The notes beneath the pieces were generated by a model. That model was not told where the DNA came from. It worked only from the letters and a program-made list of their open reading frames with translations, and ran no database searches. A DNA stretch of 64,000 nucleotides from Planctomycetota bacterium. Lineage in GTDB: Bacteria; Planctomycetota; SZUA-567; H5-PLA8. Positions 1 through 64,000 of this stretch are shown one piece after another (position 1 is the stretch's first letter; each line of letters opens with the position of its first letter). The translations under genes and the position numbers were made by a program. Location: contig JBAXUS010000007.1 in assembly GCA_037129555.1 (NCBI GenBank), positions 5,525-69,524 on the forward strand, written 5' to 3'.

Positions 1-686
1 ACCGCGCGTATGACAAATACCAACTCCGCGTTGTGAGTCTCGCCGTACTGACGGACGAAAGTCGTAAATGGCGTCCAGACTCATTTGACCACGCGCTGTG
101 CGGCTTTCACCTGTCGATGAAATTTCCCATCGTCAAACTCAATGATTTTCGTACACCATCGCAACGTCGGAAATTGGAACGCAGCCGAAATCCGTTTGCC
201 CTGCTGGTCCTCGCACATCTGAAAACGCAGGAGACCAAAGGGGACTACGATCTTCGCACCGACGCAAAAGTGGAAATCATGCGCAGCATGTTGAGGCAGG
301 GCTTCACACGCGCTCGCATTCGAGGTTTATTCAATTTTGTTGACTGGGTGATGCGTCTGCCGGATAATCAAGAGGCGCTGTTTTTAGGGCATGTCCGCAA
401 GTTAGAGGAGGAATACAAAATGCCATTCATGAATGCAGTTGAACGCATCGGCTTTGAGAAGGGGATAGAGAAGGGGATAGAAAAGGGGATAGAAAAGGGA
501 ATTAAAAAAGGCGAGCTTCAATCGCTCCGTTATTCGATTCTCGATTTCTTGACTGAAAGCTTCGGGACTATTTCAAGCTACGTGTCTGGAAAGATCAATA
601 AAATCTCTGACACCGATCATCTTCGGTCGTTGCTAAAATATGCCGCCAAAGCCAAATCAATTGATGAGTTTAGCAAGCAGCTGTAA
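1..686 (+). CDS. Rpn-like / DUF4351-type PD-(D/E)XK nuclease-family putative transposase, C-terminal part (5' end outside window)
   Basis: Frame 3 is open from nt 3 (RAYDKYQLRVVSLAVLTDES...), so the ORF-track start at 33 is an artefact of the window edge. Stop TAA is at 684-686. The layout is a helical region, a (GIEK)n linker, then the tail ELQSL..ILDFLTESFG..ISDTDHLRSLL. This matches my recollection of DUF4351/Rpn-like proteins. Confidence 0.55.
   Translation, partial: RAYDKYQLRVVSLAVLTDESRKWRPDSFDHALCGFHLSMKFPIVKLNDFRTPSQRRKLERSRNPFALLVLAHLKTQETKGDYDLRTDAKVEIMRSMLRQGFTRARIRGLFNFVDWVMRLPDNQEALFLGHVRKLEEEYKMPFMNAVERIGFEKGIEKGIEKGIEKGIKKGELQSLRYSILDFLTESFGTISSYVSGKINKISDTDHLRSLLKYAAKAKSIDEFSKQL
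456..512 (+). repeat. 12-bp in-frame tandem repeat (GAGAAGGGGATA x about 4.7) encoding (EKGI)n
   Basis: Read directly: gagaaggggata gagaaggggata gaaaaggggata gaaaagggaatt aaaaaaggc. It lies in frame within the CDS above. Confidence 0.9.
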
Positions 687-728
687 TCGTCCTTACTTTC
701 TTCATGCACCCGCACCTCGGAAACTTGC

Positions 729-1457
729 ATGTCCTCCAAACACCCCCTCAGCCTGATCACGTTCGACATCGACGACACGCTCTACGCCAGCACCGACTTC
801 GCGCGGACGGCGCGCGACAATGCGCTTAAAGCCATGATCAGTGCTGGTCTCGATTTCCCGTTCAAAGATCTCGTCACCGAACTCGATGAAGTCGTCGCCG
901 AATTCACCTCCAACGACGAACATCATTTCGACCGCCTGCTCGAACGCATTCCATTGAAGGCGCGCAACGGAATCAATCCGGCGATTCTCGTGGCCATCGG
1001 CGTGGCCGCGTATCACGACACAATTCACGAAAGTTTCCGCCCGTACGAAGACGGTGTGGAAGCGTTCAAAAAACTGCATTCAATGGGCTATGCACTCGGC
1101 GTGATTACGCAGGGGCGGACCGTGAAGCAGGCTGAAAAAGTGGTGCGACTGCGCATTCTCCCTTACGTCCACAAGCGCGCGATTTTCTTCAGCGACCAAA
1201 TAGGGATCAGCAAATCGTCGCCGAAATTCTACAAGCAGGCTGGCGAATTATTCGGCGCGGAAGCCAAGCACTGCATGCACGTCGGCGACCGCCCCGACCG
1301 CGACATTGATCCCGCAAACACATCGGGTTGGATTACCGTTTTGAACCGCCGTTCAGGCCGCTACCACGAACGTCCGGGCGCGACGCCACCTGCGCACGTC
1401 ATCCAAAATTTCTGGGATTTCGTTGAGATCATAGAGAAGCATTACGAACCGAAGTAG
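729..1457 (+). CDS. HAD-superfamily hydrolase
   Basis: DxDxT motif FDIDDTLY at the N-terminus and a late acidic motif VGDRPDRDI. Length is 242 aa. Confidence 0.8.
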   Translation: MSSKHPLSLITFDIDDTLYASTDFARTARDNALKAMISAGLDFPFKDLVTELDEVVAEFTSNDEHHFDRLLERIPLKARNGINPAILVAIGVAAYHDTIHESFRPYEDGVEAFKKLHSMGYALGVITQGRTVKQAEKVVRLRILPYVHKRAIFFSDQIGISKSSPKFYKQAGELFGAEAKHCMHVGDRPDRDIDPANTSGWITVLNRRSGRYHERPGATPPAHVIQNFWDFVEIIEKHYEPK

Positions 1458-3260
1458 CTACGATCCCAACAATAAAACACGACGTTCCATTTCGCGCAAC
1501 GGCATGAGATCGCCTTTTTTGGATGCCACCGCCATTCCGGCGCGATACACGTTGACCGCGTCCGCCTCACGTCCCAACATTTCGAGCGCTTTTCCACGGG
1601 CAAGATACGCCGCTGAATTGTCCGTCTGGACCGCGCACGATTTCGACAACACGCGTTCCGCGCCTTCCCAATCGCCCAACGTGGACAGCGCGTTGCCGAG
1701 TCCGAACAAGGCCATAGGATCGTCAGCGTCAATCTCAAGCACTTCCTCGAACATCGCGCGTTTGCGCTCCGCGTCCGCGCGCTTTTTCGCGGTCTCTTCG
1801 GCGGCGACTTGCTCAGCTTTCTTTGCCCCGGCAAATCGCCCGAACTGCTTGATGATCCCCTTCGCCTTCTCGTCTTCCGCCGCGACTTTGTCGCCCAGCT
1901 TCATGTAAAACAGCGACAGATTCGTGTGCACCATCGGCTCGTTCGGAGCCACTTCTTCGAGGCGCTTGAAGATGTCAATCGCCTCGGTGAATTTCCCCGT
2001 CCGACCCAGTAACACGCCCAACGCTTCGTATCCGTCCGCAAAAGAAGGGTCGAGCCGCAACGCTTCTTCGAGCAACTCCTGAGCTTTCGTATCATCACCT
2101 GCAGCAAACAACCGTATTGCCCGGTCATGCAAAAACGCCACGCGCGACGCCGTGTCTGCCGCACGATAAAATGGCAGCAACCGCACCTCTGCATCTAACA
2201 ACGACTCGTCGTTTGCGCGGATCTTTAATTTCGTTCCAGGCGTCCGATGCGCGCGGTCAAGATAGGCAAACGCAATTGGAGCGTCGAACACGGGAGAAAA
2301 AGTCCGCGATGCGATGCGTCCGATTTTGGTCCCATTTTCGAGTACCAACTCCGCATTCATTCCGGGCAATTTCGCGAGCACATCCGAGCTGTTTTGAAAC
2401 ACCAATCCGCGCAACACAAACGGCACCGACCCATACGTGCGAATCCGCGCGATCACTTCTTGGCCGAGATAGCAGCCTTTGGAATAGCTGACGACATGCT
2501 GTTCCATTCCTGTTTCAGGAAGGACGAGTTTGCCTTCGTCGGCATCGATTCCGACGCGCACAACTCCGGCTTCAATTCGTAACGCGTCGATGACCTGGTC
2601 GCCATCGGTGAAGGTGTCGAGTCGTACGAATGATTGACCCAATTCGCTTGAACTGAACCGTTCTTGAATCTCGTCCATCGTTTCCGCTTCGTGCGGAACA
2701 GCGATGATATAACCGGGATCGCCGCTCAGTGACCGCACGATCACAAACGATCCGACGGGTGGACCGCGTTCCAAATCGCGCACACCAAACTCGCTCACAT
2801 CGCGCCACGCGCCGTCGGCCACCGGCCCGAACACCGCTTCACACGCTTGAGCCGCGTTCGGTCCCTGAATCGCCAGCCAATCGTATTGTTCTGAAACGTC
2901 TTCCAGCACCACGTCTTCAACGACTGCAAATTTTCCCAGATCACTCAACAACGAAGCGAGTCCCTGTTCCGCAAGACCATCCAACAGTAGCAAAAACGTC
3001 ACAGGCTCGCCGGGCAAGCGATGAACTGAAAAATAATTGACGAGTGTTCCGGTTCGCGTCACCCGCGCGCTCATATTTCCGCCACCCGGTTGTAGCGCTT
3101 TAACATCGTTCGTGAGTTGGCTGTTGAGAAACGACACCGCATCCGCGCCACTGACTTTGATCGCGCCGATTAACGCGGCTGAATGACTGCCGCGCAGATT
3201 GGAAATGTAGCCATGTTCACGGGCGGATTTGACGGTGGCGGGCGTGATGGAAGTCGTCAT
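1458..3260 (-). CDS. YgfZ/Iba57-type folate-binding (GcvT-fold) protein with a C-terminal TPR extension
   Basis: The COG0354 signature KGCYLGQE is present (SYSKGCYLGQEVIARIRTYG). The N-terminal 400 aa are GcvT-like. The last roughly 190 aa are TPR-like (ALRLDPSFADGYEALGVLLGRTGKFTEAIDIFKRLEEVAPN...). Confidence 0.75.
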   Translation of the reverse strand: MTTSITPATVKSAREHGYISNLRGSHSAALIGAIKVSGADAVSFLNSQLTNDVKALQPGGGNMSARVTRTGTLVNYFSVHRLPGEPVTFLLLLDGLAEQGLASLLSDLGKFAVVEDVVLEDVSEQYDWLAIQGPNAAQACEAVFGPVADGAWRDVSEFGVRDLERGPPVGSFVIVRSLSGDPGYIIAVPHEAETMDEIQERFSSSELGQSFVRLDTFTDGDQVIDALRIEAGVVRVGIDADEGKLVLPETGMEQHVVSYSKGCYLGQEVIARIRTYGSVPFVLRGLVFQNSSDVLAKLPGMNAELVLENGTKIGRIASRTFSPVFDAPIAFAYLDRAHRTPGTKLKIRANDESLLDAEVRLLPFYRAADTASRVAFLHDRAIRLFAAGDDTKAQELLEEALRLDPSFADGYEALGVLLGRTGKFTEAIDIFKRLEEVAPNEPMVHTNLSLFYMKLGDKVAAEDEKAKGIIKQFGRFAGAKKAEQVAAEETAKKRADAERKRAMFEEVLEIDADDPMALFGLGNALSTLGDWEGAERVLSKSCAVQTDNSAAYLARGKALEMLGREADAVNVYRAGMAVASKKGDLMPLREMERRVLLLGS

Positions 3261-3266
3261 GAGAAT

Positions 3267-3959
3267 TTAGACCGAAAAACTCTCCCCACACCCGCACGTG
3301 TTCGTCGCGTTTGGATTATTAAAGACGAAGCCTTTTCCGGAAAGTCCCTGTTGGAAATCCAGCGTGATACCGCGCAAATACACCGTGCTCTTGCGGTCGA
3401 GGTACACGTTGAATAGCTCGTATGGCACGACCAAATCGCCGTCTTTTTTTGCATCGAATTCGAGTTTATACGAGAAGCCCGAACAGCCGCCACCTTTGAC
3501 GCCCAGCCGCAATCCGACGCCCGGTTTGTCACCCTGTTCAACGATCAACCGCTTGACTTCAACTTGAGCGCCTTCCGAAAGCGCAACGATGGGCTTGTCG
3601 CCATTCACCGCCGCCGCTTTCGACACAGGGGCTTCAACCACAGGGGCTGGAGCCGGTTTGGCCGCTTCAGCTTTCACGGTGATTTCGTGCACATCGCCCA
3701 AGCGCGTGATCGACAAAACATCCGCGCGCGGAATCACCAAATGATCGTACTTTTTCCACACGCCGAATTTCGCCGCGCGCTTGACATAATCCGCTTTGGT
3801 CTTCCCGTTCGCGCCGTCTTCATGAATGTCGGCGTCAACGAGAATCACCTTCTCCTGATCTTCATCGTCGCAGCGGCCCACATACACTTTCGGCCCCTTC
3901 GTATCGACGACGACCGTGATGCCATGCAACGCGCTTTTGTTATCGTGAAACGTACCCAT
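3267..3959 (-). CDS. A-type Fe-S cluster carrier (IscA/ErpA-like) fused to an unassigned N-terminal domain
   Basis: The C-terminal roughly 110 aa carry GGGCSGFSYKLEFD and the terminal CGCGESFSV, the three-Cys A-type carrier pattern. A Pro/Ala linker and a beta-rich roughly 95-aa N-terminal domain precede it. The stop is 6 nt from the next gene's start. Confidence 0.8.
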   Translation of the reverse strand: MGTFHDNKSALHGITVVVDTKGPKVYVGRCDDEDQEKVILVDADIHEDGANGKTKADYVKRAAKFGVWKKYDHLVIPRADVLSITRLGDVHEITVKAEAAKPAPAPVVEAPVSKAAAVNGDKPIVALSEGAQVEVKRLIVEQGDKPGVGLRLGVKGGGCSGFSYKLEFDAKKDGDLVVPYELFNVYLDRKSTVYLRGITLDFQQGLSGKGFVFNNPNATNTCGCGESFSV

Positions 3960-4031
3960 GATGATTCCTTTGTTTAAAGAATGTCCAGAGCCGCTTACTG
4001 ACGTGTGCGGCTCCGGAAAGCGAATTCTATA

Positions 4032-4448
4032 TTAGCAGTTCTCGTCGAATGCCTTGACCAACTCCGCAGCAATCGTGCGCGGGTCGCGGCCTTCGATCAT
4101 GTGGCGAGGCGTGAAGTGCACGAGCTCGCCGTCTTTGAACACCGCAACGCACGGGCTGCTCGGCGGAATGTCAGCAAAATACGAACGCGCTTTGGCGACG
4201 GCTTCGGTGTCTTGTCCAGCGAACACTGTGGCAACGCGCGCCGGCTTCTTGCCGTTCTGCAGCGACAACTTCACACCCGGGCGCGCTCCACCGGCGGCGC
4301 ATCCGCACACGGAGTTCACGATGATCATCGACGTGCCGGTCTTGTCAGCCATGAACGTATCAACTTCAGTTGCGGTCTTCAATTCTTTGACACCGGCGGA
4401 CGTCAATTCCGCGCGCATGGGGGCTACGAGTGCTTCGGGGTAAGGCAT
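4032..4448 (-). CDS. BrxA/BrxB-family bacilliredoxin (YphP/YqiW, DUF1094)
   Basis: 138 aa with a CGC redox motif in IIVNSVCGCAAGGARPG. Overall resemblance to the bacilliredoxin family, from memory. Confidence 0.7.
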   Translation of the reverse strand: MPYPEALVAPMRAELTSAGVKELKTATEVDTFMADKTGTSMIIVNSVCGCAAGGARPGVKLSLQNGKKPARVATVFAGQDTEAVAKARSYFADIPPSSPCVAVFKDGELVHFTPRHMIEGRDPRTIAAELVKAFDENC

Positions 4449-4585
4449 GTTTCGGACTCCTCTTTAAAAATGGTTCACACATGACATGTCGTCGATCAAT
4501 ACTGTACGAAAATACCCGACGGAAGCAAGCTTATTGCGTCCGGCCTAACACTCGCAGATTCAACACTGAAGTGTGTTGCTGACAT

Positions 4586-6478
4586 CTACTCTCGTGGCCG
4601 AGGTAGCGGCTTCGGCGAGTTCGTTTTTTGCGAGAAAAATCGGAACGGCGCTAAAATCGTCCGCCCGATTTTAAAACTCGGATCACTCTCCACCTGTGCC
4701 TTCGCGGTCTTCATTTTTTCAAATTCAGTTTGCAACGCCGCGAGTTTTTCTCCTTGAGCCAGCGCGTCTACATCACGCCGCCGCAACGCGTCTTCACATT
4801 CATTAACCTTCGTAGTGACGCGCTCATGTTTAGCCGCATCATCCGCGCGTAACCGTTCCAGAGCTGCCACAGAATTCGCATGTTCGCGCTGCATCGTTGC
4901 GAGAGCATCCGCATGTAGGCGAGCCTGCTTCTCGGCCTCGTCTGCTTTTGCTCGGACCGCACGTTCGCGTTCGTCTAATTCTTCAGCATGTTTGCGCCGG
5001 GCTGCTTCGAGCTTTTCGACGTCCTCGGATCGCGCTTGATGTAGCTTCGTCAGACGAGCAATCTCTTCTTCATGCGTACGACATTGGCGCGTCAGTTTCC
5101 CAACGTTCTCCACGTGATCCCGCGCCGCAGCTTCAAGCGTTGAAACCATTTTCACTCGCGCTTCACTCGCCTGAGTCAACGCGGCGTTGTCGTCCACATG
5201 AGATTGGCACAGCCGATTCAACGCATCAATTTCATCCACATGCGCCGCGACGTTCTGCTTCAACGTCATAATTTCTTCCGCGCGTGTCCGAGCGAGTTGC
5301 TCCAGCTTCACAACGTCATCCGCGCGTGATTGGCTCAACGCATTTAATTTTTCAGCACTCTCACCAAGCGCTTGAATTTGAGCTTTGAGACTCTTGATTT
5401 CAGTCTGCTGCGAGCGGTTGTTGCGCTGCAATGTTTCGACTTCATCCGAACGCAAGCGGATCAATTCTGTCAGCTTTTCAACCTCGGCCGAGCGAGCCAA
5501 TACGACCGCTTCAAGCCGCGCACTCTCACCGGCATGCACCCGTTTCAGCGTCTCGATTTCGTCCGCGCGAGCTTGGCTCAACCGCTCCAGTCGAGCGACG
5601 TCATCGCCGTGCGACCGCTTTAGATTATCGATGTCTACCGCACGCATTTCGAGCGCCTGTTGCAATGCGGTGCGTTCATCTCTGCCCGCTTTTTCCTTCT
5701 CATCAAATGACTGTACTTTTGCTTCGAGCGCCTGAATCGCGACCAATTCCGCGCCAGCTTTCGCATGCAACGACACCCGGTTTCCAAGCGCGAAGAAATA
5801 ACTGCGCATGAGACCCGGATTCTTTTCGGCCATCGTCAGAAAAACATTCAACGCTTCCGAAATGCCGGGACTCAACACCAGCACTCCAAGCCCGTGGCCA
5901 TGCAAGAATTCAAAATGCCGATACGTCGAACGCAGCTGCTCCCACAATTTCCAAACGCCATAATTCCCATCGCGCCGGTTCGTGAAATGAAACAGCACGA
6001 CACCATTGCGGCTCATCTTCGGTCGGAACGCTTCCCAATCGTGGCAGACAGCTTCGTAATTGGGCTGTCCATCGATGTGCAGCAACTCGATGCTGCCTTC
6101 TGAAAAATGCGCCGCCGCTTCGTCGAATTTGCTTTCGACCAATTGCGAAAAATGGCCGTACAGCGCGTCATGTTGCGCACGCAAATTCGCCAGCACCGAC
6201 GCGTCGTACAAGCCCGTCTGATTGTCACCCTTCCACGTGTCAATTCCATGACACGCGATCTTCATGCCCAGCGCCGCGACCGCCTCGCAAATCGACAGAT
6301 ACGAATCGCCCTTATAGACGCCCAACTCGACCAACATTTTCGGACGGAGCAAATGAACCAATAGTTTGATAAACGGAATATGCTCGTGACTGGCAGTCGA
6401 ACCCATGCGCTTGGGCAGGATCAGGCTTTGAGGATAATCGAGAGGATTGAATTCCAACCCCGCTCTGTAGTCGGCCAT
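4586..6478 (-). CDS. Class I SAM-dependent methyltransferase (about 245 aa) fused to a roughly 350-aa repetitive coiled coil with a C-terminal amphipathic tail
   Basis: N-terminus: MLVELGVYKGDSYLS (Gly-rich SAM loop, Methyltransf_24/CmcI-like). The rest is heptad-rich with a recurring motif [SA]R[AS][DE][DE][IV]..L (SQARADEIETLKR, LARSAEVEKLTEL, RLRSDEVETLQR, SQSRADDVVKLEQ, ARTRAEEIMTLKQ, HQARSEDVEKLEA). The tail is SFKIGRTILAPFRFF. Confidence 0.7.
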   Translation of the reverse strand: MADYRAGLEFNPLDYPQSLILPKRMGSTASHEHIPFIKLLVHLLRPKMLVELGVYKGDSYLSICEAVAALGMKIACHGIDTWKGDNQTGLYDASVLANLRAQHDALYGHFSQLVESKFDEAAAHFSEGSIELLHIDGQPNYEAVCHDWEAFRPKMSRNGVVLFHFTNRRDGNYGVWKLWEQLRSTYRHFEFLHGHGLGVLVLSPGISEALNVFLTMAEKNPGLMRSYFFALGNRVSLHAKAGAELVAIQALEAKVQSFDEKEKAGRDERTALQQALEMRAVDIDNLKRSHGDDVARLERLSQARADEIETLKRVHAGESARLEAVVLARSAEVEKLTELIRLRSDEVETLQRNNRSQQTEIKSLKAQIQALGESAEKLNALSQSRADDVVKLEQLARTRAEEIMTLKQNVAAHVDEIDALNRLCQSHVDDNAALTQASEARVKMVSTLEAAARDHVENVGKLTRQCRTHEEEIARLTKLHQARSEDVEKLEAARRKHAEELDERERAVRAKADEAEKQARLHADALATMQREHANSVAALERLRADDAAKHERVTTKVNECEDALRRRDVDALAQGEKLAALQTEFEKMKTAKAQVESDPSFKIGRTILAPFRFFSQKTNSPKPLPRPRE

Positions 6479-6716
6479 GTGCTACCTCTGCGTCGATGAA
6501 TAAATGATAACGCGTGATAAAAACGAACGATTCACGGGTGTCGAGTCAATAAAACTCGAACGCGTTGCAATCCAGAAACAACTCGTTGTATAGACGCTGA
6601 ATCGAACGATTTGTACAACGATTTTCGGCCAAACGCAATAAAAGATTAAACACTGATTTCGAGCACATGTGTGTCTCCTGGCTTGAAACACACCCCATGA
6701 ATTTAAATGGCTCGCC

Positions 6717-6744
6717 TTGACACCGGCGATTCGCTCGATAAAAA
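6717..6744 (+). promoter_or_regulatory. Candidate sigma70-like promoter for guaB (TTGACA-N16-TAAAAA)
   Basis: TTGACA at 6717-6722 and TAAAAA at 6739-6744. E. coli-type consensus is assumed, which may not apply in this phylum. Confidence 0.25.
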
Positions 6745-6788
6745 GGTACTATGGAAGCGATTGTTGATGCACGACTGAGGCTGAACGG

Positions 6789-6858
6789 TTCGGGTTTCGG
6801 GTTTCCGGTTTCGAGTTGACGGCGTTATTGACTCGAAACCGGAAACCCGAAATTCGAA
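6789..6858. repeat. Roughly 28-bp-arm inverted repeat built from GGTTTC/GAAACC units (guaB leader hairpin)
   Basis: ttcgggtttcgggtttccggtttcgagt (to 6816) pairs with actcgaaaccggaaacccgaaattcgaa (from 6831). There are two G.T positions and a 14-nt loop. Confidence 0.85.
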
Positions 6859-6870
6859 ACCGAAACTTAG

Positions 6871-8424
<1,554 letters not shown>

Positions 8425-8542
8425 AAGTGTTTTGTTTTTTGAGATTTTTAATCTCGGACGTTGTAGACGTAACCAATTTGGTTGCGTCTTAGATTTCTTC
8501 CATTAGATTGTCCCGTTTCCCATTCGCAGGAACATTTACGCA

Positions 8543-10075
8543 ATGCACGAAACTGTTTTTGTCGTCGACTTCGGAGCTCAGTACGCGCAATTGATTGCGC
8601 GGCGCGTCCGAGAGGCTCACGTTTTTTCGAAGATCGTCCCGTTCCACCGGGCGCTTGAAGCTGCGAAGGCGGAGCGGCCCAAAGCGATCATCTTCTCGGG
8701 TGGCCCTGCGTCTGTGTACGCAGACAAAGCGCCGCGCATCGAGCCTGAAATTTTCACGCTCGGCATCCCGATTCTCGGCATTTGCTACGGCGTCCAGATC
8801 ACCGCGTTCAATCTCGGTGGGACTGTCGAAAAGCAGCAGCGCCGCGAATACGGCAGCGCTGTAATTGACGTCCTCGATGAACGCGGTTTGTTTGAAGGCG
8901 TCGGCAACCGCACTGACGTCTGGATGAGCCACGGCGATGCACTGACCGCACCGCCGCCGGGATTCCAGATTCTCGCCAGCACGCCCAGCTGCCCGCTCGC
9001 CGCCATCGGCGATCCTGCGCGCAAAATTTACGGCGTCCAATTTCACCCCGAAGTCACGCACACGCCCAAGGGTCGTCAAGTGCTGCGCAACTTCCTGTAT
9101 CAGATCGCCGGATGCGCTGGCGACTGGCACATGACCGATTTTATCGGCCAGCAGATCGAGAGCATCCGCCAGCGTGTCGGCAATGAGAAAGTGATTCTCG
9201 GCTTGAGTGGCGGCGTCGATTCGTCCGTCGCTGCCGTGCTGATTCATCAAGCCATCGGCGACAAATTGCAGTGTATTTTTGTCGACAACGGCTTGTGCCG
9301 GAAGAGCGAGGGCAAACGCGTCGAGACCACCTTTAAAGGCCACTTCAAAATTCCGCTGTGGTGTGTCGATGCGACCGACCAGTTTCTCAACGCGTTGAAA
9401 AACGTCACCGATCCCGAGCAGAAACGCAAGATCATCGGTCGCGAATTCGTGCGTGTTTTCGAAGCGAAATCGCGTGAAGTCAAAGGCGCGAAATTCCTGG
9501 CACAAGGTACGCTGTATCCCGACGTGATCGAATCCGTCTCCGCACACGGCGGTCCGACTGCTGTCATCAAGAGCCACCATAACGTCGGTGGATTGCCTGA
9601 CGATTTGGCGCTTGAACTGCTCGAACCCTTCCGCGCGCTCTTCAAAGATGAAGTCCGCCAGATCGGAAAAGAACTCGGCGTTCCGGACGAAATCGTCTGG
9701 CGTCAACCGTTCCCAGGACCGGGACTCGCCGTGCGAATCCTCGGCCCGGTCGATTCATCGCGTATTCAGCTCGTTCAAGACGCCGACGAAATCGTGCAGG
9801 AAGAAATCGAAGCCGCTGGCATCAAAGTGTGGCAAGCATTCGCGGTGCTGCTGCCAGTCCGCAGCGTCGGCGTCCTCGGCGACGAACGCGCGTACGGCGA
9901 AGTCATCTGCCTGCGAGCGGTCGAATCCACCGACGGCATGACCGCCGATTGGGCGAAGCTGCCATACGAGGTGCTCGCCAAAATCTCCAGCCGCATCGTC
10001 AACGAAGTCCCAGGCATCAATCGCGTGGTGTATGATATTAGTCAAAAGCCACCTGCGACGATTGAGTGGGAATAA
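8543..10075 (+). CDS. guaA: GMP synthase (glutamine-hydrolysing)
   Basis: GATase-1 domain (GICYGVQ), PP-loop LGLSGGVDSSV, and C-terminal PPATIEWE. Confidence 0.97.
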   Translation: MHETVFVVDFGAQYAQLIARRVREAHVFSKIVPFHRALEAAKAERPKAIIFSGGPASVYADKAPRIEPEIFTLGIPILGICYGVQITAFNLGGTVEKQQRREYGSAVIDVLDERGLFEGVGNRTDVWMSHGDALTAPPPGFQILASTPSCPLAAIGDPARKIYGVQFHPEVTHTPKGRQVLRNFLYQIAGCAGDWHMTDFIGQQIESIRQRVGNEKVILGLSGGVDSSVAAVLIHQAIGDKLQCIFVDNGLCRKSEGKRVETTFKGHFKIPLWCVDATDQFLNALKNVTDPEQKRKIIGREFVRVFEAKSREVKGAKFLAQGTLYPDVIESVSAHGGPTAVIKSHHNVGGLPDDLALELLEPFRALFKDEVRQIGKELGVPDEIVWRQPFPGPGLAVRILGPVDSSRIQLVQDADEIVQEEIEAAGIKVWQAFAVLLPVRSVGVLGDERAYGEVICLRAVESTDGMTADWAKLPYEVLAKISSRIVNEVPGINRVVYDISQKPPATIEWE

Positions 10076-10140
10076 CGAAAGAATCACGAAAGAATCACGA
10101 TTCCGGAGATTATAAATTGAGCGCAATCGCCATTTCCACA

Positions 10141-10497
10141 ATGACCCAACCGCTGCAAAAACTCTTCGCAGCGCAGCAAGCCAACGAAGAAGGCGCAAGC
10201 GATCTGTGCCTGACCTTCGAAACTGCCGGAAACGATAGCGCGTGGGTTCAAGTCGTCTCGAACACGATCAATTTCGGCTACACCGGAGAAGATGAACCAC
10301 TCTATTTTCTGTCCCAGCAAGGCGTCGATCTCCTTCCCGATTGCGCCGTGATTGCCTGGGACAAAGGCCTCTCCGCAACCCTCACGCACACCTCCCAATT
10401 CGGCGATGATGTCGCCGTATTTGTGGACGCGATCTTGTGGTCCGTGCATGGATTGGATGACGAATTCGAGATTGAGGTGAAAGCAGAGCAGTTGTAA
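10141..10497 (+). CDS. Hypothetical protein
   Basis: Clean ORF. ATG 10141 is preferred because the 10066 start overlaps the guaA stop and runs through a direct repeat. No recognisable motif. Confidence 0.4.
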   Translation: MTQPLQKLFAAQQANEEGASDLCLTFETAGNDSAWVQVVSNTINFGYTGEDEPLYFLSQQGVDLLPDCAVIAWDKGLSATLTHTSQFGDDVAVFVDAILWSVHGLDDEFEIEVKAEQL

Positions 10498-10612
10498 GGC
10501 CTCATTCGTAAATTCGAAATCCTATAATTTCATAGACAAACCATAGCAATCGCTCCAAACAAAATATCGACCGCAGCCCAATCATCCTCCAAGGCGCGGT
10601 GTACGAATTGAC

Positions 10613-12040
10613 ATGAAAACGCATCGCATAGTTTCAACACTGATCCTTGTTCTTTACGCCACGTTTCTCTCTTCCGCCGACGTGCCCACTCTTCGTGCGG
10701 GTGCGTCGGCTGTTGATATTTCGCCGAAAGAATTTCCGCTGAATATGCCCGGCGGGTTCGCTGCGAACATGGCCGAGAGCGTTCACGATCCGCTCTTTGC
10801 CCGGGCGATGGTGTTAAGCGATGGCAAGACGACTCTCGCGATGGTTCTCGTGGACAACCTTGGCGCGGGGCCGGACGTGCTCGATGAAGCCAAAGCCAGT
10901 GCGTCCAAGTCGACGGGAATCCCTGCGGACAAAATACTCGTCAGTTCCACGCACACTCACTCCGGACCACCGTTGACGGCGAAGGGCGCTGCGCCGGCCA
11001 TTGCGTATCGCAAAGTCTTCGTGGACGGCGTCGCTGAGGCCATCGTCCGCGCCCATGCAGCGCTGCAACCGGCGTCGTTCGGAACCGCGACGCATCCGCT
11101 GCCTGAAGAGGTGTTCAATCGGCGCTGGTATCTCAAGCCCGGCAAAATGCCGTTGAATCCGTACGGCGCGTTGGACACGGTGAAGATGAATCCGGGCACA
11201 ACTCCGGACGTGCTCGACCATCCCGCCGGGCCGACCGATCCGGACATCACGATCATCTCGATAATGGACGCCAAACGCCGGCCGCTGGCATTGTTCGCAA
11301 ATTATTCGCTGCACTATGTCGGAGCCACCCCGCCGGGACAAATTTCAGCCGATTATTTCGGCGAGTTCGCGCGGCTAATGAATTCACGGTTGCGGGCAGA
11401 CGAGAAGTTCGTCGCGGCGATGACGAACGGGACATCGGGCGACATCAACAATATTCCCTTCGGAATCACGCGCCCGCCGCGCGAACCGTTTGAACAGATT
11501 CGCCTCGTCGCTGCGAAGGCTGCGGATGCTGCGTGGTTTGCGTACAGGAAAATCGAGAAGCATCGCCCGGACGTATGTCTCGGAATGCTGCAGCGGGAGA
11601 TCCCGCTGACGTATCGCCGCCCGACGCCGGAACAAGTCGCTGCTGCAAAAGCCGTCGTTGCCATTACGGATAAAGATGCCATCGCCAAACTGCCTAATCT
11701 CGCTCAGAACTATGCGCGCAGCACGATCAATGCGGCTGAGCGTCCGGAGGAAAAGATCGTCGTAAAAATCCAGGCGATTCGCATCGGCGATTTGGCTGTC
11801 TGCTGTATCCCGTTTGAGACGTTCTGCGAAACCGGTCTCGACCTCAAAAAGCGCAACCCATTCCCGCAAACGATGGTGATCGGTTTGGCCAACGGACGCC
11901 ACGGCTACCTTCCGACCCCTGAGCAACACAAACTCGGCGGCTACGAAACGTGGCTTGGAACGAATGTCGTTCAGGAAGATACGTCGGTGATTTTAACTAA
12001 CAATTTGTTGGAGATGTTGAGTGAGTTAAAGAAGGAATAA
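10613..12040 (+). CDS. Secreted hypothetical hydrolase, neutral/alkaline ceramidase-N-terminal-like
   Basis: Signal peptide. GASAVDISPKEFPLNMPGGF...HDPLFARAMVL...SSTHTHSGP resembles the neutral ceramidase N-domain. The function call is tentative. Confidence 0.45.
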   Translation: MKTHRIVSTLILVLYATFLSSADVPTLRAGASAVDISPKEFPLNMPGGFAANMAESVHDPLFARAMVLSDGKTTLAMVLVDNLGAGPDVLDEAKASASKSTGIPADKILVSSTHTHSGPPLTAKGAAPAIAYRKVFVDGVAEAIVRAHAALQPASFGTATHPLPEEVFNRRWYLKPGKMPLNPYGALDTVKMNPGTTPDVLDHPAGPTDPDITIISIMDAKRRPLALFANYSLHYVGATPPGQISADYFGEFARLMNSRLRADEKFVAAMTNGTSGDINNIPFGITRPPREPFEQIRLVAAKAADAAWFAYRKIEKHRPDVCLGMLQREIPLTYRRPTPEQVAAAKAVVAITDKDAIAKLPNLAQNYARSTINAAERPEEKIVVKIQAIRIGDLAVCCIPFETFCETGLDLKKRNPFPQTMVIGLANGRHGYLPTPEQHKLGGYETWLGTNVVQEDTSVILTNNLLEMLSELKKE

Positions 12041-12041
12041 C

Positions 12042-12887
12042 ATGCCGATTTCAACGCGCTATGTCCGGCCGAAAAACAAACACTTCAAGTGGCGCGACGC
12101 CGTGATTCGCTTGGCTCTTTATCTCGTCGTCCTTCCGTACTCGATCCTGTTTGTGTACGCACTCTTTTTTTCGAACGGTGTCGTCTTCCAACCGCCTGCG
12201 CCGAGCTATTCGACGATGCCGGGTCTCATCGCGTTGAAGGACCGCGACGGAAATCCAATCGCCGCCGTTTATCTTCCGAACGAATCGGCGAGCCAGACAA
12301 TTCTGTACAGCCACGGGAACGCCGAGGATATCGGAGAAGTGTACGGTGATTTGAAGCGACTGCATGACCTCGGTTTCGCGGTACTCGCGTACGATTATCC
12401 TGGCTACGGAAAAAGCAGCGGGCGGCCTTCGGAAGCAGGCGTGTATCGAGCGATTGATGCTGCGTATGCGCACCTGACCGACACGCTTCACATATCGCCG
12501 GACCGAATTCTAATCTGGGGCCGGTCCGTGGGTGGCGGGCCATCGGTTGATCTTGCGTCGCGAAAAAAAGTGGGCGGGCTCATTTTGGAGAGCACATTCG
12601 TTTCGGCGTTTCGCGTGTTGACCGTCTGGCCCATTCTTCCGTTCGATACATTCAACAACATCGGAAAAATTGGAAACGTGAAGTGCCCAGTCTTGGTGAT
12701 TCATGGCAGACGCGATGAAGTCGTTCCGTTTCACCACGGCGAAAAACTCTTCAATGCCGCGAATGAGCCGAAGCGATTTAGTCCAATTGACTCTGCGCAT
12801 CACAACGATGTGTTGAGCAGAGGCGGGGCGGGGTTGGAGAAGGCGGTGCAGGACTTCGCGCGCAGTTTGAATTTTCTAAATTTGTAA
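12042..12887 (+). CDS. Alpha/beta hydrolase (BEM46/ABHD-like) with an N-terminal TM helix
   Basis: Nucleophile elbow GRSVGGG, a later D and H (VIHGRRDEVV, SAHHND). The start is 1 nt after the previous stop. Confidence 0.75.
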   Translation: MPISTRYVRPKNKHFKWRDAVIRLALYLVVLPYSILFVYALFFSNGVVFQPPAPSYSTMPGLIALKDRDGNPIAAVYLPNESASQTILYSHGNAEDIGEVYGDLKRLHDLGFAVLAYDYPGYGKSSGRPSEAGVYRAIDAAYAHLTDTLHISPDRILIWGRSVGGGPSVDLASRKKVGGLILESTFVSAFRVLTVWPILPFDTFNNIGKIGNVKCPVLVIHGRRDEVVPFHHGEKLFNAANEPKRFSPIDSAHHNDVLSRGGAGLEKAVQDFARSLNFLNL

Positions 12888-12888
12888 C

Positions 12889-12916
12889 TTGCATCCCCCT
12901 TATAACACGTTACTAT
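12889..12916 (+). promoter_or_regulatory. Candidate promoter for rplC (TTGCAT-N16-TACTAT)
   Basis: Read directly, 2 nt after the upstream stop codon. A 118-nt leader follows. Confidence 0.3.
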
Positions 12917-13034
12917 TCTACCTCCAAATTTAGGGCGCGTACAAATCGGCATGTGAGCCGGTCTGGAACCTCCGCCCAAAGCACGGACCGTTGCCACTTG
13001 TAAGGGCGCGGACCTCAACCACGGGAGACACACG

Positions 13035-13718
13035 ATGTCCTCAGCAACAACGATTTTGGGCCGGAAGATCGGCATGACTCAGATATTTGGCGAAAAGGGC
13101 GTACGCATTCCGGTTACCGTGATTGAAGCCGGTCCGTGCAAAGTGCTCCAGGTCAAGACGCTCAAGTCCGACGGCTACAACTCGATCCAGCTCGGCTTCG
13201 CCGATGCCAAGGAAAAGAATACGCCGAAGCCCGTTCTCGGCCACTGCGAAAAAGCCGGTTCAGGTCCCAAGCGCTTCATTCGTGAAGTCCGCTTGAACGC
13301 CGAAGCCGTTGACAAAATCGGCGATGTAATCCAGGCTAACATTTTCGAAGGAATTACCTTCGTTGACGTGACCGGAATCAGCAAAGGAAAAGGTTTTCAG
13401 GGCGTCATGAAGCGCCACAACTTCCACGGCATGCCTGCGTCGCACGGTTGTTCGAAGCGCCATCGCGCGCCCGGTGGTTTGGGCCGTCAGAACTCCATCA
13501 ATAAGGGTGTTCCGAAGGGCAAGAAAATGGCCGGCCACATGGGCTCCGAGAAGGTCACGATTCAGGGCTTGAAGGTCGTCCGCATCGATATCGAAAATAA
13601 CATCCTGTTGGTCAAGGGTGCGATTCCGGGCGCAAACGGCGGCTACGTCATTGTGAAGAAGGCCATCGTCGAAAAGAAGATCGCCGACGCCATCGCCAAA
13701 GCCAAAGCCTCTAAGTAA
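13035..13718 (+). CDS. rplC: 50S ribosomal protein L3
   Basis: ILGRKIGMTQIF, GKGFQGVMKRHNFHGMPASHG, KGKKMAGHMG. Confidence 0.95.
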   Translation: MSSATTILGRKIGMTQIFGEKGVRIPVTVIEAGPCKVLQVKTLKSDGYNSIQLGFADAKEKNTPKPVLGHCEKAGSGPKRFIREVRLNAEAVDKIGDVIQANIFEGITFVDVTGISKGKGFQGVMKRHNFHGMPASHGCSKRHRAPGGLGRQNSINKGVPKGKKMAGHMGSEKVTIQGLKVVRIDIENNILLVKGAIPGANGGYVIVKKAIVEKKIADAIAKAKASK

Positions 13719-13729
13719 AACATAAAACG

Positions 13730-13766
13730 TGACGCGCGCGCATCTGGCGCGCGCGTCATTTTCTTT
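13730..13766 (+). terminator. Rho-independent terminator after rplC
   Basis: 12-bp GC stem tgacgcgcgcgc / gcgcgcgcgtca, 5-nt loop, then ttttctttatt. Confidence 0.9.
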
Positions 13767-13807
13767 ATTCTCGCAACACGAGCTCCAAACGTCTGGGCAA
13801 AGCACTT

Positions 13808-14542
13808 ATGGACTGGACGCCTCCCGAAAATCTCGACCTCCAAACAATTCTAAACGAAGCCAAAGACGATGGTCTTGCCGGTCGCTACGAACTCGCGCTG
13901 TCCAAGCATATCTGGTTTCATCGTAACGCGCTCAGGTTGCAGCCATCCATTTACGGCGTCCGCCTGACGTTCGGAATTGCCTACTGGAAAACGCTCACCG
14001 AGCACTACCCGCCCGCATTAACCGCACTGCTTGAAGTTCGCAACTCCGCCGAGAAATCGATTCGCAGCTACCTCGTTTCTGGCGACACCTTACGTGATGC
14101 GTTTCATGAATTCGAAGCGATCAATAAGCTCTTCGACGAAACCGCGCGAACGTGTGATCTGTTCACGTGGCTCGATGAATTCCAACCGGACGTGGCGCGA
14201 CAGTTGTATCGCATCGCCCAGTCCGCGTTGATTCGTAACCGCGACTGGAAGATGTGTGGCAAATTCATCGATCCGAAAGCGATGTACGAGTGGTCATTGA
14301 AGCGCTACCGGAACAAGAAGGACCTCGCTGAAGATCCGAAATACGGCATCAACATGCGCGCGTTTGGCGAGAAATGTTTCGCCAATGAAATCGCGATTCT
14401 CGTCGCACTTTTATATTTGAACGGTCGCGACGAAGAGTCCGAACAGCTTGCGATGGATGCGCTGAAAGAATTTGAAAACGAAGACTTCGCATCACTCCTG
14501 AAAGAATCGCTCACCGGTGTCGTTGCAACCCCGTGGCCATAG
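13808..14542 (+). CDS. Hypothetical helical protein
   Basis: 244-aa ORF with coding-like composition. No recognisable motif. Confidence 0.5.
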   Translation: MDWTPPENLDLQTILNEAKDDGLAGRYELALSKHIWFHRNALRLQPSIYGVRLTFGIAYWKTLTEHYPPALTALLEVRNSAEKSIRSYLVSGDTLRDAFHEFEAINKLFDETARTCDLFTWLDEFQPDVARQLYRIAQSALIRNRDWKMCGKFIDPKAMYEWSLKRYRNKKDLAEDPKYGINMRAFGEKCFANEIAILVALLYLNGRDEESEQLAMDALKEFENEDFASLLKESLTGVVATPWP

Positions 14543-14575
14543 TGCTCTGGGGCCGGAAAATCCCAGCCTTCTTGT

Positions 14576-16519
14576 CTAAAACTCCCAACGATGCGGCTTG
14601 GTCGCTGATTTCAAATCAATCCAATCCACCGACACGGGTTGCTTTTGCGCGGGCAGATAAATGCGCAGAATTCCCAGCGGTCCGGTTGCAGGAATCTCGA
14701 TCTTGATCTCCTGCCAGTCCCCGGCCTTCAATGTAAACGCAAGCGACTTCGCACTGGCCGTGTTGGCCGCCGATGGCATCCATTCCACTTTGCCTTCACC
14801 GCCATCCGAGCATTTTGCGCGGAACGTCACAGTCGCCGGACCGTTGGTTCCAGGAGCGACTCCTAAAAACGGAGCATCGCTTTTACCTTTGATCGTCACG
14901 ATTCCGTCCTTCACATCGGCGTCACAATTTCGCGCTTTCCAACCCTGCAACTTCGGATCGGAATCATCTTTTTTCGCGATCGCAGGTGCCGCCTCTTTCG
15001 GCTTTTTCTCAGCCGGATGCTTTGCTTTCGGCGTTGACTTTCCTTCATCTTCGGGATGATACTGCTTGTGATCAAACGCTGGGTTTGCAATCGGCACGAC
15101 TGCTTTGGTATCAACTAAAAACGCCTCGATCTGCGCGTCAAGTTCCTTCACGCGCTCCGGTTCTTTCGTCGCGAGATTGTTTTTCTCACCAAGATCATCG
15201 CGCAGATTGAAGAGCATTTGCCGGTGCTCCGCGTTTTCGCCACCGTGGAAGATGCGAATCAATTTCCAATCGCCGCTGTGAATCGCGACGGCTGGCGGCA
15301 GCCAATCGGGCACTGCCGGATCGTGCGGAAAGTACGTGAACGTCGCTGGCCGCTCAAACGACTCGCCCTTGAACGCGCGCAGCACACTTATTCCATCGAA
15401 GCGCTGGTTCGGAAACGGATGAATCTTCAACGCGTCCAAAAACGTCGGATAGAAATCCTCGCTTTGCACGAGAAAATCGCTGCGCGTTTTCGGTTGAACG
15501 ACGCCCGGCCACGCGACAATCAGCGGCACCCGGACTCCGCCTTCAAACACCGTCGCCTTCCCGCCGCGCAACGGTCGGTTGCTCGTCGCCGTCGTGCCGT
15601 CGACATCGTTGTACATGTTGCCGCCGTTGTCGGACGTGAAGACAATGATCGTGTGCTCGCTGATTTTCAAACGATCCAGCGTGTCCATCAACGTCCCAAC
15701 CGCATCGTCCATACTTTCGACCATCGCCGCATACGTCGGGCAGCGCTGCAAATCAGTCGGATCGACGAGACCTTTATACTTCTCAATCAACGCCTTCTTC
15801 GCGTCAAACGGAGCATGAACACTGAACATCCAGTAGTTCAAATAAAACGGCGTGTCCTTGTTTTTCTCGATCCACTTGACCGCCTCCTTCGCCATTCGAT
15901 CTTCGAGGTGCTGATTGGGTTCGTCGGGATCGTGGTCGAAATCTTTGAACTTCCACGGAGCGACGTAACTCCCCGCCGGCCCCGGTCCCGGCCAATGCGG
16001 CACGTCCACATCGAAGCCCTGTTGCAGCGGCGAATACGGTTCCGAACCAAGATGCCACTTTCCGAAATGCCCCGTCGCGTACCCTGCCGCTTTCAATGAT
16101 TTCGCCAGCGTGTGGTAATCCGTTTTTAATCGCGTCGGCGGATTTGGAGCGATTGATTTTTTGTCCGCTGGAGCCTTTTTCCCAATCGTCGCTTCGAGCA
16201 CGACTTGAGCGACGTGACAATTCGGAGTCGTAATGCCGGTACGCGCTGGGCTAAGTCCGGTGAGTATCGCCGAGCGTGTCGGCGAGCACAACGGACTGGC
16301 CGAATAACCGCGCGTGAACGTCATCCCGCGTTGCGCAAGCCGCTCAATATTCGGAGTGCGATACAATTTCGTATGGCCGTAAAGCGTCGTGTCCGCCCAA
16401 CCCAAATCGTCCGCAAGAATGAACACAATATTCGGTTTCGCTGGCACCTCTGCGGCATGGACACAAAGCGCCGCAATCAAAAATAGTGCAGCGGCACATA
16501 CGCCAATGAATCGAATCAT
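14576..16519 (-). CDS. Arylsulfatase-family sulfatase with an extra C-terminal beta-rich domain
   Basis: Signal peptide from MIRF (start 16519 preferred). [10 protein letters not shown] and the FGly motif [12 protein letters not shown] Lys/Pro linker and a roughly 150-aa C-terminal domain follow. Confidence 0.88.
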
Positions 16520-16529
16520 TATGGAGCCT

Positions 16530-17978
16530 TTACTTAGCATTTGTCTTCGGGGCGGGGGAGTCGAAATCAATCAGCGGCTTCGGATTTTCAACGCGTCCGA
16601 GTTCGCGCGCGCCGGGGCCGACGCCGTTGATGCCAAGGTCATCTTTCATCGCAGCCACCAGCTCTTGCAATTTCGCGACAACCTCCGGATTCGCGGCGAA
16701 CACGTCTGTCGCTTCACCAATGTCTGATTTCAAATTATACAGCTTGGGCTGGAACTGCTTGTCTGCGGCATTATCCACATGTCCTATCGAAATCTGCAAT
16801 TTCCAATCACCACTGCGCACCGCGTTGAGACGCAATCCATTGAAATAATAGTACGTGTCGTGCGGCGGCTTGGCGTTCACATCCCCAGCCAAAACCGGCC
16901 AGAGATTCACACCGTCGATCTTGCGATCCGTCGGAACCGCAGCGCCTGCGAGTGCCGCGAAAGTTGGCATGACATCGAACATGCTGGTGATCGCGTCGGA
17001 CGATGTACCAGCCGGAATCTGCCCCGGCCACCACGCAATCGTCGGCACGCGCATACCGCCCTCAAGCGTCGAACCTTTGAATCCGCGCAACGGCGCATTC
17101 ACCGCGCGCTGAGTCCCGCCATTGTCGCTGGTAAAGATGACGAGCGTCTTTTCCGACAGCCCATTTTCTTTGAGCGATTCGAAAATCTTGCCCACACTCC
17201 AATCGACTTCTTCCACCCAATCCGAATAAATTCCGTGCGGCGATTTCCCAGCCCATTTCTTGCCCGGATAAATCGGAAAGTGAACCGCGTTGTGCGGAAT
17301 ATAAAGGAGGAACGGAGCCGCTTTATGTTCGCCAATGAACTTCACAGCTTCGTCGGTGTAAATTTCAACGAGCGACTGCTGGTCATCCTGGCGCACGCGT
17401 TTCTCGACTTTTCCATTGCGTAACAACGCGAGCGGCGGTTGCCCTTTGCCGCCTTGTTTCGGAGTCGGCTTGCCAAGATCGCTCTTGGATCCATCTTCTG
17501 CGGTGCCCATATCGTTCGAATACGGCAGCCCGAAATGCAGATCAAAACCTTGGTTATTCGGAAGGAATTCTGGCTGATCGCCCAAGTGCCATTTGCCAAT
17601 AATGGCCGTCGCGTAGCCGACTGTTTTCAGCACTTCCGCCACTGTGATTTCTTTCGGCGAAAGCCCCGTCGCTCCAACTGGGAACAGCACATGCGGAATC
17701 GGTAATGCACGCTTGGCATAGCACCCGGTCATCAACGCCGCTCGTGATGGAGAACACACCGGAGCCGCATAAAACGACGTGAGCTTCAGCCCCTCTTTCG
17801 CCATTTTATCGAGGTTCGGCGTTCGATTAATCGTCGAGCCAAACGGACCGATGTCGGCATAGCCCATGTCATCAATGTTGATAAAAACGAAATTCGGTTT
17901 CGCTGGGCGATCCGCCGCGAACGACACACCGGCAAACATTAACGCGACGACCGCAAGCAGAGCGATGATTCGTTTCAT
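16530..17978 (-). CDS. Sulfatase
   Basis: Signal peptide [21 protein letters not shown] (start 17978). [10 protein letters not shown] and the FGly motif [11 protein letters not shown]. Confidence 0.88.
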
Positions 17979-18038
17979 GGAGATTCTTTCAAATGGAATA
18001 AAATGGGCGGCCAGAAAAGGCCGCCCAGGTATGCTCAC

Positions 18039-18944
18039 TTAGAATTTCACGGCTTCGAGGAATTTGAGCGAGACGGGTATCTGCTCTTCAGATGTCGGCG
18101 ATTCGTCTTCAATGAAATAATACTTCGCGCCATTCTTCGCCGCTGCGGGAAGAATCTCCGTCCAATTCATCTGGCCGGTTCCCAGCGCGACATCGTTCTT
18201 GACGTCCGTTTTTCCCATGAGGCTGCCAAGTTTTAAATCCTTATTCATGTCCTTCAAGTGCACCAACTCCCAGCGCCCGGAATATTTTTCAAATAACTTC
18301 GCCGGACTTTGCCCTGGGAACACGACCCAGAAAACGTCCATCTGAAACGCGACATATTCCTTCTTTGTTTCGGCCATCAACAGGTCAAACAGCGTCCCAT
18401 CTTTATACGGCTGGAATTCGTATCCGTGGCAATGATAGAAAAGTCGGATGCCTTCTTTCGCGAGAATCTCGCCGGCCTTGTTGAAGACCGCCGCCGCTTC
18501 CCGGCACGTCGCTTCGTCGAAGTCCCCTTTATGATCAATCCACGCGCAACCAGCAAATTTCAATCCCAACGCTTTCGCTTCTTTCGCCACGCTCGCCGGA
18601 TCGCTCTTGTACTTTCCATATGAGAAATGCCCGCTGATCGCCGTCAATCCGCGCTCGGCCAACATGGTGTTGAACTTTTCCGCAGGCAAATTGTACGTCC
18701 CGGCGAGTTCGACATTCTTGATTCCCATCGCCTTGACTTTATCGAGCGTGGCCGGAACGCCATTGGCCATAAATTGATTGCGCAGGCTGTATAGCTGCAA
18801 ACCAATCGGACCTTTGAACGACTCGCCCGTCCCGGCATCAGCGGCATGAAGAGAAATCGAAATCAAAGCGAGACACAACACGATAATGAGTTTGCGCACG
18901 GACGGATGCTCCTGATGAGAAAAAATAGATACACCTATGTACAC
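18039..18944 (-). CDS. Secreted sugar-phosphate isomerase/epimerase (xylose-isomerase-like TIM barrel)
   Basis: Signal-like N-terminus. FYHCHGYEF...VHLKD...YYFIEDE is the typical AP_endonuc_2 pattern. Confidence 0.7.
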   Translation of the reverse strand: MYIGVSIFSHQEHPSVRKLIIVLCLALISISLHAADAGTGESFKGPIGLQLYSLRNQFMANGVPATLDKVKAMGIKNVELAGTYNLPAEKFNTMLAERGLTAISGHFSYGKYKSDPASVAKEAKALGLKFAGCAWIDHKGDFDEATCREAAAVFNKAGEILAKEGIRLFYHCHGYEFQPYKDGTLFDLLMAETKKEYVAFQMDVFWVVFPGQSPAKLFEKYSGRWELVHLKDMNKDLKLGSLMGKTDVKNDVALGTGQMNWTEILPAAAKNGAKYYFIEDESPTSEEQIPVSLKFLEAVKF

Positions 18945-19009
18945 CGTGAGTCATACAGATGCATTCAATGAAAGCCAAGTAAAAAAAGCCGCTCCGCGAA
19001 TGGGTCGTC

Positions 19010-19594
19010 TTACTTTTTCTTCTTGGTCTCTTCTTCGTGGCCAGGCAATTCGATGTGTGCTTTTTTCAATACCTCTTCGAGCGCAGTGCGATTTGTTTTG
19101 GCCGGATCAATCCACAACTTCAAAATGCCTTTTTCGGAATTGACCTGCGCGCGTTCGACACCATCGACCTTGCTCACGGCTGAGTAAACGCCGTAGCGGC
19201 AGCCTTTGCAATCCAACATGCCGACGTTGAATTCTTCGACCTTTTCTTTGTCTTTTGCCAGCGTACTGAGCGGCTTGAACGTAAAAGAGCCGCGCGATGC
19301 GTTGTGAAGCAACTCATTCAACCGCTTCTCAATTGCTTCTGGAGTTGGTGGCTTCTTTTTGAAATTTTGCCCCGGGAAGAGCTTTTCGAATTCGTATGTG
19401 AGCACGACTTCCGTCGAATCAAAATCGACGGACACCAGCGAGATGTCCGGCATCGTCTTCGCGAACTCTTTGAAGTCATCGACGCGGTCCGCCGAACACA
19501 ATCCCATGAGCCGGAATTTGGATTCTTCAGCTTGTGACGCACCGAATAAAAGTGAAGCCAGCAGGACAACTGTACCGATTGCATTTCGTTTCAT
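19010..19594 (-). CDS. Secreted protein with one degenerate and one intact HMA (heavy-metal-associated)-like domain
   Basis: Signal peptide. The second domain is VGMLDCKGCRYGVYSAVSKVDGVERAQV (CxxC). The first is RLMGLCSADRV (single Cys). Confidence 0.55.
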   Translation of the reverse strand: MKRNAIGTVVLLASLLFGASQAEESKFRLMGLCSADRVDDFKEFAKTMPDISLVSVDFDSTEVVLTYEFEKLFPGQNFKKKPPTPEAIEKRLNELLHNASRGSFTFKPLSTLAKDKEKVEEFNVGMLDCKGCRYGVYSAVSKVDGVERAQVNSEKGILKLWIDPAKTNRTALEEVLKKAHIELPGHEEETKKKK

Positions 19595-19605
19595 AGGGGT
19601 AGTCT

Positions 19606-22224
19606 CTATCGTGTTTGGAAGAGGGAATTCAAGACGATTTCGTGCACGAGTGTTCGTATGCCACCACCTTGCTTTTCGGTGCGCTCAACCAGTTCATTCA
19701 ACGCTGCACGATCGCTGAAAAAAACATCGCGGCCTGTCGCGTATACGGTCAACTGCCGCGCGAGATTGAGCAAGAGTTGGTGCTTGTCTGAAGTCAGAAG
19801 CGTCTTGAATTCTGCGATGGTTGCAAACTTCCGCTCGTCTGCCATTTGCCCGCTGGAATCAACGGGTTTACCGAGTTTAAAGCTGATGACGATGCGCGGA
19901 TCGATGCTGCCGCGCGGAGCGGGATCGCCGTCGCCGATGCTGCGATATCGAGTTCGGAACCCACCGATGACGTCGAACGATTCCAGCGCGAAACCCGGCG
20001 GATCGATCTTCGTGTGACATGACGCACACGTCGCGTCGGCGCGGTGTTTGTCGAGTTGCTCGCGGATCGTCGTGGCACCTTGAACATCCGGTTCGACTGC
20101 GGGTACATTCGGTGGTGGCGGTTCTGGCGGCTTGCCGAGCAAACGCGCCATGACGAAGGCTCCGCGCACGACAGGCGACGTGGTTGTTCCGTTCGCGGTG
20201 ACTTTCAATACCGCGGCCTGCGTCAGAAAGCCTCCGCGCGGACAGTCTTTGGGTAACGTCACGCGGCGGATGCCGGGACCACTGACTCCAGAAATTCCAT
20301 AGTGAACCGCGAGCTTTTCGTTGAGCATCGCAAAATCGGATTGAATGAGATAACCAGCATCGAGATTTTTTTCGAGCAGTTCGCGGAAGTACGCGCGGGT
20401 TTCGGAGACCATTGAATCCTGCATGTACGGATTGAATTCTGGATACAGTTTTTTGTCCGGATCGTTCGCAGCAATGGAACGCAGCTTCAACCACTGGCCG
20501 AGAAAATCGTCGATGAATCGCTGCGCCTTTTCGTCTTTGAGTAGCCGCTCAATTTGCTCGTTGAGAACGCTCGGTTCGTGGAGTTTTCCGGATGCGGCGA
20601 GAACGGTCAACGTTTCATCAGGCATTGAACGCCACATGAAATACGAGAGGCGCGACGCGAGTGCGAAATCGTCAAGCTTTCCTGCCGGTTCGATGTGGTA
20701 CAAGAAATCTGGCGAGCATAACGCGGCGCGATACGTCCATCGCATCGCGGTCTCAAAACAGTCGCCGGCTTTCAACCGCGTTTCGACGTTCGCCACGTAT
20801 TGTTTTCGGACGCTTTCACCCACCGGTCGGCGAAATGCTTTCGGAAGAAAATCAGCGAGCAGTTTGGCCGCGTCAGTAAGCGCGTCTTTCGGCTCGACGG
20901 TCCATATACCTTTCTCAGGTTCCGGCTTGTTCTTTCCGCCGATGATTTCCTGCTTGAGCACATGCCGAATTGGCGGGCGAACATTTTTGTGACTGGCGGG
21001 AACGAATTCAGTGATCGGTAAATCACCGAATAATTGTTTGTGCGCAATCGGCGGCCACGTTTCGTTGAACGGTCCTTCGACATCCACCCAATCGCTCGCG
21101 ACACAGGGACCTGTGAAGCCCATGGTGCGATCTTTCTGGCCCCACGTTCCGACGCGGTACAGGACGACCGGAGCCAACGAGGCCGCGTTGAATCCGAACG
21201 ATTCTTTGAAGTTCAGCCAGATGTTCATCTCGTGGATTTTGGATTCCAATGACGGCGCGTCGTAATATCCGAGCACGTAGCTTGGGTGCTGTCCGCCGCG
21301 TCCGTTTTCGTTAAATTGAACCACTGTGAGACGCGCCGCTTCAACTCCGCGCGAAGGCAGAATCAGTCCCTTGTCCCATTGAAAACTGAAGAAGGAGGCG
21401 CGGATTCGGTAGCGACCGGGATACAGCGTTGTGAAGTGCCGGAAGTACGCGTTCCACGATTCGTCTTCGTGACGGAAGACGCCGACGCTGCTCATTCGGC
21501 TGAACATTCCGGCCTGTTCGTGCGGACCATGTCCGATGTGGGCGTAAGCTCCGGCGGGCGGACAAAGCGGATCGATTTTCTTGTCGCGCAGCAACATTGC
21601 GTCGCCTTGCATGAGCATCAAATCAGTCTCGTAATTGTCTGCTAGCGACAGGCGCATCAGCGTCTTGGGCGGGGCGGTGGGGTGGGTGGCGATGGCCATG
21701 TTCAACGTGCTATCCGCGGCTTCGATATAGCGCGCCATGTTGACGTGTGAAATGTCGAGCGCGTCGCTATTGGTATCGAATCCGAGGGCGGTACCATCGG
21801 AGGGAAGCCCCGCTTGTAACGCGATGCCCGGCATGTCGAACAAATCCCGCATTGTACTTTCGTATTCCAAACGCGTGAGCCGCCGCAGACCCGTCCGACT
21901 TTCAGTGGCGAAACGAGAGCGTTCGGCATCGACGAGAGCCGTATTCAATTGCGCTAGAAATGCGCTCTTGTCTGCTTCAGGCGGCTGCTTCTTATTCTTG
22001 GGTGGCATCTCTCCGGACGCGACGCGGTCATGGACTTTCACCCAGCGCGCAAACGTCTCGGGATCAGCGAAATCACGTTTCAGCGCGGTGAGATCGAGGT
22101 TGCCTTTTTTCGCATCCGCGTCGTGGCACTTATAACAGCCTGCGTCCAAAAACGTGTTCAAATCCGCAGCGTGTGTTGTTGCGCACACGAACATCAAACA
22201 GGCAACTAAAACGATCCGCATCAT
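19606..22224 (-). CDS. DUF1587/DUF1592/DUF1595/DUF1588/DUF1585 multi-domain cytochrome-c-like protein
   Basis: N-terminal CYKCHD heme-type motif, C-terminal ATCASCHTKIDPPGFALESFD. Typical partner of DUF1552. Confidence 0.8.
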   Translation of the reverse strand: MMRIVLVACLMFVCATTHAADLNTFLDAGCYKCHDADAKKGNLDLTALKRDFADPETFARWVKVHDRVASGEMPPKNKKQPPEADKSAFLAQLNTALVDAERSRFATESRTGLRRLTRLEYESTMRDLFDMPGIALQAGLPSDGTALGFDTNSDALDISHVNMARYIEAADSTLNMAIATHPTAPPKTLMRLSLADNYETDLMLMQGDAMLLRDKKIDPLCPPAGAYAHIGHGPHEQAGMFSRMSSVGVFRHEDESWNAYFRHFTTLYPGRYRIRASFFSFQWDKGLILPSRGVEAARLTVVQFNENGRGGQHPSYVLGYYDAPSLESKIHEMNIWLNFKESFGFNAASLAPVVLYRVGTWGQKDRTMGFTGPCVASDWVDVEGPFNETWPPIAHKQLFGDLPITEFVPASHKNVRPPIRHVLKQEIIGGKNKPEPEKGIWTVEPKDALTDAAKLLADFLPKAFRRPVGESVRKQYVANVETRLKAGDCFETAMRWTYRAALCSPDFLYHIEPAGKLDDFALASRLSYFMWRSMPDETLTVLAASGKLHEPSVLNEQIERLLKDEKAQRFIDDFLGQWLKLRSIAANDPDKKLYPEFNPYMQDSMVSETRAYFRELLEKNLDAGYLIQSDFAMLNEKLAVHYGISGVSGPGIRRVTLPKDCPRGGFLTQAAVLKVTANGTTTSPVVRGAFVMARLLGKPPEPPPPNVPAVEPDVQGATTIREQLDKHRADATCASCHTKIDPPGFALESFDVIGGFRTRYRSIGDGDPAPRGSIDPRIVISFKLGKPVDSSGQMADERKFATIAEFKTLLTSDKHQLLLNLARQLTVYATGRDVFFSDRAALNELVERTEKQGGGIRTLVHEIVLNSLFQTR

Positions 22225-23534
22225 CGAGCCAGCTCCAATCCGGTCATCGTGCCTTTGGAGGTCGAGAACGATCCCGCTTCGATGCCCAATCGTTGCAACA
22301 TCGAGACGTACAGATTGCTCAGCGGATAATTGTTCTTCGTGTCGAACGCGAGATGCTGGCCGTGTTTAAAACCGCCGCCCGCGAGCAGCACCGGCAGGTT
22401 TACGTTCGAGTGAGAATTCGCGCTGCCCATCGGTGTGCCGTAGAGCACTTGCGTTCGATCAAGGAGTGATTCGCCGTCTTCTTTTGTTGTGTCGAGCGCG
22501 GTCAGGAACGCGTTCAGCGCGTCGAATTGCGCCTCCTCTTTTGCGCGCAATTCAGCGACCGCTTCGGGCCGGTTGCCGTGATGCGTGATGTTATGGATCA
22601 CGGTCGTATCAACAAACAACGTGATCAGGCGCGTCGAATCGGTCTCAATCGCAAGCTTCATCACGTCAAACATCAGTCGCGTTTTGGCGACAAATTCTTT
22701 TGAATCTTCGATGTCGTTTGGAGCTTGGACTTTCACGACCGGCTTCGGTTTGTACTCCCATTCTTCGGATGTGTGCAATCGCTTTTCAAGTTCGCGGACA
22801 GACGTGTAATACTCGTCGAGCCGGTGCTGGTCGTTCTTCGAAAGTACGTTGTTCAAGCGCTTGGATTGATCGCCCACGAAATCGAGCATGCTGCGGCCTT
22901 GGCGCAACGCTTCAACGTTCGCTTCAATTTCGCTGGCCTTGCCTTGAACGAATAATTTCTGGAACAACTTGCGCGGACTTCGTTCAGCGGGAATCGGGGC
23001 ACCGCTGCGAGTGAAACTCAAGGTGCTGCCTTCGGTCGTCATCGCCAGTGACAGCGACGGGTAACGCGTCGCCACACCGATTTGTTCGGCGGCTAATTGA
23101 TCGAGCGAAACGGTATTGCGGAAGCCGCCGCGGTCGGGATGCGGAGTGCCGGTCAGAAAACATTTCTCGGCTGTGTGTCCACCCGTAACGCCAGGCAAAC
23201 TGACGCCCGAGAAGACCGTCATATTGTTGCGGTGCTTGGCGAGCCGTTCAAGGTATGGCGTCAAAACGTAGTCGCGTCCGGCTTTTTCCGGAAAGAAAAA
23301 CTGCGGCATGATGCCCATGTTGGTTTCAATGGCGACCATGCGGCGCGGAATTTTTGTTTCCGCTGCACGAGCCGTTGACATGCTGAAAACGGGGTGCATG
23401 GCCTCCAGCAATGGAAGCCCCAGAGCAACGCCTGCTCCGCGTAGAAATGTGCGGCGGGATAGACCGGTTGAGGTCCGCGAAAAATCGTTGGCTGGCATGG
23501 CTGTACCTCGATGGGCGTGACTGCATGGGATCAA
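22221..23534 (-). CDS. DUF1552 domain protein (Tat signal)
   Basis: SRRTFLRGAGVALGLPLLEAM N-terminus. ATGA stop/start overlap with the downstream DUF1592 gene. Confidence 0.8.
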   Translation of the reverse strand: MIPCSHAHRGTAMPANDFSRTSTGLSRRTFLRGAGVALGLPLLEAMHPVFSMSTARAAETKIPRRMVAIETNMGIMPQFFFPEKAGRDYVLTPYLERLAKHRNNMTVFSGVSLPGVTGGHTAEKCFLTGTPHPDRGGFRNTVSLDQLAAEQIGVATRYPSLSLAMTTEGSTLSFTRSGAPIPAERSPRKLFQKLFVQGKASEIEANVEALRQGRSMLDFVGDQSKRLNNVLSKNDQHRLDEYYTSVRELEKRLHTSEEWEYKPKPVVKVQAPNDIEDSKEFVAKTRLMFDVMKLAIETDSTRLITLFVDTTVIHNITHHGNRPEAVAELRAKEEAQFDALNAFLTALDTTKEDGESLLDRTQVLYGTPMGSANSHSNVNLPVLLAGGGFKHGQHLAFDTKNNYPLSNLYVSMLQRLGIEAGSFSTSKGTMTGLELAR

Positions 23535-23660
23535 ATGGAGTTGCGCTTTAAGATACCCCGGAGCGAGTGGAACTGCTCAGAAATCCTTAAGCGAAATCGG
23601 TCCATTTTTCATAGCAGTCAGACGCGCGTGGTTCAAGCCGTCACCCTTGAAACGTACGCC

Positions 23661-24287
23661 TTAGTGAGAAGCCGAAACCAAATACTGTTCTGCTTGATTC
23701 TTCCAGTCGGTAAGTACTTTGGTCGAACAATCAGGACAAATACCGTGGGTGATTTTGACGCCGGATTTTTTCACGTACGATTCCAAATCATTCCAATAGT
23801 TGTCGTCACTTCGAATCTTTCGACACCACGCACACATCGGAAGCAATTCATGCAACCGGCGTTCACGAGCTGCGGCTTCTTCCAGTTCTTTGACGCGGCG
23901 CACGAGTTCCTGATGGAGTTCAACGGTCCGGACTCCGACCTGCACACGCGCAAGCAGCTCGTCCCGGCGGAAGGGTTTGGTAATGTAATCGTTCGCTCCT
24001 TTTTCAAGGGCTTCGACAATGCGAGTACTTTCAATTTGAGCAGTGAGCAGGATGACATAGACAGGAATGGAAGCGGGAATATTGCGAATCTGCTGACAGA
24101 CTTCCAAGCCGGTCAACCCGGGCATATTCCAATCCAGAATCGCAAAATGGGGCGCGTCCGGCTGCAAGAAATATCGTAACGCGGCCTCGCCGTCAGAAAC
24201 CGCAATGATGTCATGCCCACGAGACCTGAGCGTTCGTTCAAGTAAAGTGCGTGAGGGATCGTCATCCTCCGCAATCAAGATGGTCAT
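23661..24287 (-). CDS. Orphan response regulator: REC + coiled coil + C-terminal 4-Cys module
   Basis: REC residues are present (EDDD, ILDWNMPG, LLTAQ, ITKPF). The tail is LLPMCAWCRKIRSDDNYWNDLESYVKKSGVKITHGICPDC. ATG 24287 follows GGAGAGGG. Confidence 0.85.
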   Translation of the reverse strand: MTILIAEDDDPSRTLLERTLRSRGHDIIAVSDGEAALRYFLQPDAPHFAILDWNMPGLTGLEVCQQIRNIPASIPVYVILLTAQIESTRIVEALEKGANDYITKPFRRDELLARVQVGVRTVELHQELVRRVKELEEAAARERRLHELLPMCAWCRKIRSDDNYWNDLESYVKKSGVKITHGICPDCSTKVLTDWKNQAEQYLVSASH

Positions 24288-24603
24288 GGACGCCCTCTCC
24301 CTCATTTAATAGATGGTGTGTACGTTACAGTATAGCTTTTGATGATAGCAATTCGTATTCCACTCATTACGGACGAAACGTCCGATTCGGTGCGGACTGA
24401 TAAAAAGTAACACGAAGTTTAGGGGTGGTGATTCGATGTTGTGTTTCGATAGGGTTCCGATAACAGAAACTCGCTAATATTTCCCACGACCTTCAACTCA
24501 ACTTGGGGTATTATATGCTCAATAAAAGGGCATGAGTGACGGGTTGAATACCCATCCTTTTTTATGAAAATGGTGATTCCATCCAAATCGAGGAATATCA
24601 ACT

Positions 24604-25635
24604 ATGAAGGCGCTGGTTCTCACGCAATATAATCACCTTGAACTCCAAGACTGGCCCAAGCCTGAAATCGCCGCCGACGAAGTGCTCATTCGCATCGCAG
24701 CGTGCGGAATTTGCGGTAGTGACATTCATGGTATGGACGGCAGCACCGGACGCCGCCAGCCGCCGCTGATCATGGGTCACGAAGCCGCCGGGACGATCAG
24801 CGAAGTCGGCGCGGATGTTCAAGGCTGGGTCGTTGGCGACCGCGTGACGTTTGACTCGACAGTCTATTGCGGCGAGTGCTGGTTCTGTCGGCGCGGGGAT
24901 GTCAACCTCTGCGACAAACGCCGAGTGCTCGGTGTCTCAACCGGCGAATATCGCCGCCATGGTGCCTTCGCTGAATTCGTCAACGTTCCCCAGCGCATCC
25001 TGGTGAAACTACCTGAAGCCGTGACGTTCTCCCAAGCCGCGATGGTTGAGCCGGTTTCGATTGCGCTCCACGCGGTCCGTCGCACGCCGCTTGAACTCAA
25101 CGACACGGTGGTTGTCGTCGGTGCCGGGATGATCGGCTTGTTTGTCATCCAAGCTTTGCGAGCCGCTGGTTGCGGAAAAATATTCGCCGTCGATCTCGAT
25201 CAATCACGCCTTGACGTGGCCGTGAAACTGGGTGCTGATGAAGGATTCCTGAGCAACAAAGTCGATGTCCCTGCGGAAATTCAACGCCGCACAAATGGTC
25301 GCGGCGCGGACGCTGCGTTCGAAGTTGTCGGCATCACGCCGACGTTGCAAACCGCAATTGCCGTGCTCCGTAAAGGGGGGCAATTGACGCTGGTCGGCAA
25401 CCTCTCTCCCAAGACTGAACTGCCGCTGCAATTGGTGGTCACGCGCGAATTGACGCTGCACGGGTCCTGCGCCTCAAACGGCGAATACCCTGCGTGTCTC
25501 GACATGATCGCGCGCGGCGTCATCAAAGTCGAACCGATGATCACCGCCGAAGCCCCACTCAGCGACGGCGATGCGTGGTTCCACCGCTTGAAAATCGGCG
25601 GCGATAACTTACTCAAAGTTCTTCTTAAACCCTAA
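24604..25635 (+). CDS. Zn-dependent medium-chain dehydrogenase (sorbitol/threonine-dehydrogenase-like)
   Basis: CGICGSDIH, GHEAAGTISEVG, CGECWFCRRG, VVVVGAGMIG. Confidence 0.88.
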   Translation: MKALVLTQYNHLELQDWPKPEIAADEVLIRIAACGICGSDIHGMDGSTGRRQPPLIMGHEAAGTISEVGADVQGWVVGDRVTFDSTVYCGECWFCRRGDVNLCDKRRVLGVSTGEYRRHGAFAEFVNVPQRILVKLPEAVTFSQAAMVEPVSIALHAVRRTPLELNDTVVVVGAGMIGLFVIQALRAAGCGKIFAVDLDQSRLDVAVKLGADEGFLSNKVDVPAEIQRRTNGRGADAAFEVVGITPTLQTAIAVLRKGGQLTLVGNLSPKTELPLQLVVTRELTLHGSCASNGEYPACLDMIARGVIKVEPMITAEAPLSDGDAWFHRLKIGGDNLLKVLLKP

Positions 25636-25665
25636 CCCAAGAGCCGCGCACGCCTGTAAGCGGCC

Positions 25666-26433
25666 ATGTTCGATCAAAATCAATATCAAAGGAAACGCAT
25701 CGTGAAACTGCAAGGCAAAGGCGTGTTGGTGACAGGCGGCGGCAGCGGCATTGGTTTGGGTGTCGCACTCGCGCTCGCCAAAGAAGGTTGCCGCGTCCTC
25801 ATCACCGGTCGCGACGAAGCGAAACTGAAAAAAGCTGCGTCCGAACACACAGGCGAAAACTCGATCTTGACGCGCTCGTGTAACGTGGCCTCGCGCGACG
25901 ATGTGAACGCGACCGTCGCGTGGGCGATTCAAGCCGTTGGCCAGTTGGACATCGTCGTCCACAGTGCCGGCGTCAATGTTCTCAAACGCAAAATGTGCGA
26001 CCTCGCTCCGAGCGATTTTGATGACGTGCTCGCGACGAACTGCACCGGCTTCTTCAATATTCTCCACGCGACACTGCCGGGCATGCGCGAACGCAAAGAC
26101 GGACTGGTCATCAGCATCTCGTCCATCGCCGGAAAGCGCGCGCTGCCGTTGGGCGGGCCGGCTTACGTGGCATCAAAATTTGCGGCGACTGGGCTTGCGA
26201 CGTGCGTGGGACTTGAAGAGCGAGCGAACGGAATTCGCATCACCAGCATTTATCCCGGCGAAGTTGAAACACCGCTTCTTGAAAAACGCGCCGTCCCGGT
26301 GCCGATGGAAAAACGAAAGCAGATGGTCCACCCCGAAGACATCGGGCACTGCGTCGTCGCGCTGGCTCAATTGCCCGCGAATGTGATCGTGCCTGAATTG
26401 ATCATCACGCCGCTCTATCAAGAGTACATGTAA
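25666..26433 (+). CDS. SDR-family oxidoreductase
   Basis: TGGGSGIG, SSIAG, YVASK. Confidence 0.88.
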   Translation: MFDQNQYQRKRIVKLQGKGVLVTGGGSGIGLGVALALAKEGCRVLITGRDEAKLKKAASEHTGENSILTRSCNVASRDDVNATVAWAIQAVGQLDIVVHSAGVNVLKRKMCDLAPSDFDDVLATNCTGFFNILHATLPGMRERKDGLVISISSIAGKRALPLGGPAYVASKFAATGLATCVGLEERANGIRITSIYPGEVETPLLEKRAVPVPMEKRKQMVHPEDIGHCVVALAQLPANVIVPELIITPLYQEYM

Positions 26434-27242
26434 TGGACTTGGGATTCACTGATCACACCGCGCTGATCGTCGGCGGAGCCAGCGGAATTGGTCTCGCCGC
26501 CGCACGCGCATTTGCCTCTGAGGGTGCGCATGTCGTGCTTTGGGATCGCAGCGAAAATGTGAGTGACATCGCTGCGAAAATAGCTGATGAATTCTCGATT
26601 CGAGCGGCAGGTTTTTTAGTCGATGTCGCAGACGACACCTCCGTACTCTCTGCGTTGACTCGGACACTTCAAACTGTTGGCCGCATTGAACACGTCGTCC
26701 ACGCCGCAGCAACGGGGTCAGGAAAATTCGGATTTCCGTTCACGAATCTCTCGCCCAGCGATTGGCCGCGCGTGCTCAGCATCAACATCATGGGCATGAC
26801 TCACGTTGCCCATGCGCTCGCGCCGCATCTCATCGAGCACGGTGGCGGGACGATGGTTTTCATTGCATCCATCGCTGGCCAAATGGGCTCGCCAACCGAT
26901 CCGCCATATAGTGCGTCGAAAGCGGCTAACATCAATTTCGCTCAATGCATGGCCAAAGATTTGGCGTCTAAAAATATCCGCGTCAATACGATTTGCCCCG
27001 GGATGGTGCAGACGCCGTTGAATCGAGCGGTTTGGCAATCGTGGTTCAATCAAGCGCCCGACGACCAGCGCTTGAGTTACGACGAGTGGGCGGATCGCAA
27101 AATCAAAGCGCTCGTTCCAATCGGCAAATGGCAGACGTCGGAAGCGGTCGCGGACATGATTGTGTTCGTATCGTCCGCGCGCGCCGAACACGTGACCGGT
27201 CAGACAATCAACGTCGATGGCGGCGCTGTGATGCACTCGTAA
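26433..27242 (+). CDS. SDR-family oxidoreductase
   Basis: GGASGIG, ASIAG, YSASK. TAATG overlap with the previous gene. Confidence 0.88.
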   Translation: MDLGFTDHTALIVGGASGIGLAAARAFASEGAHVVLWDRSENVSDIAAKIADEFSIRAAGFLVDVADDTSVLSALTRTLQTVGRIEHVVHAAATGSGKFGFPFTNLSPSDWPRVLSINIMGMTHVAHALAPHLIEHGGGTMVFIASIAGQMGSPTDPPYSASKAANINFAQCMAKDLASKNIRVNTICPGMVQTPLNRAVWQSWFNQAPDDQRLSYDEWADRKIKALVPIGKWQTSEAVADMIVFVSSARAEHVTGQTINVDGGAVMHS

Positions 27243-27265
27243 ATCGTTTGTGATTCAGGCGGGTG

Positions 27266-29017
27266 CTAATTTGATCCGTAATCGCCGCCCGAGCGTGATT
27301 CTTTGGGCAGGCTGTCGCGCAGGAAATTCGTGATCGCATCCGTCTCGGTCATGCGCATGACGCCCGCGCTGATGGACTTGCATTCTTCAAACGACAAGCC
27401 TCGTACAATCTTTTTGATGCCGGGAATCGATGGCGGGGAGATCGAAATCTCCGTCATTCCAAAGCCGACGAGCGCCGCTGTGAAGATCGGATCACCCGCC
27501 ATTTCTCCGCACATGCTCACCGGAATGTTTGCTGCGATTGCAGCTTCGACCGTCATCTTGATCAATTGCAACACCGCCGGATTTGCACCATTATAGAGGT
27601 TCGCGACCAGTTCGTTGCCGCGATCCACTGCGAGCGTGTATTGCGTCAAATCATTCGTGCCAATCGAGAAGAAGTCGCACTCTTTCGCCAAGACGTGAGC
27701 CTGCAACGCAGCGGACGGCACTTCGACCATGATCCCGATTTCGATTTTCTCGTCGTAAACCTGGCCTTCGTGTTTGAGGTCGTGCATCGTTTCTTTGACG
27801 ATGCGGCGCACCCAGCGCAGTTCTTCGACCTGCGTGATCATCGGCACCATCATCTTGACTTTGCCGAGCGCCGACGCGCGCAAAATCGCGCGAACTTGAA
27901 CGCGGAACGTCTCCGGGAATTTCATCGACACGCGGATGCTGCGCAATCCCAGGTACGGGTTCTGCTCGTGCGTCGTGTGAGTCGGAAGAATTTTGTCCGC
28001 GCCCAAATCCTGAGTTCGGACGACGAGCGGTCGGCCATTGAGTTTCAGCAGACACTTTTGATAGGCTTGGAAATGCGTTTGCTCGTTCGGTTCGATGCCG
28101 CTGGTCAGATACAAGAACTCCGTGCGGAACAAACCGATGCCGCCAGCGCCGTGCTCGAGCGCGCCTTGGATTTCGTCCGGGAATTCGATGTTGGCCATGA
28201 CGCGAATTTCGCGCCCGTCGGACGTGACAGCGGGCAGATCCTTTTCCAGGATCAGCGCCTGCTCGTGCGATTTGATTTCTTCCTGCCGCTTGCGGTAACG
28301 AGCCAACGTCCGCTCGTCCGGACGGATGATGACGATGCCGCGGTTGCCGTCGATGATGATCGTTTCGCCGCCGGAAATATCGGTCGAAACCGTCTCGAGT
28401 CCAACGACGGCGGGCATCTCAAATGCGCGCGCCAAAATGGCTGTGTGGCTGGTCTTTCCGCCAATGTCAATCGCGAACGCTTTCACGACATTGCGGTCAA
28501 ACGAAGCTGTCTGAGACGGTCCCAAATCGCGCGCAATCACTGCGACAGGATTCGTCAAGGAACTCAAATCTTCTTTGCGTCCGCCGAGCAGCACCTTTAA
28601 TAGGCGCTTCTGTAAATCATGCAAATCGGACCCGCGCTGAATAAACATCTCGCCGCCGTAACCGGCCAGGCGCTTTGCGATGGCTTTCAACGTCGTCGAG
28701 ACTGCGTGCTCTGCGGAATATTTTTCGTTCTTGATTTTGTCGATGATCTGCTTGCGCAAGGAATCATCTTTTAACAACTGCGTCTGGACACTGAGAATGG
28801 CTCCGAGACTCGACCCGAGTTGATCTTCAGTCTGCTGTCGGATCGCTTCGATTTCAAGATCGACGGTGCGCGCGGCATCTTCGAATCGTGTGATTTCGGC
28901 GGGCACCTTATCGTCGGCAATGGCGATTTCAGGAATGCGAACTTCCTCGCTTTCCATGAGGAACGCTTCGCCAATGTAGACGCCGGGGGAGACAGGGATG
29001 CCCTTCAGTATTTCCAT
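27266..29017 (-). CDS. ptsI: Phosphoenolpyruvate-protein phosphotransferase (PTS enzyme I)
   Basis: Phospho-His loop GGKTSHTAILARAFEMPAVVG. PEP-utilising TIM barrel with SIGTNDLTQY and MCGEMAGDP. Confidence 0.9.
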   Translation of the reverse strand: MEILKGIPVSPGVYIGEAFLMESEEVRIPEIAIADDKVPAEITRFEDAARTVDLEIEAIRQQTEDQLGSSLGAILSVQTQLLKDDSLRKQIIDKIKNEKYSAEHAVSTTLKAIAKRLAGYGGEMFIQRGSDLHDLQKRLLKVLLGGRKEDLSSLTNPVAVIARDLGPSQTASFDRNVVKAFAIDIGGKTSHTAILARAFEMPAVVGLETVSTDISGGETIIIDGNRGIVIIRPDERTLARYRKRQEEIKSHEQALILEKDLPAVTSDGREIRVMANIEFPDEIQGALEHGAGGIGLFRTEFLYLTSGIEPNEQTHFQAYQKCLLKLNGRPLVVRTQDLGADKILPTHTTHEQNPYLGLRSIRVSMKFPETFRVQVRAILRASALGKVKMMVPMITQVEELRWVRRIVKETMHDLKHEGQVYDEKIEIGIMVEVPSAALQAHVLAKECDFFSIGTNDLTQYTLAVDRGNELVANLYNGANPAVLQLIKMTVEAAIAANIPVSMCGEMAGDPIFTAALVGFGMTEISISPPSIPGIKKIVRGLSFEECKSISAGVMRMTETDAITNFLRDSLPKESRSGGDYGSN

Positions 29018-29170
29018 TTTATTCCGTGAACGAGCAGTTGGTGTGCCAAATAGAGCACGTCAGCCGAAAAGAACGAGGGAAAGTAATGGTAAATTGAAAA
29101 AAGTCAAGCACAATACTGCTCGAAATTAAACAATACCAAAACAACCGCTAAATCTCTCTCTCAACCGATT

Positions 29171-30037
29171 TTAACGACGCCCCGACAACCGTGTGTTCAT
29201 AATCGTTTTAACGGCGCGATCTACCGCTCCATGCAGATCGATGGCTTGTAGTTCATCGAAACGCCGAAACGGAAGTTCGTCGTACACCGCCGCCCAATTG
29301 TAAGCCACGCGCATGACCGTTTGCAAATTGACCGCATCGTATAAATTGTAGCGGATCAACGGCACCAACGCATCTGTCCGACCGCGTAAATGAGCGGCCC
29401 ATAATTTGACCGCGTCGTAGCCCGAATAATGCCGGATGTCTATCGGTCGCTCGATCCCGATCTGTGTTTCAATTTTCTTCAGCCCGCCTGTCAATCCGAC
29501 TGCGCGCGTGATCGGGCGCAGGTCCAGATGCGCACCCTTAAAGAACTTTTCGCCAAAGCGCTTTTCGAGATACGGGACATCAAACGATGCACCGTTGAAC
29601 GTGACGAGCACTTTATATTTTGAAAGATACTCCGGGATTTCGTGCAGATTTTTATGCCGTAGAAAAACTTTTGCATCCGTGCCATCCCAGACGGCAACAA
29701 CGGTCGTGCGGTCAGGGCCGTCGCCATCGTTCAGTGGAAGGTCCGGCTTTTTTCCGTCGGTTTCGATGTCCAGATACGCAATGCGTCCGTCATCAAAATC
29801 AGCGGCCATGCGCCAGGATTGTTCACTGCCCAGTCGCTTTTCAAACCAGCATGTGTCGCCTTCTGCGAGCTTCACCCGTGACAGTGTCAACTCCTGCTCC
29901 AGCGGCGGCGGAGGGCCGTCGTCGAAGAGGTCGCGATGCGTCAATACATCATCCCACGAGATCAATCCATCGTGCCAAAAATTTCTTTCACGCGCCTCGC
30001 CGATGCCGGCAAGATGGATGAACGAACGGGTCAACAT
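29171..30037 (-). CDS. RNase H-like (YprB-type) exonuclease-fold protein
   Basis: IAYLDIETDG, VTFNGASFDVPYL, GYDAV. Confidence 0.65.
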   Translation of the reverse strand: MLTRSFIHLAGIGEARERNFWHDGLISWDDVLTHRDLFDDGPPPPLEQELTLSRVKLAEGDTCWFEKRLGSEQSWRMAADFDDGRIAYLDIETDGKKPDLPLNDGDGPDRTTVVAVWDGTDAKVFLRHKNLHEIPEYLSKYKVLVTFNGASFDVPYLEKRFGEKFFKGAHLDLRPITRAVGLTGGLKKIETQIGIERPIDIRHYSGYDAVKLWAAHLRGRTDALVPLIRYNLYDAVNLQTVMRVAYNWAAVYDELPFRRFDELQAIDLHGAVDRAVKTIMNTRLSGRR

Positions 30038-30063
30038 AGTGAACGGCCTGCTTTCTCATGAAC

Positions 30064-30135
30064 GTTTCGAGTGGTGCGATAGATGCACGAAGCACGTATT
30101 GCAACACTCGAAACCCGAAACTCAAAATCCGAAAC
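30064..30135. repeat. GTTTCGAGTG...CACTCGAAAC inverted repeat followed by CGAAAC-type repeats
   Basis: 10-bp arms at 30064-30073 and 30105-30114, then cccgaaactcaaaatccgaaac. Confidence 0.8.
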
Positions 30136-30141
30136 AAGCCG

Positions 30142-31728
30142 TTAATTCACCTGCGTTATAGCGAAATCAATGCGCCTCAAGCACTCGGCTTGACCGAGTA
30201 AATGCAGCGTGTCGTGAATCGGCGGGCTGACCGTGGTCCCGCTCAACGCGACACGGAGTGGCTGCGCAACATCGCCCAACTTCCGTCCCTTCGCCTCCGC
30301 AAAATGCTTGACCGCCGCATCCAACGCATCGCCGGACCATTCTTCTATGCCAGCCAGAACTCCGCGCATCTCGGTCAGCACCGCGAGACCGTCGTTTTTC
30401 TTCAAGACTTTGTCGACGGCCTTCTGATCCAGCTTCGTCGGAGCCTTGAAAAAGAGGGCCACATTTTCAGCCAGTTGCTTGAGCGTCTTGGAGCGCTCCT
30501 GTTCCATCAGCAACACATTCTTCAACCAACTCGGCGAATGATGGGTGAGGTCGTAGCCCTGCTTCTGCAGGGACGGCGCGACGCGTTTCACCAATTCCGC
30601 CGAGTCCAATTTGTGCAAATATTCGCCATTGATCCATTCGAGTTTGGAGCCTTTGAGGCACTCTGAAAGCCACTCGACAATCTGCGCTTCCACTTCCGGA
30701 TCGGTCGTCGCTCCACCCGCAGCGACGGGCGGCGGAGTCTTGCGGTTTAACGTGAATTGTGCCGACGCGCTCTTGATCCGGTCAAACGAGAATTCGCGGA
30801 TGATTTCGTCCATCGGCATGACTTCGTGCTCGTTGCCGGGCGACCAGCCGAGCAGCGCTTCGAAATTGATCATCGCCTCAGGTAACAGTCCGCAGGCCTC
30901 ATACAGCGTGATCGCGACGGGATCGCGGCGCTTGCTGATCTTCTTGCCTTCTTCATTAAAGATCATCGGCAAGTGCGCGAAGACTGGAACCTTCGGTGCG
31001 GTGGGCACGGCCGGATCGTTGAGCTTCGCGAGTGCTTCGTAAATGAAAATCTGGCGGAACGTGTTTTCGACATGGTCATCGCCGCGAATGACGTGGCTGA
31101 TGCGCATGTCAACGTCGTCAATCACGCAGGCAAAATTGTAGACTGGCATACCGTTGCCGCGCATGATCACGAAGTCTTTAGCCGTGACGCCGTCCTCTTC
31201 CAAATACGTTTGCGCGGGTTTGGCGATAGAGCCTTTTACGGCGTCTTCGAAGACCATTTCGGTGCGACCGTTCAAGACGACTTTAAGATACAACGCCGGA
31301 TTCGGATCGGCAGCGGCCTGGGCCTTTTCTTCGTCCCACTTGCCCTGCTTCTTAAGCTTCTCAATCTTCCACTCAGGCAGTCCGCCCGCCGCTTCCTTCT
31401 TCGCCCAATACGCAAGTCCCGCTTTTTCAAGCGCGTCGCCGACGACCTTGTAGCGCTCCATGCGCTGGCTTTGAAAATACGGTGCGCACGGACCGCCGAT
31501 GTCTGGGCCTTCGTCCCAATTCAAGCCGCACCATTTCAGCCCGTCGATGATGATCTGCGTGGCCTCTTCCTTGTTGCGCTGAATGTCAGTGTCCTCAATG
31601 CGCAGAATGAATTTACCGCCGGTCTTGCGGGCGTAGAGCCAGTTGAACAGCGCGGTGCGGACACCGCCGACATGCAGGTAGCCCGTGGGACTGGGCGCAA
31701 ATCGAACTCGAACGGACGAACTGGACAT
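30142..31728 (-). CDS. gltX: Glutamate--tRNA ligase
   Basis: FAPSPTGYLHVGG (HIGH) and KISKR (KMSKS). Confidence 0.95.
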   Translation of the reverse strand: MSSSSVRVRFAPSPTGYLHVGGVRTALFNWLYARKTGGKFILRIEDTDIQRNKEEATQIIIDGLKWCGLNWDEGPDIGGPCAPYFQSQRMERYKVVGDALEKAGLAYWAKKEAAGGLPEWKIEKLKKQGKWDEEKAQAAADPNPALYLKVVLNGRTEMVFEDAVKGSIAKPAQTYLEEDGVTAKDFVIMRGNGMPVYNFACVIDDVDMRISHVIRGDDHVENTFRQIFIYEALAKLNDPAVPTAPKVPVFAHLPMIFNEEGKKISKRRDPVAITLYEACGLLPEAMINFEALLGWSPGNEHEVMPMDEIIREFSFDRIKSASAQFTLNRKTPPPVAAGGATTDPEVEAQIVEWLSECLKGSKLEWINGEYLHKLDSAELVKRVAPSLQKQGYDLTHHSPSWLKNVLLMEQERSKTLKQLAENVALFFKAPTKLDQKAVDKVLKKNDGLAVLTEMRGVLAGIEEWSGDALDAAVKHFAEAKGRKLGDVAQPLRVALSGTTVSPPIHDTLHLLGQAECLRRIDFAITQVN

Positions 31729-31878
31729 TAATAAACTTCCTTTCAGTGAACGGCGATATGAGTTGTTTCCAACGCTCGGCGGGACGACAGTGCGCGAGGT
31801 TATAGCGGGATTGGAACGGCTTCAAAAGGGCCATCAAACTCAATGCGTACTATACCCGTTAAAAACCCGCATGAAAAG

Positions 31879-32835
31879 TCATTTCTCAACCTCGGCGTCG
31901 TCGCGATTTCCATAGTCGCGCCAGCCGCCGACATAGTTGCGGATCGTGTCGTAACCCATTAGCCAAAGCGTGAAATAAAGATGCGCGCTGCGACCTCCTG
32001 CCTGGTCATAAATCGCGATTGGAAAGTCCTTATCGACGTTCGATAGCCGTAAAATTGCGTGGATTTCCGCCGGTGTCCGCCACTCGCGCACCCCGGCGTT
32101 GAGGGTCGTCATCGATTGCCACGGAAGATTCACGGCTCCGGGAATATGTCCGCCGAATTTGCCGCGCACATCGTCGCCCATGTATTCGGCCCGCGCTCGC
32201 GCATCAAGAAGGTTCGCTGTCGGAAGCTGACCGATGACTTTCACGCGCATACGATACTGAGGCAGATCGTCGAATGCACAGGCACCGCGCGGCGTGTCGA
32301 GCGGGACGAATGTTCCGGTGTCGTCCAGCGTCGGCATAGTAATGGAGGTGATGCGCTTTTCTTTCCGCCATTTCGCAAAGCCACCATTGAGAATCGAAAT
32401 GTGGTCATGCCCAAAGGCGTGAAACGTGAACCAGATGCGCGCGGCGAGGCGGCCGTCGTCATCATCATAAACGACAATACGCGTGGTCGGTGTGATGCCA
32501 TCCTGCTTGCTGATCGCCGCAATCGCGCGCGGCGGCGGCATAAAGTACGGAGCCAGATTCGGGTCTTGGAATAAATCAGATTGAATGCTGCGCGCGCCGG
32601 GAATGTGGCTGATGCGAAATGCAGCCGCGTCGCGTCCGTCGATGACGATGGTTCTGACGTTCAATTCGTCGAGCCATTTTTCAAGCTTCGCGCTGTCGAT
32701 CAGTGCGTCGGGCCTGGCGAATTTCTCGGGAGCTGGCGGTTCGTTAAGCGGAGTCAAACGGGGCACTGCCGCTGGGTCGAGGCCGTTCTCACCGGCGAAC
32801 GATGTGATCGTTGCAGCCAGCAAAATCGAGAACAA
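31879..32835 (-). CDS. Tandem rhodanese-homology protein (sulfurtransferase-like, apparently lacking the catalytic Cys); start uncertain
   Basis: Two rhodanese domains (IVVYDDDDGRLAARIW and IAIYDQAGGRSAHLY). TTG 32835 is chosen because the longer ORF (to 33069 or 33123) reads through a hairpin-repeat element and would overlap recG divergently. Confidence 0.6.
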   Translation of the reverse strand: MFSILLAATITSFAGENGLDPAAVPRLTPLNEPPAPEKFARPDALIDSAKLEKWLDELNVRTIVIDGRDAAAFRISHIPGARSIQSDLFQDPNLAPYFMPPPRAIAAISKQDGITPTTRIVVYDDDDGRLAARIWFTFHAFGHDHISILNGGFAKWRKEKRITSITMPTLDDTGTFVPLDTPRGACAFDDLPQYRMRVKVIGQLPTANLLDARARAEYMGDDVRGKFGGHIPGAVNLPWQSMTTLNAGVREWRTPAEIHAILRLSNVDKDFPIAIYDQAGGRSAHLYFTLWLMGYDTIRNYVGGWRDYGNRDDAEVEK

Positions 32836-32885
32836 AACGGCAACTTCGGATATTCGGGATGCATTCCGGGACGTGCGCCGCTGTT

Positions 32886-33023
32886 CCCTCTCTCCCTGGG
32901 GGAGAGGGCCGACGAGCCTGCTGTTCGGCTCGCGGGGTGAGGGGTGGACGCTTAGATTAATCAACGCCTTCCCCTCACCCCGCGCAGGAGTACCTGCGTC
33001 GGCCCTCTCCCAATGGGAGAGGG
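32886..33023. repeat. Composite of five consecutive hairpins (REP/MITE-like intergenic element)
   Basis: Stems: ccctctc/gagaggg (32886-32908), cgagcc/ggctcg (32913-32932), ggggtgagggg/cccctcacccc (32934-32981), cgcagg/cctgcg (32983-32998), ccctctccc/gggagaggg (33003-33023). Confidence 0.85.
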
Positions 33024-33116
33024 GAATAGCCGCTGTAACTCGGGCAATGAGCCGATCCGCTATTTGCATTTGAAATACACGCCTCCAAGCGCGTAAACTA
33101 ATTCCAGAAATCACAA

Positions 33117-35390
33117 ATGACAAATGACTTTGAAACTTTCTCTCCAGGCACCGGCTTGAACGAACTGCTCGGGCGCCCGCTGCAATTCTTCAAGGGCGTC
33201 GGCCCGGTCAAGGCCTCGCTGCTGGCGCGCTTGAATCTACAGACGATTCAAGACCTCATTTTTCATTTTCCAACGAGCCACAAAGACCGCGCGAGCGTCA
33301 CACCCATTGAGCATCTCAAAGTTGGAAAAGACGCGAACGTCGTGGCGCAGATCATCGATCTGACTGCGAAGCGGTTCAACGGCAAGGAACAGATCACCGC
33401 GTATTTAATGGACGCGGCGGGCGATCAGATTCAAGCGGTGTGGTGGAACCCGTGGGTCGCGGACAAATTGACGCCGAATCATTGGGCTTTTTTTTGTGGC
33501 AAGATTTCAACTTTCGGCGCGCGCAAGCAAATCTCGAACGCTGAATTCGAAGTCTTTGACGACGGCGAATTTGACGCATCGTCGGGAGCCATGGCGACAG
33601 GGCCGAGTTTCGGACGGATTGTTCCCGTCTATAACCTCCGTCCAAAAAATCGGCTCCCCGATGGTCAGGAGCCGCCCGAGATTCGCATCAATCAAAATTC
33701 GTTGCGCAAAATTGTGTGGGACACGTTGGAGCTTGGCGCACCGCAACAATTGTGCGATCAAATTCCCGAATCCGTGCGCGTCGAAAACAAATTGATGCCA
33801 CTTGCCGACGCAGTGCGCCAATTTCATTTTCCGAATTCGATGGACGACTTAAAGGAGGCGCGCCGCCGTCTGGTGTTCGAAGAATTATTCATCGTCTCGA
33901 CGGGCGTCGCCTTGCGTCGCGCTCAAGTTGAACGCGCTGCCGTCTCGACGCGCCTATCGCTCCTCCCGGCGATTCTAAAGCGCATCGAAGCGCGGTTACC
34001 ATTTACCCTGACCGAATCACAATCAAAAGCGTTCAACCAAATCGCGACCGACATGGGCCGCACGACACCGATGAATCGCCTGTTGCAGGGCGATGTCGGC
34101 AGCGGCAAAACGGCTGTTGCAGTCGCCGCGTTATTGCTGTGCGTCGCGCACGGACATCAAGCGGTGTTGCTCGCTCCGACAGAAGCATTGGCGACGCAGC
34201 ATCATCGAACGCTCTCAAAATTACTCCAGAATTCACGCGTCGAAATTGGCTTGTTGCGTGGTGGAATCGCACCCTCCGCGCGCGCGGAATTTCTTGACAA
34301 ACTTCGTGCCGGAACGTTGCACATCGCCATTGGAACACACGCACTGCTTGAGCCGGGCGTGATCTTCAAATCGCTCGCGTTGGCCGTCGTGGACGAACAG
34401 CACAAATTCGGTGTAGCACAACGCATGGCGCTCCGCGCAAAAGGCTGCGCCCCGCACGTGCTGGTCATGACCGCAACGCCCATTCCGCGCACCGTGACGC
34501 TGACTCTGTACGGGGATCTCGACATTTCCATCCTCGATCAATCCCCGCCCGGACGCGGTGAAATCGTGACGCGTTGGCTCGACGAATCGGACCGACCGCG
34601 AGCCTATAAATACATTTTGGACGAAGCGAAAAAAGGTCATTCGACCTACATCGTCCTGCCGCGCATCATCGGAGAAACAACTGAAGATTCGGAACCCGAT
34701 CCTTTCAGCGACGCGAATTATTCCGAGACGCCGAAGAAGCGCAAACCGAAAATTCCGAAGCCCGGCCAGGCGAAATTGTGGACCGATGTCAAAGGCGCGG
34801 AAGAAGAATTCGAGCGCATCAAAGAACAGTTGCCGACGCTGAAAGTCGAGTTGCTTCACGGTCGCTTGCCGTCGGCAGAAAAGCAGCGCGTCCTCGCAGC
34901 GCTCGCGGATGGAAAGATCGACGTGCTAGTCAGCACGCAGGTAATTGAAGTCGGGATCGATTTAGCAACAGCGACGGTTATGGTCATCGAAAACGCTGAA
35001 CGCTTCGGACTCTCCGCGTTGCATCAATTGCGCGGACGCGTGGGCCGAAGCGAACGCAAATCATTCTGCGTATTCTTCAGCGATACGATGACGGAAGAAG
35101 GTGAAGCGCGGTTAAAAGCATTCGAAAAAACGCGCGACGGTTTCGAACTCGCCGAGACTGATTTCAAATTGCGCGGACCGGGGCAGTTCTTTGGAACGCG
35201 GCAGAGTGGCATGCCGGAATTAAAAGTTGCGGACCTGTTGCTCGACACCTCGATTCTCGCAGAAGCTCGTGACGCGGCGTTCAAAATTGTCCGGGCTGAC
35301 ACGCGACTTTTGCTGCCCGAACATTCGCACCTTAAAAAGCGCGTGATCGAAGTCCTCGGCTCGCGCCTGGGTTTGATTGATGTGGGGTAG
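33117..35390 (+). CDS. recG: ATP-dependent DNA helicase RecG
   Basis: Wedge domain, LLQGDVGSGKT (Walker A), VVDEQHKFG (DEQH), TATPIPRT, HQLRGRVGR. Confidence 0.93.
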   Translation: MTNDFETFSPGTGLNELLGRPLQFFKGVGPVKASLLARLNLQTIQDLIFHFPTSHKDRASVTPIEHLKVGKDANVVAQIIDLTAKRFNGKEQITAYLMDAAGDQIQAVWWNPWVADKLTPNHWAFFCGKISTFGARKQISNAEFEVFDDGEFDASSGAMATGPSFGRIVPVYNLRPKNRLPDGQEPPEIRINQNSLRKIVWDTLELGAPQQLCDQIPESVRVENKLMPLADAVRQFHFPNSMDDLKEARRRLVFEELFIVSTGVALRRAQVERAAVSTRLSLLPAILKRIEARLPFTLTESQSKAFNQIATDMGRTTPMNRLLQGDVGSGKTAVAVAALLLCVAHGHQAVLLAPTEALATQHHRTLSKLLQNSRVEIGLLRGGIAPSARAEFLDKLRAGTLHIAIGTHALLEPGVIFKSLALAVVDEQHKFGVAQRMALRAKGCAPHVLVMTATPIPRTVTLTLYGDLDISILDQSPPGRGEIVTRWLDESDRPRAYKYILDEAKKGHSTYIVLPRIIGETTEDSEPDPFSDANYSETPKKRKPKIPKPGQAKLWTDVKGAEEEFERIKEQLPTLKVELLHGRLPSAEKQRVLAALADGKIDVLVSTQVIEVGIDLATATVMVIENAERFGLSALHQLRGRVGRSERKSFCVFFSDTMTEEGEARLKAFEKTRDGFELAETDFKLRGPGQFFGTRQSGMPELKVADLLLDTSILAEARDAAFKIVRADTRLLLPEHSHLKKRVIEVLGSRLGLIDVG

Positions 35391-35393
35391 CCT

Positions 35394-36077
35394 TCAGCCA
35401 CATCCACACGTTCCGCCGGGCGCACAACCCGCGCTGGCCGTACCCACGCTGTTTGAGTGCCAAACACCCATGCCGCGAAATTCTTCGGGAATTCGTTCTT
35501 CAGGAAATTCAGGCGCGAAGACACCGCAGAATCGAACGTGATGAGCGCTCGGTAATTCCTTCCAATACAGCGCTTGCCACGGACTGACGACGTCCCATTT
35601 GAACGATGGTAGATGCGGAACGATGCCGCGAAAATGGACGCTGGACATGAACTTATCGAGATACGCTTTATCCACGCAAAAGAATTCGCCGACGCGTTCG
35701 CGAGCTATGCTATCGAATTCTCCGTCCTCATCGCTGTCGCCAAAAACGCCGTCCACAAACCGGTTCCAATCCGGCTGCGCTACGTCTGCCCACACCGCGC
35801 CACCCGTTTCGGTCAAGCCATAATCCGCATCGAATTCGCTGTCGAGCGCGGCGCTGATTTCGTCGGATGTCGGCGAGAATTCACCGCGATCCTCATTCGT
35901 TGCGTTGATCAATTTAAGTTCGACAAGCCGGTTCAATGTGGCAAGAAGCGTGTCGCGATCCATGCCGTGAGCCGGGCGGTCGAAGATGGCTTCGACATTC
36001 TCCATCACCAACATGCCGATGGAATGGCGCTGTTCAATCGCACTGTCGAGCAACCACATTTCGTTGGGAGTCATCAC
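35394..36077 (-). CDS. Hypothetical acidic protein
   Basis: 227-aa ORF, GTG-ATG start, no recognisable motif. It has a Gly/Ala/Cys-rich tail (GTASAGCAPGGTCGCG). Confidence 0.4.
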   Translation of the reverse strand: MMTPNEMWLLDSAIEQRHSIGMLVMENVEAIFDRPAHGMDRDTLLATLNRLVELKLINATNEDRGEFSPTSDEISAALDSEFDADYGLTETGGAVWADVAQPDWNRFVDGVFGDSDEDGEFDSIARERVGEFFCVDKAYLDKFMSSVHFRGIVPHLPSFKWDVVSPWQALYWKELPSAHHVRFCGVFAPEFPEERIPEEFRGMGVWHSNSVGTASAGCAPGGTCGCG

Positions 36078-36098
36078 TCATTCCTGACACTTTAAAGT

Positions 36099-36121
36099 AG
36101 AGCCGAAATATTTTCGGCTCT
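36099..36121 (-). terminator. AGAGCCGAAA / TTTCGGCTCT hairpin after the FAH-family gene (possible terminator or processing site)
   Basis: 10-bp stem with a 3-nt loop, 19 nt past the stop at 36140. Weak U-tract. The stem sequence matches the hairpin at 42092-42112. Confidence 0.45.
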
Positions 36122-36139
36122 TGATCGTCGCTACGAATT

Positions 36140-37099
36140 CTACTCCACACCATTCACTAACGTCCCAATCGGCCCAATGGTGATGCTGATTTCATCGCGG
36201 CTTTGCAGCGTGAATTCGTTCGGCGGAACAATGCCGGTGCCGGTCATCAGGAAGCATCCGTTCGGAAAACTGTTGTCGCGGAAGAGGAAGCCGACGAGTT
36301 CTTCGAAGCCGCGTTTGATGCTTGCGACGGTGATTGCGCCTTTGAATGCGGACGCGCCGTTGCGTTTGATTTCGAGCAAGATTTCGGTGTCCTTCGTCAG
36401 TTTAAAATCCGGCGTGTCGGCGAGCAAAATACACGGGCCGAGGCCGCAGCATTTGTCGTACACTTTGGCCTGGGGCAAATACAGCGGGTTCTCGCCTTCG
36501 ATGTCGCGCGAACTCATGTCATTGCCGATCGTGTAGCCGAATATTTTTCCGTGCGAGGTGATCGCGAGCGTCAATTCAGGTTCCGGGACATTCCATTTTC
36601 CATCGGAGCGAATGCGGACATTCTGGCCGGTGCCGACGACGCGATGCGGCGTGGCCTTGAAGAACAGCTCCGGGCGCTCAGCGGAATACACGCGGTCGTA
36701 AAAACTCCCGCCGCCAGCTACCTGCGATTCTTCCATGCGCGCTTCACGGCTGCGGAAATACGTCACGCCTGCCGCCCACACTTCCTGGCGGTCAATGGGC
36801 GGAAGCAGTTCTTCATTCGGCAGGCCGGGGAGGCGGTCTTCGGATTTCAACACCGAGCGCAATTTCGCGACGGGGTCTTTCTCCGTAAATAGCGTATGCC
36901 ACAACCACGCGTCCATGCGGTAAAAATCGCCCGCGTCTTCACACACAAGGCCATTGCGATAATTGTAAATCTTCACGGACATCTCCAAGTAAAAATGCTT
37001 CGAATACGCGCGCTCGAAATTCAAAACCGCGCGTCCATCGTTGTGTTCTGTAATGAAAATAAGATGAGGTAATTTATCCGCTGGAGTCCTTTCGGGCAA
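36140..37099 (-). CDS. Fumarylacetoacetate hydrolase-family protein (KdaD-like)
   Basis: [13 protein letters not shown]...[21 protein letters not shown]...[25 protein letters not shown] fits the FAH fold. Confidence 0.7.
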
Positions 37100-38396
37100 T
37101 CACAAACGCGTTCACCAGAAGTCCTGTTCCGGCGATCAGCAACGCGGCGACCGTTACGAATTGCAACGCTCCTCCCGGCGAACCGCCGTCGAATGTTGAA
37201 GTGGTTGCGAGAGGATTCATGTACCACGTGTAGAACCAAACGCCGCTGCCTTTGCCCTCGGGAGCAGAAAAGAGGGGTTGAAAAATGGTGTCGCCGACGA
37301 ATTGCAATGCGTTCGAAACAAGCGCGACGATCATAAAGTAAACAACTCCCCGGCCCGGAAAATGGGTGTCGAGCGCGGTGAGAACGAACGGCAATCCCAG
37401 CGCGGCCAGCGCACTCATCGGATACAGATAACGAATCGGGAACATGTTGAGCTGATAGAAGCACAACCAAAAAAGCATCTGCGCACACACGCCCGCAAGC
37501 ATCGCTGCCGCAATGAAGCGATTGAGTCGTGATGTCCTCCAAAGTCGAACACATCCGAACACAAGCGCCGGGAGAAACCACAGCGTCCGAGCAAACATGG
37601 CCGCCACGTGATGCAAATTCCCGACGATGTATCGCGGCGAAATGTTGGCGCTCACGTCGTTATGATAGCCCGTTGGAACAAGGCTGTGGTAGCGCGAGAC
37701 ATTCACCAAAACAAGAGCGAGGGCGGCGAGCGCAGGCGCGGATCCGAACATAATCGCGTTCCGAAAACGAAGACTTAAAGGAGCAGCGTTGAACATAATG
37801 TCCCCGACTAAAACGAACCACACGCACGCGACCAGTGGGGCGTGTGGATAGTGACACGCCCCGGCGATCGCGAGACCCGCGCCGGACAGCACGAGCCACT
37901 TGGGTTCGGATAAGTGCTGCGACCCTTTCAGAAAACTCCAGAACGCAAGCATGACGCCGAACACGATCCCTGCATCTGCGTAAAAAAATCGCGCGTAAGT
38001 CAAATGGGTGCTCCCGAGGCAAAATACGAGCGACGAGCAGTATGCGATGCGCCGGGAAAAATTCAGCATCGACACAATGTCGAAGAGCAAAACGCCCGCG
38101 AGTGCCGAGAGCACCGGGACGATGAGCGCTGAGACCGCCCGGCGGCTGATCGCTCCCGACGTCACGCGCTCAACAATTTCGCCGAGCCAGACAAACGGTC
38201 CCGACAGAAACGGCAATCCCAGCGAATACCGGTTGTACTGCGGCGGCGCTCCAGGTTCGCCGGGCAAACGCAAGTCGGCCTTGATCCACATGCGCTCGGC
38301 GTCGTCGAGATATTCTCGCAAATCAAGATAGCCCCCGTTGCCTTTCCAGAAGGCGAGGAACATCAGAAGTAGACCGAAGAAGATGCGGACGCGCAC
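37074..38396 (-). CDS. Polytopic membrane protein (possible GT-C-type glycosyltransferase)
   Basis: At least 10 hydrophobic segments and an early acidic loop [15 protein letters not shown]. The functional guess is weak. Confidence 0.5.
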
Positions 38397-38413
38397 GGGG
38401 CTCCTGTAACAAT

Positions 38414-38440
38414 GGTTTCAGTTTTGAAGTTTCGAGTCTC
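38414..38440. repeat. GGTTTC-type degenerate repeat (single arm)
   Basis: ggtttcagttttgaagtttcgagtctc, immediately upstream of the membrane-protein start. Confidence 0.6.
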
Positions 38441-38657
38441 TCTTTTTGTCGAGCGAAATGCAAGCGCGGTTCGCGCGCTGAATCATCTTCAGTTCAATCG
38501 CCAAAAATCCGAAACCAACTGGGCGGAAAAGAAATATTTTCGACTAATTCTTTGAAAATCACACGCGCTTTGCGGCGTCTTTATTCTGCGTTAATGAAAA
38601 TCGACGATACTAGTTCATATCAAGGCAAAACGAGTAGTGGGGGCTACGGAGCGTTCA

Positions 38658-39488
38658 ATGAGTAAGAAGCACTTTCGGACCATTTGGATCTCGGATACCC
38701 ATTTATGTTCGCGCGATTGTCGCGCGGATTATCTCTTAAGCTTTCTGAAACACACCAAGTCTGAGCAGCTCTATTTGGTCGGCGACATCATCGACGTGTG
38801 GCAACTGAAGCGGCGATGGTTTTGGCCTCAGCCGATCAACAATGTCATTCAAAAGATTTTGAGTCGAGCGAAAAAGGGAACTCACGTCACGTACATTCCT
38901 GGAAATCACGACGAGTGTTTGCGTGATTTTGTCGGTGCCACGTTCGGCGATGTCAGCTTGAAAATGGACGCGATTCACACCACTGCCGATGGCAAGCGTT
39001 ACCTTGTTCTGCACGGCGATGTTTTTGACGCGGCCGTGCAACACAACCGGTGGCTCGCGGTGCTCGGCGACGCGGCTTACGGATGGCTGATTTATTTGAA
39101 CGGTGTGCTGAATTTCTTTCGCAAGCTGCTCAATCTCCGTTATTGGTCGCTCTCTGGCTACATCAAGGGCCGGGTCAAAAATGCGGTCAGTTACATCAAC
39201 AAATTTGAAGAAGTCGTCGTCGGTTACGCGCGCCAGCAAAATGTGGATGGCGTAATTTGTGGACACATCCACCAACCCGCGATCAAGACCATTGCGGGAT
39301 TGCAATACTGCAACACGGGCGATTGGATCGAAAATTGTACGGCGTTGGTCGAGCATTTTGATGGCCGGCTCGAACTGTTGAACTGGCTCAAGGATTGGCC
39401 GGAAATCGCCGCTCAACCGATCGTTGACGAGGAAGATGACGACGTCGTCGTACCACTTCCAGATGCACTTCAAGGGTTTGGAGCGTAG
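38658..39488 (+). CDS. LpxH-family metallophosphoesterase (UDP-2,3-diacylglucosamine diphosphatase-like)
   Basis: IWISDTHL, LVGDIIDVWQLKRRWFWPQ, YIPGNHDE, VLHGD, CGHIH. Confidence 0.78.
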   Translation: MSKKHFRTIWISDTHLCSRDCRADYLLSFLKHTKSEQLYLVGDIIDVWQLKRRWFWPQPINNVIQKILSRAKKGTHVTYIPGNHDECLRDFVGATFGDVSLKMDAIHTTADGKRYLVLHGDVFDAAVQHNRWLAVLGDAAYGWLIYLNGVLNFFRKLLNLRYWSLSGYIKGRVKNAVSYINKFEEVVVGYARQQNVDGVICGHIHQPAIKTIAGLQYCNTGDWIENCTALVEHFDGRLELLNWLKDWPEIAAQPIVDEEDDDVVVPLPDALQGFGA

Positions 39489-39646
39489 AACAAGCCCTTC
39501 ATGTTTCCGCGAAAAATCTGTTGCAAAGATCGCGTTGTGATTCGTGTCCCGTCATGCTGTTGACCCCGAAAGCCTATGACACACCGGCTGAGGGCTCAGT
39601 GGCTTGACGGGTTTTTTAATTGTGCGGATTGTCAGTGAATGGCGAC

Positions 39647-39677
39647 AAAAAAGAGGCGATTGAATCGCCTCTTTTTT
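39647..39677. terminator. Bidirectional Rho-independent terminator
   Basis: aaaaaa-gaggcgat-tga-atcgcctc-tttttt between convergent genes. Confidence 0.9.
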
Positions 39678-39705
39678 CGTAAACATTTTGAATTGACAGC
39701 CTGAA

Positions 39706-42033
39706 TTACTTTTGTGCTTCGGCCAGAATGCGGTCGGCGAAGAACTCGCGGGCGTTGACGCGTTGCGCAGCTTCGTGCGGGCAGGCGTAGACGCAACTCG
39801 GAGTCGACAAGTCCGTGCACAAATCGCAGGTGACGGCCTTCTTTTGAATGTTCGCCTTCTGGAAGCCCGGACGTTCCGGATCGTCCACCATTCCTTCGCC
39901 TGGGAATTGGTGCATGTTGATGTTGCCGTAGGGACACTGCTCAGCGCACAGCCCGCAACCCACACACCAATCTTCGATGATGATTTCGAGCGTTTCTTTG
40001 CGCCGAATCGAACCGACCGGACAACCGACCATGCACAGCGGATCCATGCAGCTTCGGCAGGACGTCGGCACCAGGAATTTATCGAAGCGCATGCCTTCGC
40101 GGACCAATCGGGTGACGCCATCGTGCGCGTCCGAACAGGCGCGGACGCATTCGTCGCAGCGTGTGCATTTTTCCAAATCGAGAAGCAGCAGACTCTGCGC
40201 GTGCATCAATCCTTGGCTCAAGAAGTTCGTGAGCGGAATATCCGGCGCACTCTTGGCAACCAATGACGCCTGCTTTTCGCGCTTCGCCGCTTCAGCTTCG
40301 AAACTCTTTCTCAAGCTATCGTACCAACTCAGCATGAAGTCAAAGTGGACTTTGCGGATACAGACGACTTCGACATGATCCAGTGCGGTGCAGCTTGCCG
40401 TGCGCGGGCCACCTTTGAGCAAGCCCATTTCACCGAAGTATTCGCCTCGTCCTAAGTACGTCAACACCATTTCGCCGCCCGGATGGCTCTGGCTGATCTT
40501 CACGCAACCGACGCGGATTAAGTAAAACGCGTCCGCCGGGTCGCCCTGCTTGACAATGACTTGGCCGGCATCGAAGCGCAGCAATTCAACGCGATCTTTG
40601 AGCTGCTTGATGAAGCTCTCGTCCAAGTCTTTGAAGATCGGAACGCTGCGCAAATGCTGCGCGAGCGCTCGTTCGCGGTAGTTCTTGTCCAGCTTGTCCT
40701 TGAATTTCTTGTTCTTCTGCAACGTCTGCAACACATTTCGGAGCATTTCAATAATCGTACATTCTTCGGTTGCGCGAACCGTCGCCGAGCGAGGTTGGAA
40801 GCTCATGCAAGTCATTTCGCCGAAGAGGTCTTCTTCTTGCAGCATGGCGATCGGATGATCGAGTGACAGATCCGTCGGGCCGTCGTTTCGAATCATTTTA
40901 CCGCTGGAATTTTCGCGCACTTCATCGGTCTTTGTGCGCGTCAAACCGCCGGTGAATTTCTTCAGCATGCCGAAAATACCGGAGCTGTTTTCTTTGGTCT
41001 TATCGCTCTTGATTTGGCCGATAGGCGTGTTGAGGAAGACCTCCGCCTTGCCACTGAGAATATAAAACGCGGTCGATCCGAATTCGCCTTCGCGGCAAAC
41101 GATGTCGCCCTTTTTGAATTTGCGGAGCAGGATGCTACCTTGATTGCGCTTCAGGAACTCCGGCGAAATCGCGGAGAACATCGGCATCTTAATGAGCTCT
41201 TCGACGCTGAGTACTTCGGACGCGTTAGTCGCTCCCAACTTGCCAGCTGCTTTACCGATGATGCTCTTGCTCATCACTTCGGCCTGGCTGGTGATGGCAC
41301 CGGTCGGACACGAAATCATACACTCGCCGCAATTGACGCAGGACGACTGGCCCATCGGCTTGTTCATGTCGAACGAGATGCTGGTGGCGTAACCCTTGCC
41401 CATGCGACCGATGACGTTGTTGTGTTTCACGTCGGTACAGGCGCGAACGCAGCGGTCGCAGACAATACACGCGCTGTGGTCGATGGCGATATCAACGTTG
41501 CTGAGATCGTGGCCTTTGGCGAAGAGGAACTTGCTGAGATCCGCAGGTTCACTGCCGCAGGGCGATGCCGTCTGCTTATCGTGCGCACGAGATTCAAAAC
41601 GCGGCTTATAAGGTGCAGGTGCCATGGCGTTGGCGAGCAACTCATCGACCGGCGCCTTCAGGATACCGAGCTTTTCGGCGAGCAGTTCAAGTTCGCAACT
41701 GTGCGTTTCCTTGTGGCGGTCGCACGGCACAGGATGGTCAGCCAGAAGCAATTCAACGAGCATCTTGCGCGACCGTTCGAGCCGGTCGTTGGAGGTCGTG
41801 ACCTCCATATTGCTTTCGCACGGCCGGACGCATGACGCGGCGAATACGCGGGCGCCTTTGACTTCAACAACGCAGGCGCGGCACACGCCGATTGGAGTCA
41901 GCGGGGGCTTGTGGCAGAGCACAGGAATGGGAATGCCGACGGTTTGCGCGGCATCCCAAATGCTGGTGCCTTCCGGCACCGTTACGTCTTTGCCATCGAT
42001 CTTTAGTGTGACAGTCTTCAGTGGGGCAGTCAT
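39706..42033 (-). CDS. Multi-cluster Fe-S protein: NuoG/HoxU-type N-terminus + 2 cNMP-binding domains + DmsB/NrfC-like 4-cluster domain
   Basis: 2Fe-2S pattern LCHKPPLTPIGVCRACVVEV...SC; CIVCDRCVRAC; CVNCGECMISCP. cNMP cassettes FGEMTCMSFQPRSATVRA and FGEMGLLKGGPRTASCTA. C-terminal CTRCDECVRAC, CRSCMDPLCMVGCP, CVGCGLCAEQCP, CDLC..PSCVYACP. Confidence 0.85.
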   Translation of the reverse strand: MTAPLKTVTLKIDGKDVTVPEGTSIWDAAQTVGIPIPVLCHKPPLTPIGVCRACVVEVKGARVFAASCVRPCESNMEVTTSNDRLERSRKMLVELLLADHPVPCDRHKETHSCELELLAEKLGILKAPVDELLANAMAPAPYKPRFESRAHDKQTASPCGSEPADLSKFLFAKGHDLSNVDIAIDHSACIVCDRCVRACTDVKHNNVIGRMGKGYATSISFDMNKPMGQSSCVNCGECMISCPTGAITSQAEVMSKSIIGKAAGKLGATNASEVLSVEELIKMPMFSAISPEFLKRNQGSILLRKFKKGDIVCREGEFGSTAFYILSGKAEVFLNTPIGQIKSDKTKENSSGIFGMLKKFTGGLTRTKTDEVRENSSGKMIRNDGPTDLSLDHPIAMLQEEDLFGEMTCMSFQPRSATVRATEECTIIEMLRNVLQTLQKNKKFKDKLDKNYRERALAQHLRSVPIFKDLDESFIKQLKDRVELLRFDAGQVIVKQGDPADAFYLIRVGCVKISQSHPGGEMVLTYLGRGEYFGEMGLLKGGPRTASCTALDHVEVVCIRKVHFDFMLSWYDSLRKSFEAEAAKREKQASLVAKSAPDIPLTNFLSQGLMHAQSLLLLDLEKCTRCDECVRACSDAHDGVTRLVREGMRFDKFLVPTSCRSCMDPLCMVGCPVGSIRRKETLEIIIEDWCVGCGLCAEQCPYGNINMHQFPGEGMVDDPERPGFQKANIQKKAVTCDLCTDLSTPSCVYACPHEAAQRVNAREFFADRILAEAQK

Positions 42034-42057
42034 TGAAGAGCCTCTCGTGTTCAGGTG

Positions 42058-42112
42058 GAGCCGACGGTTATCCGGCTCTGTGTTGAAGAACGAGCCGAAA
42101 AGATTTCGGCTC
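42058..42112 (-). other. Two tandem GAGCCG...CGGCTC hairpins in the nuoEF / Fe-S gene spacer
   Basis: gagccg-N9-cggctc (42058-42078) and gagccgaa-N5-ttcggctc (42092-42112). Confidence 0.7.
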
Positions 42113-42129
42113 CACGATCTTTGAACATT

Positions 42130-43830
42130 TTATTTCTTGATCTTCGCGTCAATTTCGTTCTTGAAGTACTTCAAGACAGACTGAATCGGTGCCGGAACGA
42201 CTTGACCCAAACCGCAGATCGAGGTCATGATCAGCGTGTCGGAGAGCTGTTCAATATCGTCCAAATCGGCCTTCGTACCATTGCCTTTGTGAATTTTGTA
42301 AATGATGTCGACCATCTTCTGCGAGCCGACACGGCACGGAACGCACTTTCCGCACGATTCATTGCGGTAGAAGCGCGTCGCGTTCAACGCCATCTCGACC
42401 ATGTCGGTGCCTTCCGCAATAGCGACAATCGCGCCGGAGCCGAGCATCGATCCGGCATCTTGCATGATCTTGAAGTCCATCGACAGATTCATCATCGACG
42501 GCGGAAGGAATCCGCCTGAAGGGCCTGACGGAGCGAAGGCTTTGATCTTCTTCCCACCCAACATGCCGCCACCCAATTTGTTGATGGCTTCTTCGTAAGT
42601 CGTGCCCATCGGCACTTCGAAGACACCGGGCGTATTGACGTGTCCGCTGACGCCGATCCATTTCAAACCCGCGCATCCATTGATACCCTGGGACTTAAAC
42701 CAATCCGGGCCTTTGTGCAGTATGCAGGGAACATACGAGAGCGTTTCAACGTTGTTGATGACCGTCGGCTTGCCCCACAATCCCACAAAAACGGGGAAGG
42801 GCGGCTTTACGCGCGGCTGGCCTCGGTGGCCTTCGATGGCTTCGAGCAGCGCGCTTTCTTCGCCTTGGATGTAACCGCCGGGCGAGACAAACACTTCGAG
42901 GTCAAAGGTCTTGCCCGATCCCAGCACATTCTTGCCGACAATGCCGAGTTTCTTGGCGACTTCGATTTCTTTCTCCATGGCATGAATCTGATCGTGGTAT
43001 TCGTGGCGGATGTAAATAAATCCGCGCTTCGCTCCGACGACGATTCCGGCCAACACCATGCCTTCGACCAGAAGCCACGGCACGTTCTTCATCAACTCGC
43101 GATCTTTAAAGGTGGCGACTTCACATTCGTCGGCGTTACACACAACATACTTTTCATCGCCCGGCGCTTTATTGACGGCTTCCCATTTTGAACCCGTCGG
43201 GAATCCTGCGCCACCCATTCCGCGCAATCCGCCCGTTTTCAATTTCCCGATCACATCCCCAATCGGACCGAGACTGGCAACGCCCTTCACAGCCGATTCA
43301 ATCGCCGCTTGCTCTTCGCTTTGCGGTGCGGGATGTAGAATGTTATTGATCAGCGTCTTGATCGCGCCGTAGCGTTCACCTTCGTTGGCGTACGGATCGG
43401 ACTTAAACGGACCTTTGAGTCCCGGGAAATGTTGCTCGGGGACTTCCTTGCCCGCAAGCGCCTGCTTGACTAACTCAAGCAACGCCGCGTGCCCTTGACC
43501 GGCGTACGGATGATCGTTGATCAGAATGCCGGGAGCGCGATCACATTGTCCCAGACACGAGACGTGACCGACGTGAACGTCGGAGCGTCCTTTGCAGAGC
43601 GCTTCGATGTCGGTGCGCAATTTGTCGCACCCGTTCAGGGCGCAGGGAAAATCGCCGCAGACGCGAACATCGACTTTGGGCGGCGGCACCATTCTAAAAT
43701 GCGGATAGAAGGTGGCGACACCATGCAAATCGTAAACAGGAATATTGAGCCGCTGCGACAGAGCTGTGAGCTCTTTTTCAGGGACATAGCCGTGTTTGTG
43801 CTGGATCTCGTGCAGTTCTTTTATAACCAA
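42130..43830 (-). CDS. NuoE-NuoF fusion (NADH dehydrogenase flavoprotein module)
   Basis: NuoE motifs: VCGDFPC...C and SCLGQCDRAP. NuoF motifs: GGAGFPTGSKW, NADECEVATFKDR, ESCGKCVPCRVG, SICGLGQ. TTG 43830 (GAAAGG 6 nt upstream, N-terminus MVIKELHEIQ) is preferred over ATG 43968. Confidence 0.88.
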   Translation of the reverse strand: MVIKELHEIQHKHGYVPEKELTALSQRLNIPVYDLHGVATFYPHFRMVPPPKVDVRVCGDFPCALNGCDKLRTDIEALCKGRSDVHVGHVSCLGQCDRAPGILINDHPYAGQGHAALLELVKQALAGKEVPEQHFPGLKGPFKSDPYANEGERYGAIKTLINNILHPAPQSEEQAAIESAVKGVASLGPIGDVIGKLKTGGLRGMGGAGFPTGSKWEAVNKAPGDEKYVVCNADECEVATFKDRELMKNVPWLLVEGMVLAGIVVGAKRGFIYIRHEYHDQIHAMEKEIEVAKKLGIVGKNVLGSGKTFDLEVFVSPGGYIQGEESALLEAIEGHRGQPRVKPPFPVFVGLWGKPTVINNVETLSYVPCILHKGPDWFKSQGINGCAGLKWIGVSGHVNTPGVFEVPMGTTYEEAINKLGGGMLGGKKIKAFAPSGPSGGFLPPSMMNLSMDFKIMQDAGSMLGSGAIVAIAEGTDMVEMALNATRFYRNESCGKCVPCRVGSQKMVDIIYKIHKGNGTKADLDDIEQLSDTLIMTSICGLGQVVPAPIQSVLKYFKNEIDAKIKK

Positions 43831-44060
43831 GCTCAGCCTTTCCGCTCGGAAGTGTGCCGATGAATTAATCCAGGTTGTTTGCCGCCTGTGCGCCAGCACA
43901 TCGTCAACGCCGCTGAATTCGTTTGGCCACTCCGAACTTCGTTTTGTCGCGCAGCTACCAGAGAACAAATTGTATGGGTAATCGTTTCAAAATCATAGTC
44001 CGCTCCCGCAGCTTGTCAAGGCAAGCCGCGAATTTTTTTCAACGGCAAACAGCGAAAGGC

Positions 44061-44211
44061 TTTTAACATCGAATAACGCGAATAAACGCGAATGAATTGG
44101 GAACAAAGGAGGAGGAGAACCGGTATCGCACTTTCCGCTCCAAACTTTTCCCATCAACCTCTAAAATTATTCGCGAAGATTCGCGTTTATTCGCGTTATT
44201 CGATGTTAAAA
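44061..44211. repeat. Perfect 33-bp terminal inverted repeats around an 85-bp core (MITE-like or giant hairpin)
   Basis: ttttaacatcgaataacgcgaataaacgcgaat (44061-44093) is the exact reverse complement of 44179-44211. Confidence 0.9.
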
Positions 44212-44232
44212 AGTCGTTCGCCGTTCGCCGTT

Positions 44233-47200
44233 TCACTTCGAAGCCCGCAGAAACGCGATCAAATCCGCGAGGTCCTGCGCCGGGATCAGCGTCTCAAATC
44301 CGTCCGGCATCACCGACACAGTCCCCGGCTCGATCTTCGCAATATCCGCGCGCCGAATGTGCTTCTCCGTCTTCGGATCAATCGCCAGAACAACCTCATC
44401 CGCACCGTCTTTTTTCAGAATCCCATTAAAGCGCTCGCCGCTCGTCGTTTTGACGGCGAACGGCTCGTAACTCCGCACAAAACTCGCGCTGGGATACACG
44501 ATGGCTTCGAGCAAATCGCGCTCCGTCCGCGTCTTCCCGATGCTGGTCAAATCCGGTCCCAACGTCCCGCCGAGATACCCGGTCGCGTGACACGTCGAAC
44601 ATGCATTCTTCGCCGAATGAAACACCACATGCCCGCGCTGCACATCACCCGGCGGAAGCTTTTTCAGGAGCTCATCCAAATGCGCCGCTTGAGCCGCCGC
44701 GTTCGGACTAAGTTCAGCGAGCCACACCGCCGCAGCGTCTTGAACGGCCTTCGAGTATTTCGCAAACACAGGCCGCACAATCTCCGGACGAAGGCTCTTC
44801 GAATAGTTCGATGATTTTAATGCGTCCAAGAGGAGCAGGCCGATTTCGTCCGTGGTGTTTCGTTCGAAGATTGGAAGCAACTGGCGAATTTCCATCGGCC
44901 CGACAAAATCGTTGATGGCCTTCGCGAGTCTCTTCTTGTGCGGGGCTACCAAGTCGATTTTCACCAGCCCCGCGCATGCAGCGTTCCGCTCTGCTGACGG
45001 ATTTGTGGGTTCGAGCGCATGAATGAAGAATTCGAATAGATCGGGAAGGATGTCGCATTGAAAGCCGCTTGAGGTCGCGTGAATGGCGAGCATGGCGTTC
45101 AAGCGCGTGAGTGGCGGATAGGCGTCCGATCGTGTCACATCGTAAAGAGTCCCTGCCAGTTCAATGGGTTCTACTTTTCCTAATTGGTTAAAATTTTTCG
45201 GTCGTTTGTAGGCGCGCACGGCATCGATCCCGTCGTCCAGCAGCGCGCCTTTCAGCGATGGGATTACTTTTGTCAGACAATTAATCCACGCGTCGGGCGT
45301 CTCTTTCACGTCGGCTCCGGCCATTGCGCGCAGAGCGATTCGTTGCGCGTCCGGATTGGACGGAGCGGAGACCGTTCGGGCAAGTAATTCCTGAACTTTC
45401 GGTGTCTTCGCAAACGTCGAAAGCTGCCGAACAAGCTGTCCTTGATCCACGCCTTTTTCGTTGGGAGCCGCCAGCTTTTTCGTGAGATAATCGACCACGG
45501 CGTCGCCCCATTCAGGATGGTGGCCGACGACCCAATTGGCGGTGCGGTTCAATTCGGGTTCGGGTCGTTCGAGAAATGGAATGATCTCTTCGGGCTTGAG
45601 ATCCGAACCCGTCAATTGGTCGAGCACCACCATGGCCGCGCGGACGCAATGAACATCAGCAGAGGTCAGTTGTTTGCGGGCGTTTTCACCATGGTTGCTG
45701 GATATTTCCGCGAAGATAAAGGCGTGTTCCAACGCACGAATTCGCGGATCGATTGGAGTGCCGGAATCGGTGCATTGATTGTCGTATTTCCAAAGAAATT
45801 GAGGAAGCACGAGATAATCCAATTGCACGTTCGCTCGTCCCAACGCTTCAAAGGCCTGGCGCGCTGCAGTTACATCATCGTCGAAGGGGCCTGGTCTGTG
45901 TTGATTCAGAAGACGTTGCGCGAGCATTTGCAACTTCTCTCGATTTGCTGCAGCTTGCAGAGAAGTGATATGTGCGGCCACGCTCGCAACTGTTGGGTCC
46001 TTGTCCAGCATCCATTCTGCATGCAGCTTGAATGTCGGAATGACCTCATACAACCGAGCCAACGCCCACAACGCATTTCGTCGCGCTTCACTATTTGTTG
46101 ATTTATCGGCCACATCCATCAGCGCCCACGCGGTTGGATCGCTAGCGCGGTCTCCAAGTGTTTCAATCGCGCGCCTGCGCACAAATACGCGTTCATCGCC
46201 CAAGTATTTCGCACATTCCTCGTCCTTCAGCTTCTTCCATTCGATCTTTAATCCGCGAGGGTCGTCCAGAGCGACCGCGTCCTTTTTCTTCACGCGATAA
46301 ATTGCTCCCAACACATCCGGCTTGGCGAGTTGCGAGGTGGGGCAACAGATTTTGTACCACCCGCCGGTATCTGCCACTAGCACGCTCCCGTCGGCGTCTT
46401 CGAGCACATCGGTGGGATGAAAATCGGGGCTGTCGGAGGAGAGGAAATCGGAGTCCCGAGTTGTGTACGTCTCGCGGTCTTGATCAAGAATTGTTCGGAT
46501 GACTTTGTGGAGATTGAAGCTGCACGTGAACAGGTTGTCGTGGTACCCGTCGCCGAAGATATTGGAGTCGTAACACATCATCCCGCACGGAGCCGCCGCG
46601 CCCCAGTTCGTCAGCACCGGCATCACGTCACCCGTCATCACGTGGCCGTTCAAAACGTCATGAACTTTCCCATACACGCCGCCATAAATCGCATGGATCA
46701 ACCCGTCGCGTTTTCCGCCCGCGGGATGCTGAAAAAACGTGCACGACAAAAAGCGTTCGCCGACCGAATTGAACGCCAGCCCCACCGGATTATCCATCCC
46801 GCCCGTCAGCACCGGTTCGACATTCGTTCCGTCCGGCCGAGCTCGGAAAATATGCGCAGCCTTCGACGCAAATGGCTTCCCGTTCGGCAGCGTAATCGTC
46901 TGCTCAGCAAACGCGCCCTTGCACCAATAAATCCACCCGTCGCGCCCTAGATACGGCCCATGCAAATCGTTCGCGCATCCCGTCAGCGTCTTGCCATCGT
47001 GCCAAATCTCGCGCTTGTCCGCGACGCCATCGCCATCGGTGTCCGTCAATTTCCAAATCTGCGGCGGAGCCGAAACCAGCAGCGAGCGACCGTACCATAA
47101 GCACCCTTCCGGAAACATCATCTTGTCCGCAAACACGACGCTCTTTTCAAACACGCCCTTCGCATTCGCCGCATCCAAACGCACGACTCGATGCGGCTTC

Positions 47201-47430
47201 GTTTCAAGCTGCTTCTGAGCCTTGTCGCTCATCCCCGCCGAATCGGTAACATACAATCGCCCCTGCTCGTCGAACGACATGTTAATCGGCCTATTGACCA
47301 ACGGTGGCCCGGCCACGAGTTCGACTTCAAACCCGTCCGGAACCGTCAGCGTCTGAGTCCCGAATTTGAATTGCGCGGCAGACGCATGTGAGATCGCAAG
47401 GAGTGCGCAGAGAATGAGAAGGCGATTCAT
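44233..47430 (-). CDS. PVC-type heme-binding CxxCH protein (beta-propeller dehydrogenase-like domain + HEAT repeats + cytochrome c)
   Basis: Signal peptide, N-terminal propeller (LYVTDS..., DGWIYW), a long HEAT-like middle, and C-terminal ACSTCHATGYLGGTLGPDLTSIG. Confidence 0.82.
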   Translation of the reverse strand: MNRLLILCALLAISHASAAQFKFGTQTLTVPDGFEVELVAGPPLVNRPINMSFDEQGRLYVTDSAGMSDKAQKQLETKPHRVVRLDAANAKGVFEKSVVFADKMMFPEGCLWYGRSLLVSAPPQIWKLTDTDGDGVADKREIWHDGKTLTGCANDLHGPYLGRDGWIYWCKGAFAEQTITLPNGKPFASKAAHIFRARPDGTNVEPVLTGGMDNPVGLAFNSVGERFLSCTFFQHPAGGKRDGLIHAIYGGVYGKVHDVLNGHVMTGDVMPVLTNWGAAAPCGMMCYDSNIFGDGYHDNLFTCSFNLHKVIRTILDQDRETYTTRDSDFLSSDSPDFHPTDVLEDADGSVLVADTGGWYKICCPTSQLAKPDVLGAIYRVKKKDAVALDDPRGLKIEWKKLKDEECAKYLGDERVFVRRRAIETLGDRASDPTAWALMDVADKSTNSEARRNALWALARLYEVIPTFKLHAEWMLDKDPTVASVAAHITSLQAAANREKLQMLAQRLLNQHRPGPFDDDVTAARQAFEALGRANVQLDYLVLPQFLWKYDNQCTDSGTPIDPRIRALEHAFIFAEISSNHGENARKQLTSADVHCVRAAMVVLDQLTGSDLKPEEIIPFLERPEPELNRTANWVVGHHPEWGDAVVDYLTKKLAAPNEKGVDQGQLVRQLSTFAKTPKVQELLARTVSAPSNPDAQRIALRAMAGADVKETPDAWINCLTKVIPSLKGALLDDGIDAVRAYKRPKNFNQLGKVEPIELAGTLYDVTRSDAYPPLTRLNAMLAIHATSSGFQCDILPDLFEFFIHALEPTNPSAERNAACAGLVKIDLVAPHKKRLAKAINDFVGPMEIRQLLPIFERNTTDEIGLLLLDALKSSNYSKSLRPEIVRPVFAKYSKAVQDAAAVWLAELSPNAAAQAAHLDELLKKLPPGDVQRGHVVFHSAKNACSTCHATGYLGGTLGPDLTSIGKTRTERDLLEAIVYPSASFVRSYEPFAVKTTSGERFNGILKKDGADEVVLAIDPKTEKHIRRADIAKIEPGTVSVMPDGFETLIPAQDLADLIAFLRASK

Positions 47431-47456
47431 AAAGGCGACTCCAGTTGTATTCGGCT

Positions 47457-48356
47457 CTAATTCAACCCATGTTCCGCCATCTTGACGCGCAGGAAATCCG
47501 CCGACAGCCGCAAATGTTCCATCCCCAGCGCCACGTCTTCGCCGTCTTCAATACTGATCCAGCCGCTGAATCCCACGCCGCTCAAAATCGAGAAGATTTT
47601 ATCGTAATCGTTCAGTCCCTTACCGACTACACCATGCCGCAAAATCGGCGCGTACCCCATCGACGGATGCGCCTCCATCTTGCGCAAATCCACCGCCGTC
47701 CCGCCTTCAAAGAACCGGTCGCTCGCATGCATCGACACCACACGATGCTTCACCGCTTCGAGCAGCGCGATCGGATCGTCGCCAGCGATAATCGCATTCG
47801 ACGGATCGTAATTCACGCCGAAATTCGGCGACACCGGAATCGCGTCCAACAGCGCCAGAAACACATCCATTTTCTGCGCAAATTCCGGGAACTTCCAGAA
47901 CCCGTCTTTGTAATGATTTTCGAGAATCAACGTCACGCCTTGCTGAGCCGCAAACGGGATCAATTCACAGATAGAATCCGCCGCCAATGTGATCCCATCC
48001 GGCATCGTCACATCCGTCCGCCGCTGCCCGCTCAACACGCGACAAAACGTCCCGCCCAATTGAGCCGTCGCAATGATCGCGACCTTCTGCTTTTCAATTT
48101 CAGATTTGCGCTCGGACACGTCCGGCTTGATAAAATCCGGCGAGTAACACATCATCGGTATCGACAACCCGCGCGACGCCGCCAACGCCTTGATCCGGGC
48201 CAATTCGCTCGGATCCGTCGGCGTGAATCCCCAATAAAATTCGAGGCCATCGATGTCCAACTCGCCCGCCGCTTTGCCGATCCACTCGTCGACCGACATT
48301 GATTTATCAACACACATGGCGTTCAAATAGCACTTCGGAAATGCGGCGAGAGGCAT
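47457..48356 (-). CDS. Sugar-phosphate isomerase/epimerase (xylose-isomerase-like TIM barrel)
   Basis: LEFYW...LILENHY...SMHASD...ISIEDGED pattern. Confidence 0.72.
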   Translation of the reverse strand: MPLAAFPKCYLNAMCVDKSMSVDEWIGKAAGELDIDGLEFYWGFTPTDPSELARIKALAASRGLSIPMMCYSPDFIKPDVSERKSEIEKQKVAIIATAQLGGTFCRVLSGQRRTDVTMPDGITLAADSICELIPFAAQQGVTLILENHYKDGFWKFPEFAQKMDVFLALLDAIPVSPNFGVNYDPSNAIIAGDDPIALLEAVKHRVVSMHASDRFFEGGTAVDLRKMEAHPSMGYAPILRHGVVGKGLNDYDKIFSILSGVGFSGWISIEDGEDVALGMEHLRLSADFLRVKMAEHGLN

Positions 48357-48373
48357 GAGTAAAATTCCTGGTA

Positions 48374-48781
48374 TTAATAGTCGCGGTTACGCACCCACCA
48401 TGTTCGCACGGCCTCGCCCACATTCCAGCCGATTGCGCCGAAAAATAACATGCCGAGGAAAATGCAAAGACTGGCGAACGCGGCCTGGCTGAGTTGGCTC
48501 GAATAGCGGTAACCGTCCGGATCGTGCCGCACCAAAATGCTTGCGCGAATCATCAGCCAAGACGGCAGCCACACCGGCGAAGGCTCCCACATCGCAGACG
48601 GCACACCCATTCCCGGAGGCGGCGTATCGCCCGGAATCGGCAGCGCGTTGAAATACATCGACGCCCCGCCGTAAATTCCGCCCAGCATGATCGATGAGAA
48701 CAAAATGAAACGAAAAAGCGACAGACCCTTGGGGAGCCCGCCGCCTTCACCTGCTTTACTGATTTTAATTGGAGGTGCCAT
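48374..48781 (-). CDS. Small membrane protein, hypothetical
   Basis: 135 aa with 3-4 hydrophobic segments, 17 nt upstream of the TIM-barrel gene. Confidence 0.5.
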   Translation of the reverse strand: MAPPIKISKAGEGGGLPKGLSLFRFILFSSIMLGGIYGGASMYFNALPIPGDTPPPGMGVPSAMWEPSPVWLPSWLMIRASILVRHDPDGYRYSSQLSQAAFASLCIFLGMLFFGAIGWNVGEAVRTWWVRNRDY

Positions 48782-48803
48782 AAGTAGAGCCGATTTTTAG
48801 GAA

Positions 48804-48837
48804 GCACGGACAAGAATGAATTCATTCCTATCCGTGC
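48804..48837 (-). other. Nested palindrome/hairpin downstream of sucD
   Basis: gcacgga-caa-GAATGAATTCATTC-cta-tccgtgc. There is no U-tract on the minus strand. Confidence 0.5.
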
Positions 48838-48852
48838 CACCCGGCGTCCGAT

Positions 48853-49791
48853 TTACTTGATGCGTCCCATCTTCCGCAGCAGTGTCGCGCCCATATCCGA
48901 CGGGCTGTCGCAGACGGCAATATCCGCATCGCGCATCGCGTTCACTTTGCTCTCAGCCGTGCCGGAATTCCCGGAGACAATCGCACCCGCGTGGCCCATA
49001 CGGCGGCCCGGTGGAGCCGTGCGTCCCGCGATGAATCCAGCCACCGGCTTGGTCATGTTCTTCTTGACCCACGCCGCCGCTTCTTCTTCAGCGCTCCCGC
49101 CGATTTCGCCGATCATCATCACGCCAGCCGTCTGCGGATCCTTCTGGAACATCTCCAACACTTCGATGAAGTCCGTGCCCTTGACCGGATCGCCGCCGAT
49201 GCCGACGCACGTGCTCTGCCCACTGCCCAGCGACGTGACCTGCCACACCGCTTCGTACGTCAACGTTCCCGAGCGCGACAGAATTCCGATATCACCCTTC
49301 TTATGGATGTATCCCGGCATGATGCCAATCTTGCATTCTTCCGGCGTAATCACGCCTGGACAATTCGGTCCGATGAGGCGCACGTTCGGGCGATTCTTCA
49401 GATTCTGCATGACGCGAATCATGTCGATGACCGGAATGCCTTCGGTGATACAGCAGATCAACTTGATACCCGCGTCAGCCGCTTCAATGATCGCGTCAGC
49501 CGCGAAGGGCGGGGGAACGAAGATCATCGTGGCGTCAGCTTTTTCAGCCTTCACCGCGTCCGCAACCGTGTTGTAAATCGGCAACTTCGCGCCCGGCGAC
49601 TTCTGCTTGCCATCAAATCCGCCGCCCGTTTCAGCGTCCGGAATATCGAACGTCGTGCCACCTTTTCCAGGCGTCACGCCGCCGACCATTTTCGTACCGT
49701 AGCGGTAACAGAAAGTGGTGTGCTGTGCCCCGGACGTTCCGGTGATGCCCTGACAAATTACGCGTGTGTCTTTGTTGACGAGAATGCTCAT
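48853..49791 (-). CDS. sucD: Succinate--CoA ligase subunit alpha
   Basis: Aligns along its whole length with E. coli SucD ([18 protein letters not shown]..., [26 protein letters not shown]). It carries a roughly 19-aa insert after GKGGTT. Confidence 0.95.
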
Positions 49792-50307
49792 CGATGTTTT
49801 CCCAAGATTCCATTTCGAAATTCGAACGCACCAATATAGGGTCTGCGCTCAAAAATGAAAGCGAAAACGGACCTTATTACGGAGTTCGCGTCTAGCTCTT
49901 ATCTTAGCCACGGAGTGGCAACAAGTTCAAGTAGCCGTGGTCGCAGCCCGTACCCGGGCAAGGCCACGGATCCTTTCACGCGAGCAAATTGAGCCGCGTC
50001 AGCGGCGACACCGAATCGTCAAACGAACGCAGTTTTAGCGCCAAGTACCCAATTCCGGATCCCAAACATGCACATGTGCACGGTGCCGCCCGTTCCCCAA
50101 CCACTACCTGTAGTGGTCAAAGCCCATTTTAACATTCAAAAATGTGAAACCAACACCCATTGCACAAGAATCACATTGTGCGTCAAGCGTCGCACCCAAT
50201 CCGGCCATCAAACCAACAATCGCCTCATTCAGCTTTACATACAACGTTCCAAAACCAAAAAAGGCAACACCTTTTTAAGTAAATTTCAGCCACTCATAAC
50301 GCATCAA

Positions 50308-50373
50308 CCCGAAACCCGAAACCAGAAACCAGAAACCAGAAACCAGAAACCAGAAACTAGAAACTAGAAACCC
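50308..50373. repeat. Heptanucleotide microsatellite (CCNGAAA x about 9.4)
   Basis: cccgaaa cccgaaa ccagaaa x5 ctagaaa x2 ccc, ending 6 nt from the stop codon at 50380-50382. Confidence 0.95.
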
Positions 50374-50379
50374 AATCCG

Positions 50380-51144
50380 TTAAAAATCCGTATTCGCATC
50401 CTTCAATTCCAGTTCCTTGATCCACGCGTTCCGGTACCGAACATCGTGCCCTTCACACTGCAACTTCAACCCGCCGGGCGTATCGGTGATGCCCTTGCCG
50501 CCATCATTCCCGCCATCAATCCCCGAATTCTTTCCGCCCCATACCTGATTGATCTTCACGTTCGTGTGGACTTTGACACCATTAAAGTACATCGAGACCA
50601 AAGCCTTCTCGTCCAGCTTTCCGTCTTTAAAGCGCGCGGCGCGGAAGACGATGTCGTACGAATTCCACTTACCCAACCCCGCAAATTCCTTGTACGGCGA
50701 CTCCGTCTCATTGATCACCGCACCCATCCCATGTTTCGTCTTGTCGCCTTCACAAATCTGAATCTCGTACCGGTTCTGCAAATACACGCCACTGTTTCCG
50801 CGCGGCTTCATGACCAGAAATTCGACATGCAACCGGAAGTCGCGGTACGCCTTCTTCGTGACGATATCCGCCGAACCATACTTCCCACCCGCCGCAACCG
50901 GGTCGTCGCTCATCACGACCGTGCCCTTATCCACCGGGTCCTCGACAATTTTCCATTTAATGGGCATCGCCGACTTAAACCCAGGCCCTTCCCAATAAAT
51001 CCATTTGTCATCCAACATCTGCCGCGACCCATCAATAATCACCTCCGCGCCAGCAATCGGAACCGCCCCCAACCCCATTTCACCCGCCGAAATCAAGCTG
51101 CCAACCATCGCAACGACAGCCAAACACGTCAATTTGAAATACAT
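50380..51144 (-). CDS. DUF1080 (3-keto-disaccharide hydrolase family) secreted protein
   Basis: Signal peptide from MYFKLTCLAVVAMVGSLISA (ATG 51144 preferred over TTG 51168). YRDFRLHVEF...GNSGVYLQNRYEIQI. Confidence 0.8.
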   Translation of the reverse strand: MYFKLTCLAVVAMVGSLISAGEMGLGAVPIAGAEVIIDGSRQMLDDKWIYWEGPGFKSAMPIKWKIVEDPVDKGTVVMSDDPVAAGGKYGSADIVTKKAYRDFRLHVEFLVMKPRGNSGVYLQNRYEIQICEGDKTKHGMGAVINETESPYKEFAGLGKWNSYDIVFRAARFKDGKLDEKALVSMYFNGVKVHTNVKINQVWGGKNSGIDGGNDGGKGITDTPGGLKLQCEGHDVRYRNAWIKELELKDANTDF

Positions 51145-51203
51145 AATGAACCTTTCAATAAATCCCAATCGATTTTGAAAACCTATTTTTATTTGCTTTC
51201 TGT

Positions 51204-51234
51204 CCTCTGCCGTTCCTCTGTGTCCTCTGTGGTT
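51204..51234. repeat. 31-nt CCTCTG-triplet element, copy A
   Basis: cctctgccgttcctctgtgtcctctgtggtt, 29/31 identical to 57561-57591. Confidence 0.9.
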
Positions 51235-51261
51235 TAAAGAAGTTTCGCCGTTTAATCAACT

Positions 51262-52344
51262 CTAACAAATATGCGCCCCCACCGCTTCTACATACACCGC
51301 ATACAACGACTGACTCGCCGTCATATACAACCGATTTCGTTTCGGCCCACCAAAGCACACATTGCTGCAAATCTCCGGCAGCATAATCAACCCAATCCGC
51401 TCGCCTTCCGGGCTGAACACATGCACGCCATCATATCCTTCACCGACCCAACCGCCACCGACCCAGATATTGCCATCCGTATCCGCGCGGATGCCATCCG
51501 CCATTCCGGCCACTTCTTTCCCATTCACTGTCATCTTCATCGAACAGTATTCTTTTCCAGCAGCCAATTTGTCCGTGCCGTTCAACTCATAAACACGAAT
51601 ATTCTTCGGCGCTTTCTCATAATGCGACGCCCCCGTGTCACAGACATACAACCGCTTGTAATCCGGCGAAAAGCAAATCCCATTCGGACGGAACATATCA
51701 TCGATAACTTTCGTGATCGCACCCGTCTTGCCATCAAGTCGGTAGACCGCCTCCTTCAATTCCAATTGAGCTCGATGCCCTTCATAATCCCCAGAAATAC
51801 CATATCCCGGATCCGAGAACCAAATGCCACCGTCCGGATGGACTACAATATCATTAGGAGCATTAAACGGCTTGCCTTCAAATTTATCAGCCAAGACACG
51901 TCGCGCCCCACTGTGCTCATACCGCACCACACAACGCGTATCATGTTCGCAGGATAATTGCCGGCCTTCATAATCGAATGTATTACCATTACTATAATGC
52001 GAAATGCTGCGTAGCTTACTAACATGCCCGTCTTCATCTAACCGGCGCAATTGAACATTATTCGGTATATCACTCCACATCAAATACTGCCCCCCTGCAT
52101 TCCAAGCAGGACCTTCAGCCCATCGCATGCCTGTATAAATCCGCTCAATCGCAGCGTTGCCCACCTTATATTTAGCGAACCGTTTATCCAACACGACGAT
52201 ATCCGGATCAGGGTACCGAACCATTGGAGCATTGGGACCGTAGTCGCGAGCAAATACAGCACTGGTCGCTAACGCGGACAAGCCTGCAATGAAAGAACGT
52301 CGATCAAACGGGCTCCCGCCGGAGTTCTGGTTGTGCATCCTCAT
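51262..52344 (-). CDS. SMP-30/gluconolactonase/LRE-family protein (Tat signal)
   Basis: RRSFIAGLSALATSAVFA. AEGPAW, PNDIVVHPDG, PNGICFSPD, ADGIRADTDGNIW. Confidence 0.82.
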   Translation of the reverse strand: MRMHNQNSGGSPFDRRSFIAGLSALATSAVFARDYGPNAPMVRYPDPDIVVLDKRFAKYKVGNAAIERIYTGMRWAEGPAWNAGGQYLMWSDIPNNVQLRRLDEDGHVSKLRSISHYSNGNTFDYEGRQLSCEHDTRCVVRYEHSGARRVLADKFEGKPFNAPNDIVVHPDGGIWFSDPGYGISGDYEGHRAQLELKEAVYRLDGKTGAITKVIDDMFRPNGICFSPDYKRLYVCDTGASHYEKAPKNIRVYELNGTDKLAAGKEYCSMKMTVNGKEVAGMADGIRADTDGNIWVGGGWVGEGYDGVHVFSPEGERIGLIMLPEICSNVCFGGPKRNRLYMTASQSLYAVYVEAVGAHIC

Positions 52345-52421
52345 TTTCCTTTAATGTGTTGGGTCAGGTATCCTCACCTGTACACCACGAAGCACCGACA
52401 TGAACAAAGTTTTCGTAAATC

Positions 52422-52504
52422 AAAAGAGTCGCGCGCGCAAGCAAGCGGCCAAGCTGGAGACATCCTATCAGCACGAACCGCTTGCTTGCGCGCGCGGCTC
52501 TTTT
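52422..52504. repeat. 27-bp-arm inverted repeat with a 29-nt loop
   Basis: aaaagagtcgcgcgcgcaagcaagcgg ... ccgcttgcttgcgcgcgcggctctttt, with one T/G mismatch. Confidence 0.9.
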
Positions 52505-52729
52505 AGACATCCCAAATCACGCTTGGTCACTTTGACAACATCGACACGCCGAAATGATCGAAATAATCACCATTGAATCGAAAAATCAGCTTCGTCGCAT
52601 CCAATTACTCCTTAATTCTAAATAACTTATGATTTTCACTTGAAAATGACGCGCATGTGCACACAATTTGCGTTTCGTGCTCAATACGAGTAGCCAATTC
52701 GATTATCGAGAAGACGAGGCAGGAGCGCC

Positions 52730-53707
52730 ATGTCGCAAGAATCAGTTCTGGTTGACGTGAAAAACGTCGTCAAAACCTACGGTCCGTTACGCGCGGTTGA
52801 CGATCTGACCTTCCAAATCAAAGCCGGCGAAATTGTCGGTCTGCTCGGACCCAACGGTGCCGGCAAATCCACGACCATGAAGATGCTGACCTGCTACTTG
52901 GAACCGACGCAAGGCAGTATCAAAGTCGCGGGAATCGATGTAAACGAAAATGCGGTCGGCGTTCGCCAACACATCGGCTACTTGCCTGAACACGCCCCCC
53001 TTTATACAGACATGCGAGTCAATGAATACCTCGATTTCGCCGGTCGAATTCGCGGACTCAGCAGCGCCAAACGCAAAGACCGCATCGATTGGGCCGTCAA
53101 AGCCTGCGGCCTCGAAGCCAAATACAAAGCCACCATTGGAACCCTCTCGCGTGGATACCGTCAGCGAACCGGCCTGGCTCAAGCCGTCTTGCACGATCCG
53201 GATTTGCTGATCCTCGACGAACCCACCAGCGGCCTCGACCCGATCCAATTGATCGAAATCCGCAAACTCATTCTCGAAATTGGTAAGAAGAAAACCGTCC
53301 TCTTTTCGACCCACATCATGCAGGAAGTCGAAGCCGTTTGTAACCGCGCGATCATTATCAATCGCGGCAAACTGGTCGCCGACGGAGCGCCGTCCGAACT
53401 CAAAGCACGCGCAGGCACCAATCAGAAAGTTCTGGCCCGAATTCGCGGTGCGCAAGCCGACGTTGAAAAGCAATTGAAGAACCTGCCGGACACGTCCTCC
53501 GTCGATGTTCATCCGATTCCCAATGGCAGTTGGCTGGAATGCACAATTAAGCTGAGTGAATCAGCAGCCGTGAATCCGATGAACACAGGCGAACAGGTCT
53601 CGAAACTCTGTAAAGATAATTCATGGGATGTACAGGAAATCAAGATCGAAGCGTTGACGTTGGAAGACACGTTCTTGAAAATGACAGGGCACGAGAAGTT
53701 AAAGTAA
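52730..53707 (+). CDS. ABC transporter ATP-binding protein (GldA-like)
   Basis: GPNGAGKSTT, LSRGYRQR, LILDEPTSGLD. AGGAG precedes the ATG. Confidence 0.88.
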   Translation: MSQESVLVDVKNVVKTYGPLRAVDDLTFQIKAGEIVGLLGPNGAGKSTTMKMLTCYLEPTQGSIKVAGIDVNENAVGVRQHIGYLPEHAPLYTDMRVNEYLDFAGRIRGLSSAKRKDRIDWAVKACGLEAKYKATIGTLSRGYRQRTGLAQAVLHDPDLLILDEPTSGLDPIQLIEIRKLILEIGKKKTVLFSTHIMQEVEAVCNRAIIINRGKLVADGAPSELKARAGTNQKVLARIRGAQADVEKQLKNLPDTSSVDVHPIPNGSWLECTIKLSESAAVNPMNTGEQVSKLCKDNSWDVQEIKIEALTLEDTFLKMTGHEKLK

Positions 53708-53795
53708 TTCCGTACCGCAGGCGTTGCGCCTGCATGTGTCAATACGAGCCGGCGTCAGGTCGGCGGTCCATTTAAACAGCAAGGATCAACGTAAT

Positions 53796-54518
53796 ATGGG
53801 AGCTACATTCAGCGTATTTAGGCGCGAATTCGCCGCGTATTTTAATACGCCCATCGGGTACGTATTCATGGCGTTCTTTCTGCTGGTCACGAAAGCGCTG
53901 TTTGTATCAACAATCTTTACCAATGGCTCCGCAGACATGCGCGGTTATTTCGGCCTCATGCCGATCTTCTTTCTGTTCTTCATCCCAGCCATCTCCATGC
54001 GCTTGTGGTCTGAAGAACGCAAACTCGGCACACTCGAATGGCTGCTCACGCTGCCTTTGAATGCGTGGCAAGCCGTCCTAGGAAAGTATCTCGCCGGACT
54101 GGCCTTCATCGCCGTCTTTTTGATGCTGACGCTCGACGTGCCTATCTTCATGTACATCTATGGTAATCCAGACATCGGACCCATTATCGGCGGTTATTTA
54201 GGTACCATGGTATTAGGTATGGTCTATTTAGCAATCGGAGCATTTGCGTCCAGCCTGACATCCGACCAAATCGTCGCATTCGTTGTCGCAGTAGCAATCA
54301 GTTTCATATTCTTTCTGATGGGCTACGGACCCGTGTTGGAATGGATGAAAGATATTTTCGGAGCCACCATTACAGCAGGTGTCCAGCAGTTTGGTATTGA
54401 GTATCATTTCGAAAGTGTTTGTCGCGGTGTTGTGGACACCCGCGATGCCCTGTACGCCCTGTCGATGTCCGGCGCGTTCCTGTTCATGAACTACTTGGTC
54501 GTCGATCACAGGAGATAA
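53796..54518 (+). CDS. ABC-2 type permease (GldF-like)
   Basis: FRREFAAYFNTPIGYVF N-terminus and 6 TM segments. ATG 53796 follows AAGGA. Confidence 0.8.
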   Translation: MGATFSVFRREFAAYFNTPIGYVFMAFFLLVTKALFVSTIFTNGSADMRGYFGLMPIFFLFFIPAISMRLWSEERKLGTLEWLLTLPLNAWQAVLGKYLAGLAFIAVFLMLTLDVPIFMYIYGNPDIGPIIGGYLGTMVLGMVYLAIGAFASSLTSDQIVAFVVAVAISFIFFLMGYGPVLEWMKDIFGATITAGVQQFGIEYHFESVCRGVVDTRDALYALSMSGAFLFMNYLVVDHRR

Positions 54519-54526
54519 TATACACC

Positions 54527-56326
54527 ATGATAATTGTCATTACTGTCGCCATTGTATTACTGGCATTGCTGGTGATTCCCTTGATTTACTCAGGCGATTT
54601 CGTCACGTTTTTTAAACGCTTCGGCCTGACCGTATTGATCGGCTTCGCAGGCATCTTGATGGCGGTGCTGATCAATTCGATCTCGCAAAAAGCATCGTTG
54701 CGCAGTGATTTGACCACGGATCAAAAATACAGCGTCAACCCCGGGTTGCTGAACGTCTCCAAGAAGCTCACCGACCAAGTCCAGATTGTCTATTATGTCT
54801 CGTCAAAGATTCAAGAATTTGTTCAAATCAAACTCGATTTGACGGATAAATTGAATGAAATCAAGAACGCCACCAACGGCATGATTGATTTCAAAATTGA
54901 AGATGTCGATCAAAAAGACGAGAAGCTGATGGCTGAATTAGGTACCAAAGGTTTCCTGCGACAAATTCAATCCAACAGTAATGACGAATTGAGCTTTTCA
55001 ATTCTGATCAGCGGGATGAAGATTACCTACAAGGACCTGGAAAGCGTCTACATTCCGCAGATTTACGCATCCAACGATCTGGAATACGCGCTAGGCGAAA
55101 AAATGATCGAACTTTACACCAAAGAAAAGCCGTCCGAAAAGCCCACGATTGCGCTGAATCTACCACCGTCAGGCCAAGGCTTTAATATGCCAGGAAAGCC
55201 GCAGCAGGGCAGCGGCTTCGAATGGATCGCCAATGGTGTCAGCGACAAGAAATTTGATGTCAAGCAGATTGACTTCAGCCAAAACCAACCCTTGCCAGAC
55301 AAGACCTCCTTACTCCTGATGGTTCGCCCCAAGCTGATGGACGAGCGTCAGAAGTATGAAGTTGCCAAGTATTTAGCCGAAGGCGGAAAAGTGCTCATGT
55401 TCGCCAGCCCGATTCGCGCCCTCGGCGACACGGTGGAACAGACTCCATACGGCCTCGAAAACTATTTCAAAGACATCGGGATCACGTTGGGATCAAGTGT
55501 TCTTGCCGACAAGTCCCACTTGAGCGTCTCCGTCAATCGCCGCACCTTTGAATTCCCTCCATACTTTATCCGCATCAAGCCGGAGAATATCGACCAGTCG
55601 ACATCATTGACTCGCTTGATGCCAGGCTTGTGTATGCCGACGCCGACTGAAATCTCATTCGATAAAGGTCTCTTGGATAAACAAAAGTTAGCACTAACAG
55701 TCCTTGCCAAGACGACTGAAAACAGCTGGGAGCTAAAAACAATCGGCACGACATTGGATAAGAACTCAATGCAGGAACCAGCCAAGAGTGGCACACAGAA
55801 AGTAGTATTCGCAATGATCAAAGGCCAATTCCCTTTCCCATACGAAGGCAAACCAGTGCCCGAATGGCCGGCGGCTGAAAAAGAGAAAGATAAGAAGGAC
55901 GATAAAGAGAAGGACAAGCCTAAATTGCCAGTGATTGCATCTGTGTCATCATCTAAAAAAGAAGGGACGCTAGTGCTGTGTTCGTCACCCGAAGCATTCT
56001 ACGGTCCTTACCTAGAAGAGCCAAATCTCCGCAACTTGATTCAAACAGGTAACGTCAGCATGCTGTTGAATGTGACTGAAAGCATGAGCTATGGCGATGA
56101 TTTGGTCAAGCTGCGCACCAAGAATTATGAAACACGCATCATTTCAAAGTTGTCAGGTGCAGAGAAAGAAAATCTCCGCCAGATGTGGAAATTGGCGTTG
56201 ATTGCTGGCGTCCCAGCACTGGTGTTGTTGTTCGCCGTGTACCGCTTCATGTGGCGTCGTTTGGATCAGTTGAATTACGAACGTAAATTTGCAGGCAGCA
56301 TTGGACCCTCGAGTTTCACTCCATGA
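54527..56326 (+). CDS. GldG-family ABC-transport auxiliary protein
   Basis: N- and C-terminal TM anchors around a large extracytoplasmic domain. ATG 54527 follows AGGAGA. Its position after the ABC-2 permease fits the family. Confidence 0.72.
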   Translation: MIIVITVAIVLLALLVIPLIYSGDFVTFFKRFGLTVLIGFAGILMAVLINSISQKASLRSDLTTDQKYSVNPGLLNVSKKLTDQVQIVYYVSSKIQEFVQIKLDLTDKLNEIKNATNGMIDFKIEDVDQKDEKLMAELGTKGFLRQIQSNSNDELSFSILISGMKITYKDLESVYIPQIYASNDLEYALGEKMIELYTKEKPSEKPTIALNLPPSGQGFNMPGKPQQGSGFEWIANGVSDKKFDVKQIDFSQNQPLPDKTSLLLMVRPKLMDERQKYEVAKYLAEGGKVLMFASPIRALGDTVEQTPYGLENYFKDIGITLGSSVLADKSHLSVSVNRRTFEFPPYFIRIKPENIDQSTSLTRLMPGLCMPTPTEISFDKGLLDKQKLALTVLAKTTENSWELKTIGTTLDKNSMQEPAKSGTQKVVFAMIKGQFPFPYEGKPVPEWPAAEKEKDKKDDKEKDKPKLPVIASVSSSKKEGTLVLCSSPEAFYGPYLEEPNLRNLIQTGNVSMLLNVTESMSYGDDLVKLRTKNYETRIISKLSGAEKENLRQMWKLALIAGVPALVLLFAVYRFMWRRLDQLNYERKFAGSIGPSSFTP

Positions 56327-57429
56327 ACAAAATAACCCTATTCCTCGTCTCCGTAATTGTTGTCTTAGCACTCTTTCTACTCAATTATTTTGTGGTAGAT
56401 AAGCATCCGCCAGCCACGTCAACAGCTGCAAGTCACGGGATGATTTTTAAAGAGCTGAACGCCGGAGCGATGACCACTATCTCGCTCAAGAAAGGCAGCG
56501 TCACGATCGAGCTTGTCCGCAAAGACAAGGAATGGCTCATGCCATTGCAGAAGAATCGTGTCGCCAAGATTGATCGCATCAATAAGCTGCTCTCCGATTT
56601 AGAAAGCACCTATTGCAGCGGTCAACGCACTGCCAAGACGCTTGAGCCCTTCGAACTGGCTCCATCAAACCGTGTCGAATTAGTCATGGAAGGTAATGGT
56701 AAGAAGACCTCTCTCTATATCGGCAAGAATATTCCCGAGACAGGCAGCTTCGTGCAGCGCGATTCGACCAGTTCAGTATTGGAAGTAGACAAGTTCCTTG
56801 CAACCAGCGCAGGTGTTCGAGAAGATAAAGGTGTCACTGTTCTCGATCCAGTCTTCTTTTACGACCTCAAGATTTTCTCGGATAGTGCCGACGACGCAAT
56901 TGATGTGGTGATCAAGAAGGGCAACGAAGTCTTCCGCGTTCAAAAAGTATTGCCCGGAAAAGGTCCTCTGGTCGCCAATCAGAAATTGGATAAAGATGAC
57001 AAGCCTGAATGGTGGATCACCGAACCCGAAGGCGGCCCAGCCGACGAATCAAAAGTACGTAACATATGCTCAACGATGCTGAATTTGACCGGCAAAGGTT
57101 ATGCAGACGAACTAGCAGAAAAGGATCGCGGATTCGACAAATCCCCAGCCAAGATAGTAATCCGCTTGAAAGACGGCGCAGAACGTTCGATGACGTTTGG
57201 TAAGATTGATAACGATGACGTCTTAGTTAGCGCAATCGGAAAGTCCGATGTCTTCAAAGTCAACAAATACGTCTTCGACACATGTACAAAGACAGACGAA
57301 ATCAAGAAGAAGGAAGAGAAGAAAGAAGAGTCAGCCGCCCCAGCACCATCGGTCACGCCGCCAGCTCCTGTCACTCCGCCCAAGATAGATGGACCGAAAG
57401 TGCCAGTCATTCCGGCACCCAAGAAATAG
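56323..57429 (+). CDS. DUF4340-like protein with a Pro-rich tail
   Basis: N-terminal TM segment. ATGA overlap with the GldG-like gene. This is the usual fourth gene of such operons. Confidence 0.6.
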   Translation: MNKITLFLVSVIVVLALFLLNYFVVDKHPPATSTAASHGMIFKELNAGAMTTISLKKGSVTIELVRKDKEWLMPLQKNRVAKIDRINKLLSDLESTYCSGQRTAKTLEPFELAPSNRVELVMEGNGKKTSLYIGKNIPETGSFVQRDSTSSVLEVDKFLATSAGVREDKGVTVLDPVFFYDLKIFSDSADDAIDVVIKKGNEVFRVQKVLPGKGPLVANQKLDKDDKPEWWITEPEGGPADESKVRNICSTMLNLTGKGYADELAEKDRGFDKSPAKIVIRLKDGAERSMTFGKIDNDDVLVSAIGKSDVFKVNKYVFDTCTKTDEIKKKEEKKEESAAPAPSVTPPAPVTPPKIDGPKVPVIPAPKK

Positions 57430-57465
57430 CAGTTAAGAATTAAACGTTACAGTTACTGAATACGC

Positions 57466-57499
57466 AGAAAGCCCGGCACAATCGCCGGGCTTTCTTTTT
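57466..57499 (+). terminator. Rho-independent terminator
   Basis: agaaagcccggc-acaatc-gccgggctttct followed by tttt. Confidence 0.92.
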
Positions 57500-57560
57500 A
57501 ATTAATCCAAATCGAATATGAGGAAATATAACCGCTGTTTTTGTTACCACTTCCGCCTTT

Positions 57561-57591
57561 CCTCTGCTGTTCCTCTGTGCCCTCTGTGGTT
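57561..57591. repeat. 31-nt CCTCTG-triplet element, copy B
   Basis: cctctgctgttcctctgtgccctctgtggtt. Confidence 0.9.
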
Positions 57592-57618
57592 AAAATATGT
57601 TTTAAGTTTAAATTGGGT

Positions 57619-58794
57619 TTAGAGCGCGAAGTGTCGAATAGCTTCAATCGCAGCTTGAGAAATCAAAACGCTAAGCATCCCGCTGACTGCAAACAGGATC
57701 ATGAATTCATAAGCAAATAGTGAACCGATAGCATTCCGCGAACATCCCATTTTGACCATCACGCTAAACTCATCGCGTCTATTTCGCAACGTCAACAACA
57801 CCACAATAGCGAGAAACGCAAACACGCCCAAAGCCGTCATTACAAAGTAAGTGTCGAATATCTTTTTGACATTAAACACCAGCTTCATCAGCCCCGCGAT
57901 CACAACGTCAGGCACGACCGCCTCGTACTCGTCGCCCGCATTAATCGCCCCCTTCAACATCGTCCCGCTTTTATCACTGCTCGGAGCCACAATGATGGCC
58001 GTCAGCGGGAATTCTTTTTCATCGCCATGAAAATGAAACGATCGAATATTCTCGCTCGTGACTTCCCGAAACTCGACAACCCCTTTTCCCAGGATCGCCT
58101 GAACTTGAGCATTCACCGCTTCAGGCGAGGGTGCCGACGGACCCGTAATCGTCGCCGCGTGTTCAATCACATTGTCATGCCCGTGCCCAAGCCCCTCCAC
58201 CGTCCAAACCGTCTTGATGTCCGTAAAAACCGCACGATCATCCGGCGTTCCGTTCGATTTCAAAATCCCCGTCACGTTCAACTTGAACGGATAGTCATGC
58301 GCGACATTGAGAAAACTCGAAATATCAGTTCGAAGAGATCCACCGGTTTTCAGATTCAATTTTTGAGCGACAACCGATCCGACAACACAATCCCCGAGTA
58401 GCATGGGCAGTTCACCATCGTCGAGTTGCAACGCGCGGAAATCGAAATACTCAGTGACCGTGCCGATGAGTGGAAACCCGCCAGCCGTGAGTCGATTCGA
58501 AATCGGCAGCACGAGCCCCGCATGTTTATCGCGCAAATCAGCAACGAGTTTCTGCGGAACCGGCGGCGGCTTGGGCCCTTCGAAATAGAGCGTGTTCAGC
58601 GTGAGTTGATGCTCGTTCGCTCGACGTCCAACCACAAGCGGCGTCGCCCGGGCACGATTGCCGTAGACCTCTTCAGCGACTCGAGCGGCGCGCGAAACGA
58701 CGATAGGGAACGCGATCACGAGCGTCAGGCCGGCGATAAGCAGCACAGAGATGGCGCGATTGTACAGAACGTGTCGCCACGCAAGAAAGAACAT
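57619..58794 (-). CDS. FtsX/MacB-type ABC permease (no adjacent ATPase)
   Basis: N-terminal TM segment, a large periplasmic domain, and a C-terminal 3-TM FtsX-like bundle. Confidence 0.75.
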   Translation of the reverse strand: MFFLAWRHVLYNRAISVLLIAGLTLVIAFPIVVSRAARVAEEVYGNRARATPLVVGRRANEHQLTLNTLYFEGPKPPPVPQKLVADLRDKHAGLVLPISNRLTAGGFPLIGTVTEYFDFRALQLDDGELPMLLGDCVVGSVVAQKLNLKTGGSLRTDISSFLNVAHDYPFKLNVTGILKSNGTPDDRAVFTDIKTVWTVEGLGHGHDNVIEHAATITGPSAPSPEAVNAQVQAILGKGVVEFREVTSENIRSFHFHGDEKEFPLTAIIVAPSSDKSGTMLKGAINAGDEYEAVVPDVVIAGLMKLVFNVKKIFDTYFVMTALGVFAFLAIVVLLTLRNRRDEFSVMVKMGCSRNAIGSLFAYEFMILFAVSGMLSVLISQAAIEAIRHFAL

Positions 58795-58960
58795 GGGAGA
58801 AATCCGCCTTTTCCGAACGCGCCCGACTGCTTCAAAGTGCGCTTGTGTATACAGGATTGAGCGTTGAATTCAAGAAAGGGCGCTTGAATTTCACGCGCTA
58901 TTCGCGAATCTTGTCCACATGATTTGTTTCGAAAGACTCCCCGCCACGCGTCGCAACATA

Positions 58961-60721
58961 ATGTATTCCAGCGTCCTGCTGACGTGTGTGTTGCTCGGAG
59001 TCCTCTCAAACGCGCGCGCGGAAGAAGGGCGGCGGATTGCCTTGTTGATCAGCGTCCGCGAGACGCGCGAACCGCGCCTGCACCGGCTTTGGTTCAGCGA
59101 CGATGATATTCGCGGCCTCGCTGCCGTGCTTCCGAACTTCGGATTTTCGCAGAACAACATCACCATTCTGACCCAGCACAATGCCTTGGACACGGACGTG
59201 CCCGACGCGATTTCGATGCGCAGCAACATCCGCGCCGGGGTGAAGAAGCTGTGCAAAGAAGCGCGCCCCGACGACACGATTCTGATCGCATTTTCCGGGC
59301 ATGGCGTTCAATTGCGCCGGGACGGTCGGATTTATCTATGCCCGCCGGAGACGACGTTGGCCGACACGTCAACGATGATCGCGCTCGACGACATCCTGCG
59401 CGAAATGGGGCCGCAATGCAAAGCGAAACTCAAGCTGATGATGGTCGATGCCTGTCGAAACGATCCAACGGATCCGCGCCCGGACATCACTCCCCGCGCA
59501 TCCGTTCCGGACCTGCCGCTGAATGTTGCGCTGTATTTGAGTTGCTCAAAAGGACAGCAATCACTTGAAACCGGGAAGGTGTTGCACGGCATATTTTTTC
59601 ATCACATCATCCAAGGATTATCAGGAGCAGCACGCGACGTCAACGGCGACATCACGCTGAAATCACTCGAAGACCTCGTTGCCCGCGAAGTGCCGATGAC
59701 GCGGTTGAAATACAGCCCGAAATCGCGAACCATTCAAACGCCGGAGTTTCACACATCGATCCGCGAACGCATTGTCCTGGGGCGCGTGGAAAACGCCGAA
59801 CCGATGCCAATCTCGATTCGCGGACAAAGCGTTTCGCCGACGGCCGCGTTGTACACGCAATGGACCACTGATTTCAACAAAGCAAATCCCGGCACAAAAG
59901 TCGATTTTCACTCCGGCGGATTTACCGGAATCAAAGCACTCAACGAACGCACGGCGCTCGTCGTTGCCACCGACTCAAAGATGTCACCGACCGAACTTTT
60001 CGGTCAACCCGAAGTCATCCAAATCCCCTCGGTCTCCACAGCCGTCGTCCCGATTTTCAATCTGCAAGGCATCCAGAATGTAACGCTCGACGCGACGACA
60101 TTCGCAGAGATTTACTTGGGTCGCATCGTGAATTGGAATGATCCAAAAATAGCAACGATCAATCCCGGAATCGTGCTTCCGGACCGCCACATCATCGTCG
60201 TTCATCCCGCTGATGAAACGCAGCCCGGTCGCATCGTTTCGGATTTTCTCCGCGATACGAATCCGGATTGGGCCGCCAAACAAAAGCCCGGACAAAAAGT
60301 CAACTGGCCGATTGGCGCTGCCGGAAATGGAACCCCCGACATCGCCCGGATTGTGAAATACGTCGAAGGAGCAATTGCCTTTGTTGAATTGGAATTTGTC
60401 GAAAAGGCGCAGAAGGCGATTCAGAAAGATAGCCCCGTCACGACGCCATCAACAATCACCATCATCACAAATAAAGTCTCCGACGAACCGCGAGACCCGT
60501 TTCCAATTCGCGGCACGACCTACCTGTCGCTCTTTCGCGATTTGAGTTACATAAAAGATCGCAAACAGGCGGAGAACGTCGTGACATTTCTCCGCTGGTG
60601 CTACTCGGATGGAATGAAGTCGGCAGGACCGACGTTTGGTGCGTTAAAAAGCGAGTACAAAAACGAAGTCGAAGAAGCGCTGAAATCTATATCCATTGAC
60701 GGCAGCAAACTCGCGCCTTGA
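58961..60721 (+). CDS. Exported caspase-family (peptidase C14) domain fused to a PstS-like periplasmic binding domain
   Basis: Signal peptide MYSSVLLTCVLLGVLSNARA. His and Cys dyad in AFSGHGV and MVDACRND. The C-terminal half aligns with E. coli PstS. Confidence 0.8.
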   Translation: MYSSVLLTCVLLGVLSNARAEEGRRIALLISVRETREPRLHRLWFSDDDIRGLAAVLPNFGFSQNNITILTQHNALDTDVPDAISMRSNIRAGVKKLCKEARPDDTILIAFSGHGVQLRRDGRIYLCPPETTLADTSTMIALDDILREMGPQCKAKLKLMMVDACRNDPTDPRPDITPRASVPDLPLNVALYLSCSKGQQSLETGKVLHGIFFHHIIQGLSGAARDVNGDITLKSLEDLVAREVPMTRLKYSPKSRTIQTPEFHTSIRERIVLGRVENAEPMPISIRGQSVSPTAALYTQWTTDFNKANPGTKVDFHSGGFTGIKALNERTALVVATDSKMSPTELFGQPEVIQIPSVSTAVVPIFNLQGIQNVTLDATTFAEIYLGRIVNWNDPKIATINPGIVLPDRHIIVVHPADETQPGRIVSDFLRDTNPDWAAKQKPGQKVNWPIGAAGNGTPDIARIVKYVEGAIAFVELEFVEKAQKAIQKDSPVTTPSTITIITNKVSDEPRDPFPIRGTTYLSLFRDLSYIKDRKQAENVVTFLRWCYSDGMKSAGPTFGALKSEYKNEVEEALKSISIDGSKLAP

Positions 60722-60736
60722 TACCAACCGTCTTCG

Positions 60737-62242
60737 TTACTCCTTACTCATCTTCTCAATGACTTTCGACGTGCTGCGTCCTTCCACCAAGGGCAACAGT
60801 GCTACGCGCCCGCCACTGGCCTCGACAATATCCCAGCCCACAACATCCTGCTTTGTTTTATAATCAGCGCCCTTACACAGCACGTGCGGCTGAATGGCTT
60901 TGATGATTTCCAACGGCGTGTCTTCTCCAAAGAGAACGACGGCGTCGACGCACGCCATGCCCGAGATCAACCGCGAGCGGTCGCCTTCCGGATTCACCGG
61001 TCGGTTCGGTCCTTTGTTCAAACGGCGGACCGAGTCGTCCGTATTGATCGCGACGATCAGCACGTCGCCGAGTTGGCGAGCGCTTTCCAGATACGTCATG
61101 TGGCCGAGATGAAGGATGTCGAAACAACCGTTAGTGAAGACAACCTTCTTATTCTCTTTGCGTAATCGCGCTGCAAATTCGGCGGCTTGCGCCACTGTCA
61201 TCAGCTTCTTTCGCGAGCTGGGATAACTGGCTCCGAGGGCTTCAAGAAGTTCGAAATCAGTGATCGTGTGCGTCGCGAATTTCGATGCCATGACCGCACC
61301 GGCCAAATTACCGAGCCAGACACTTTCGACGACGGGCACACCCGCTGCGAGCGCCAAGCACGTGGCCGCCGCGACAGCGTCTCCGGCACCGGCTTCGTCT
61401 TTCGCCACGAGGTTTCGTCCCGGGAATGATTGCGTTGATCCATCATGTTGGGCGAGCGAAATGCCGTTCGCACCGCGCGTCACGACGACGTGATCGACAT
61501 GCAAACCATCACGAAGTTGTGCGGCCATGCGTTCGCACTCGCTGTCGTCTACAATGGAATGAATCGAGAGGATCGACGAATCGTGTGCCGCAAGGAATGT
61601 CTTCGCTTCACCGAAATTGGGTTTGACGAGTGTGGCTCCGGCATATCGTTTCCAGTCTTTTCCTTTCGGATCAACCAGCACCGGTTTGCCAGCCGCTCCG
61701 CGAATTGCAGCCGCGCAGACCGCATCAGACAAAACGCCTTTGGCGTAATCGCTGAGCAAAATGGCGTCGGCATTTTTCGCTTCGGATTCAGCGAGAGCCG
61801 CGAGGGCGTCGATGGTTGTTTGAGAATACGACGCGCGTGGATCGCGATCCACGCGGACGACATGCTGGCGTCCCGACACGATACGGAGTTTCAGCGTGGT
61901 TCGGATCGACGCGTCCCGAATGATGGCATGCGTCTCGATCCTCAATCCAGTCGCACCATCAAGAAATTGCCGCGCTTCCGGATCGTCCCCGACCACGCAA
62001 CACAACGACACTTTCGCTCCGAGCGAGACGAGCAGTTTGGCGACATTGGCCGCGCCACCGAGCAGATATTCCTCGCGATCAATGTCAACAACTTGGACTG
62101 GCGCTTCAGGCGAAAGTCGCGAGGAGTGGCCATAGATGTAGCCGTCCAACATGCCGTCGCCAACGACCAGAATTCGGCGTCCGGTCATGGAGTGGAGGAG
62201 GGCCTGGACGGCATTTTGATCGGGCTCTTGGAACGATGTCAT
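60737..62242 (-). CDS. hldE: Bifunctional D-beta-D-heptose 7-phosphate kinase / D-beta-D-heptose 1-phosphate adenylyltransferase
   Basis: N-terminal ribokinase-like domain (GAGDAV). C-terminal cytidylyltransferase domain (FTNGCFDILHLGH). Confidence 0.9.
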   Translation of the reverse strand: MTSFQEPDQNAVQALLHSMTGRRILVVGDGMLDGYIYGHSSRLSPEAPVQVVDIDREEYLLGGAANVAKLLVSLGAKVSLCCVVGDDPEARQFLDGATGLRIETHAIIRDASIRTTLKLRIVSGRQHVVRVDRDPRASYSQTTIDALAALAESEAKNADAILLSDYAKGVLSDAVCAAAIRGAAGKPVLVDPKGKDWKRYAGATLVKPNFGEAKTFLAAHDSSILSIHSIVDDSECERMAAQLRDGLHVDHVVVTRGANGISLAQHDGSTQSFPGRNLVAKDEAGAGDAVAAATCLALAAGVPVVESVWLGNLAGAVMASKFATHTITDFELLEALGASYPSSRKKLMTVAQAAEFAARLRKENKKVVFTNGCFDILHLGHMTYLESARQLGDVLIVAINTDDSVRRLNKGPNRPVNPEGDRSRLISGMACVDAVVLFGEDTPLEIIKAIQPHVLCKGADYKTKQDVVGWDIVEASGGRVALLPLVEGRSTSKVIEKMSKE

Positions 62243-62300
62243 GGAGTGCTGAATCCTGATTCAGATAAAATGACTAGGCGATGCGTTGAGTTCTTATTCG

Positions 62301-63254
62301 TCACGCTCCGGCGTTGAGAATTGAGACGTAATCGGTCACGCCATCTTCGAGCGAATGGAAAGGCTGGGTCAATCCGGATGCCCGTAGCTTTTCCATTTTT
62401 GCTTCTGTGAAATACTGGTACTTGCCTTTGAGATCGTCGGGCATGGGGATGTACTGAATGTTTGCTTTCAAGTTAAGGGAGTGGAAAACAGCGGTGGACA
62501 AATCGGCGAACGAACGTGCTTTACCGGTCCCGACATTGAAGAGAGCCCCAACATTTTCGCGCGGAGCCCGAGCGCAATGCAGGACTGCTGCGACGACATC
62601 TTTGACATACACAAAATCGCGCATCTGTCCGCCGTCTGGAATGCCCGGTCGGTCCGACGCGAAAAGTTTGACCTCGCCCGTTTTCTTGATTTGATTGAAC
62701 GAATGAAACACAACGGACGCCATACGGTTCTTGTGATTTTCGTGCGGTCCATACACGTTAAAAAATTTCAGTCCCGCCCATCCGTTTGGCGTCACCGTTT
62801 GCTGCAACGCCCAGAGGTCAAAAAGTTGCTTGGATTCACCGTAAATGTTCAACGGTTTCAGCATCGCAGGATCGCCGCGGTCGTCATAACCGTTCGATCC
62901 GTCGCCATAGGTTGCGGCGCTGGACGCGTACACGAATCGGACGTTATGCGTCGTACAAAAATTCCAAAGGGTCTGCGTGTAATCGAAATTATTGCGCATC
63001 ATGAACGCGCGATCACTGCACGTCGTATCACTGCACGCGCCCATGTGGAGAATGAGCGAGACCTTCGCCGCGTTGCGATCCAGCCAAGAAAAAAGCGCGT
63101 CGCGTTCAACGAAATCGCGAATGTGCATGCGTTCCAAGTACGGTGTCAAATCGCGCGATACATCGACCGCGACGATGTCATCGCGCCCCTCCGCGTTCAA
63201 TGTGCTGACAATATTCGCGCCGATAAACCCGGCGGCGCCTGTGACCACGATCAT
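62301..63254 (-). CDS. hldD: ADP-glyceromanno-heptose 6-epimerase
   Basis: MIVVTGAAGFIGANIV, ASSAATYG, YGESK, FNVYGPHENHK, YIPMPDDLKGKYQYFT. It aligns with E. coli HldD. ATG 63254 follows GGGAGG. Confidence 0.92.
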   Translation of the reverse strand: MIVVTGAAGFIGANIVSTLNAEGRDDIVAVDVSRDLTPYLERMHIRDFVERDALFSWLDRNAAKVSLILHMGACSDTTCSDRAFMMRNNFDYTQTLWNFCTTHNVRFVYASSAATYGDGSNGYDDRGDPAMLKPLNIYGESKQLFDLWALQQTVTPNGWAGLKFFNVYGPHENHKNRMASVVFHSFNQIKKTGEVKLFASDRPGIPDGGQMRDFVYVKDVVAAVLHCARAPRENVGALFNVGTGKARSFADLSTAVFHSLNLKANIQYIPMPDDLKGKYQYFTEAKMEKLRASGLTQPFHSLEDGVTDYVSILNAGA

Positions 63255-63414
63255 GCAAGACCTCCCAAAATGCAAGCATTCATCCTACTCGGTTTGCGTC
63301 AATAAATCATCTGTGTTTGGATGGAGTGTTATCGTTTTATCGGCGTAGTCCAGGATCATGGTGTAGACGATATTCAGTGTTCGAAACATTTTTCATTGAG
63401 GAGTTGATCTGAGA

Positions 63415-64000
63415 ATGATGCTTAAAAAATATTGTCTGACCGCTGCGATGTTGTTCTGCATAGCCGCTGGTTCCTTCGCGTCCGAATGGACCGTCAAGGA
63501 TGATGTCAACACGGTTGAAGACGCGAAGCTAACGCCGCCCGGGCGCAAAGTCGATGTCGCGCTTGACGGGAAATTGGTCGCTCGATTTATTTATGGCGAG
63601 GGACAATTCAAGCCGTATCTCCACGTCTACGGAGAAGACGGCGATTGCCTAACCCAATGGGATCCCAAGCAGACCTTTCCGCATCATCGCGGAATTTTCA
63701 TCGGCTGGAACAAAATCGGTTCGGACCTCGGTGGCTCTGTAAAAAAGGGTACGACAACGATTGATCCGAAGGGAACATTTGATCTTTGGCACTTCAACAA
63801 CGGCGGGAAGATGGAGGTGTTAAAGTTTGAGAAATTGGAAGGCGGCAAAGACAACGCGACCCTCGTCGCGACCATCGCGTGGCGAGCTGGAAATAAAGAT
63901 GCGTCGGGAAGCGATCTGTTGATGACTGAAACACGGACGATAGTAATTTCGCGACCGTCGGCTAAGAAGACTCAAGTCGACGCCTCATTCGAATTAACCG
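63415..64000 (+). CDS. Secreted PmoA-like (DUF6807) protein, N-terminal part (3' end outside window)
   Basis: Absent from the ORF track because it has no stop codon. GAGGAG lies 10 nt before ATGATG. My translation is MMLKKYCLTAAMLFCIAAGSFASEW...FKPYLHVYGEDGDCLTQWDPKQTFPHHRGIFIGWNKI...FDLWHF, open to nt 64000. Confidence 0.55.
   Translation, partial: MMLKKYCLTAAMLFCIAAGSFASEWTVKDDVNTVEDAKLTPPGRKVDVALDGKLVARFIYGEGQFKPYLHVYGEDGDCLTQWDPKQTFPHHRGIFIGWNKIGSDLGGSVKKGTTTIDPKGTFDLWHFNNGGKMEVLKFEKLEGGKDNATLVATIAWRAGNKDASGSDLLMTETRTIVISRPSAKKTQVDASFELT

Follow-up and report, generated by a model that had tools for sequence, protein, structure and literature searches.

A cytoplasmic NuoE-NuoF and iron-sulfur protein pair with tandem cyclic-nucleotide-binding domains as a probable, nucleotide-gated NADH input module for electron export

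In NCBIfam and the PDB, the two proteins considered here are matched best by HoxU, the N-termini of group A6 [FeFe]-hydrogenases, HydB, and HoxF. The best alignment of the gene 1 product is with bifurcating HydB chains; HydB contains a Zn site with three Cys ligands and one His ligand. A comparison is also offered by the "ptd" cluster named in bioRxiv 10.1101/2023.11.21.568154, as the gene cassette of the family to which this pair belongs follows the same logic and amounts to a NuoEF-fed version of a "ptd"-type cluster. The family is large, with relatives in at least 589 species genomes, and it has no characterised example, as the preliminary description of this DNA had stated.

The two genes first noticed in the window (the whole 64,000-nucleotide stretch of a Planctomycetota contig that was analysed) are real. 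Both lie on the minus strand, where the longest open reading frame of gene 1 (42130-43968) and that of gene 2 (39706-42033, 775 aa) are separated by a 96-nt spacer (42034-42129). A predicted sigma-70-like promoter (43992-44019, minus strand; TTGACA-16 nt-TATGAT, 11 of 12 consensus matches) is located 24 nt 5' of the longest gene 1 reading frame and approximately 160 nt 5' of the probable start at 43830. At the other end, direct reading identifies a bidirectional intrinsic terminator (39647-39677, aaaaaaGAGGCGATtgaATCGCCTCtttttt) that is common to the operon and a convergent Metallophos gene. An automated terminator scan made no call at this position; the fold energy is -19 kcal/mol (z = -4.9), and none of 200 shuffled sequences folds equally well. 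The layout originally proposed, two co-oriented genes with a 96-nt gap and a shared terminator, is thus borne out by the reading frames, the direct reading and the fold energy. The pair is under strong purifying selection (dN/dS of approximately 0.07 against the orthologue L165; 0.062 for gene 1 and 0.072 for gene 2).

Gene 1 consists of a NuoE-type [2Fe-2S] domain joined to NuoF, as had been described, with every quoted motif in the translation and the Pfam matches in agreement (2Fe-2S_thioredx, 91 bits; Complex1_51K, 147 bits; SLBB; NADH_4Fe-4S, 99 bits). Translation probably begins at the TTG at 43830 to give a protein of 566 aa (42130-43830), since an SD-like GAAAGG lies upstream, the N-termini of homologues align there, and the L165 orthologue (88% identical) is also called at 566 aa. 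The NuoE-like thioredoxin-fold domain (43462-43830; PF01257; VCGDFPC ... SCLGQC) keeps all four Cys among 49 homologues. The remainder of the protein contains the FMN/NADH-binding domain (42727-43236; PF01512), the SLBB domain and the N3 [4Fe-4S] domain (42145-42396; PF10589; ESCGKCVPCR and SICGLGQ). The flavin-site loops read NADECEVAT and YIQGEE, and the first of these had been singled out as unusual. It is indeed present in gene 1, but the alteration is specific to the window's clade: the four Planctomycete-clade loci examined read NADE[CA]EV[AG]T and Y[IV]QGEE, while Acidobacterial homologues have the canonical NADESEPGT and YICGEE.

The gene 1 protein ends in ...DAKIKK, without the HydB-type H-x7-C-P-x-G-x-C tail. 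This tail is present in all 196 homologous loci that are linked to a membrane protein, c3, and absent from all eight loci detected by the same scan in which the pair stands alone. In the c3-linked homologues the motif aligns just past the N3 domain of HydB, where it may supply the equivalents of the HydB Zn ligands. The retention of this motif, together with the best alignment being to bifurcating HydB chains, would suit a Bfu-type flavin-based electron-bifurcating enzyme, in which NADH and a second donor or acceptor are coupled at the NuoF-like flavin. However, gene 1 is missing the C-terminal 2x[4Fe-4S] domain found in BfuB, the window copy is also missing the Cys tail, and neither a separate BfuC nor a third substrate module of the ferredoxin type is present, making bifurcation the least probable of the explanations considered.

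The gene 2 product is a cytoplasmic Fe-S protein into which two cNMP-binding domains are inserted in tandem. Its motifs and Pfam matches (Fer2_4, 71 bits; a Fer4 dicluster at residues 182-248; cNMP_binding, 137 bits in three stretches; Fer4 at approximately 650-760) agree with the layout first assigned to it, a NuoG/HoxU-like start followed by two cNMP domains and a four-cluster C-terminus. The HoxU/NuoG-type [2Fe-2S] domain (41788-42018; PF13510) contains C40, C51, C54 and C68, which are invariant in 50 sequences; the anticipated ligand pattern is present, with a spacing of C40-x10-C51-x2-C54-x13-C68, so that the first gap is x10 and not x11 as previously given. It is followed by a degenerate His-cluster motif (41686-41736; H100-P-V-P-C104-D-R-H107-x5-C113-E-L-E), in which another residue takes the place of the middle Cys in H-x3-C-x2-C-x5-C. 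This replacement, reported earlier for the window, is family-wide and not peculiar to it, as position 107 is Q at 175, E at 18 and H at 11 of 204 loci. The corresponding profile, NADH-G_4Fe-4S_3 (PF10588), scores 19.7 bits on gene 2, under its cut-off of 27. A low-complexity insert of approximately 50 aa (41509-41661; alignment columns ~150-205) occurs only in the window's Planctomycete clade and is modelled by AF2 with a pLDDT of ~53-73, below that of the flanking Fer2_4 domain.

The 2x[4Fe-4S] ferredoxin-like domain (41290-41490; Fer4_7, Fer4_9 and Fer4_Nqo3; CIVCDRCVRAC and CVNCGECMISCP) has eight Cys that are invariant in family alignments. The C-terminal DmsB/HybA-like domain (39739-40191), common to gene 2 and stand-alone PtdE-like proteins, contains 16 Cys in four 4-Cys cluster motifs; 15 of these are invariant in 50 sequences and the other, C739, is at least 90% conserved. 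Overall, conservation of the 2Fe-2S ligands and of the 24 [4Fe-4S] Cys is complete or at least 90% in the 50 sequences, which span several phyla. The initial estimate of up to about ten cofactors for the pair translates into nine firm sites and one further, doubtful site. The AF2 model of gene 2 is weak in the Fe-S domains (pLDDT 65, pTM 0.44).

Between the Fe-S modules lie cNMP-binding domain A (40714-41184, minus strand; phosphate-binding cassette FGEMTCMSFQPRSATVRA) and domain B (40264-40656, minus strand; FGEMGLLKGGPRTASCTA; best Pfam stretch 486-568). Both cassettes are intact and canonical, as first reported: in 50 sequences G405, E406, R415 and A417 of domain A and G534, E535, R544 and A546 of domain B are invariant, with S416 at least 90% conserved. 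The insert described in domain A is also present, in the β4-β5 loop, although it measures 57 aa (residues 337-393) and not about 70; it is found across the whole family, and the AF2 pLDDT outside it is 80-92. Domain B matches the tandem CNB domains of PKA-R and PKG.

Many domains of the CNB fold bind other ligands or none (FNR, CooA, CprK), and some members of the wider superfamily have degenerate cassettes; a cyclase HMM run over the six-frame translation found no nucleotide cyclase in the window. These domains could have lost nucleotide binding and act only as a spacer or a dimerisation scaffold joining the Fe-S modules, or they could bind another ligand. This explanation is considered unlikely, as across phyla both cassettes keep their Gly-Glu and Arg-[ST]-Ala elements with full or at least 90% conservation, the closest structural-sequence matches are the nucleotide-binding domains of PKA-R, PKG and MloK1, and a CHASE2 class III cyclase is encoded within 10 kb at 13 of 44 loci. 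The invariance of the cassette residues across phyla makes cyclic-nucleotide control of the pair more plausible, and electron transfer in the pair is probably gated by a second messenger. A role as a sensor is not supported, as there is no output domain to back it.

The resemblance to HoxU, group A6 [FeFe]-hydrogenases, HydB and HoxF raises the question of whether the pair simply works as a diaphorase of the HoxEFU, HydBC or FdsBG type for a hydrogenase or formate dehydrogenase whose genes lie elsewhere. The scores are far under the family cut-offs (HoxU, 148 against 333; FeFe_hydrog_A6, 187 against 765). Furthermore, no hydrogenase, formate dehydrogenase or Nuo membrane subunit was found by Pfam among 40 of the 48 reading frames of the window, which, with the cyclase search, agrees with the earlier statement that the window has neither these enzymes nor a cyclase. 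Orthologues beside a hydrogenase or formate dehydrogenase, which the preliminary description had named as evidence against its own model, were found at none of ~160 homologous loci. The conserved partners are instead cytochromes and a membrane protein, and a diaphorase of this kind is very improbable.

These partners are closely linked to the pair. NuoEF lies directly upstream of the gene 2 homologue at 73 of 73 loci and c3 directly downstream of the pair at 72 of 79; in a search seeded from c3, a gene 2 homologue is directly upstream at 75 of 76. A decahaem cytochrome (c2) is encoded at 66 of 71 loci and a tetrahaem cytochrome (c1) at 64 of 70. The c3-linked loci outside the Planctomycete clade are mostly from Acidobacteriota, and the order there is the pair, then the unannotated c3 and the decahaem cytochrome, with the tetrahaem cytochrome usually upstream; nearby genes often encode a ~9-haem cytochrome, an outer-membrane-type protein or a CHASE2 cyclase. 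c3 has five predicted helical TM segments. Its two invariant pairs of His (H81/H95 and H285/H299, spaced i, i+14 in both cases) make it a candidate dihaem-b protein. Neither Pfam nor NCBIfam has a match for it, and a Foldseek comparison of the AF2 model (pLDDT 72) with the PDB gave no significant hit. Stand-alone cNMP-FeS proteins occur in the same cassette, in which an FNR-like NAD-binding protein and a small ferredoxin stand where NuoEF and the N-module would be. The gene next to them encodes a protein homologous to c3 (hhalign probability 100, E = 3e-58), and the arrangement fits PtdC/E/F/G (bioRxiv 10.1101/2023.11.21.568154). The front end of the cassette thus appears to be interchangeable.

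The ties to c3, a His-rich protein with five TM segments, and to the tetrahaem and decahaem cytochromes make the family look like the cytoplasmic entry point of a transmembrane conduit rather than a self-contained soluble device, and this linkage in most other bacteria suggests a route for electron export. On balance, we favor a role for the pair as the module that feeds electrons from NADH into such a chain on the cytoplasmic side, probably under cNMP control. The operon would produce a two-subunit flavo-iron-sulfur complex in the cytoplasm. First, NADH would be oxidised at the FMN of gene 1, with single electrons passing through the N3 [4Fe-4S] cluster to the HoxU/NuoG-like N-module of gene 2, with its [2Fe-2S] and two [4Fe-4S] clusters. 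Next, the electrons would cross the tandem PKA-R-like domains to the C-terminal four-cluster domain, the presumed output end. Binding of cAMP or cGMP in the two intact pockets may reposition the input and output Fe-S modules and so switch the flow on or off. Finally, in the family at large, the module would donate to the 5-TM candidate dihaem-b protein and from there to a membrane-anchored decahaem cytochrome, in a chain that also has a tetrahaem cytochrome and sometimes outer-membrane components. The family would then give the cell a way to export electrons under second-messenger control.

In known enzymes, modules of the NuoEF/HoxFU type work reversibly, and multihaem conduits can run in both directions, so that the c3-linked system could also take up periplasmic or extracellular electrons through its cytochromes for cNMP-gated reduction of NAD+. 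The data themselves do not favor one direction over the other; however, NAD+ reduction (-320 mV) is uphill from typical cytochrome potentials and the cassette has no energy-coupling subunit, and inward flow is judged improbable.

The window's own clade differs from this picture. Homologues of c3, c2 and c1 are missing from the 64-kb window and from the 5-10 kb around the pair at the seven other clade loci with DNA on both sides, and the called genes beside P0007 show none either; the export-chain role is consequently only extrapolated to this clade. The preliminary description, in which the pair has no catalytic partner and acts as a soluble wire or sensor, is compatible with the gene content of this clade and does not extend to the rest of the family. 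As a rival for the clade, the pair alone would form a soluble NAD(P)H-linked wire, gated by cAMP or cGMP and passing electrons to a diffusible acceptor (ferredoxin, flavodoxin, a small molecule or O2) with no membrane partner. The lone pair recurs at no fewer than nine loci, with unrelated neighbours each time, its operon has its own promoter and terminator, and no c3 from the clade's assemblies is among the top matches listed for a Planctomycete-seeded c3 scan. That absence, however, covers the matches listed, in MAGs that are themselves incomplete; the pair has no linked gene for a candidate soluble acceptor, and the output domain is about as conserved as in c3-linked relatives, with 15 of 16 Cys and many surface motifs invariant across both. 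The soluble wire is the less probable alternative. The best reading is that the clade is a derived branch reduced to the cytoplasmic pair, whose acceptor may be soluble or may be a membrane partner with its gene elsewhere. In a neighbour-joining tree the lone-pair loci form a monophyletic group that branches within c3-linked lineages, and the clade's specific traits (the altered flavin loop, loss of the HydB-type Cys tail, His at position 107 and the ~50-aa insert) are compatible with a shift in function, a point that would also suit the soluble wire.

The two genes are co-oriented on the minus strand, with the gene for the NuoE-NuoF fusion (gene 1, longest ORF 42130–43968) separated by 96 nt from the gene for the 775-aa cyclic-nucleotide-binding Fe-S protein (gene 2, 39706–42033). 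A strong sigma-70-like promoter match (TTGACA-16-TATGAT, 11/12 consensus matches) is found at 44019–43992 on the same strand and a perfect hairpin between A- and T-runs at 39647–39677 (−19 kcal/mol, z = −4.9), indicating that the pair is a self-contained bicistronic unit. The start of gene 1 is most likely the TTG codon at 43830, which would yield a protein of 566 aa (42130–43830). This codon is preceded by the SD-like GAAAGG, the N-termini of most homologues align at residues 46–47 of the long ORF, and the orthologue at 88% identity is annotated with 566 aa. Compared with its orthologue at this locus, gene 1 has a dN/dS of 0.062 and gene 2 a dN/dS of 0.072, demonstrating strong purifying selection on both.

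Gene 1 contains a 2Fe-2S_thioredx domain of the NuoE type, including its VATFYP helical part, followed by Complex1_51K, SLBB, and NADH_4Fe-4S domains (147, 42, and 99 bits, respectively, all over the cut-offs). The NuoE-type domain scores 91 bits with PF01257 (cut-off 24.8) and possesses the C-x4-C and C-x3-C ligands, which lie in the conserved VCGDFPC and SCLGQC motifs. The glycine-rich loop GGAGFPTG and the four Cys residues of cluster N3 are also present and are retained in 49 homologues. Scores for the equivalog families fall short of the cut-offs (TIGR01959, 453 versus 559; NF010120, 363 versus 389; nuoE_fam, 79 versus 142). The flavin site departs from the canonical NADE(S/G)EPG and YICGEE, as gene 1 reads NADECEVAT and YIQGEE. 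The altered loop, NADE[CA]EV[AG]T, is a property of the Planctomycete clade to which the window belongs; outside it, every homologue retains the canonical loops, NADESEPGT and YICGEE.

The N-terminal part of gene 2 resembles HoxU, NuoG, and HydA, with which it shares an N-terminal [2Fe-2S] and two [4Fe-4S] clusters. The Fer2_4 [2Fe-2S] ligands are spaced C40-x10-C51-x2-C54-x13-C68, and all 12 Cys residues of this domain and of the 2x[4Fe-4S] ferredoxin domain are invariant in 50 sequences. Two alignments, with 15 and 50 homologues drawn from several phyla, show each [2Fe-2S] ligand and every one of the 24 [4Fe-4S] Cys residues of the protein to be either invariant or present in at least 90% of the sequences. 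The HoxU and NuoG scores are below the cut-offs (148 versus 333 and 98 versus 470). Between the [2Fe-2S] and the 2x[4Fe-4S] domains is a degenerate form of the His-ligated motif H-x3-C-x2-C-x5-C (PF10588, 19.7 versus a cut-off of 27), in which the middle Cys is replaced by His in the window clade and by Gln or Glu elsewhere (position 107: Gln in 175, Glu in 18, and His in 11 of 204 loci). Despite the missing fourth ligand, H100, C104, and C113 are invariant across the family (residues 100–116; 41686–41736), which suggests from the sequence that something is still bound at this site. The site may hold a three-ligand cluster or a metal, or may use a ligand from the partner subunit.

Where NuoG carries its molybdopterin-like domain, gene 2 instead has two consecutive cNMP-binding (CNB) domains (PF00027, 137 bits versus a cut-off of 27.5) and a terminal domain with four 4-Cys motifs. 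Both phosphate-binding cassettes (G-E ... R-[ST]-A) are intact; the Gly, Glu, Arg, and Ala residues are invariant in 50 sequences, and each of G405, E406, R415, S416, and A417 and of G534, E535, R544, T545, and A546 is either invariant or kept in at least 90% of the sequences. At the sequence level the domains match those of PKA-R (PKA-RI), PKG, and MloK1. The first CNB domain differs from these by a 57-aa insert in the β4-β5 loop (residues 337–393, mapped against PKG) that is present in all family members. Cyclic nucleotide signalling gates kinases, transcription factors, and ion channels, and we know of no electron-transfer chain that is gated in this manner. The tandem arrangement with canonical cassettes is shared with the PKA regulatory subunit, PKG, MloK1, and the CNG/HCN channels, in which nucleotide-driven domain rearrangement gates a conduit, a role that is putative for gene 2. 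In contrast to these proteins, the CNB domains of gene 2 are embedded between Fe-S modules, with no kinase or ion pore attached.

The C-terminal domain contains four groups of four Cys residues in the order seen in DmsB, NrfC, and HybA, with 15 of 16 Cys invariant in 50 sequences and C739 at least 90% conserved. It gives partial NCBIfam matches to DmsB, HydN, and FDH3-beta, and falls below the family cut-offs for Fer4_11 (23.5 versus 26.2) and DmsB (43 versus 214). In contrast to the DmsB, NrfC, and HybA subunits, the gene 2 protein is cytoplasmic, lacking a Tat signal, and no molybdoenzyme or NrfD-type partner was found in any locus examined. The predicted cofactor sites of the pair comprise nine firm sites (FMN, two [2Fe-2S], and 6 + 1 = 7 [4Fe-4S]) and one doubtful site at H100/C104/C113. 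An AlphaFold2 model of gene 2 built on the 50-sequence alignment has a mean pLDDT of 65 and a pTM of 0.44, with the Fe-S domains below 50, and is too poor in these domains for domain geometry or cluster distances to be derived. The preliminary description had proposed this architecture and called it without characterised precedent; apart from minor corrections, domain searches confirm the former, and a full-text literature search for the latter found no characterised member of the gene 2 family.

In its domain content, the pair resembles the diaphorase units HoxEFU, the NuoEFG N-module, and HydBC, with which it shares the NuoE-type [2Fe-2S] cluster, the NuoF FMN site, and cluster N3, and which provide its best PDB and NCBIfam matches. 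The pair differs from these in the loss of the middle Cys of the His-cluster motif, in the flavin loop (ECEVA rather than ESEPG), and in missing every equivalog cut-off. It was reasoned beforehand that orthologues standing beside a hydrogenase or formate dehydrogenase (FDH) catalytic subunit would make the pair an ordinary diaphorase module. No hydrogenase, FDH, or Nuo partner genes occur in about 160 homologous loci, and none of the 40 window ORFs (of 48) that were scanned with Pfam encodes a hydrogenase, an FDH, or a membrane subunit of Nuo. The hydrogenase/FDH diaphorase reading is thus rejected on gene context.

An electron-bifurcating (Bfu) enzyme was a second candidate, as gene 1 scores highest, among relatives of solved structure, with HydB/BfuB chains from bifurcating hydrogenases. 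In contrast to BfuB, gene 1 has the NuoE-like part fused at its N-terminus, with no separate BfuC, and stops right after the N3 helix, so that the C-terminal 2x[4Fe-4S] domain is missing; the window protein also lacks the C-terminal tail motif that was looked for as a sign of the Zn/[2Fe-2S] site. A survey paper on Bfu enzymes makes no mention of cNMP domains. Bifurcation was rejected on these missing domains and on context.

The tail itself separates the members of the family. In 196 of 196 loci that are linked to the membrane protein c3, described below (L001, L008–L083, L084–L242), NuoEF ends in AH-x6-7-C-P-x-G-x-C, similar to the H-x7-CPxGxC of BfuB and aligning residue for residue with the HydB stretch that follows the N3 helix. 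The tail is missing from all eight Planctomycete loci with only the gene pair that the same scan picked up (compared region in the window, 42130–42160). HydB of T. maritima has a Zn2+ "hinge" with three Cys and one His as ligands (PMC9499530), and the Cys tail of NuoEF may supply hinge ligands in the same way. Absence of the tail co-varies with the altered flavin loop and with a His at gene 2 position 107, where other loci have Gln or Glu.

The family to which gene 2 belongs is large. At least 3682 related proteins are found at E ≤ 1e-10, and more than 100 full-length clusters have 52–88% identity. Relatives are encoded in at least 589 species-representative genomes. Annotations among them include "cyclic nucleotide-binding domain-containing protein". 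Most of the genomes are metagenome-assembled genomes (MAGs) of Acidobacteriota, with some from Planctomycetota, Methylomirabilota, Verrucomicrobiota, Binatota, and others. An initial clustering of neighbours mixed a true tetrahaem cytochrome gene with long antisense ORFs of NuoEF and gene 2, and was replaced by tblastn counts over the 80 best loci, the window, and three further loci (84 in total). Such antisense ORFs, exemplified by an uninterrupted 1304-aa ORF across the NuoEF and gene 2 homologues of L006 and L007 (8279–12193, minus strand) and by similar long ones in other loci, are probably a composition effect.

The tblastn counts reveal a conserved gene order. NuoEF is directly upstream of the gene 2 relative in 73/73 loci, and an unannotated membrane protein of about 300 aa (c3) is directly downstream in 72/79. 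An N-anchored cytochrome with 10 CxxCH motifs (c2) follows downstream in 66/71 loci, and a cytochrome with four CxxCH motifs (c1) is upstream and divergent in 64/70. Less constant neighbours are an LVIVD-repeat protein with about nine haems (29/44 loci), a CarboxypepD_reg protein of outer-membrane type (22/44), and a CHASE2 class III cyclase within 10 kb (13/44). Viewed reciprocally from c3, a gene 2 homologue is directly upstream in 75/76 loci. The sole exception is a 6.6-kb contig of an Actinobacteria MAG (L122), where c3 and the decahaem gene come directly after NuoEF and a gene 2 homologue is missing from between them; a deletion, an assembly error, or genuine variation could account for this arrangement.

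Five transmembrane helices are predicted in c3, along with a helical insert of some 145 aa on the cytoplasmic side. Two helices carry invariant His pairs, H81/H95 and H285/H299, with a spacing of i, i+14 in each pair. Two stacked b-haems would be expected to give such a pattern, making c3 a candidate dihaem b-type protein on sequence grounds. In this respect it is reminiscent of the Tmc/Hmc complexes and of NOX-type ferric-reductase-domain proteins, and a Tmc/Hmc-like transfer of electrons between the cytoplasm and periplasmic cytochromes is proposed for the gene 2 relatives. A relationship of c3 to the ferric-reductase or cytochrome b folds was considered and has no fold-level support: there is no Pfam or NCBIfam match, the ferric-reductase Pfam domain included, and the best Foldseek match in the PDB for the AlphaFold2 model (pLDDT 72) is no better than E = 0.17, so that c3 is not detectably related to these folds.

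The window belongs to a clade in which this order is reduced. Its members (window, L003, L005, L006, L007, L165, L243, L244, and the P0007 contig; 64–88% identity to the window) carry the gene pair only, with unrelated adjoining genes each time. No homologue of c1, c2, or c3 is found within the 64-kb window, and c3-type membrane proteins and multihaem cytochromes are absent beside the pair in the other clade loci examined. Likewise, the 2.4-kb downstream flank of a partial contig at 91% identity (L004) contains no c3, and a Planctomycete-seeded c3 scan returned none from the assemblies of this clade among the matches listed. In one other locus from Planctomycetota (L085), c3 adjoins a full-length gene 2 protein, and in several (L143, L166–L168) it adjoins stand-alone forms. 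In a neighbour-joining tree rooted with the stand-alone forms and computed with no support values, the lone-pair loci form a monophyletic group whose sister is the set of full-length forms linked to c3, which makes loss of the c3 linkage the simpler reading.

The family is part of a modular superfamily. With residues 262–775 of gene 2 as query, 1071 representatives (50% identity clusters) are found at E ≤ 1e-30, comprising stand-alone proteins of about 500–560 aa that are homologous to this region (example locus L164), HoxU-fused proteins like gene 2, and longer variants. One of these, P0208 (1058 aa), has the Fe-S/CNB architecture fused to a C-terminal NUDIX hydrolase domain, which hints at a further nucleotide-linked variant. 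The cassette around the stand-alone protein P0147 encodes a ferredoxin, an FNR-like NAD_binding_1 protein, the cNMP-FeS protein, a homologue firmly related to c3 (hhalign probability 100, E = 3e-58), and a multihaem cytochrome. A similar set has been described as "ptdABCDEFG", a putative porin-cytochrome cluster whose function is "completely unknown" and whose products include an NAD(P)-binding oxidoreductase (PtdC), tetrahaem and decahaem cytochromes (PtdD and PtdG, respectively), a cNMP-binding 4Fe-4S protein (PtdE), and a transmembrane protein (PtdF) (bioRxiv 10.1101/2023.11.21.568154). Our literature search found no other account of cNMP-binding 4Fe-4S proteins encoded among cytochromes. 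Judged by gene descriptions, the Ptd cluster and the present family both place a cNMP Fe-S protein beside a transmembrane protein, tetra- and decahaem cytochromes, and an NAD(P)H oxidoreductase, and this cassette logic is seen around both stand-alone (PtdE-like) and full-length gene 2 homologues. The front ends differ, being an FNR-like protein in the Ptd and stand-alone cassettes and NuoEF with the fused HoxU-like module in the present family. Based on this comparison, the window family is a version of the cassette in which NuoEF and the HoxU-like module take the place of the FNR-like front end; unlike Ptd, the window itself carries no membrane-protein or cytochrome genes. The pair is best placed with the known NADH-dehydrogenase modules, as a variant related to the uncharacterised Ptd-type cassette.

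These arrangements suggest a route for electron flow. Domain content, the conservation of ligands and cassettes, gene linkage, and purifying selection are observed; the subunit contacts, the direction of flow, haem in c3, the nucleotide, and any gating are putative. NADH would reduce FMN and then N3 in gene 1, from which electrons would pass, through contacts between the two subunits, to the [2Fe-2S] and two [4Fe-4S] clusters of the gene 2 N-module. From there they would have to traverse the tandem CNB region before reaching the output domain with its 4x[4Fe-4S] and, finally, an acceptor. In most lineages the acceptor would be c3, the candidate dihaem b-type protein, feeding the deca- and tetrahaem cytochromes. 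Such an export route would be fed by NADH with no obvious involvement of quinone. Because it would spend NADH without energy conservation, tight switching is to be expected, and this fits the cyclase neighbours as well as the two intact cNMP pockets, which sit precisely between the module for input and that for output. It is a tentative and rather doubtful proposal that a cyclic nucleotide, taken beforehand to be cAMP or cGMP, opens or closes the intramolecular wire, and that it thereby controls quinone-independent, transmembrane export from NADH to the decahaem cytochrome in Acidobacteriota, Methylomirabilota, and others, with the window clade re-using the module for a different acceptor. The preliminary description had envisaged a soluble NAD(P)H-linked wire or redox sensor with no catalytic partner. 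That picture suits the window clade only; the evidence from the entire family points to electron export by a membrane-linked system.

A nucleotide-gated NADH dehydrogenase, if true, would be a new regulatory principle in bioenergetics. The relatives are abundant, amounting to thousands of protein clusters, mainly from uncultured Acidobacteriota and Planctomycetota of soil, peat, and sediment whose anaerobic physiology is poorly understood. Their conserved linkage with c3, the candidate dihaem protein of the membrane, and with deca- and tetrahaem cytochromes suggests a hitherto unrecognised NADH-fed route of extracellular or periplasmic electron transfer. The lone pair of the window, with two genes and soluble-looking products, is suited to in vitro work on nucleotide binding and gating.

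The remaining genes of the window are those of an ordinary Planctomycete chromosome (PSCyt/PSD, HXXSHH, sulfatases, IMPDH, GuaA, GltX, PtsI, and RecG), and an HMM search of the six-frame translation returned no class III cyclase. Directly upstream of the pair is a gene for a 1065-aa DUF7133 and HEAT protein with a CxxCH cytochrome c motif at its end (44233–47430, minus strand). It was rejected as a conserved neighbour: in L165, the locus with the 566-aa orthologue of gene 1, it lies on the opposite strand at a distance of 6 kb, and it is absent from the other clade loci. Between its stop codon and the promoter of the pair is a perfect 33-nt inverted repeat (44061–44093 and 44179–44211, arms 85 nt apart), with no second copy in the window and none in the 244 loci compared; possible roles are those of a long hairpin for termination or attenuation and of an operator, or the repeat may be what is left of a small mobile element. 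Further away, the G+C content falls to 0.47–0.51 at 50001–58000, compared with 0.54–0.57 in the rest of the window, and the GC skew is strongly negative (−0.345) at 50001–52000. The segment 50001–58000 may be foreign or atypical DNA.

Follow-up and report, generated by a model that had tools for sequence, protein, structure and literature searches.

A Predicted Exported Caspase-Like Protease of Planctomycetota Joined to a PstS-Derived Domain That Has Lost Most Phosphate Ligands

Main finding

The window (the whole stretch of 64,000 nucleotides from a Planctomycetota bacterium that was analysed) contains a gene for a predicted exported caspase-like protease that is followed by a binding domain derived from PstS, the periplasmic phosphate-binding protein. 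We propose, with a probability of about 0.45, that this protein is a secreted caspase in which a dismantled PstS module places or controls the protease without any dependence on phosphate. The role of the module is most likely recognition or regulation. The protein is a derived form, predicted to be phosphate-blind, of a fusion that is already catalogued but uncharacterised. It is the rare and decayed counterpart to a larger family of such fusions in other bacteria, in which the phosphate site is intact.

The gene, its start codon and its 5' region

The gene, its parts and the region ahead of it were placed as follows (positions are those of the window).

58961 to 60721, forward strand: caspase-PstS fusion gene encoding a 586-residue precursor, stop codon included (open reading frame list, Pfam, NCBIfam)
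58919 to 58960, forward strand: candidate extension of the N-terminus by 14 codons, starting at an alternative ATG (open reading frame list, sequence)
58961 to 59026, forward strand: signal peptide, residues 1 to 22, MYSSVLLTCVLLGVLSNARA with EE after the cleavage site (read from the sequence; homologue N-termini)
59030 to 59764, forward strand: caspase/metacaspase-like protease domain, residues 24 to 268 (Pfam PF00656)
59765 to 59809, forward strand: interdomain linker, residues about 269 to 283 (AF2 secondary structure, alignments)
59810 to 60718, forward strand: PstS-derived type II periplasmic-binding domain, residues about 284 to 586 (PF12849, TIGR00975, PDB, Foldseek)
58795 to 58960, no strand: divergent intergenic region of 166 nt, presumed promoter or 5' region (repeat search)

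The open reading frame runs from 58919 to 60721 on the forward strand, and a start at 58919 would place 14 extra residues with a positively charged Arg-Arg n-region, MICFERLPATRRNI, ahead of the signal peptide. The start at 58961, which had been chosen in a preliminary description of this DNA, is favoured over it by public gene calls and by the N-termini of homologues in the alignment. A protein identical to the fusion is held in a public protein collection (P0001). With the start at 58961 the n-region of the signal peptide has no positive charge, and it becomes charged only with the start at 58919. Read by eye, the cleavage motif is of the A-x-A type and a convincing lipobox is absent; homologues have equivalent hydrophobic N-termini that end in ARS or ARA, and the AF2 model has a low-confidence helix at residues 1 to 18. 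The signal peptide read in this way suggests that the protein is exported through the Sec pathway. A lipoprotein reading that uses the Cys at residue 9 (LLTC) was considered and dropped, as a lipobox would call for other residues at positions -1 and -2.

The gap of 166 nt to a divergent FtsX-like gene, as previously described, agrees with the open reading frame coordinates. It contains two copies of the direct repeat AAAG(T/G)GCGCTTG (58834 to 58845 and 58875 to 58886) and an imperfect inverted repeat (58856 to 58901). An Rfam scan of this 5' region at E values up to 1 returned no riboswitch or other known RNA, and a search of the same region for a sigma-70-like consensus found none.

The caspase-like domain

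The Peptidase_C14 profile (PF00656) matches residues 24 to 268 with an E value of 9.9e-16 and 58.6 bits, against a cutoff of 21.4. The catalytic dyad is formed by His114 in SGHGV and Cys165 in VDACRND, and Asp163 lies two residues ahead of Cys165. His114, Cys165, Asp163 and Arg166 are invariant in 15 relatives of the planctomycete clade, and the dyad and Asp163 are invariant in the second fusion clade described below (49 of 49 residue-bearing sequences). A profile search of the PDB retrieved the metacaspases Yca1, TbMCA2 and AtMC4/9, together with MALT1. Foldseek matched the AF2 model, whose pLDDT exceeds 90 across most of residues 25 to 275, to the MALT1 paracaspase (3v4o, TM 0.78, E 2.3e-14). 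The profile score, the (S/A)GHG and D-x-C-R contexts of the dyad and the caspase-hemoglobinase fold place the domain in family C14 of clan CD. The preliminary description had reported a signal peptide and a C14 domain with an intact dyad, on which Pfam, alignment and Foldseek agree, and every motif that it quoted (ILIAFSGHGV, KLMMVDACRND, GQSVSP, HSGGFTG, ATDSK and HPADETQPG) is present. The protein is predicted to be a catalytically competent C14 protease of the metacaspase/paracaspase type and, from the position of Asp163 relative to Cys165, Arg or Lys is the probable P1 residue at its cleavage sites.

The nearest caspase paralogues end in other modules, including FGE-sulfatase, TPR, NosD/beta-helix, EF-hand and PDZ/Sel1 domains. 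FGE-sulfatase is the commonest C-terminal module among planctomycete secreted caspases, and a metacaspase-FGE-sulfatase architecture has already been described (PMC3501461). The NCBIfam model "caspase, EACC1-associated" reached 51 bits, under its cutoff of 140. A PADLOC-based reading as an anti-phage effector was rejected, as the match to PDLC02987 was only partial (35 bits, 85 of 453 positions) and the signal peptide and housekeeping neighbours also opposed it.

The PstS-derived domain and its phosphate site

The second half of the protein has the fold of PstS. PBP_like_2 (PF12849) matches residues 286 to 550 (E 2.3e-18, 67.4 bits against a cutoff of 27), all PDB sequence matches are PstS proteins (5wnn, 2z22 and 1ixh, E about 1e-33), and residues 285 to 576 align with residues 3 to 310 of PstS at about 30% identity. 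The PstS model TIGR00975 gives an E value of 2.1e-48, yet its 165.1 bits stay below the 205-bit equivalog cutoff, and the PstS equivalog NF008171 scores 130.3 bits, below its cutoff of 339. The full AF2 model, built from a 70-sequence alignment, has a pLDDT of 89.7 and a pTM of 0.79, and Foldseek superposes it on PstS with a TM score of 0.70. Foldseek, which had been proposed as a check on each half, thus returned MALT1 for the caspase half and PstS for the binding half. The earlier view that the PstS fold is complete stands in that the alignment covers nearly the full length and the PDB and Foldseek matches concur, but the fold has gaps: about 17 to 20 residues are deleted (roughly 205 to 245 of E. 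coli PstS), and the Ser38 loop is shorter by one residue.

The phosphate ligands of PstS, which we take from the structure of Luecke and Quiocho to be Thr10, Phe11 (NH), Ser38, Asp56, Arg135, Ser139, Gly140 (NH) and Thr141, correspond in the window's protein to Ser292, Pro293, Gly320, Asp338, Pro416, Thr420, Gln421 and Pro422, respectively. At neighbouring positions, Asp137 is kept as Asp418 and Gly138 is replaced by Glu419. Only Asp56 is unchanged among the eight ligand positions, compared to all eight in the stand-alone relative P0076. As these positions are 94 to 100% conserved in 54 stand-alone PstS relatives, with Arg135 present in 54 of 54, the loss goes far beyond background divergence. 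The residue mapping and this conservation uphold the earlier claim that the phosphate ligands were lost and the Asp kept. Since the oxyanion site has been taken apart, the domain is predicted to be phosphate-blind, in the sense that such a site cannot bind phosphate in the manner of PstS.

A small planctomycete clade with graded erosion of the site

The planctomycete caspase-PstS family is tiny, with six members. Its architecture is shared by the window's protein with P0002 to P0005, L029 and P0144, and the sub-clade carries the N-terminal motif (D/E)(P/T)RLH(R/Q)LWF. When metagenomes were scanned for the motifs of the family, 67 caspase relatives and zero further fusions turned up, and a word-indexed search for homologues of just the caspase half retrieved only four proteins.

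Erosion of the phosphate site is graded among the members. P0003 and P0004 retain T10, D56, R135, D137 and T141 (E. coli numbering), and R135 is lost in P0002 and P0005; across the six members, position 135 reads P, P, R, R, L and R. Most members also keep Asp137 and have an acidic residue at 138. The alignment also contains residues conserved specifically in this clade (R330, R517, R425 and T/S322), which could form a candidate relocated binding site. The L029 member is split by frameshifts. The record name of its contig, contig_124244_np1212, suggests a long-read assembly, in which frameshifts could be assembly errors.

A second fusion clade and the convergent origin of the architecture

A second clade with the order signal peptide, Peptidase_C14 and PstS comprises at least 50 clusters (e.g., P0106 and P0218 to P0261). 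Its phosphate site is canonical, with S38, D56, R135 and D137 in 50 of 50 and T141 in 49 of 50. Because either half has its nearer relatives within its own lineage, among stand-alone or differently fused proteins, and not in the other fusion clade, these comparisons indicate that the caspase-PstS fusion is convergent, with at least two origins, and speak against common descent of the two clades. The ancestral fusion probably bound phosphate.

The combination of "Metacaspase" with "PBP_like_2" appears as one entry in a table of a 2016 survey (PMC4933709), and a PBP partner goes unmentioned in a survey from 2012 that covered 671 prokaryotic metacaspases (PMC3501461). A literature search for caspase-PstS fusions returned that table entry as the sole trace and no functional study. 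The preliminary description had allowed that the fusion might turn out to be a known, annotated family with a defined role; the architecture is catalogued and not unique, but the literature search found no defined role for it.

Possible functions of the binding domain

The proposed explanation can be set out in several steps. First, the protein, a predicted Sec-exported protease of clan CD (C14), belongs to a family of modular secreted caspases in Planctomycetota, whose unit of signal peptide and caspase is constant and whose C-terminal binding module can be swapped. Second, the module of this sub-clade would be a PstS taken from a planctomycete-type stand-alone phosphate-binding protein. Phosphate binding would be the ancestral state, as it would still be in the larger proteobacterial-type clade and in part in P0003 and P0004. 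Third, the window's lineage has lost Arg135, Ser38 and Thr141, has Pro at two positions that donate backbone NH groups (11 and 141) and has gained a carboxylate at 138. The resulting module, folded and under selection, would place or regulate the protease by recognizing a target or partner rather than one common small ligand.

The preference for a target or partner comes from how the old site varies. In the six-member clade, mean pairwise identity is 0.36 at the ligand positions and 0.45 over the whole domain, and random column sets are as low in 25% of cases; with only about five independent lineages in the clade, these statistics are weak. Conservation at the ligand positions thus does not exceed that of the domain as a whole, and the residues there differ between lineages, which argues against one shared new ligand site. 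The ligand-coupled periplasmic protease of the preliminary description is consequently retained in part: its signal peptide, dyad and loss of phosphate ligands stand, and the comparison of 0.36 with 0.45 goes against a shared new ligand site.

That description had pictured a PstS cleft retuned to another small ligand, with Venus-flytrap closure switching or targeting the protease, a reading that we regard as doubtful but still a serious contender. Such a ligand would carry either no charge or a positive one, as in an amine or a guanidinium group, and would not be an anion, because the only Arg is lost and three carboxylates (D338, D418 and E419) are present. Asp56 (Asp338) is invariant in 7 of 7 planctomycete-type members and in 50 of 50 of the other clade; since it persists in members that have lost the remainder of the site, its invariance, together with the retention of Asp137 and an acidic 138, hints that the cleft may still be in use. 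Gly138 has become Asp or Glu in five of the six core members, and the remodelled sites of P0001 and P0002 are alike (S/S, G/G, D/D, P/P, D/D, E/D, T/S and Q/N). The domain is folded and under purifying selection in a sister lineage, and ligand-sensing binding-protein domains joined to effector domains are a well-known design. However, the former ligand positions vary by lineage, P0005 having L, N, P, H and L at positions 135 to 140; there is no consistently adjacent transporter, regulator or metabolic gene; and the sequence names no ligand.

A bolder extension, which we consider rather unlikely, is that the fusions are convergent periplasmic proteases gated by the state of the binding domain, with the acidic cleft of the window's protein rewired to a cationic group. 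If gating were true, phosphate scarcity (apo-PstS) would toggle proteolysis in the canonical clade, and an extracytoplasmic protease of the caspase type would be linked directly to phosphate starvation. If rewiring were true, the acidic cleft (Asp338, Asp418 and Glu419, with no Arg) would accommodate a free amine or the side chain of an Arg or Lys, which could belong to the substrate or to the protein's own linker, and the old phosphate pocket would serve an Arg/Lys-specific protease as an exosite or as an autoinhibitory latch.

It is improbable that phosphate or a related oxyanion is still bound through a compensating Arg425, Arg517 or Arg330 and Thr322, which would make the protein a phosphate-responsive periplasmic protease. 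An Arg at PstS position 143 (R425) in P0001 to P0004, the placement of R330, R517 and S/T322 where canonical PstS has other conserved residues, the conservative exchanges of Thr10 for Ser292 and of Ser139 for Thr420 and the apparent phosphate competence of sister members and of the second clade would fit such a site. They are opposed by Pro at both backbone-NH donor positions, by the loss of Ser38 with a deletion in its loop, by Pro in place of an Arg135 that every one of the stand-alone PstS relatives keeps, by Glu419, which puts a negative charge beside the N-terminus of the anion-binding helix, and by an NCBIfam PstS score under the cutoff.

The possibility that the binding domain is a decaying relic that serves folding or stability only, leaving a plain secreted caspase-like protease, is given equally little weight. 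The binding half of the window's protein is the most diverged, with 34 to 36% identity to stand-alone PstS compared to 41 to 46% for P0003, unlike the caspase halves of the two proteins, which have diverged similarly; the ligand positions look unconstrained, and one member is frameshift-split. On the other hand, five lineages maintain an intact frame of 300 codons, 56 of the domain's 290 columns do not vary across these lineages, the AF2 fold is confident, and dN/dS between P0003 and P0004 is 0.17 in the binding half (0.09 in the caspase half); furthermore, the frameshifts of the split member could be assembly errors.

Gene neighbourhood

The FtsX-like gene lies at 57619 to 58794 on the reverse strand, divergent from the fusion gene. 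Its product has an N-terminal transmembrane segment and a large loop outside the cytoplasm; its FtsX domain scores 25.3 bits against the Pfam cutoff of 25.5 and covers 70 of 120 profile positions. The protein stops after its third transmembrane segment, and a frameshifted continuation that would supply a fourth was sought and is absent. The neighbours in the window are this gene, hldE/hldD and a GldA/F/G-like ABC system. The only nearby ABC ATPase is part of the GldA/F/G-like operon, and no FtsE is adjacent; pstC, pstA, pstB and phoU are absent among the flanking genes in the window. Gene neighbourhoods differ in every lineage, and a conserved neighbour and a pst operon are absent at the examined loci. 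The FtsX-like protein, used as a tblastn query against the loci of the other family members and 96 related ones, gave no match.

The preliminary description had speculated on a link of the FtsEX type and proposed that co-occurrence be checked; the check was negative across all loci compared, and the link is not supported. Transmembrane control of the protease by the neighbouring permease in the manner of FtsEX is very improbable: the divergent pair 166 nt apart and the membrane topology and near-cutoff domain of the neighbour would suit it, but divergent orientation by itself is weak evidence, the FtsX match is partial in a protein that ends early, the nearby ATPase belongs to another operon, and the other members lie in unrelated contexts that have no FtsX homologue.

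Implications

To our knowledge, bacterial caspase homologues are abundant, almost none of them has a known trigger or substrate, and the exported ones are essentially unstudied. Because the joining of a caspase to PstS has happened at least twice independently, the fusions suggest that a nutrient-binding module and a periplasmic caspase-type protease are genuinely coupled in function. The clade with the canonical site leads to the hypothesis of phosphate-dependent proteolysis. The window's clade, with its graded loss of Arg135, Ser38 and Thr141, provides a natural "ligand-dead" series that could reveal what the binding domain contributes beyond phosphate sensing. There is also an issue of annotation, as such fusions are named automatically as phosphate transport substrate-binding proteins (the JGI name is "phosphate transport system substrate-binding protein"). 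For the window's protein this name is very likely wrong, since the phosphate ligands and nearby pst transporter genes are both absent.

Comparison with known systems

Compared to metacaspases, orthocaspases and MALT1 (Yca1 4f6o, TbMCA2 4af8, AtMC4 6w8s and MALT1 3v4o), the window's protein has the same caspase-hemoglobinase fold and His/Cys dyad, with metacaspase and MALT1 matches in the PDB at profile E values of 7.7e-12 to 1e-3, and it shares with Arg/Lys-specific meta- and orthocaspases the Asp two residues before Cys. Unlike them, it is predicted to be exported and has no recognisable prodomain, death, Ig or p10 calcium-binding features. Compared to E. coli PstS (PDB 1ixh/2abh), the binding domain has the same type II fold over nearly its full length, keeps Asp56 and Asp137 and shares fold-determining residues such as W392/D394 in the "WNDP" motif and the "NPG" motif. 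It differs in that it sits behind a protease and outside a pst operon, seven of eight ligand positions are altered and Gly138 is Glu.

The only likeness to the FtsEX-EnvC/PcsB/RipC systems is that the gene for a periplasmic hydrolase adjoins an FtsX-family gene; the window has neither an FtsE ATPase nor a coiled-coil adaptor, the FtsX domain is partial, and the adjacency is not conserved. Further counterparts are the planctomycete caspases with other modules, whose unit of signal peptide and caspase is 33 to 40% identical to that of the window's protein, shares its GHG and DACRNDP motifs and has the dyad without exception, and which carry FGE-sulfatase, TPR or other modules where the window's protein has its PstS-derived domain. 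In the proteobacterial-type fusions, the caspase half is 22 to 27% identical to that of the window's protein and the PstS half about 30%, against 48 to 51% to E. coli PstS. They have the same three-part architecture in about 590 to 700 residues, with the dyad intact, and their genes, like that of the window, are orphans outside pst operons.

The fusion gene and its product

The fusion gene lies in an open reading frame of the + strand (58919-60721 in the ORF list). A start at 58961 gives a product of 586 amino acids that is identical to P0001 of the public protein collection, and its N-terminus lines up with those of the homologues; an alternative start, the upstream ATG at 58919, would lengthen the product by 14 residues and give it an Arg-Arg n-region. 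The N-terminus is hydrophobic and signal-peptide-like and ends ARA|EE, and equivalent segments are present in all relatives in the alignments. The region between this gene and the divergent FtsX-like gene contains the following repeats:

58834-58901: direct repeat AAAG(T/G)GCGCTTG, two copies 41 nt apart, and an imperfect inverted repeat of 19 nt centered on a TTGAATTCAA palindrome

These repeats may represent an operator. Neither an Rfam match nor a sigma-70-like promoter was found in this intergenic region.

The preliminary description had presented the product as an exported caspase-like protease fused to a PstS-derived binding domain, and this architecture proved to be real in Pfam, NCBIfam and PDB matches and in an AF2 model. 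In Pfam, Peptidase_C14 covers residues 24-268 (E 9.9e-16) and PBP_like_2 residues 286-550 (E 2.3e-18), and the NCBIfam PstS equivalog TIGR00975 is matched with E 2.1e-48, at 165 bits and so below its cutoff of 205. All PDB sequence matches with E < 0.001 are PstS proteins (5wnn, 2z22, 1ixh and others; E about 1e-33), with residues 285-576 aligned to PstS residues 3-310, and the profile of the N-terminal domain found metacaspases (Yca1, 7.7e-12; TbMCA2; AtMC4/9) and MALT1. The AF2 model, built from a 70-sequence alignment, is confident (pLDDT 89.7, pTM 0.79); the Foldseek check of each half matched one to PstS (TM 0.70) and the other to the MALT1 caspase domain (TM 0.78).

The caspase fold is complete, the His/Cys dyad is invariant, and Asp163 precedes the Cys by two residues. 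This position lines an Arg/Lys-selective S1 pocket in metacaspases and the paracaspase. The protein would be an active, exported protease specific for basic residues.

Origin of the two halves

A large set of secreted caspase-like proteins matches the caspase half at 33-40% identity and shares the GHG and DACRNDP motifs. The C-terminal modules of these relatives are FGE-sulfatase in most cases, and otherwise TPR, NosD/beta-helix, EF-hand or PDZ/Sel1; the metacaspase-FGE-sulfatase architecture was already known from surveys (PMC3501461). Because the relatives carry such varied C-terminal modules, the window protein is a module-swap variant in a modular family. The nearest relatives of the PBP half are stand-alone proteins such as P0076, which combines the C-terminal signature of the window protein's clade (DLSYLKD...W-C...K-T-I-V-F-D-G) with all eight canonical phosphate ligands.

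PstS domains have evidently been recruited into several multi-domain exported proteins. P0068, P0069, P0072, P0073, P0081 and P0088 (700-2386 aa) show two to five matched stretches, with two tandem PstS-type domains in P0069, P0072 and P0073 (the three that were scanned), and P0126 joins PstS to copper-amine-oxidase N-terminal domains.

The phosphate site

The phosphate ligands of PstS, which we take from the structure of Luecke and Quiocho to be Thr10, Phe11-NH, Ser38, Asp56, Arg135, Ser139, Gly140-NH and Thr141, align with S, P, G, D, P, T, Q and P in the window protein. Furthermore, PstS Gly138 is replaced by Glu, a new carboxylate that adjoins the helix N-terminus, and the Ser38 loop is shorter by one residue. 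The ligand columns are 94-100% conserved in the 54 stand-alone PstS proteins that resemble the PBP domain most closely, with Ser38 and Arg135 present in all 54. Against this background only Asp56 is unchanged in the window protein, and T10S and S139T are conservative swaps, which bears out the earlier claim that the phosphate ligands had been lost. The weightiest losses are those of the sole arginine, Ser38, Thr141 and the two backbone-NH donor positions now occupied by proline, and the loss exceeds background divergence by far.

We tentatively favor the reading that the PBP domain is a phosphate-independent recognition or regulatory module (probability about 0.45). It would be the counterpart of the FGE-sulfatase, TPR or beta-helix modules of the paralogues, with a role in recognition, positioning or regulation.

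The stand-alone 342-aa PstS-like protein P0079, which is related to the PBP domain of the clade but carries no fusion, has a degenerate site (P, Y, K, G, R, S, S and A at the eight ligand positions, with Asp56 changed to Gly); therefore, decay of the ligand site in this PstS lineage is not confined to caspase fusions.

A six-member clade with graded erosion

The clade was sought among 5.8 billion proteins, among 1.84 billion cluster representatives searched exhaustively with an HMM, in 185,579 bacterial and archaeal species represented by a single genome each, and in a metagenome scan. Only six members were found across the protein, cluster, species-genome and metagenome searches. Four of them compare with the window protein as follows:

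Identity to the window protein
P0002: 55%
P0003: 45%
P0004: 42%
P0005: 43%

Frameshifts split the sixth, in the stretch L029 2035-7851, into two ORFs in overlapping frames (P0067 and P0071), one of 268 aa for the caspase and one of 313 aa for the PBP domain. This may be an assembly frameshift or a real pseudogene; the contig is recorded as contig_124244_np1212, a name that hints at long-read assembly. The related loci of the species-genome scan carry Planctomycetota names except L002 and L013, which are labeled as "uncultured Alcaligenaceae bacterium" MAGs.

The site shows graded erosion. In P0003 and P0004 it reads GAGATL...VSD...HRSDDTSTS, with Thr10, Asp56, Arg135, Asp137 and Thr141 kept. 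Position 135 is still Arg in P0071, Pro in P0002 as in the window protein, and Leu in P0005; Ser38 is absent in all core members. The PBP half of the window protein is the most diverged from stand-alone PstS (34-36% identity versus 41-46% for P0003), whereas the caspase halves have diverged to about the same degree. The ancestral fused PstS would have bound phosphate, and the window lineage would no longer do so.

That the cleft binds a new small ligand seems possible but rather unlikely. In its favor, Asp56 is invariant in the clade, position 138 is Asp or Glu in five of six core members, and the window protein has an acidic trio of Asp338, Asp418 and Glu419; the other former ligand positions, however, lack the conservation that a clade-wide ligand would call for. 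Across five independent lineages, mean pairwise identity is 0.36 at the eight ligand positions versus 0.45 for the whole domain (random sets of eight columns score this low one time in four), and the clade therefore shows no conserved replacement site. Residual oxyanion binding through relocated arginines is improbable for a site whose own arginine is replaced by Pro. In the clade, 56 of 290 PBP-domain columns are invariant; the comparison of P0003 with P0004 gives a dN/dS of 0.17 in the PBP half and 0.09 in the caspase half. By these measures the domain as a whole is still constrained, and that it is a functionless relic is improbable. A phosphate-independent module remains the preferred reading.

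Gene neighborhood

In the window the fusion gene stands by itself. The genes around it are as follows:

52730-57429, + strand: four-gene cluster resembling a gliding-motility ABC system, further upstream
57619-58794, - strand: FtsX-like gene, divergent from the fusion gene (FtsX Pfam 25.3 bits, cutoff 25.5)
60737-63275, - strand: hldE and hldD, directly downstream and convergent

The FtsX-domain match spans 70 of 120 profile positions (4-73), and the protein ends after its third TM segment; no continuation was found in other frames. There is no adjacent ATPase gene, and the protein could belong to the MacB/FtsX family in a truncated or atypical form. The preliminary description had tentatively suggested an FtsEX-type link. 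Among the family loci, the association of the fusion with an FtsX-like gene is confined to the window and the other contexts differ, so the link is not supported and coupling of the protease to FtsX is very improbable. Likewise, no homologue of the other neighbors (hldE/hldD, GldA/F/G-like, DUF4340) adjoins any other family member.

The hldE product is a bifunctional heptose kinase/adenylyltransferase, with its stop 16 nt from that of the fusion gene, and the hldD product is an ADP-glyceromanno-heptose 6-epimerase that passes the TIGR02197 cutoff; both genes concern the heptose of the LPS inner core, here in a planctomycete. The upstream cluster encodes a GldA-like ATPase (338 bits, below cutoff), a GldF-like permease, a GldG-like ABC_transp_aux protein and a DUF4340 protein, at a GC content of 0.47-0.48 versus 0.54-0.57 for most of the window. 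Between the convergent DUF4340 and FtsX-like genes, a strong 12-bp GC-rich hairpin with flanking T and A runs (57466-57495) looks like a bidirectional terminator. Just downstream of a gene for a secreted 262-aa protein (50380-51168, - strand), the heptanucleotide AACCAGA is repeated 9.6 times in tandem (50306-50372, 95% matches), and GC skew in the surrounding 50-52 kb block is unusually negative (-0.345).

Elsewhere, the P0003 and P0004 genes close a five-gene co-directional cluster (L025 3465-9812, L001 4992-11812): an NMT1/SsuA-type binding protein-OmpA fusion, a BPD_transp_1 permease, an ABC ATPase, a conserved 295-aa protein that matches no known family, and the caspase-PstS fusion. The OmpA peptidoglycan-binding domain on an NMT1-type binding protein makes a wall-tethered binding protein, itself unusual. 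The L029 fusion directly follows a Peptidase_C25 gene (1309 aa; gingipain family, also clan CD), and the neighbors of P0002 and P0005 are different again.

A second fusion clade and comparison with known systems

Among the other hits of the exhaustive HMM search, Peptidase_C14 and PBP_like_2 are also joined in P0106, P0095, P0115 and P0137 (for P0137 the alignment alone shows it) and in the isolated P0144. With P0106, P0095, P0115 and P0137 as seeds, a profile search found about 50 clusters (90% identity), of which some comprise hundreds of sequences. These proteins have a signal peptide, an invariant dyad and a canonical phosphate site: Ser38, Asp56, Arg135 and Asp137 are present in 50 of 50, Ser139 in 48 and Thr141 in 49. 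Their PstS half shares 48-51% identity with E. coli PstS and 54-61% with Bradyrhizobiaceae PstS, versus only about 30% with the PBP half of the window protein; their caspase half is 22-27% identical to that of the window protein. In both clades, each half thus has its closer relatives among unfused proteins of the lineage it belongs to. The architecture has at least two origins, and probably three if P0144 is counted. The three second-clade contexts examined showed no pst operon and no common partner gene.

The JGI label for second-clade proteins is "phosphate transport system substrate-binding protein", and the only literature trace found is a table entry, "Metacaspase|PBP_like_2", in a Baltic Sea survey (PMC4933709); a literature search for a functional study of the fusion found none. 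The window protein joins a known protease family to a known sensor fold in an architecture already present in databases and one survey table, and it is not a new kind of system. What is new is, first, that the Planctomycetota clade is an independently evolved caspase-PstS version with an eroded ligand site; second, the convergence of this fusion; and third, a large clade with a canonical site, in which phosphate-dependent periplasmic proteolysis is directly testable.
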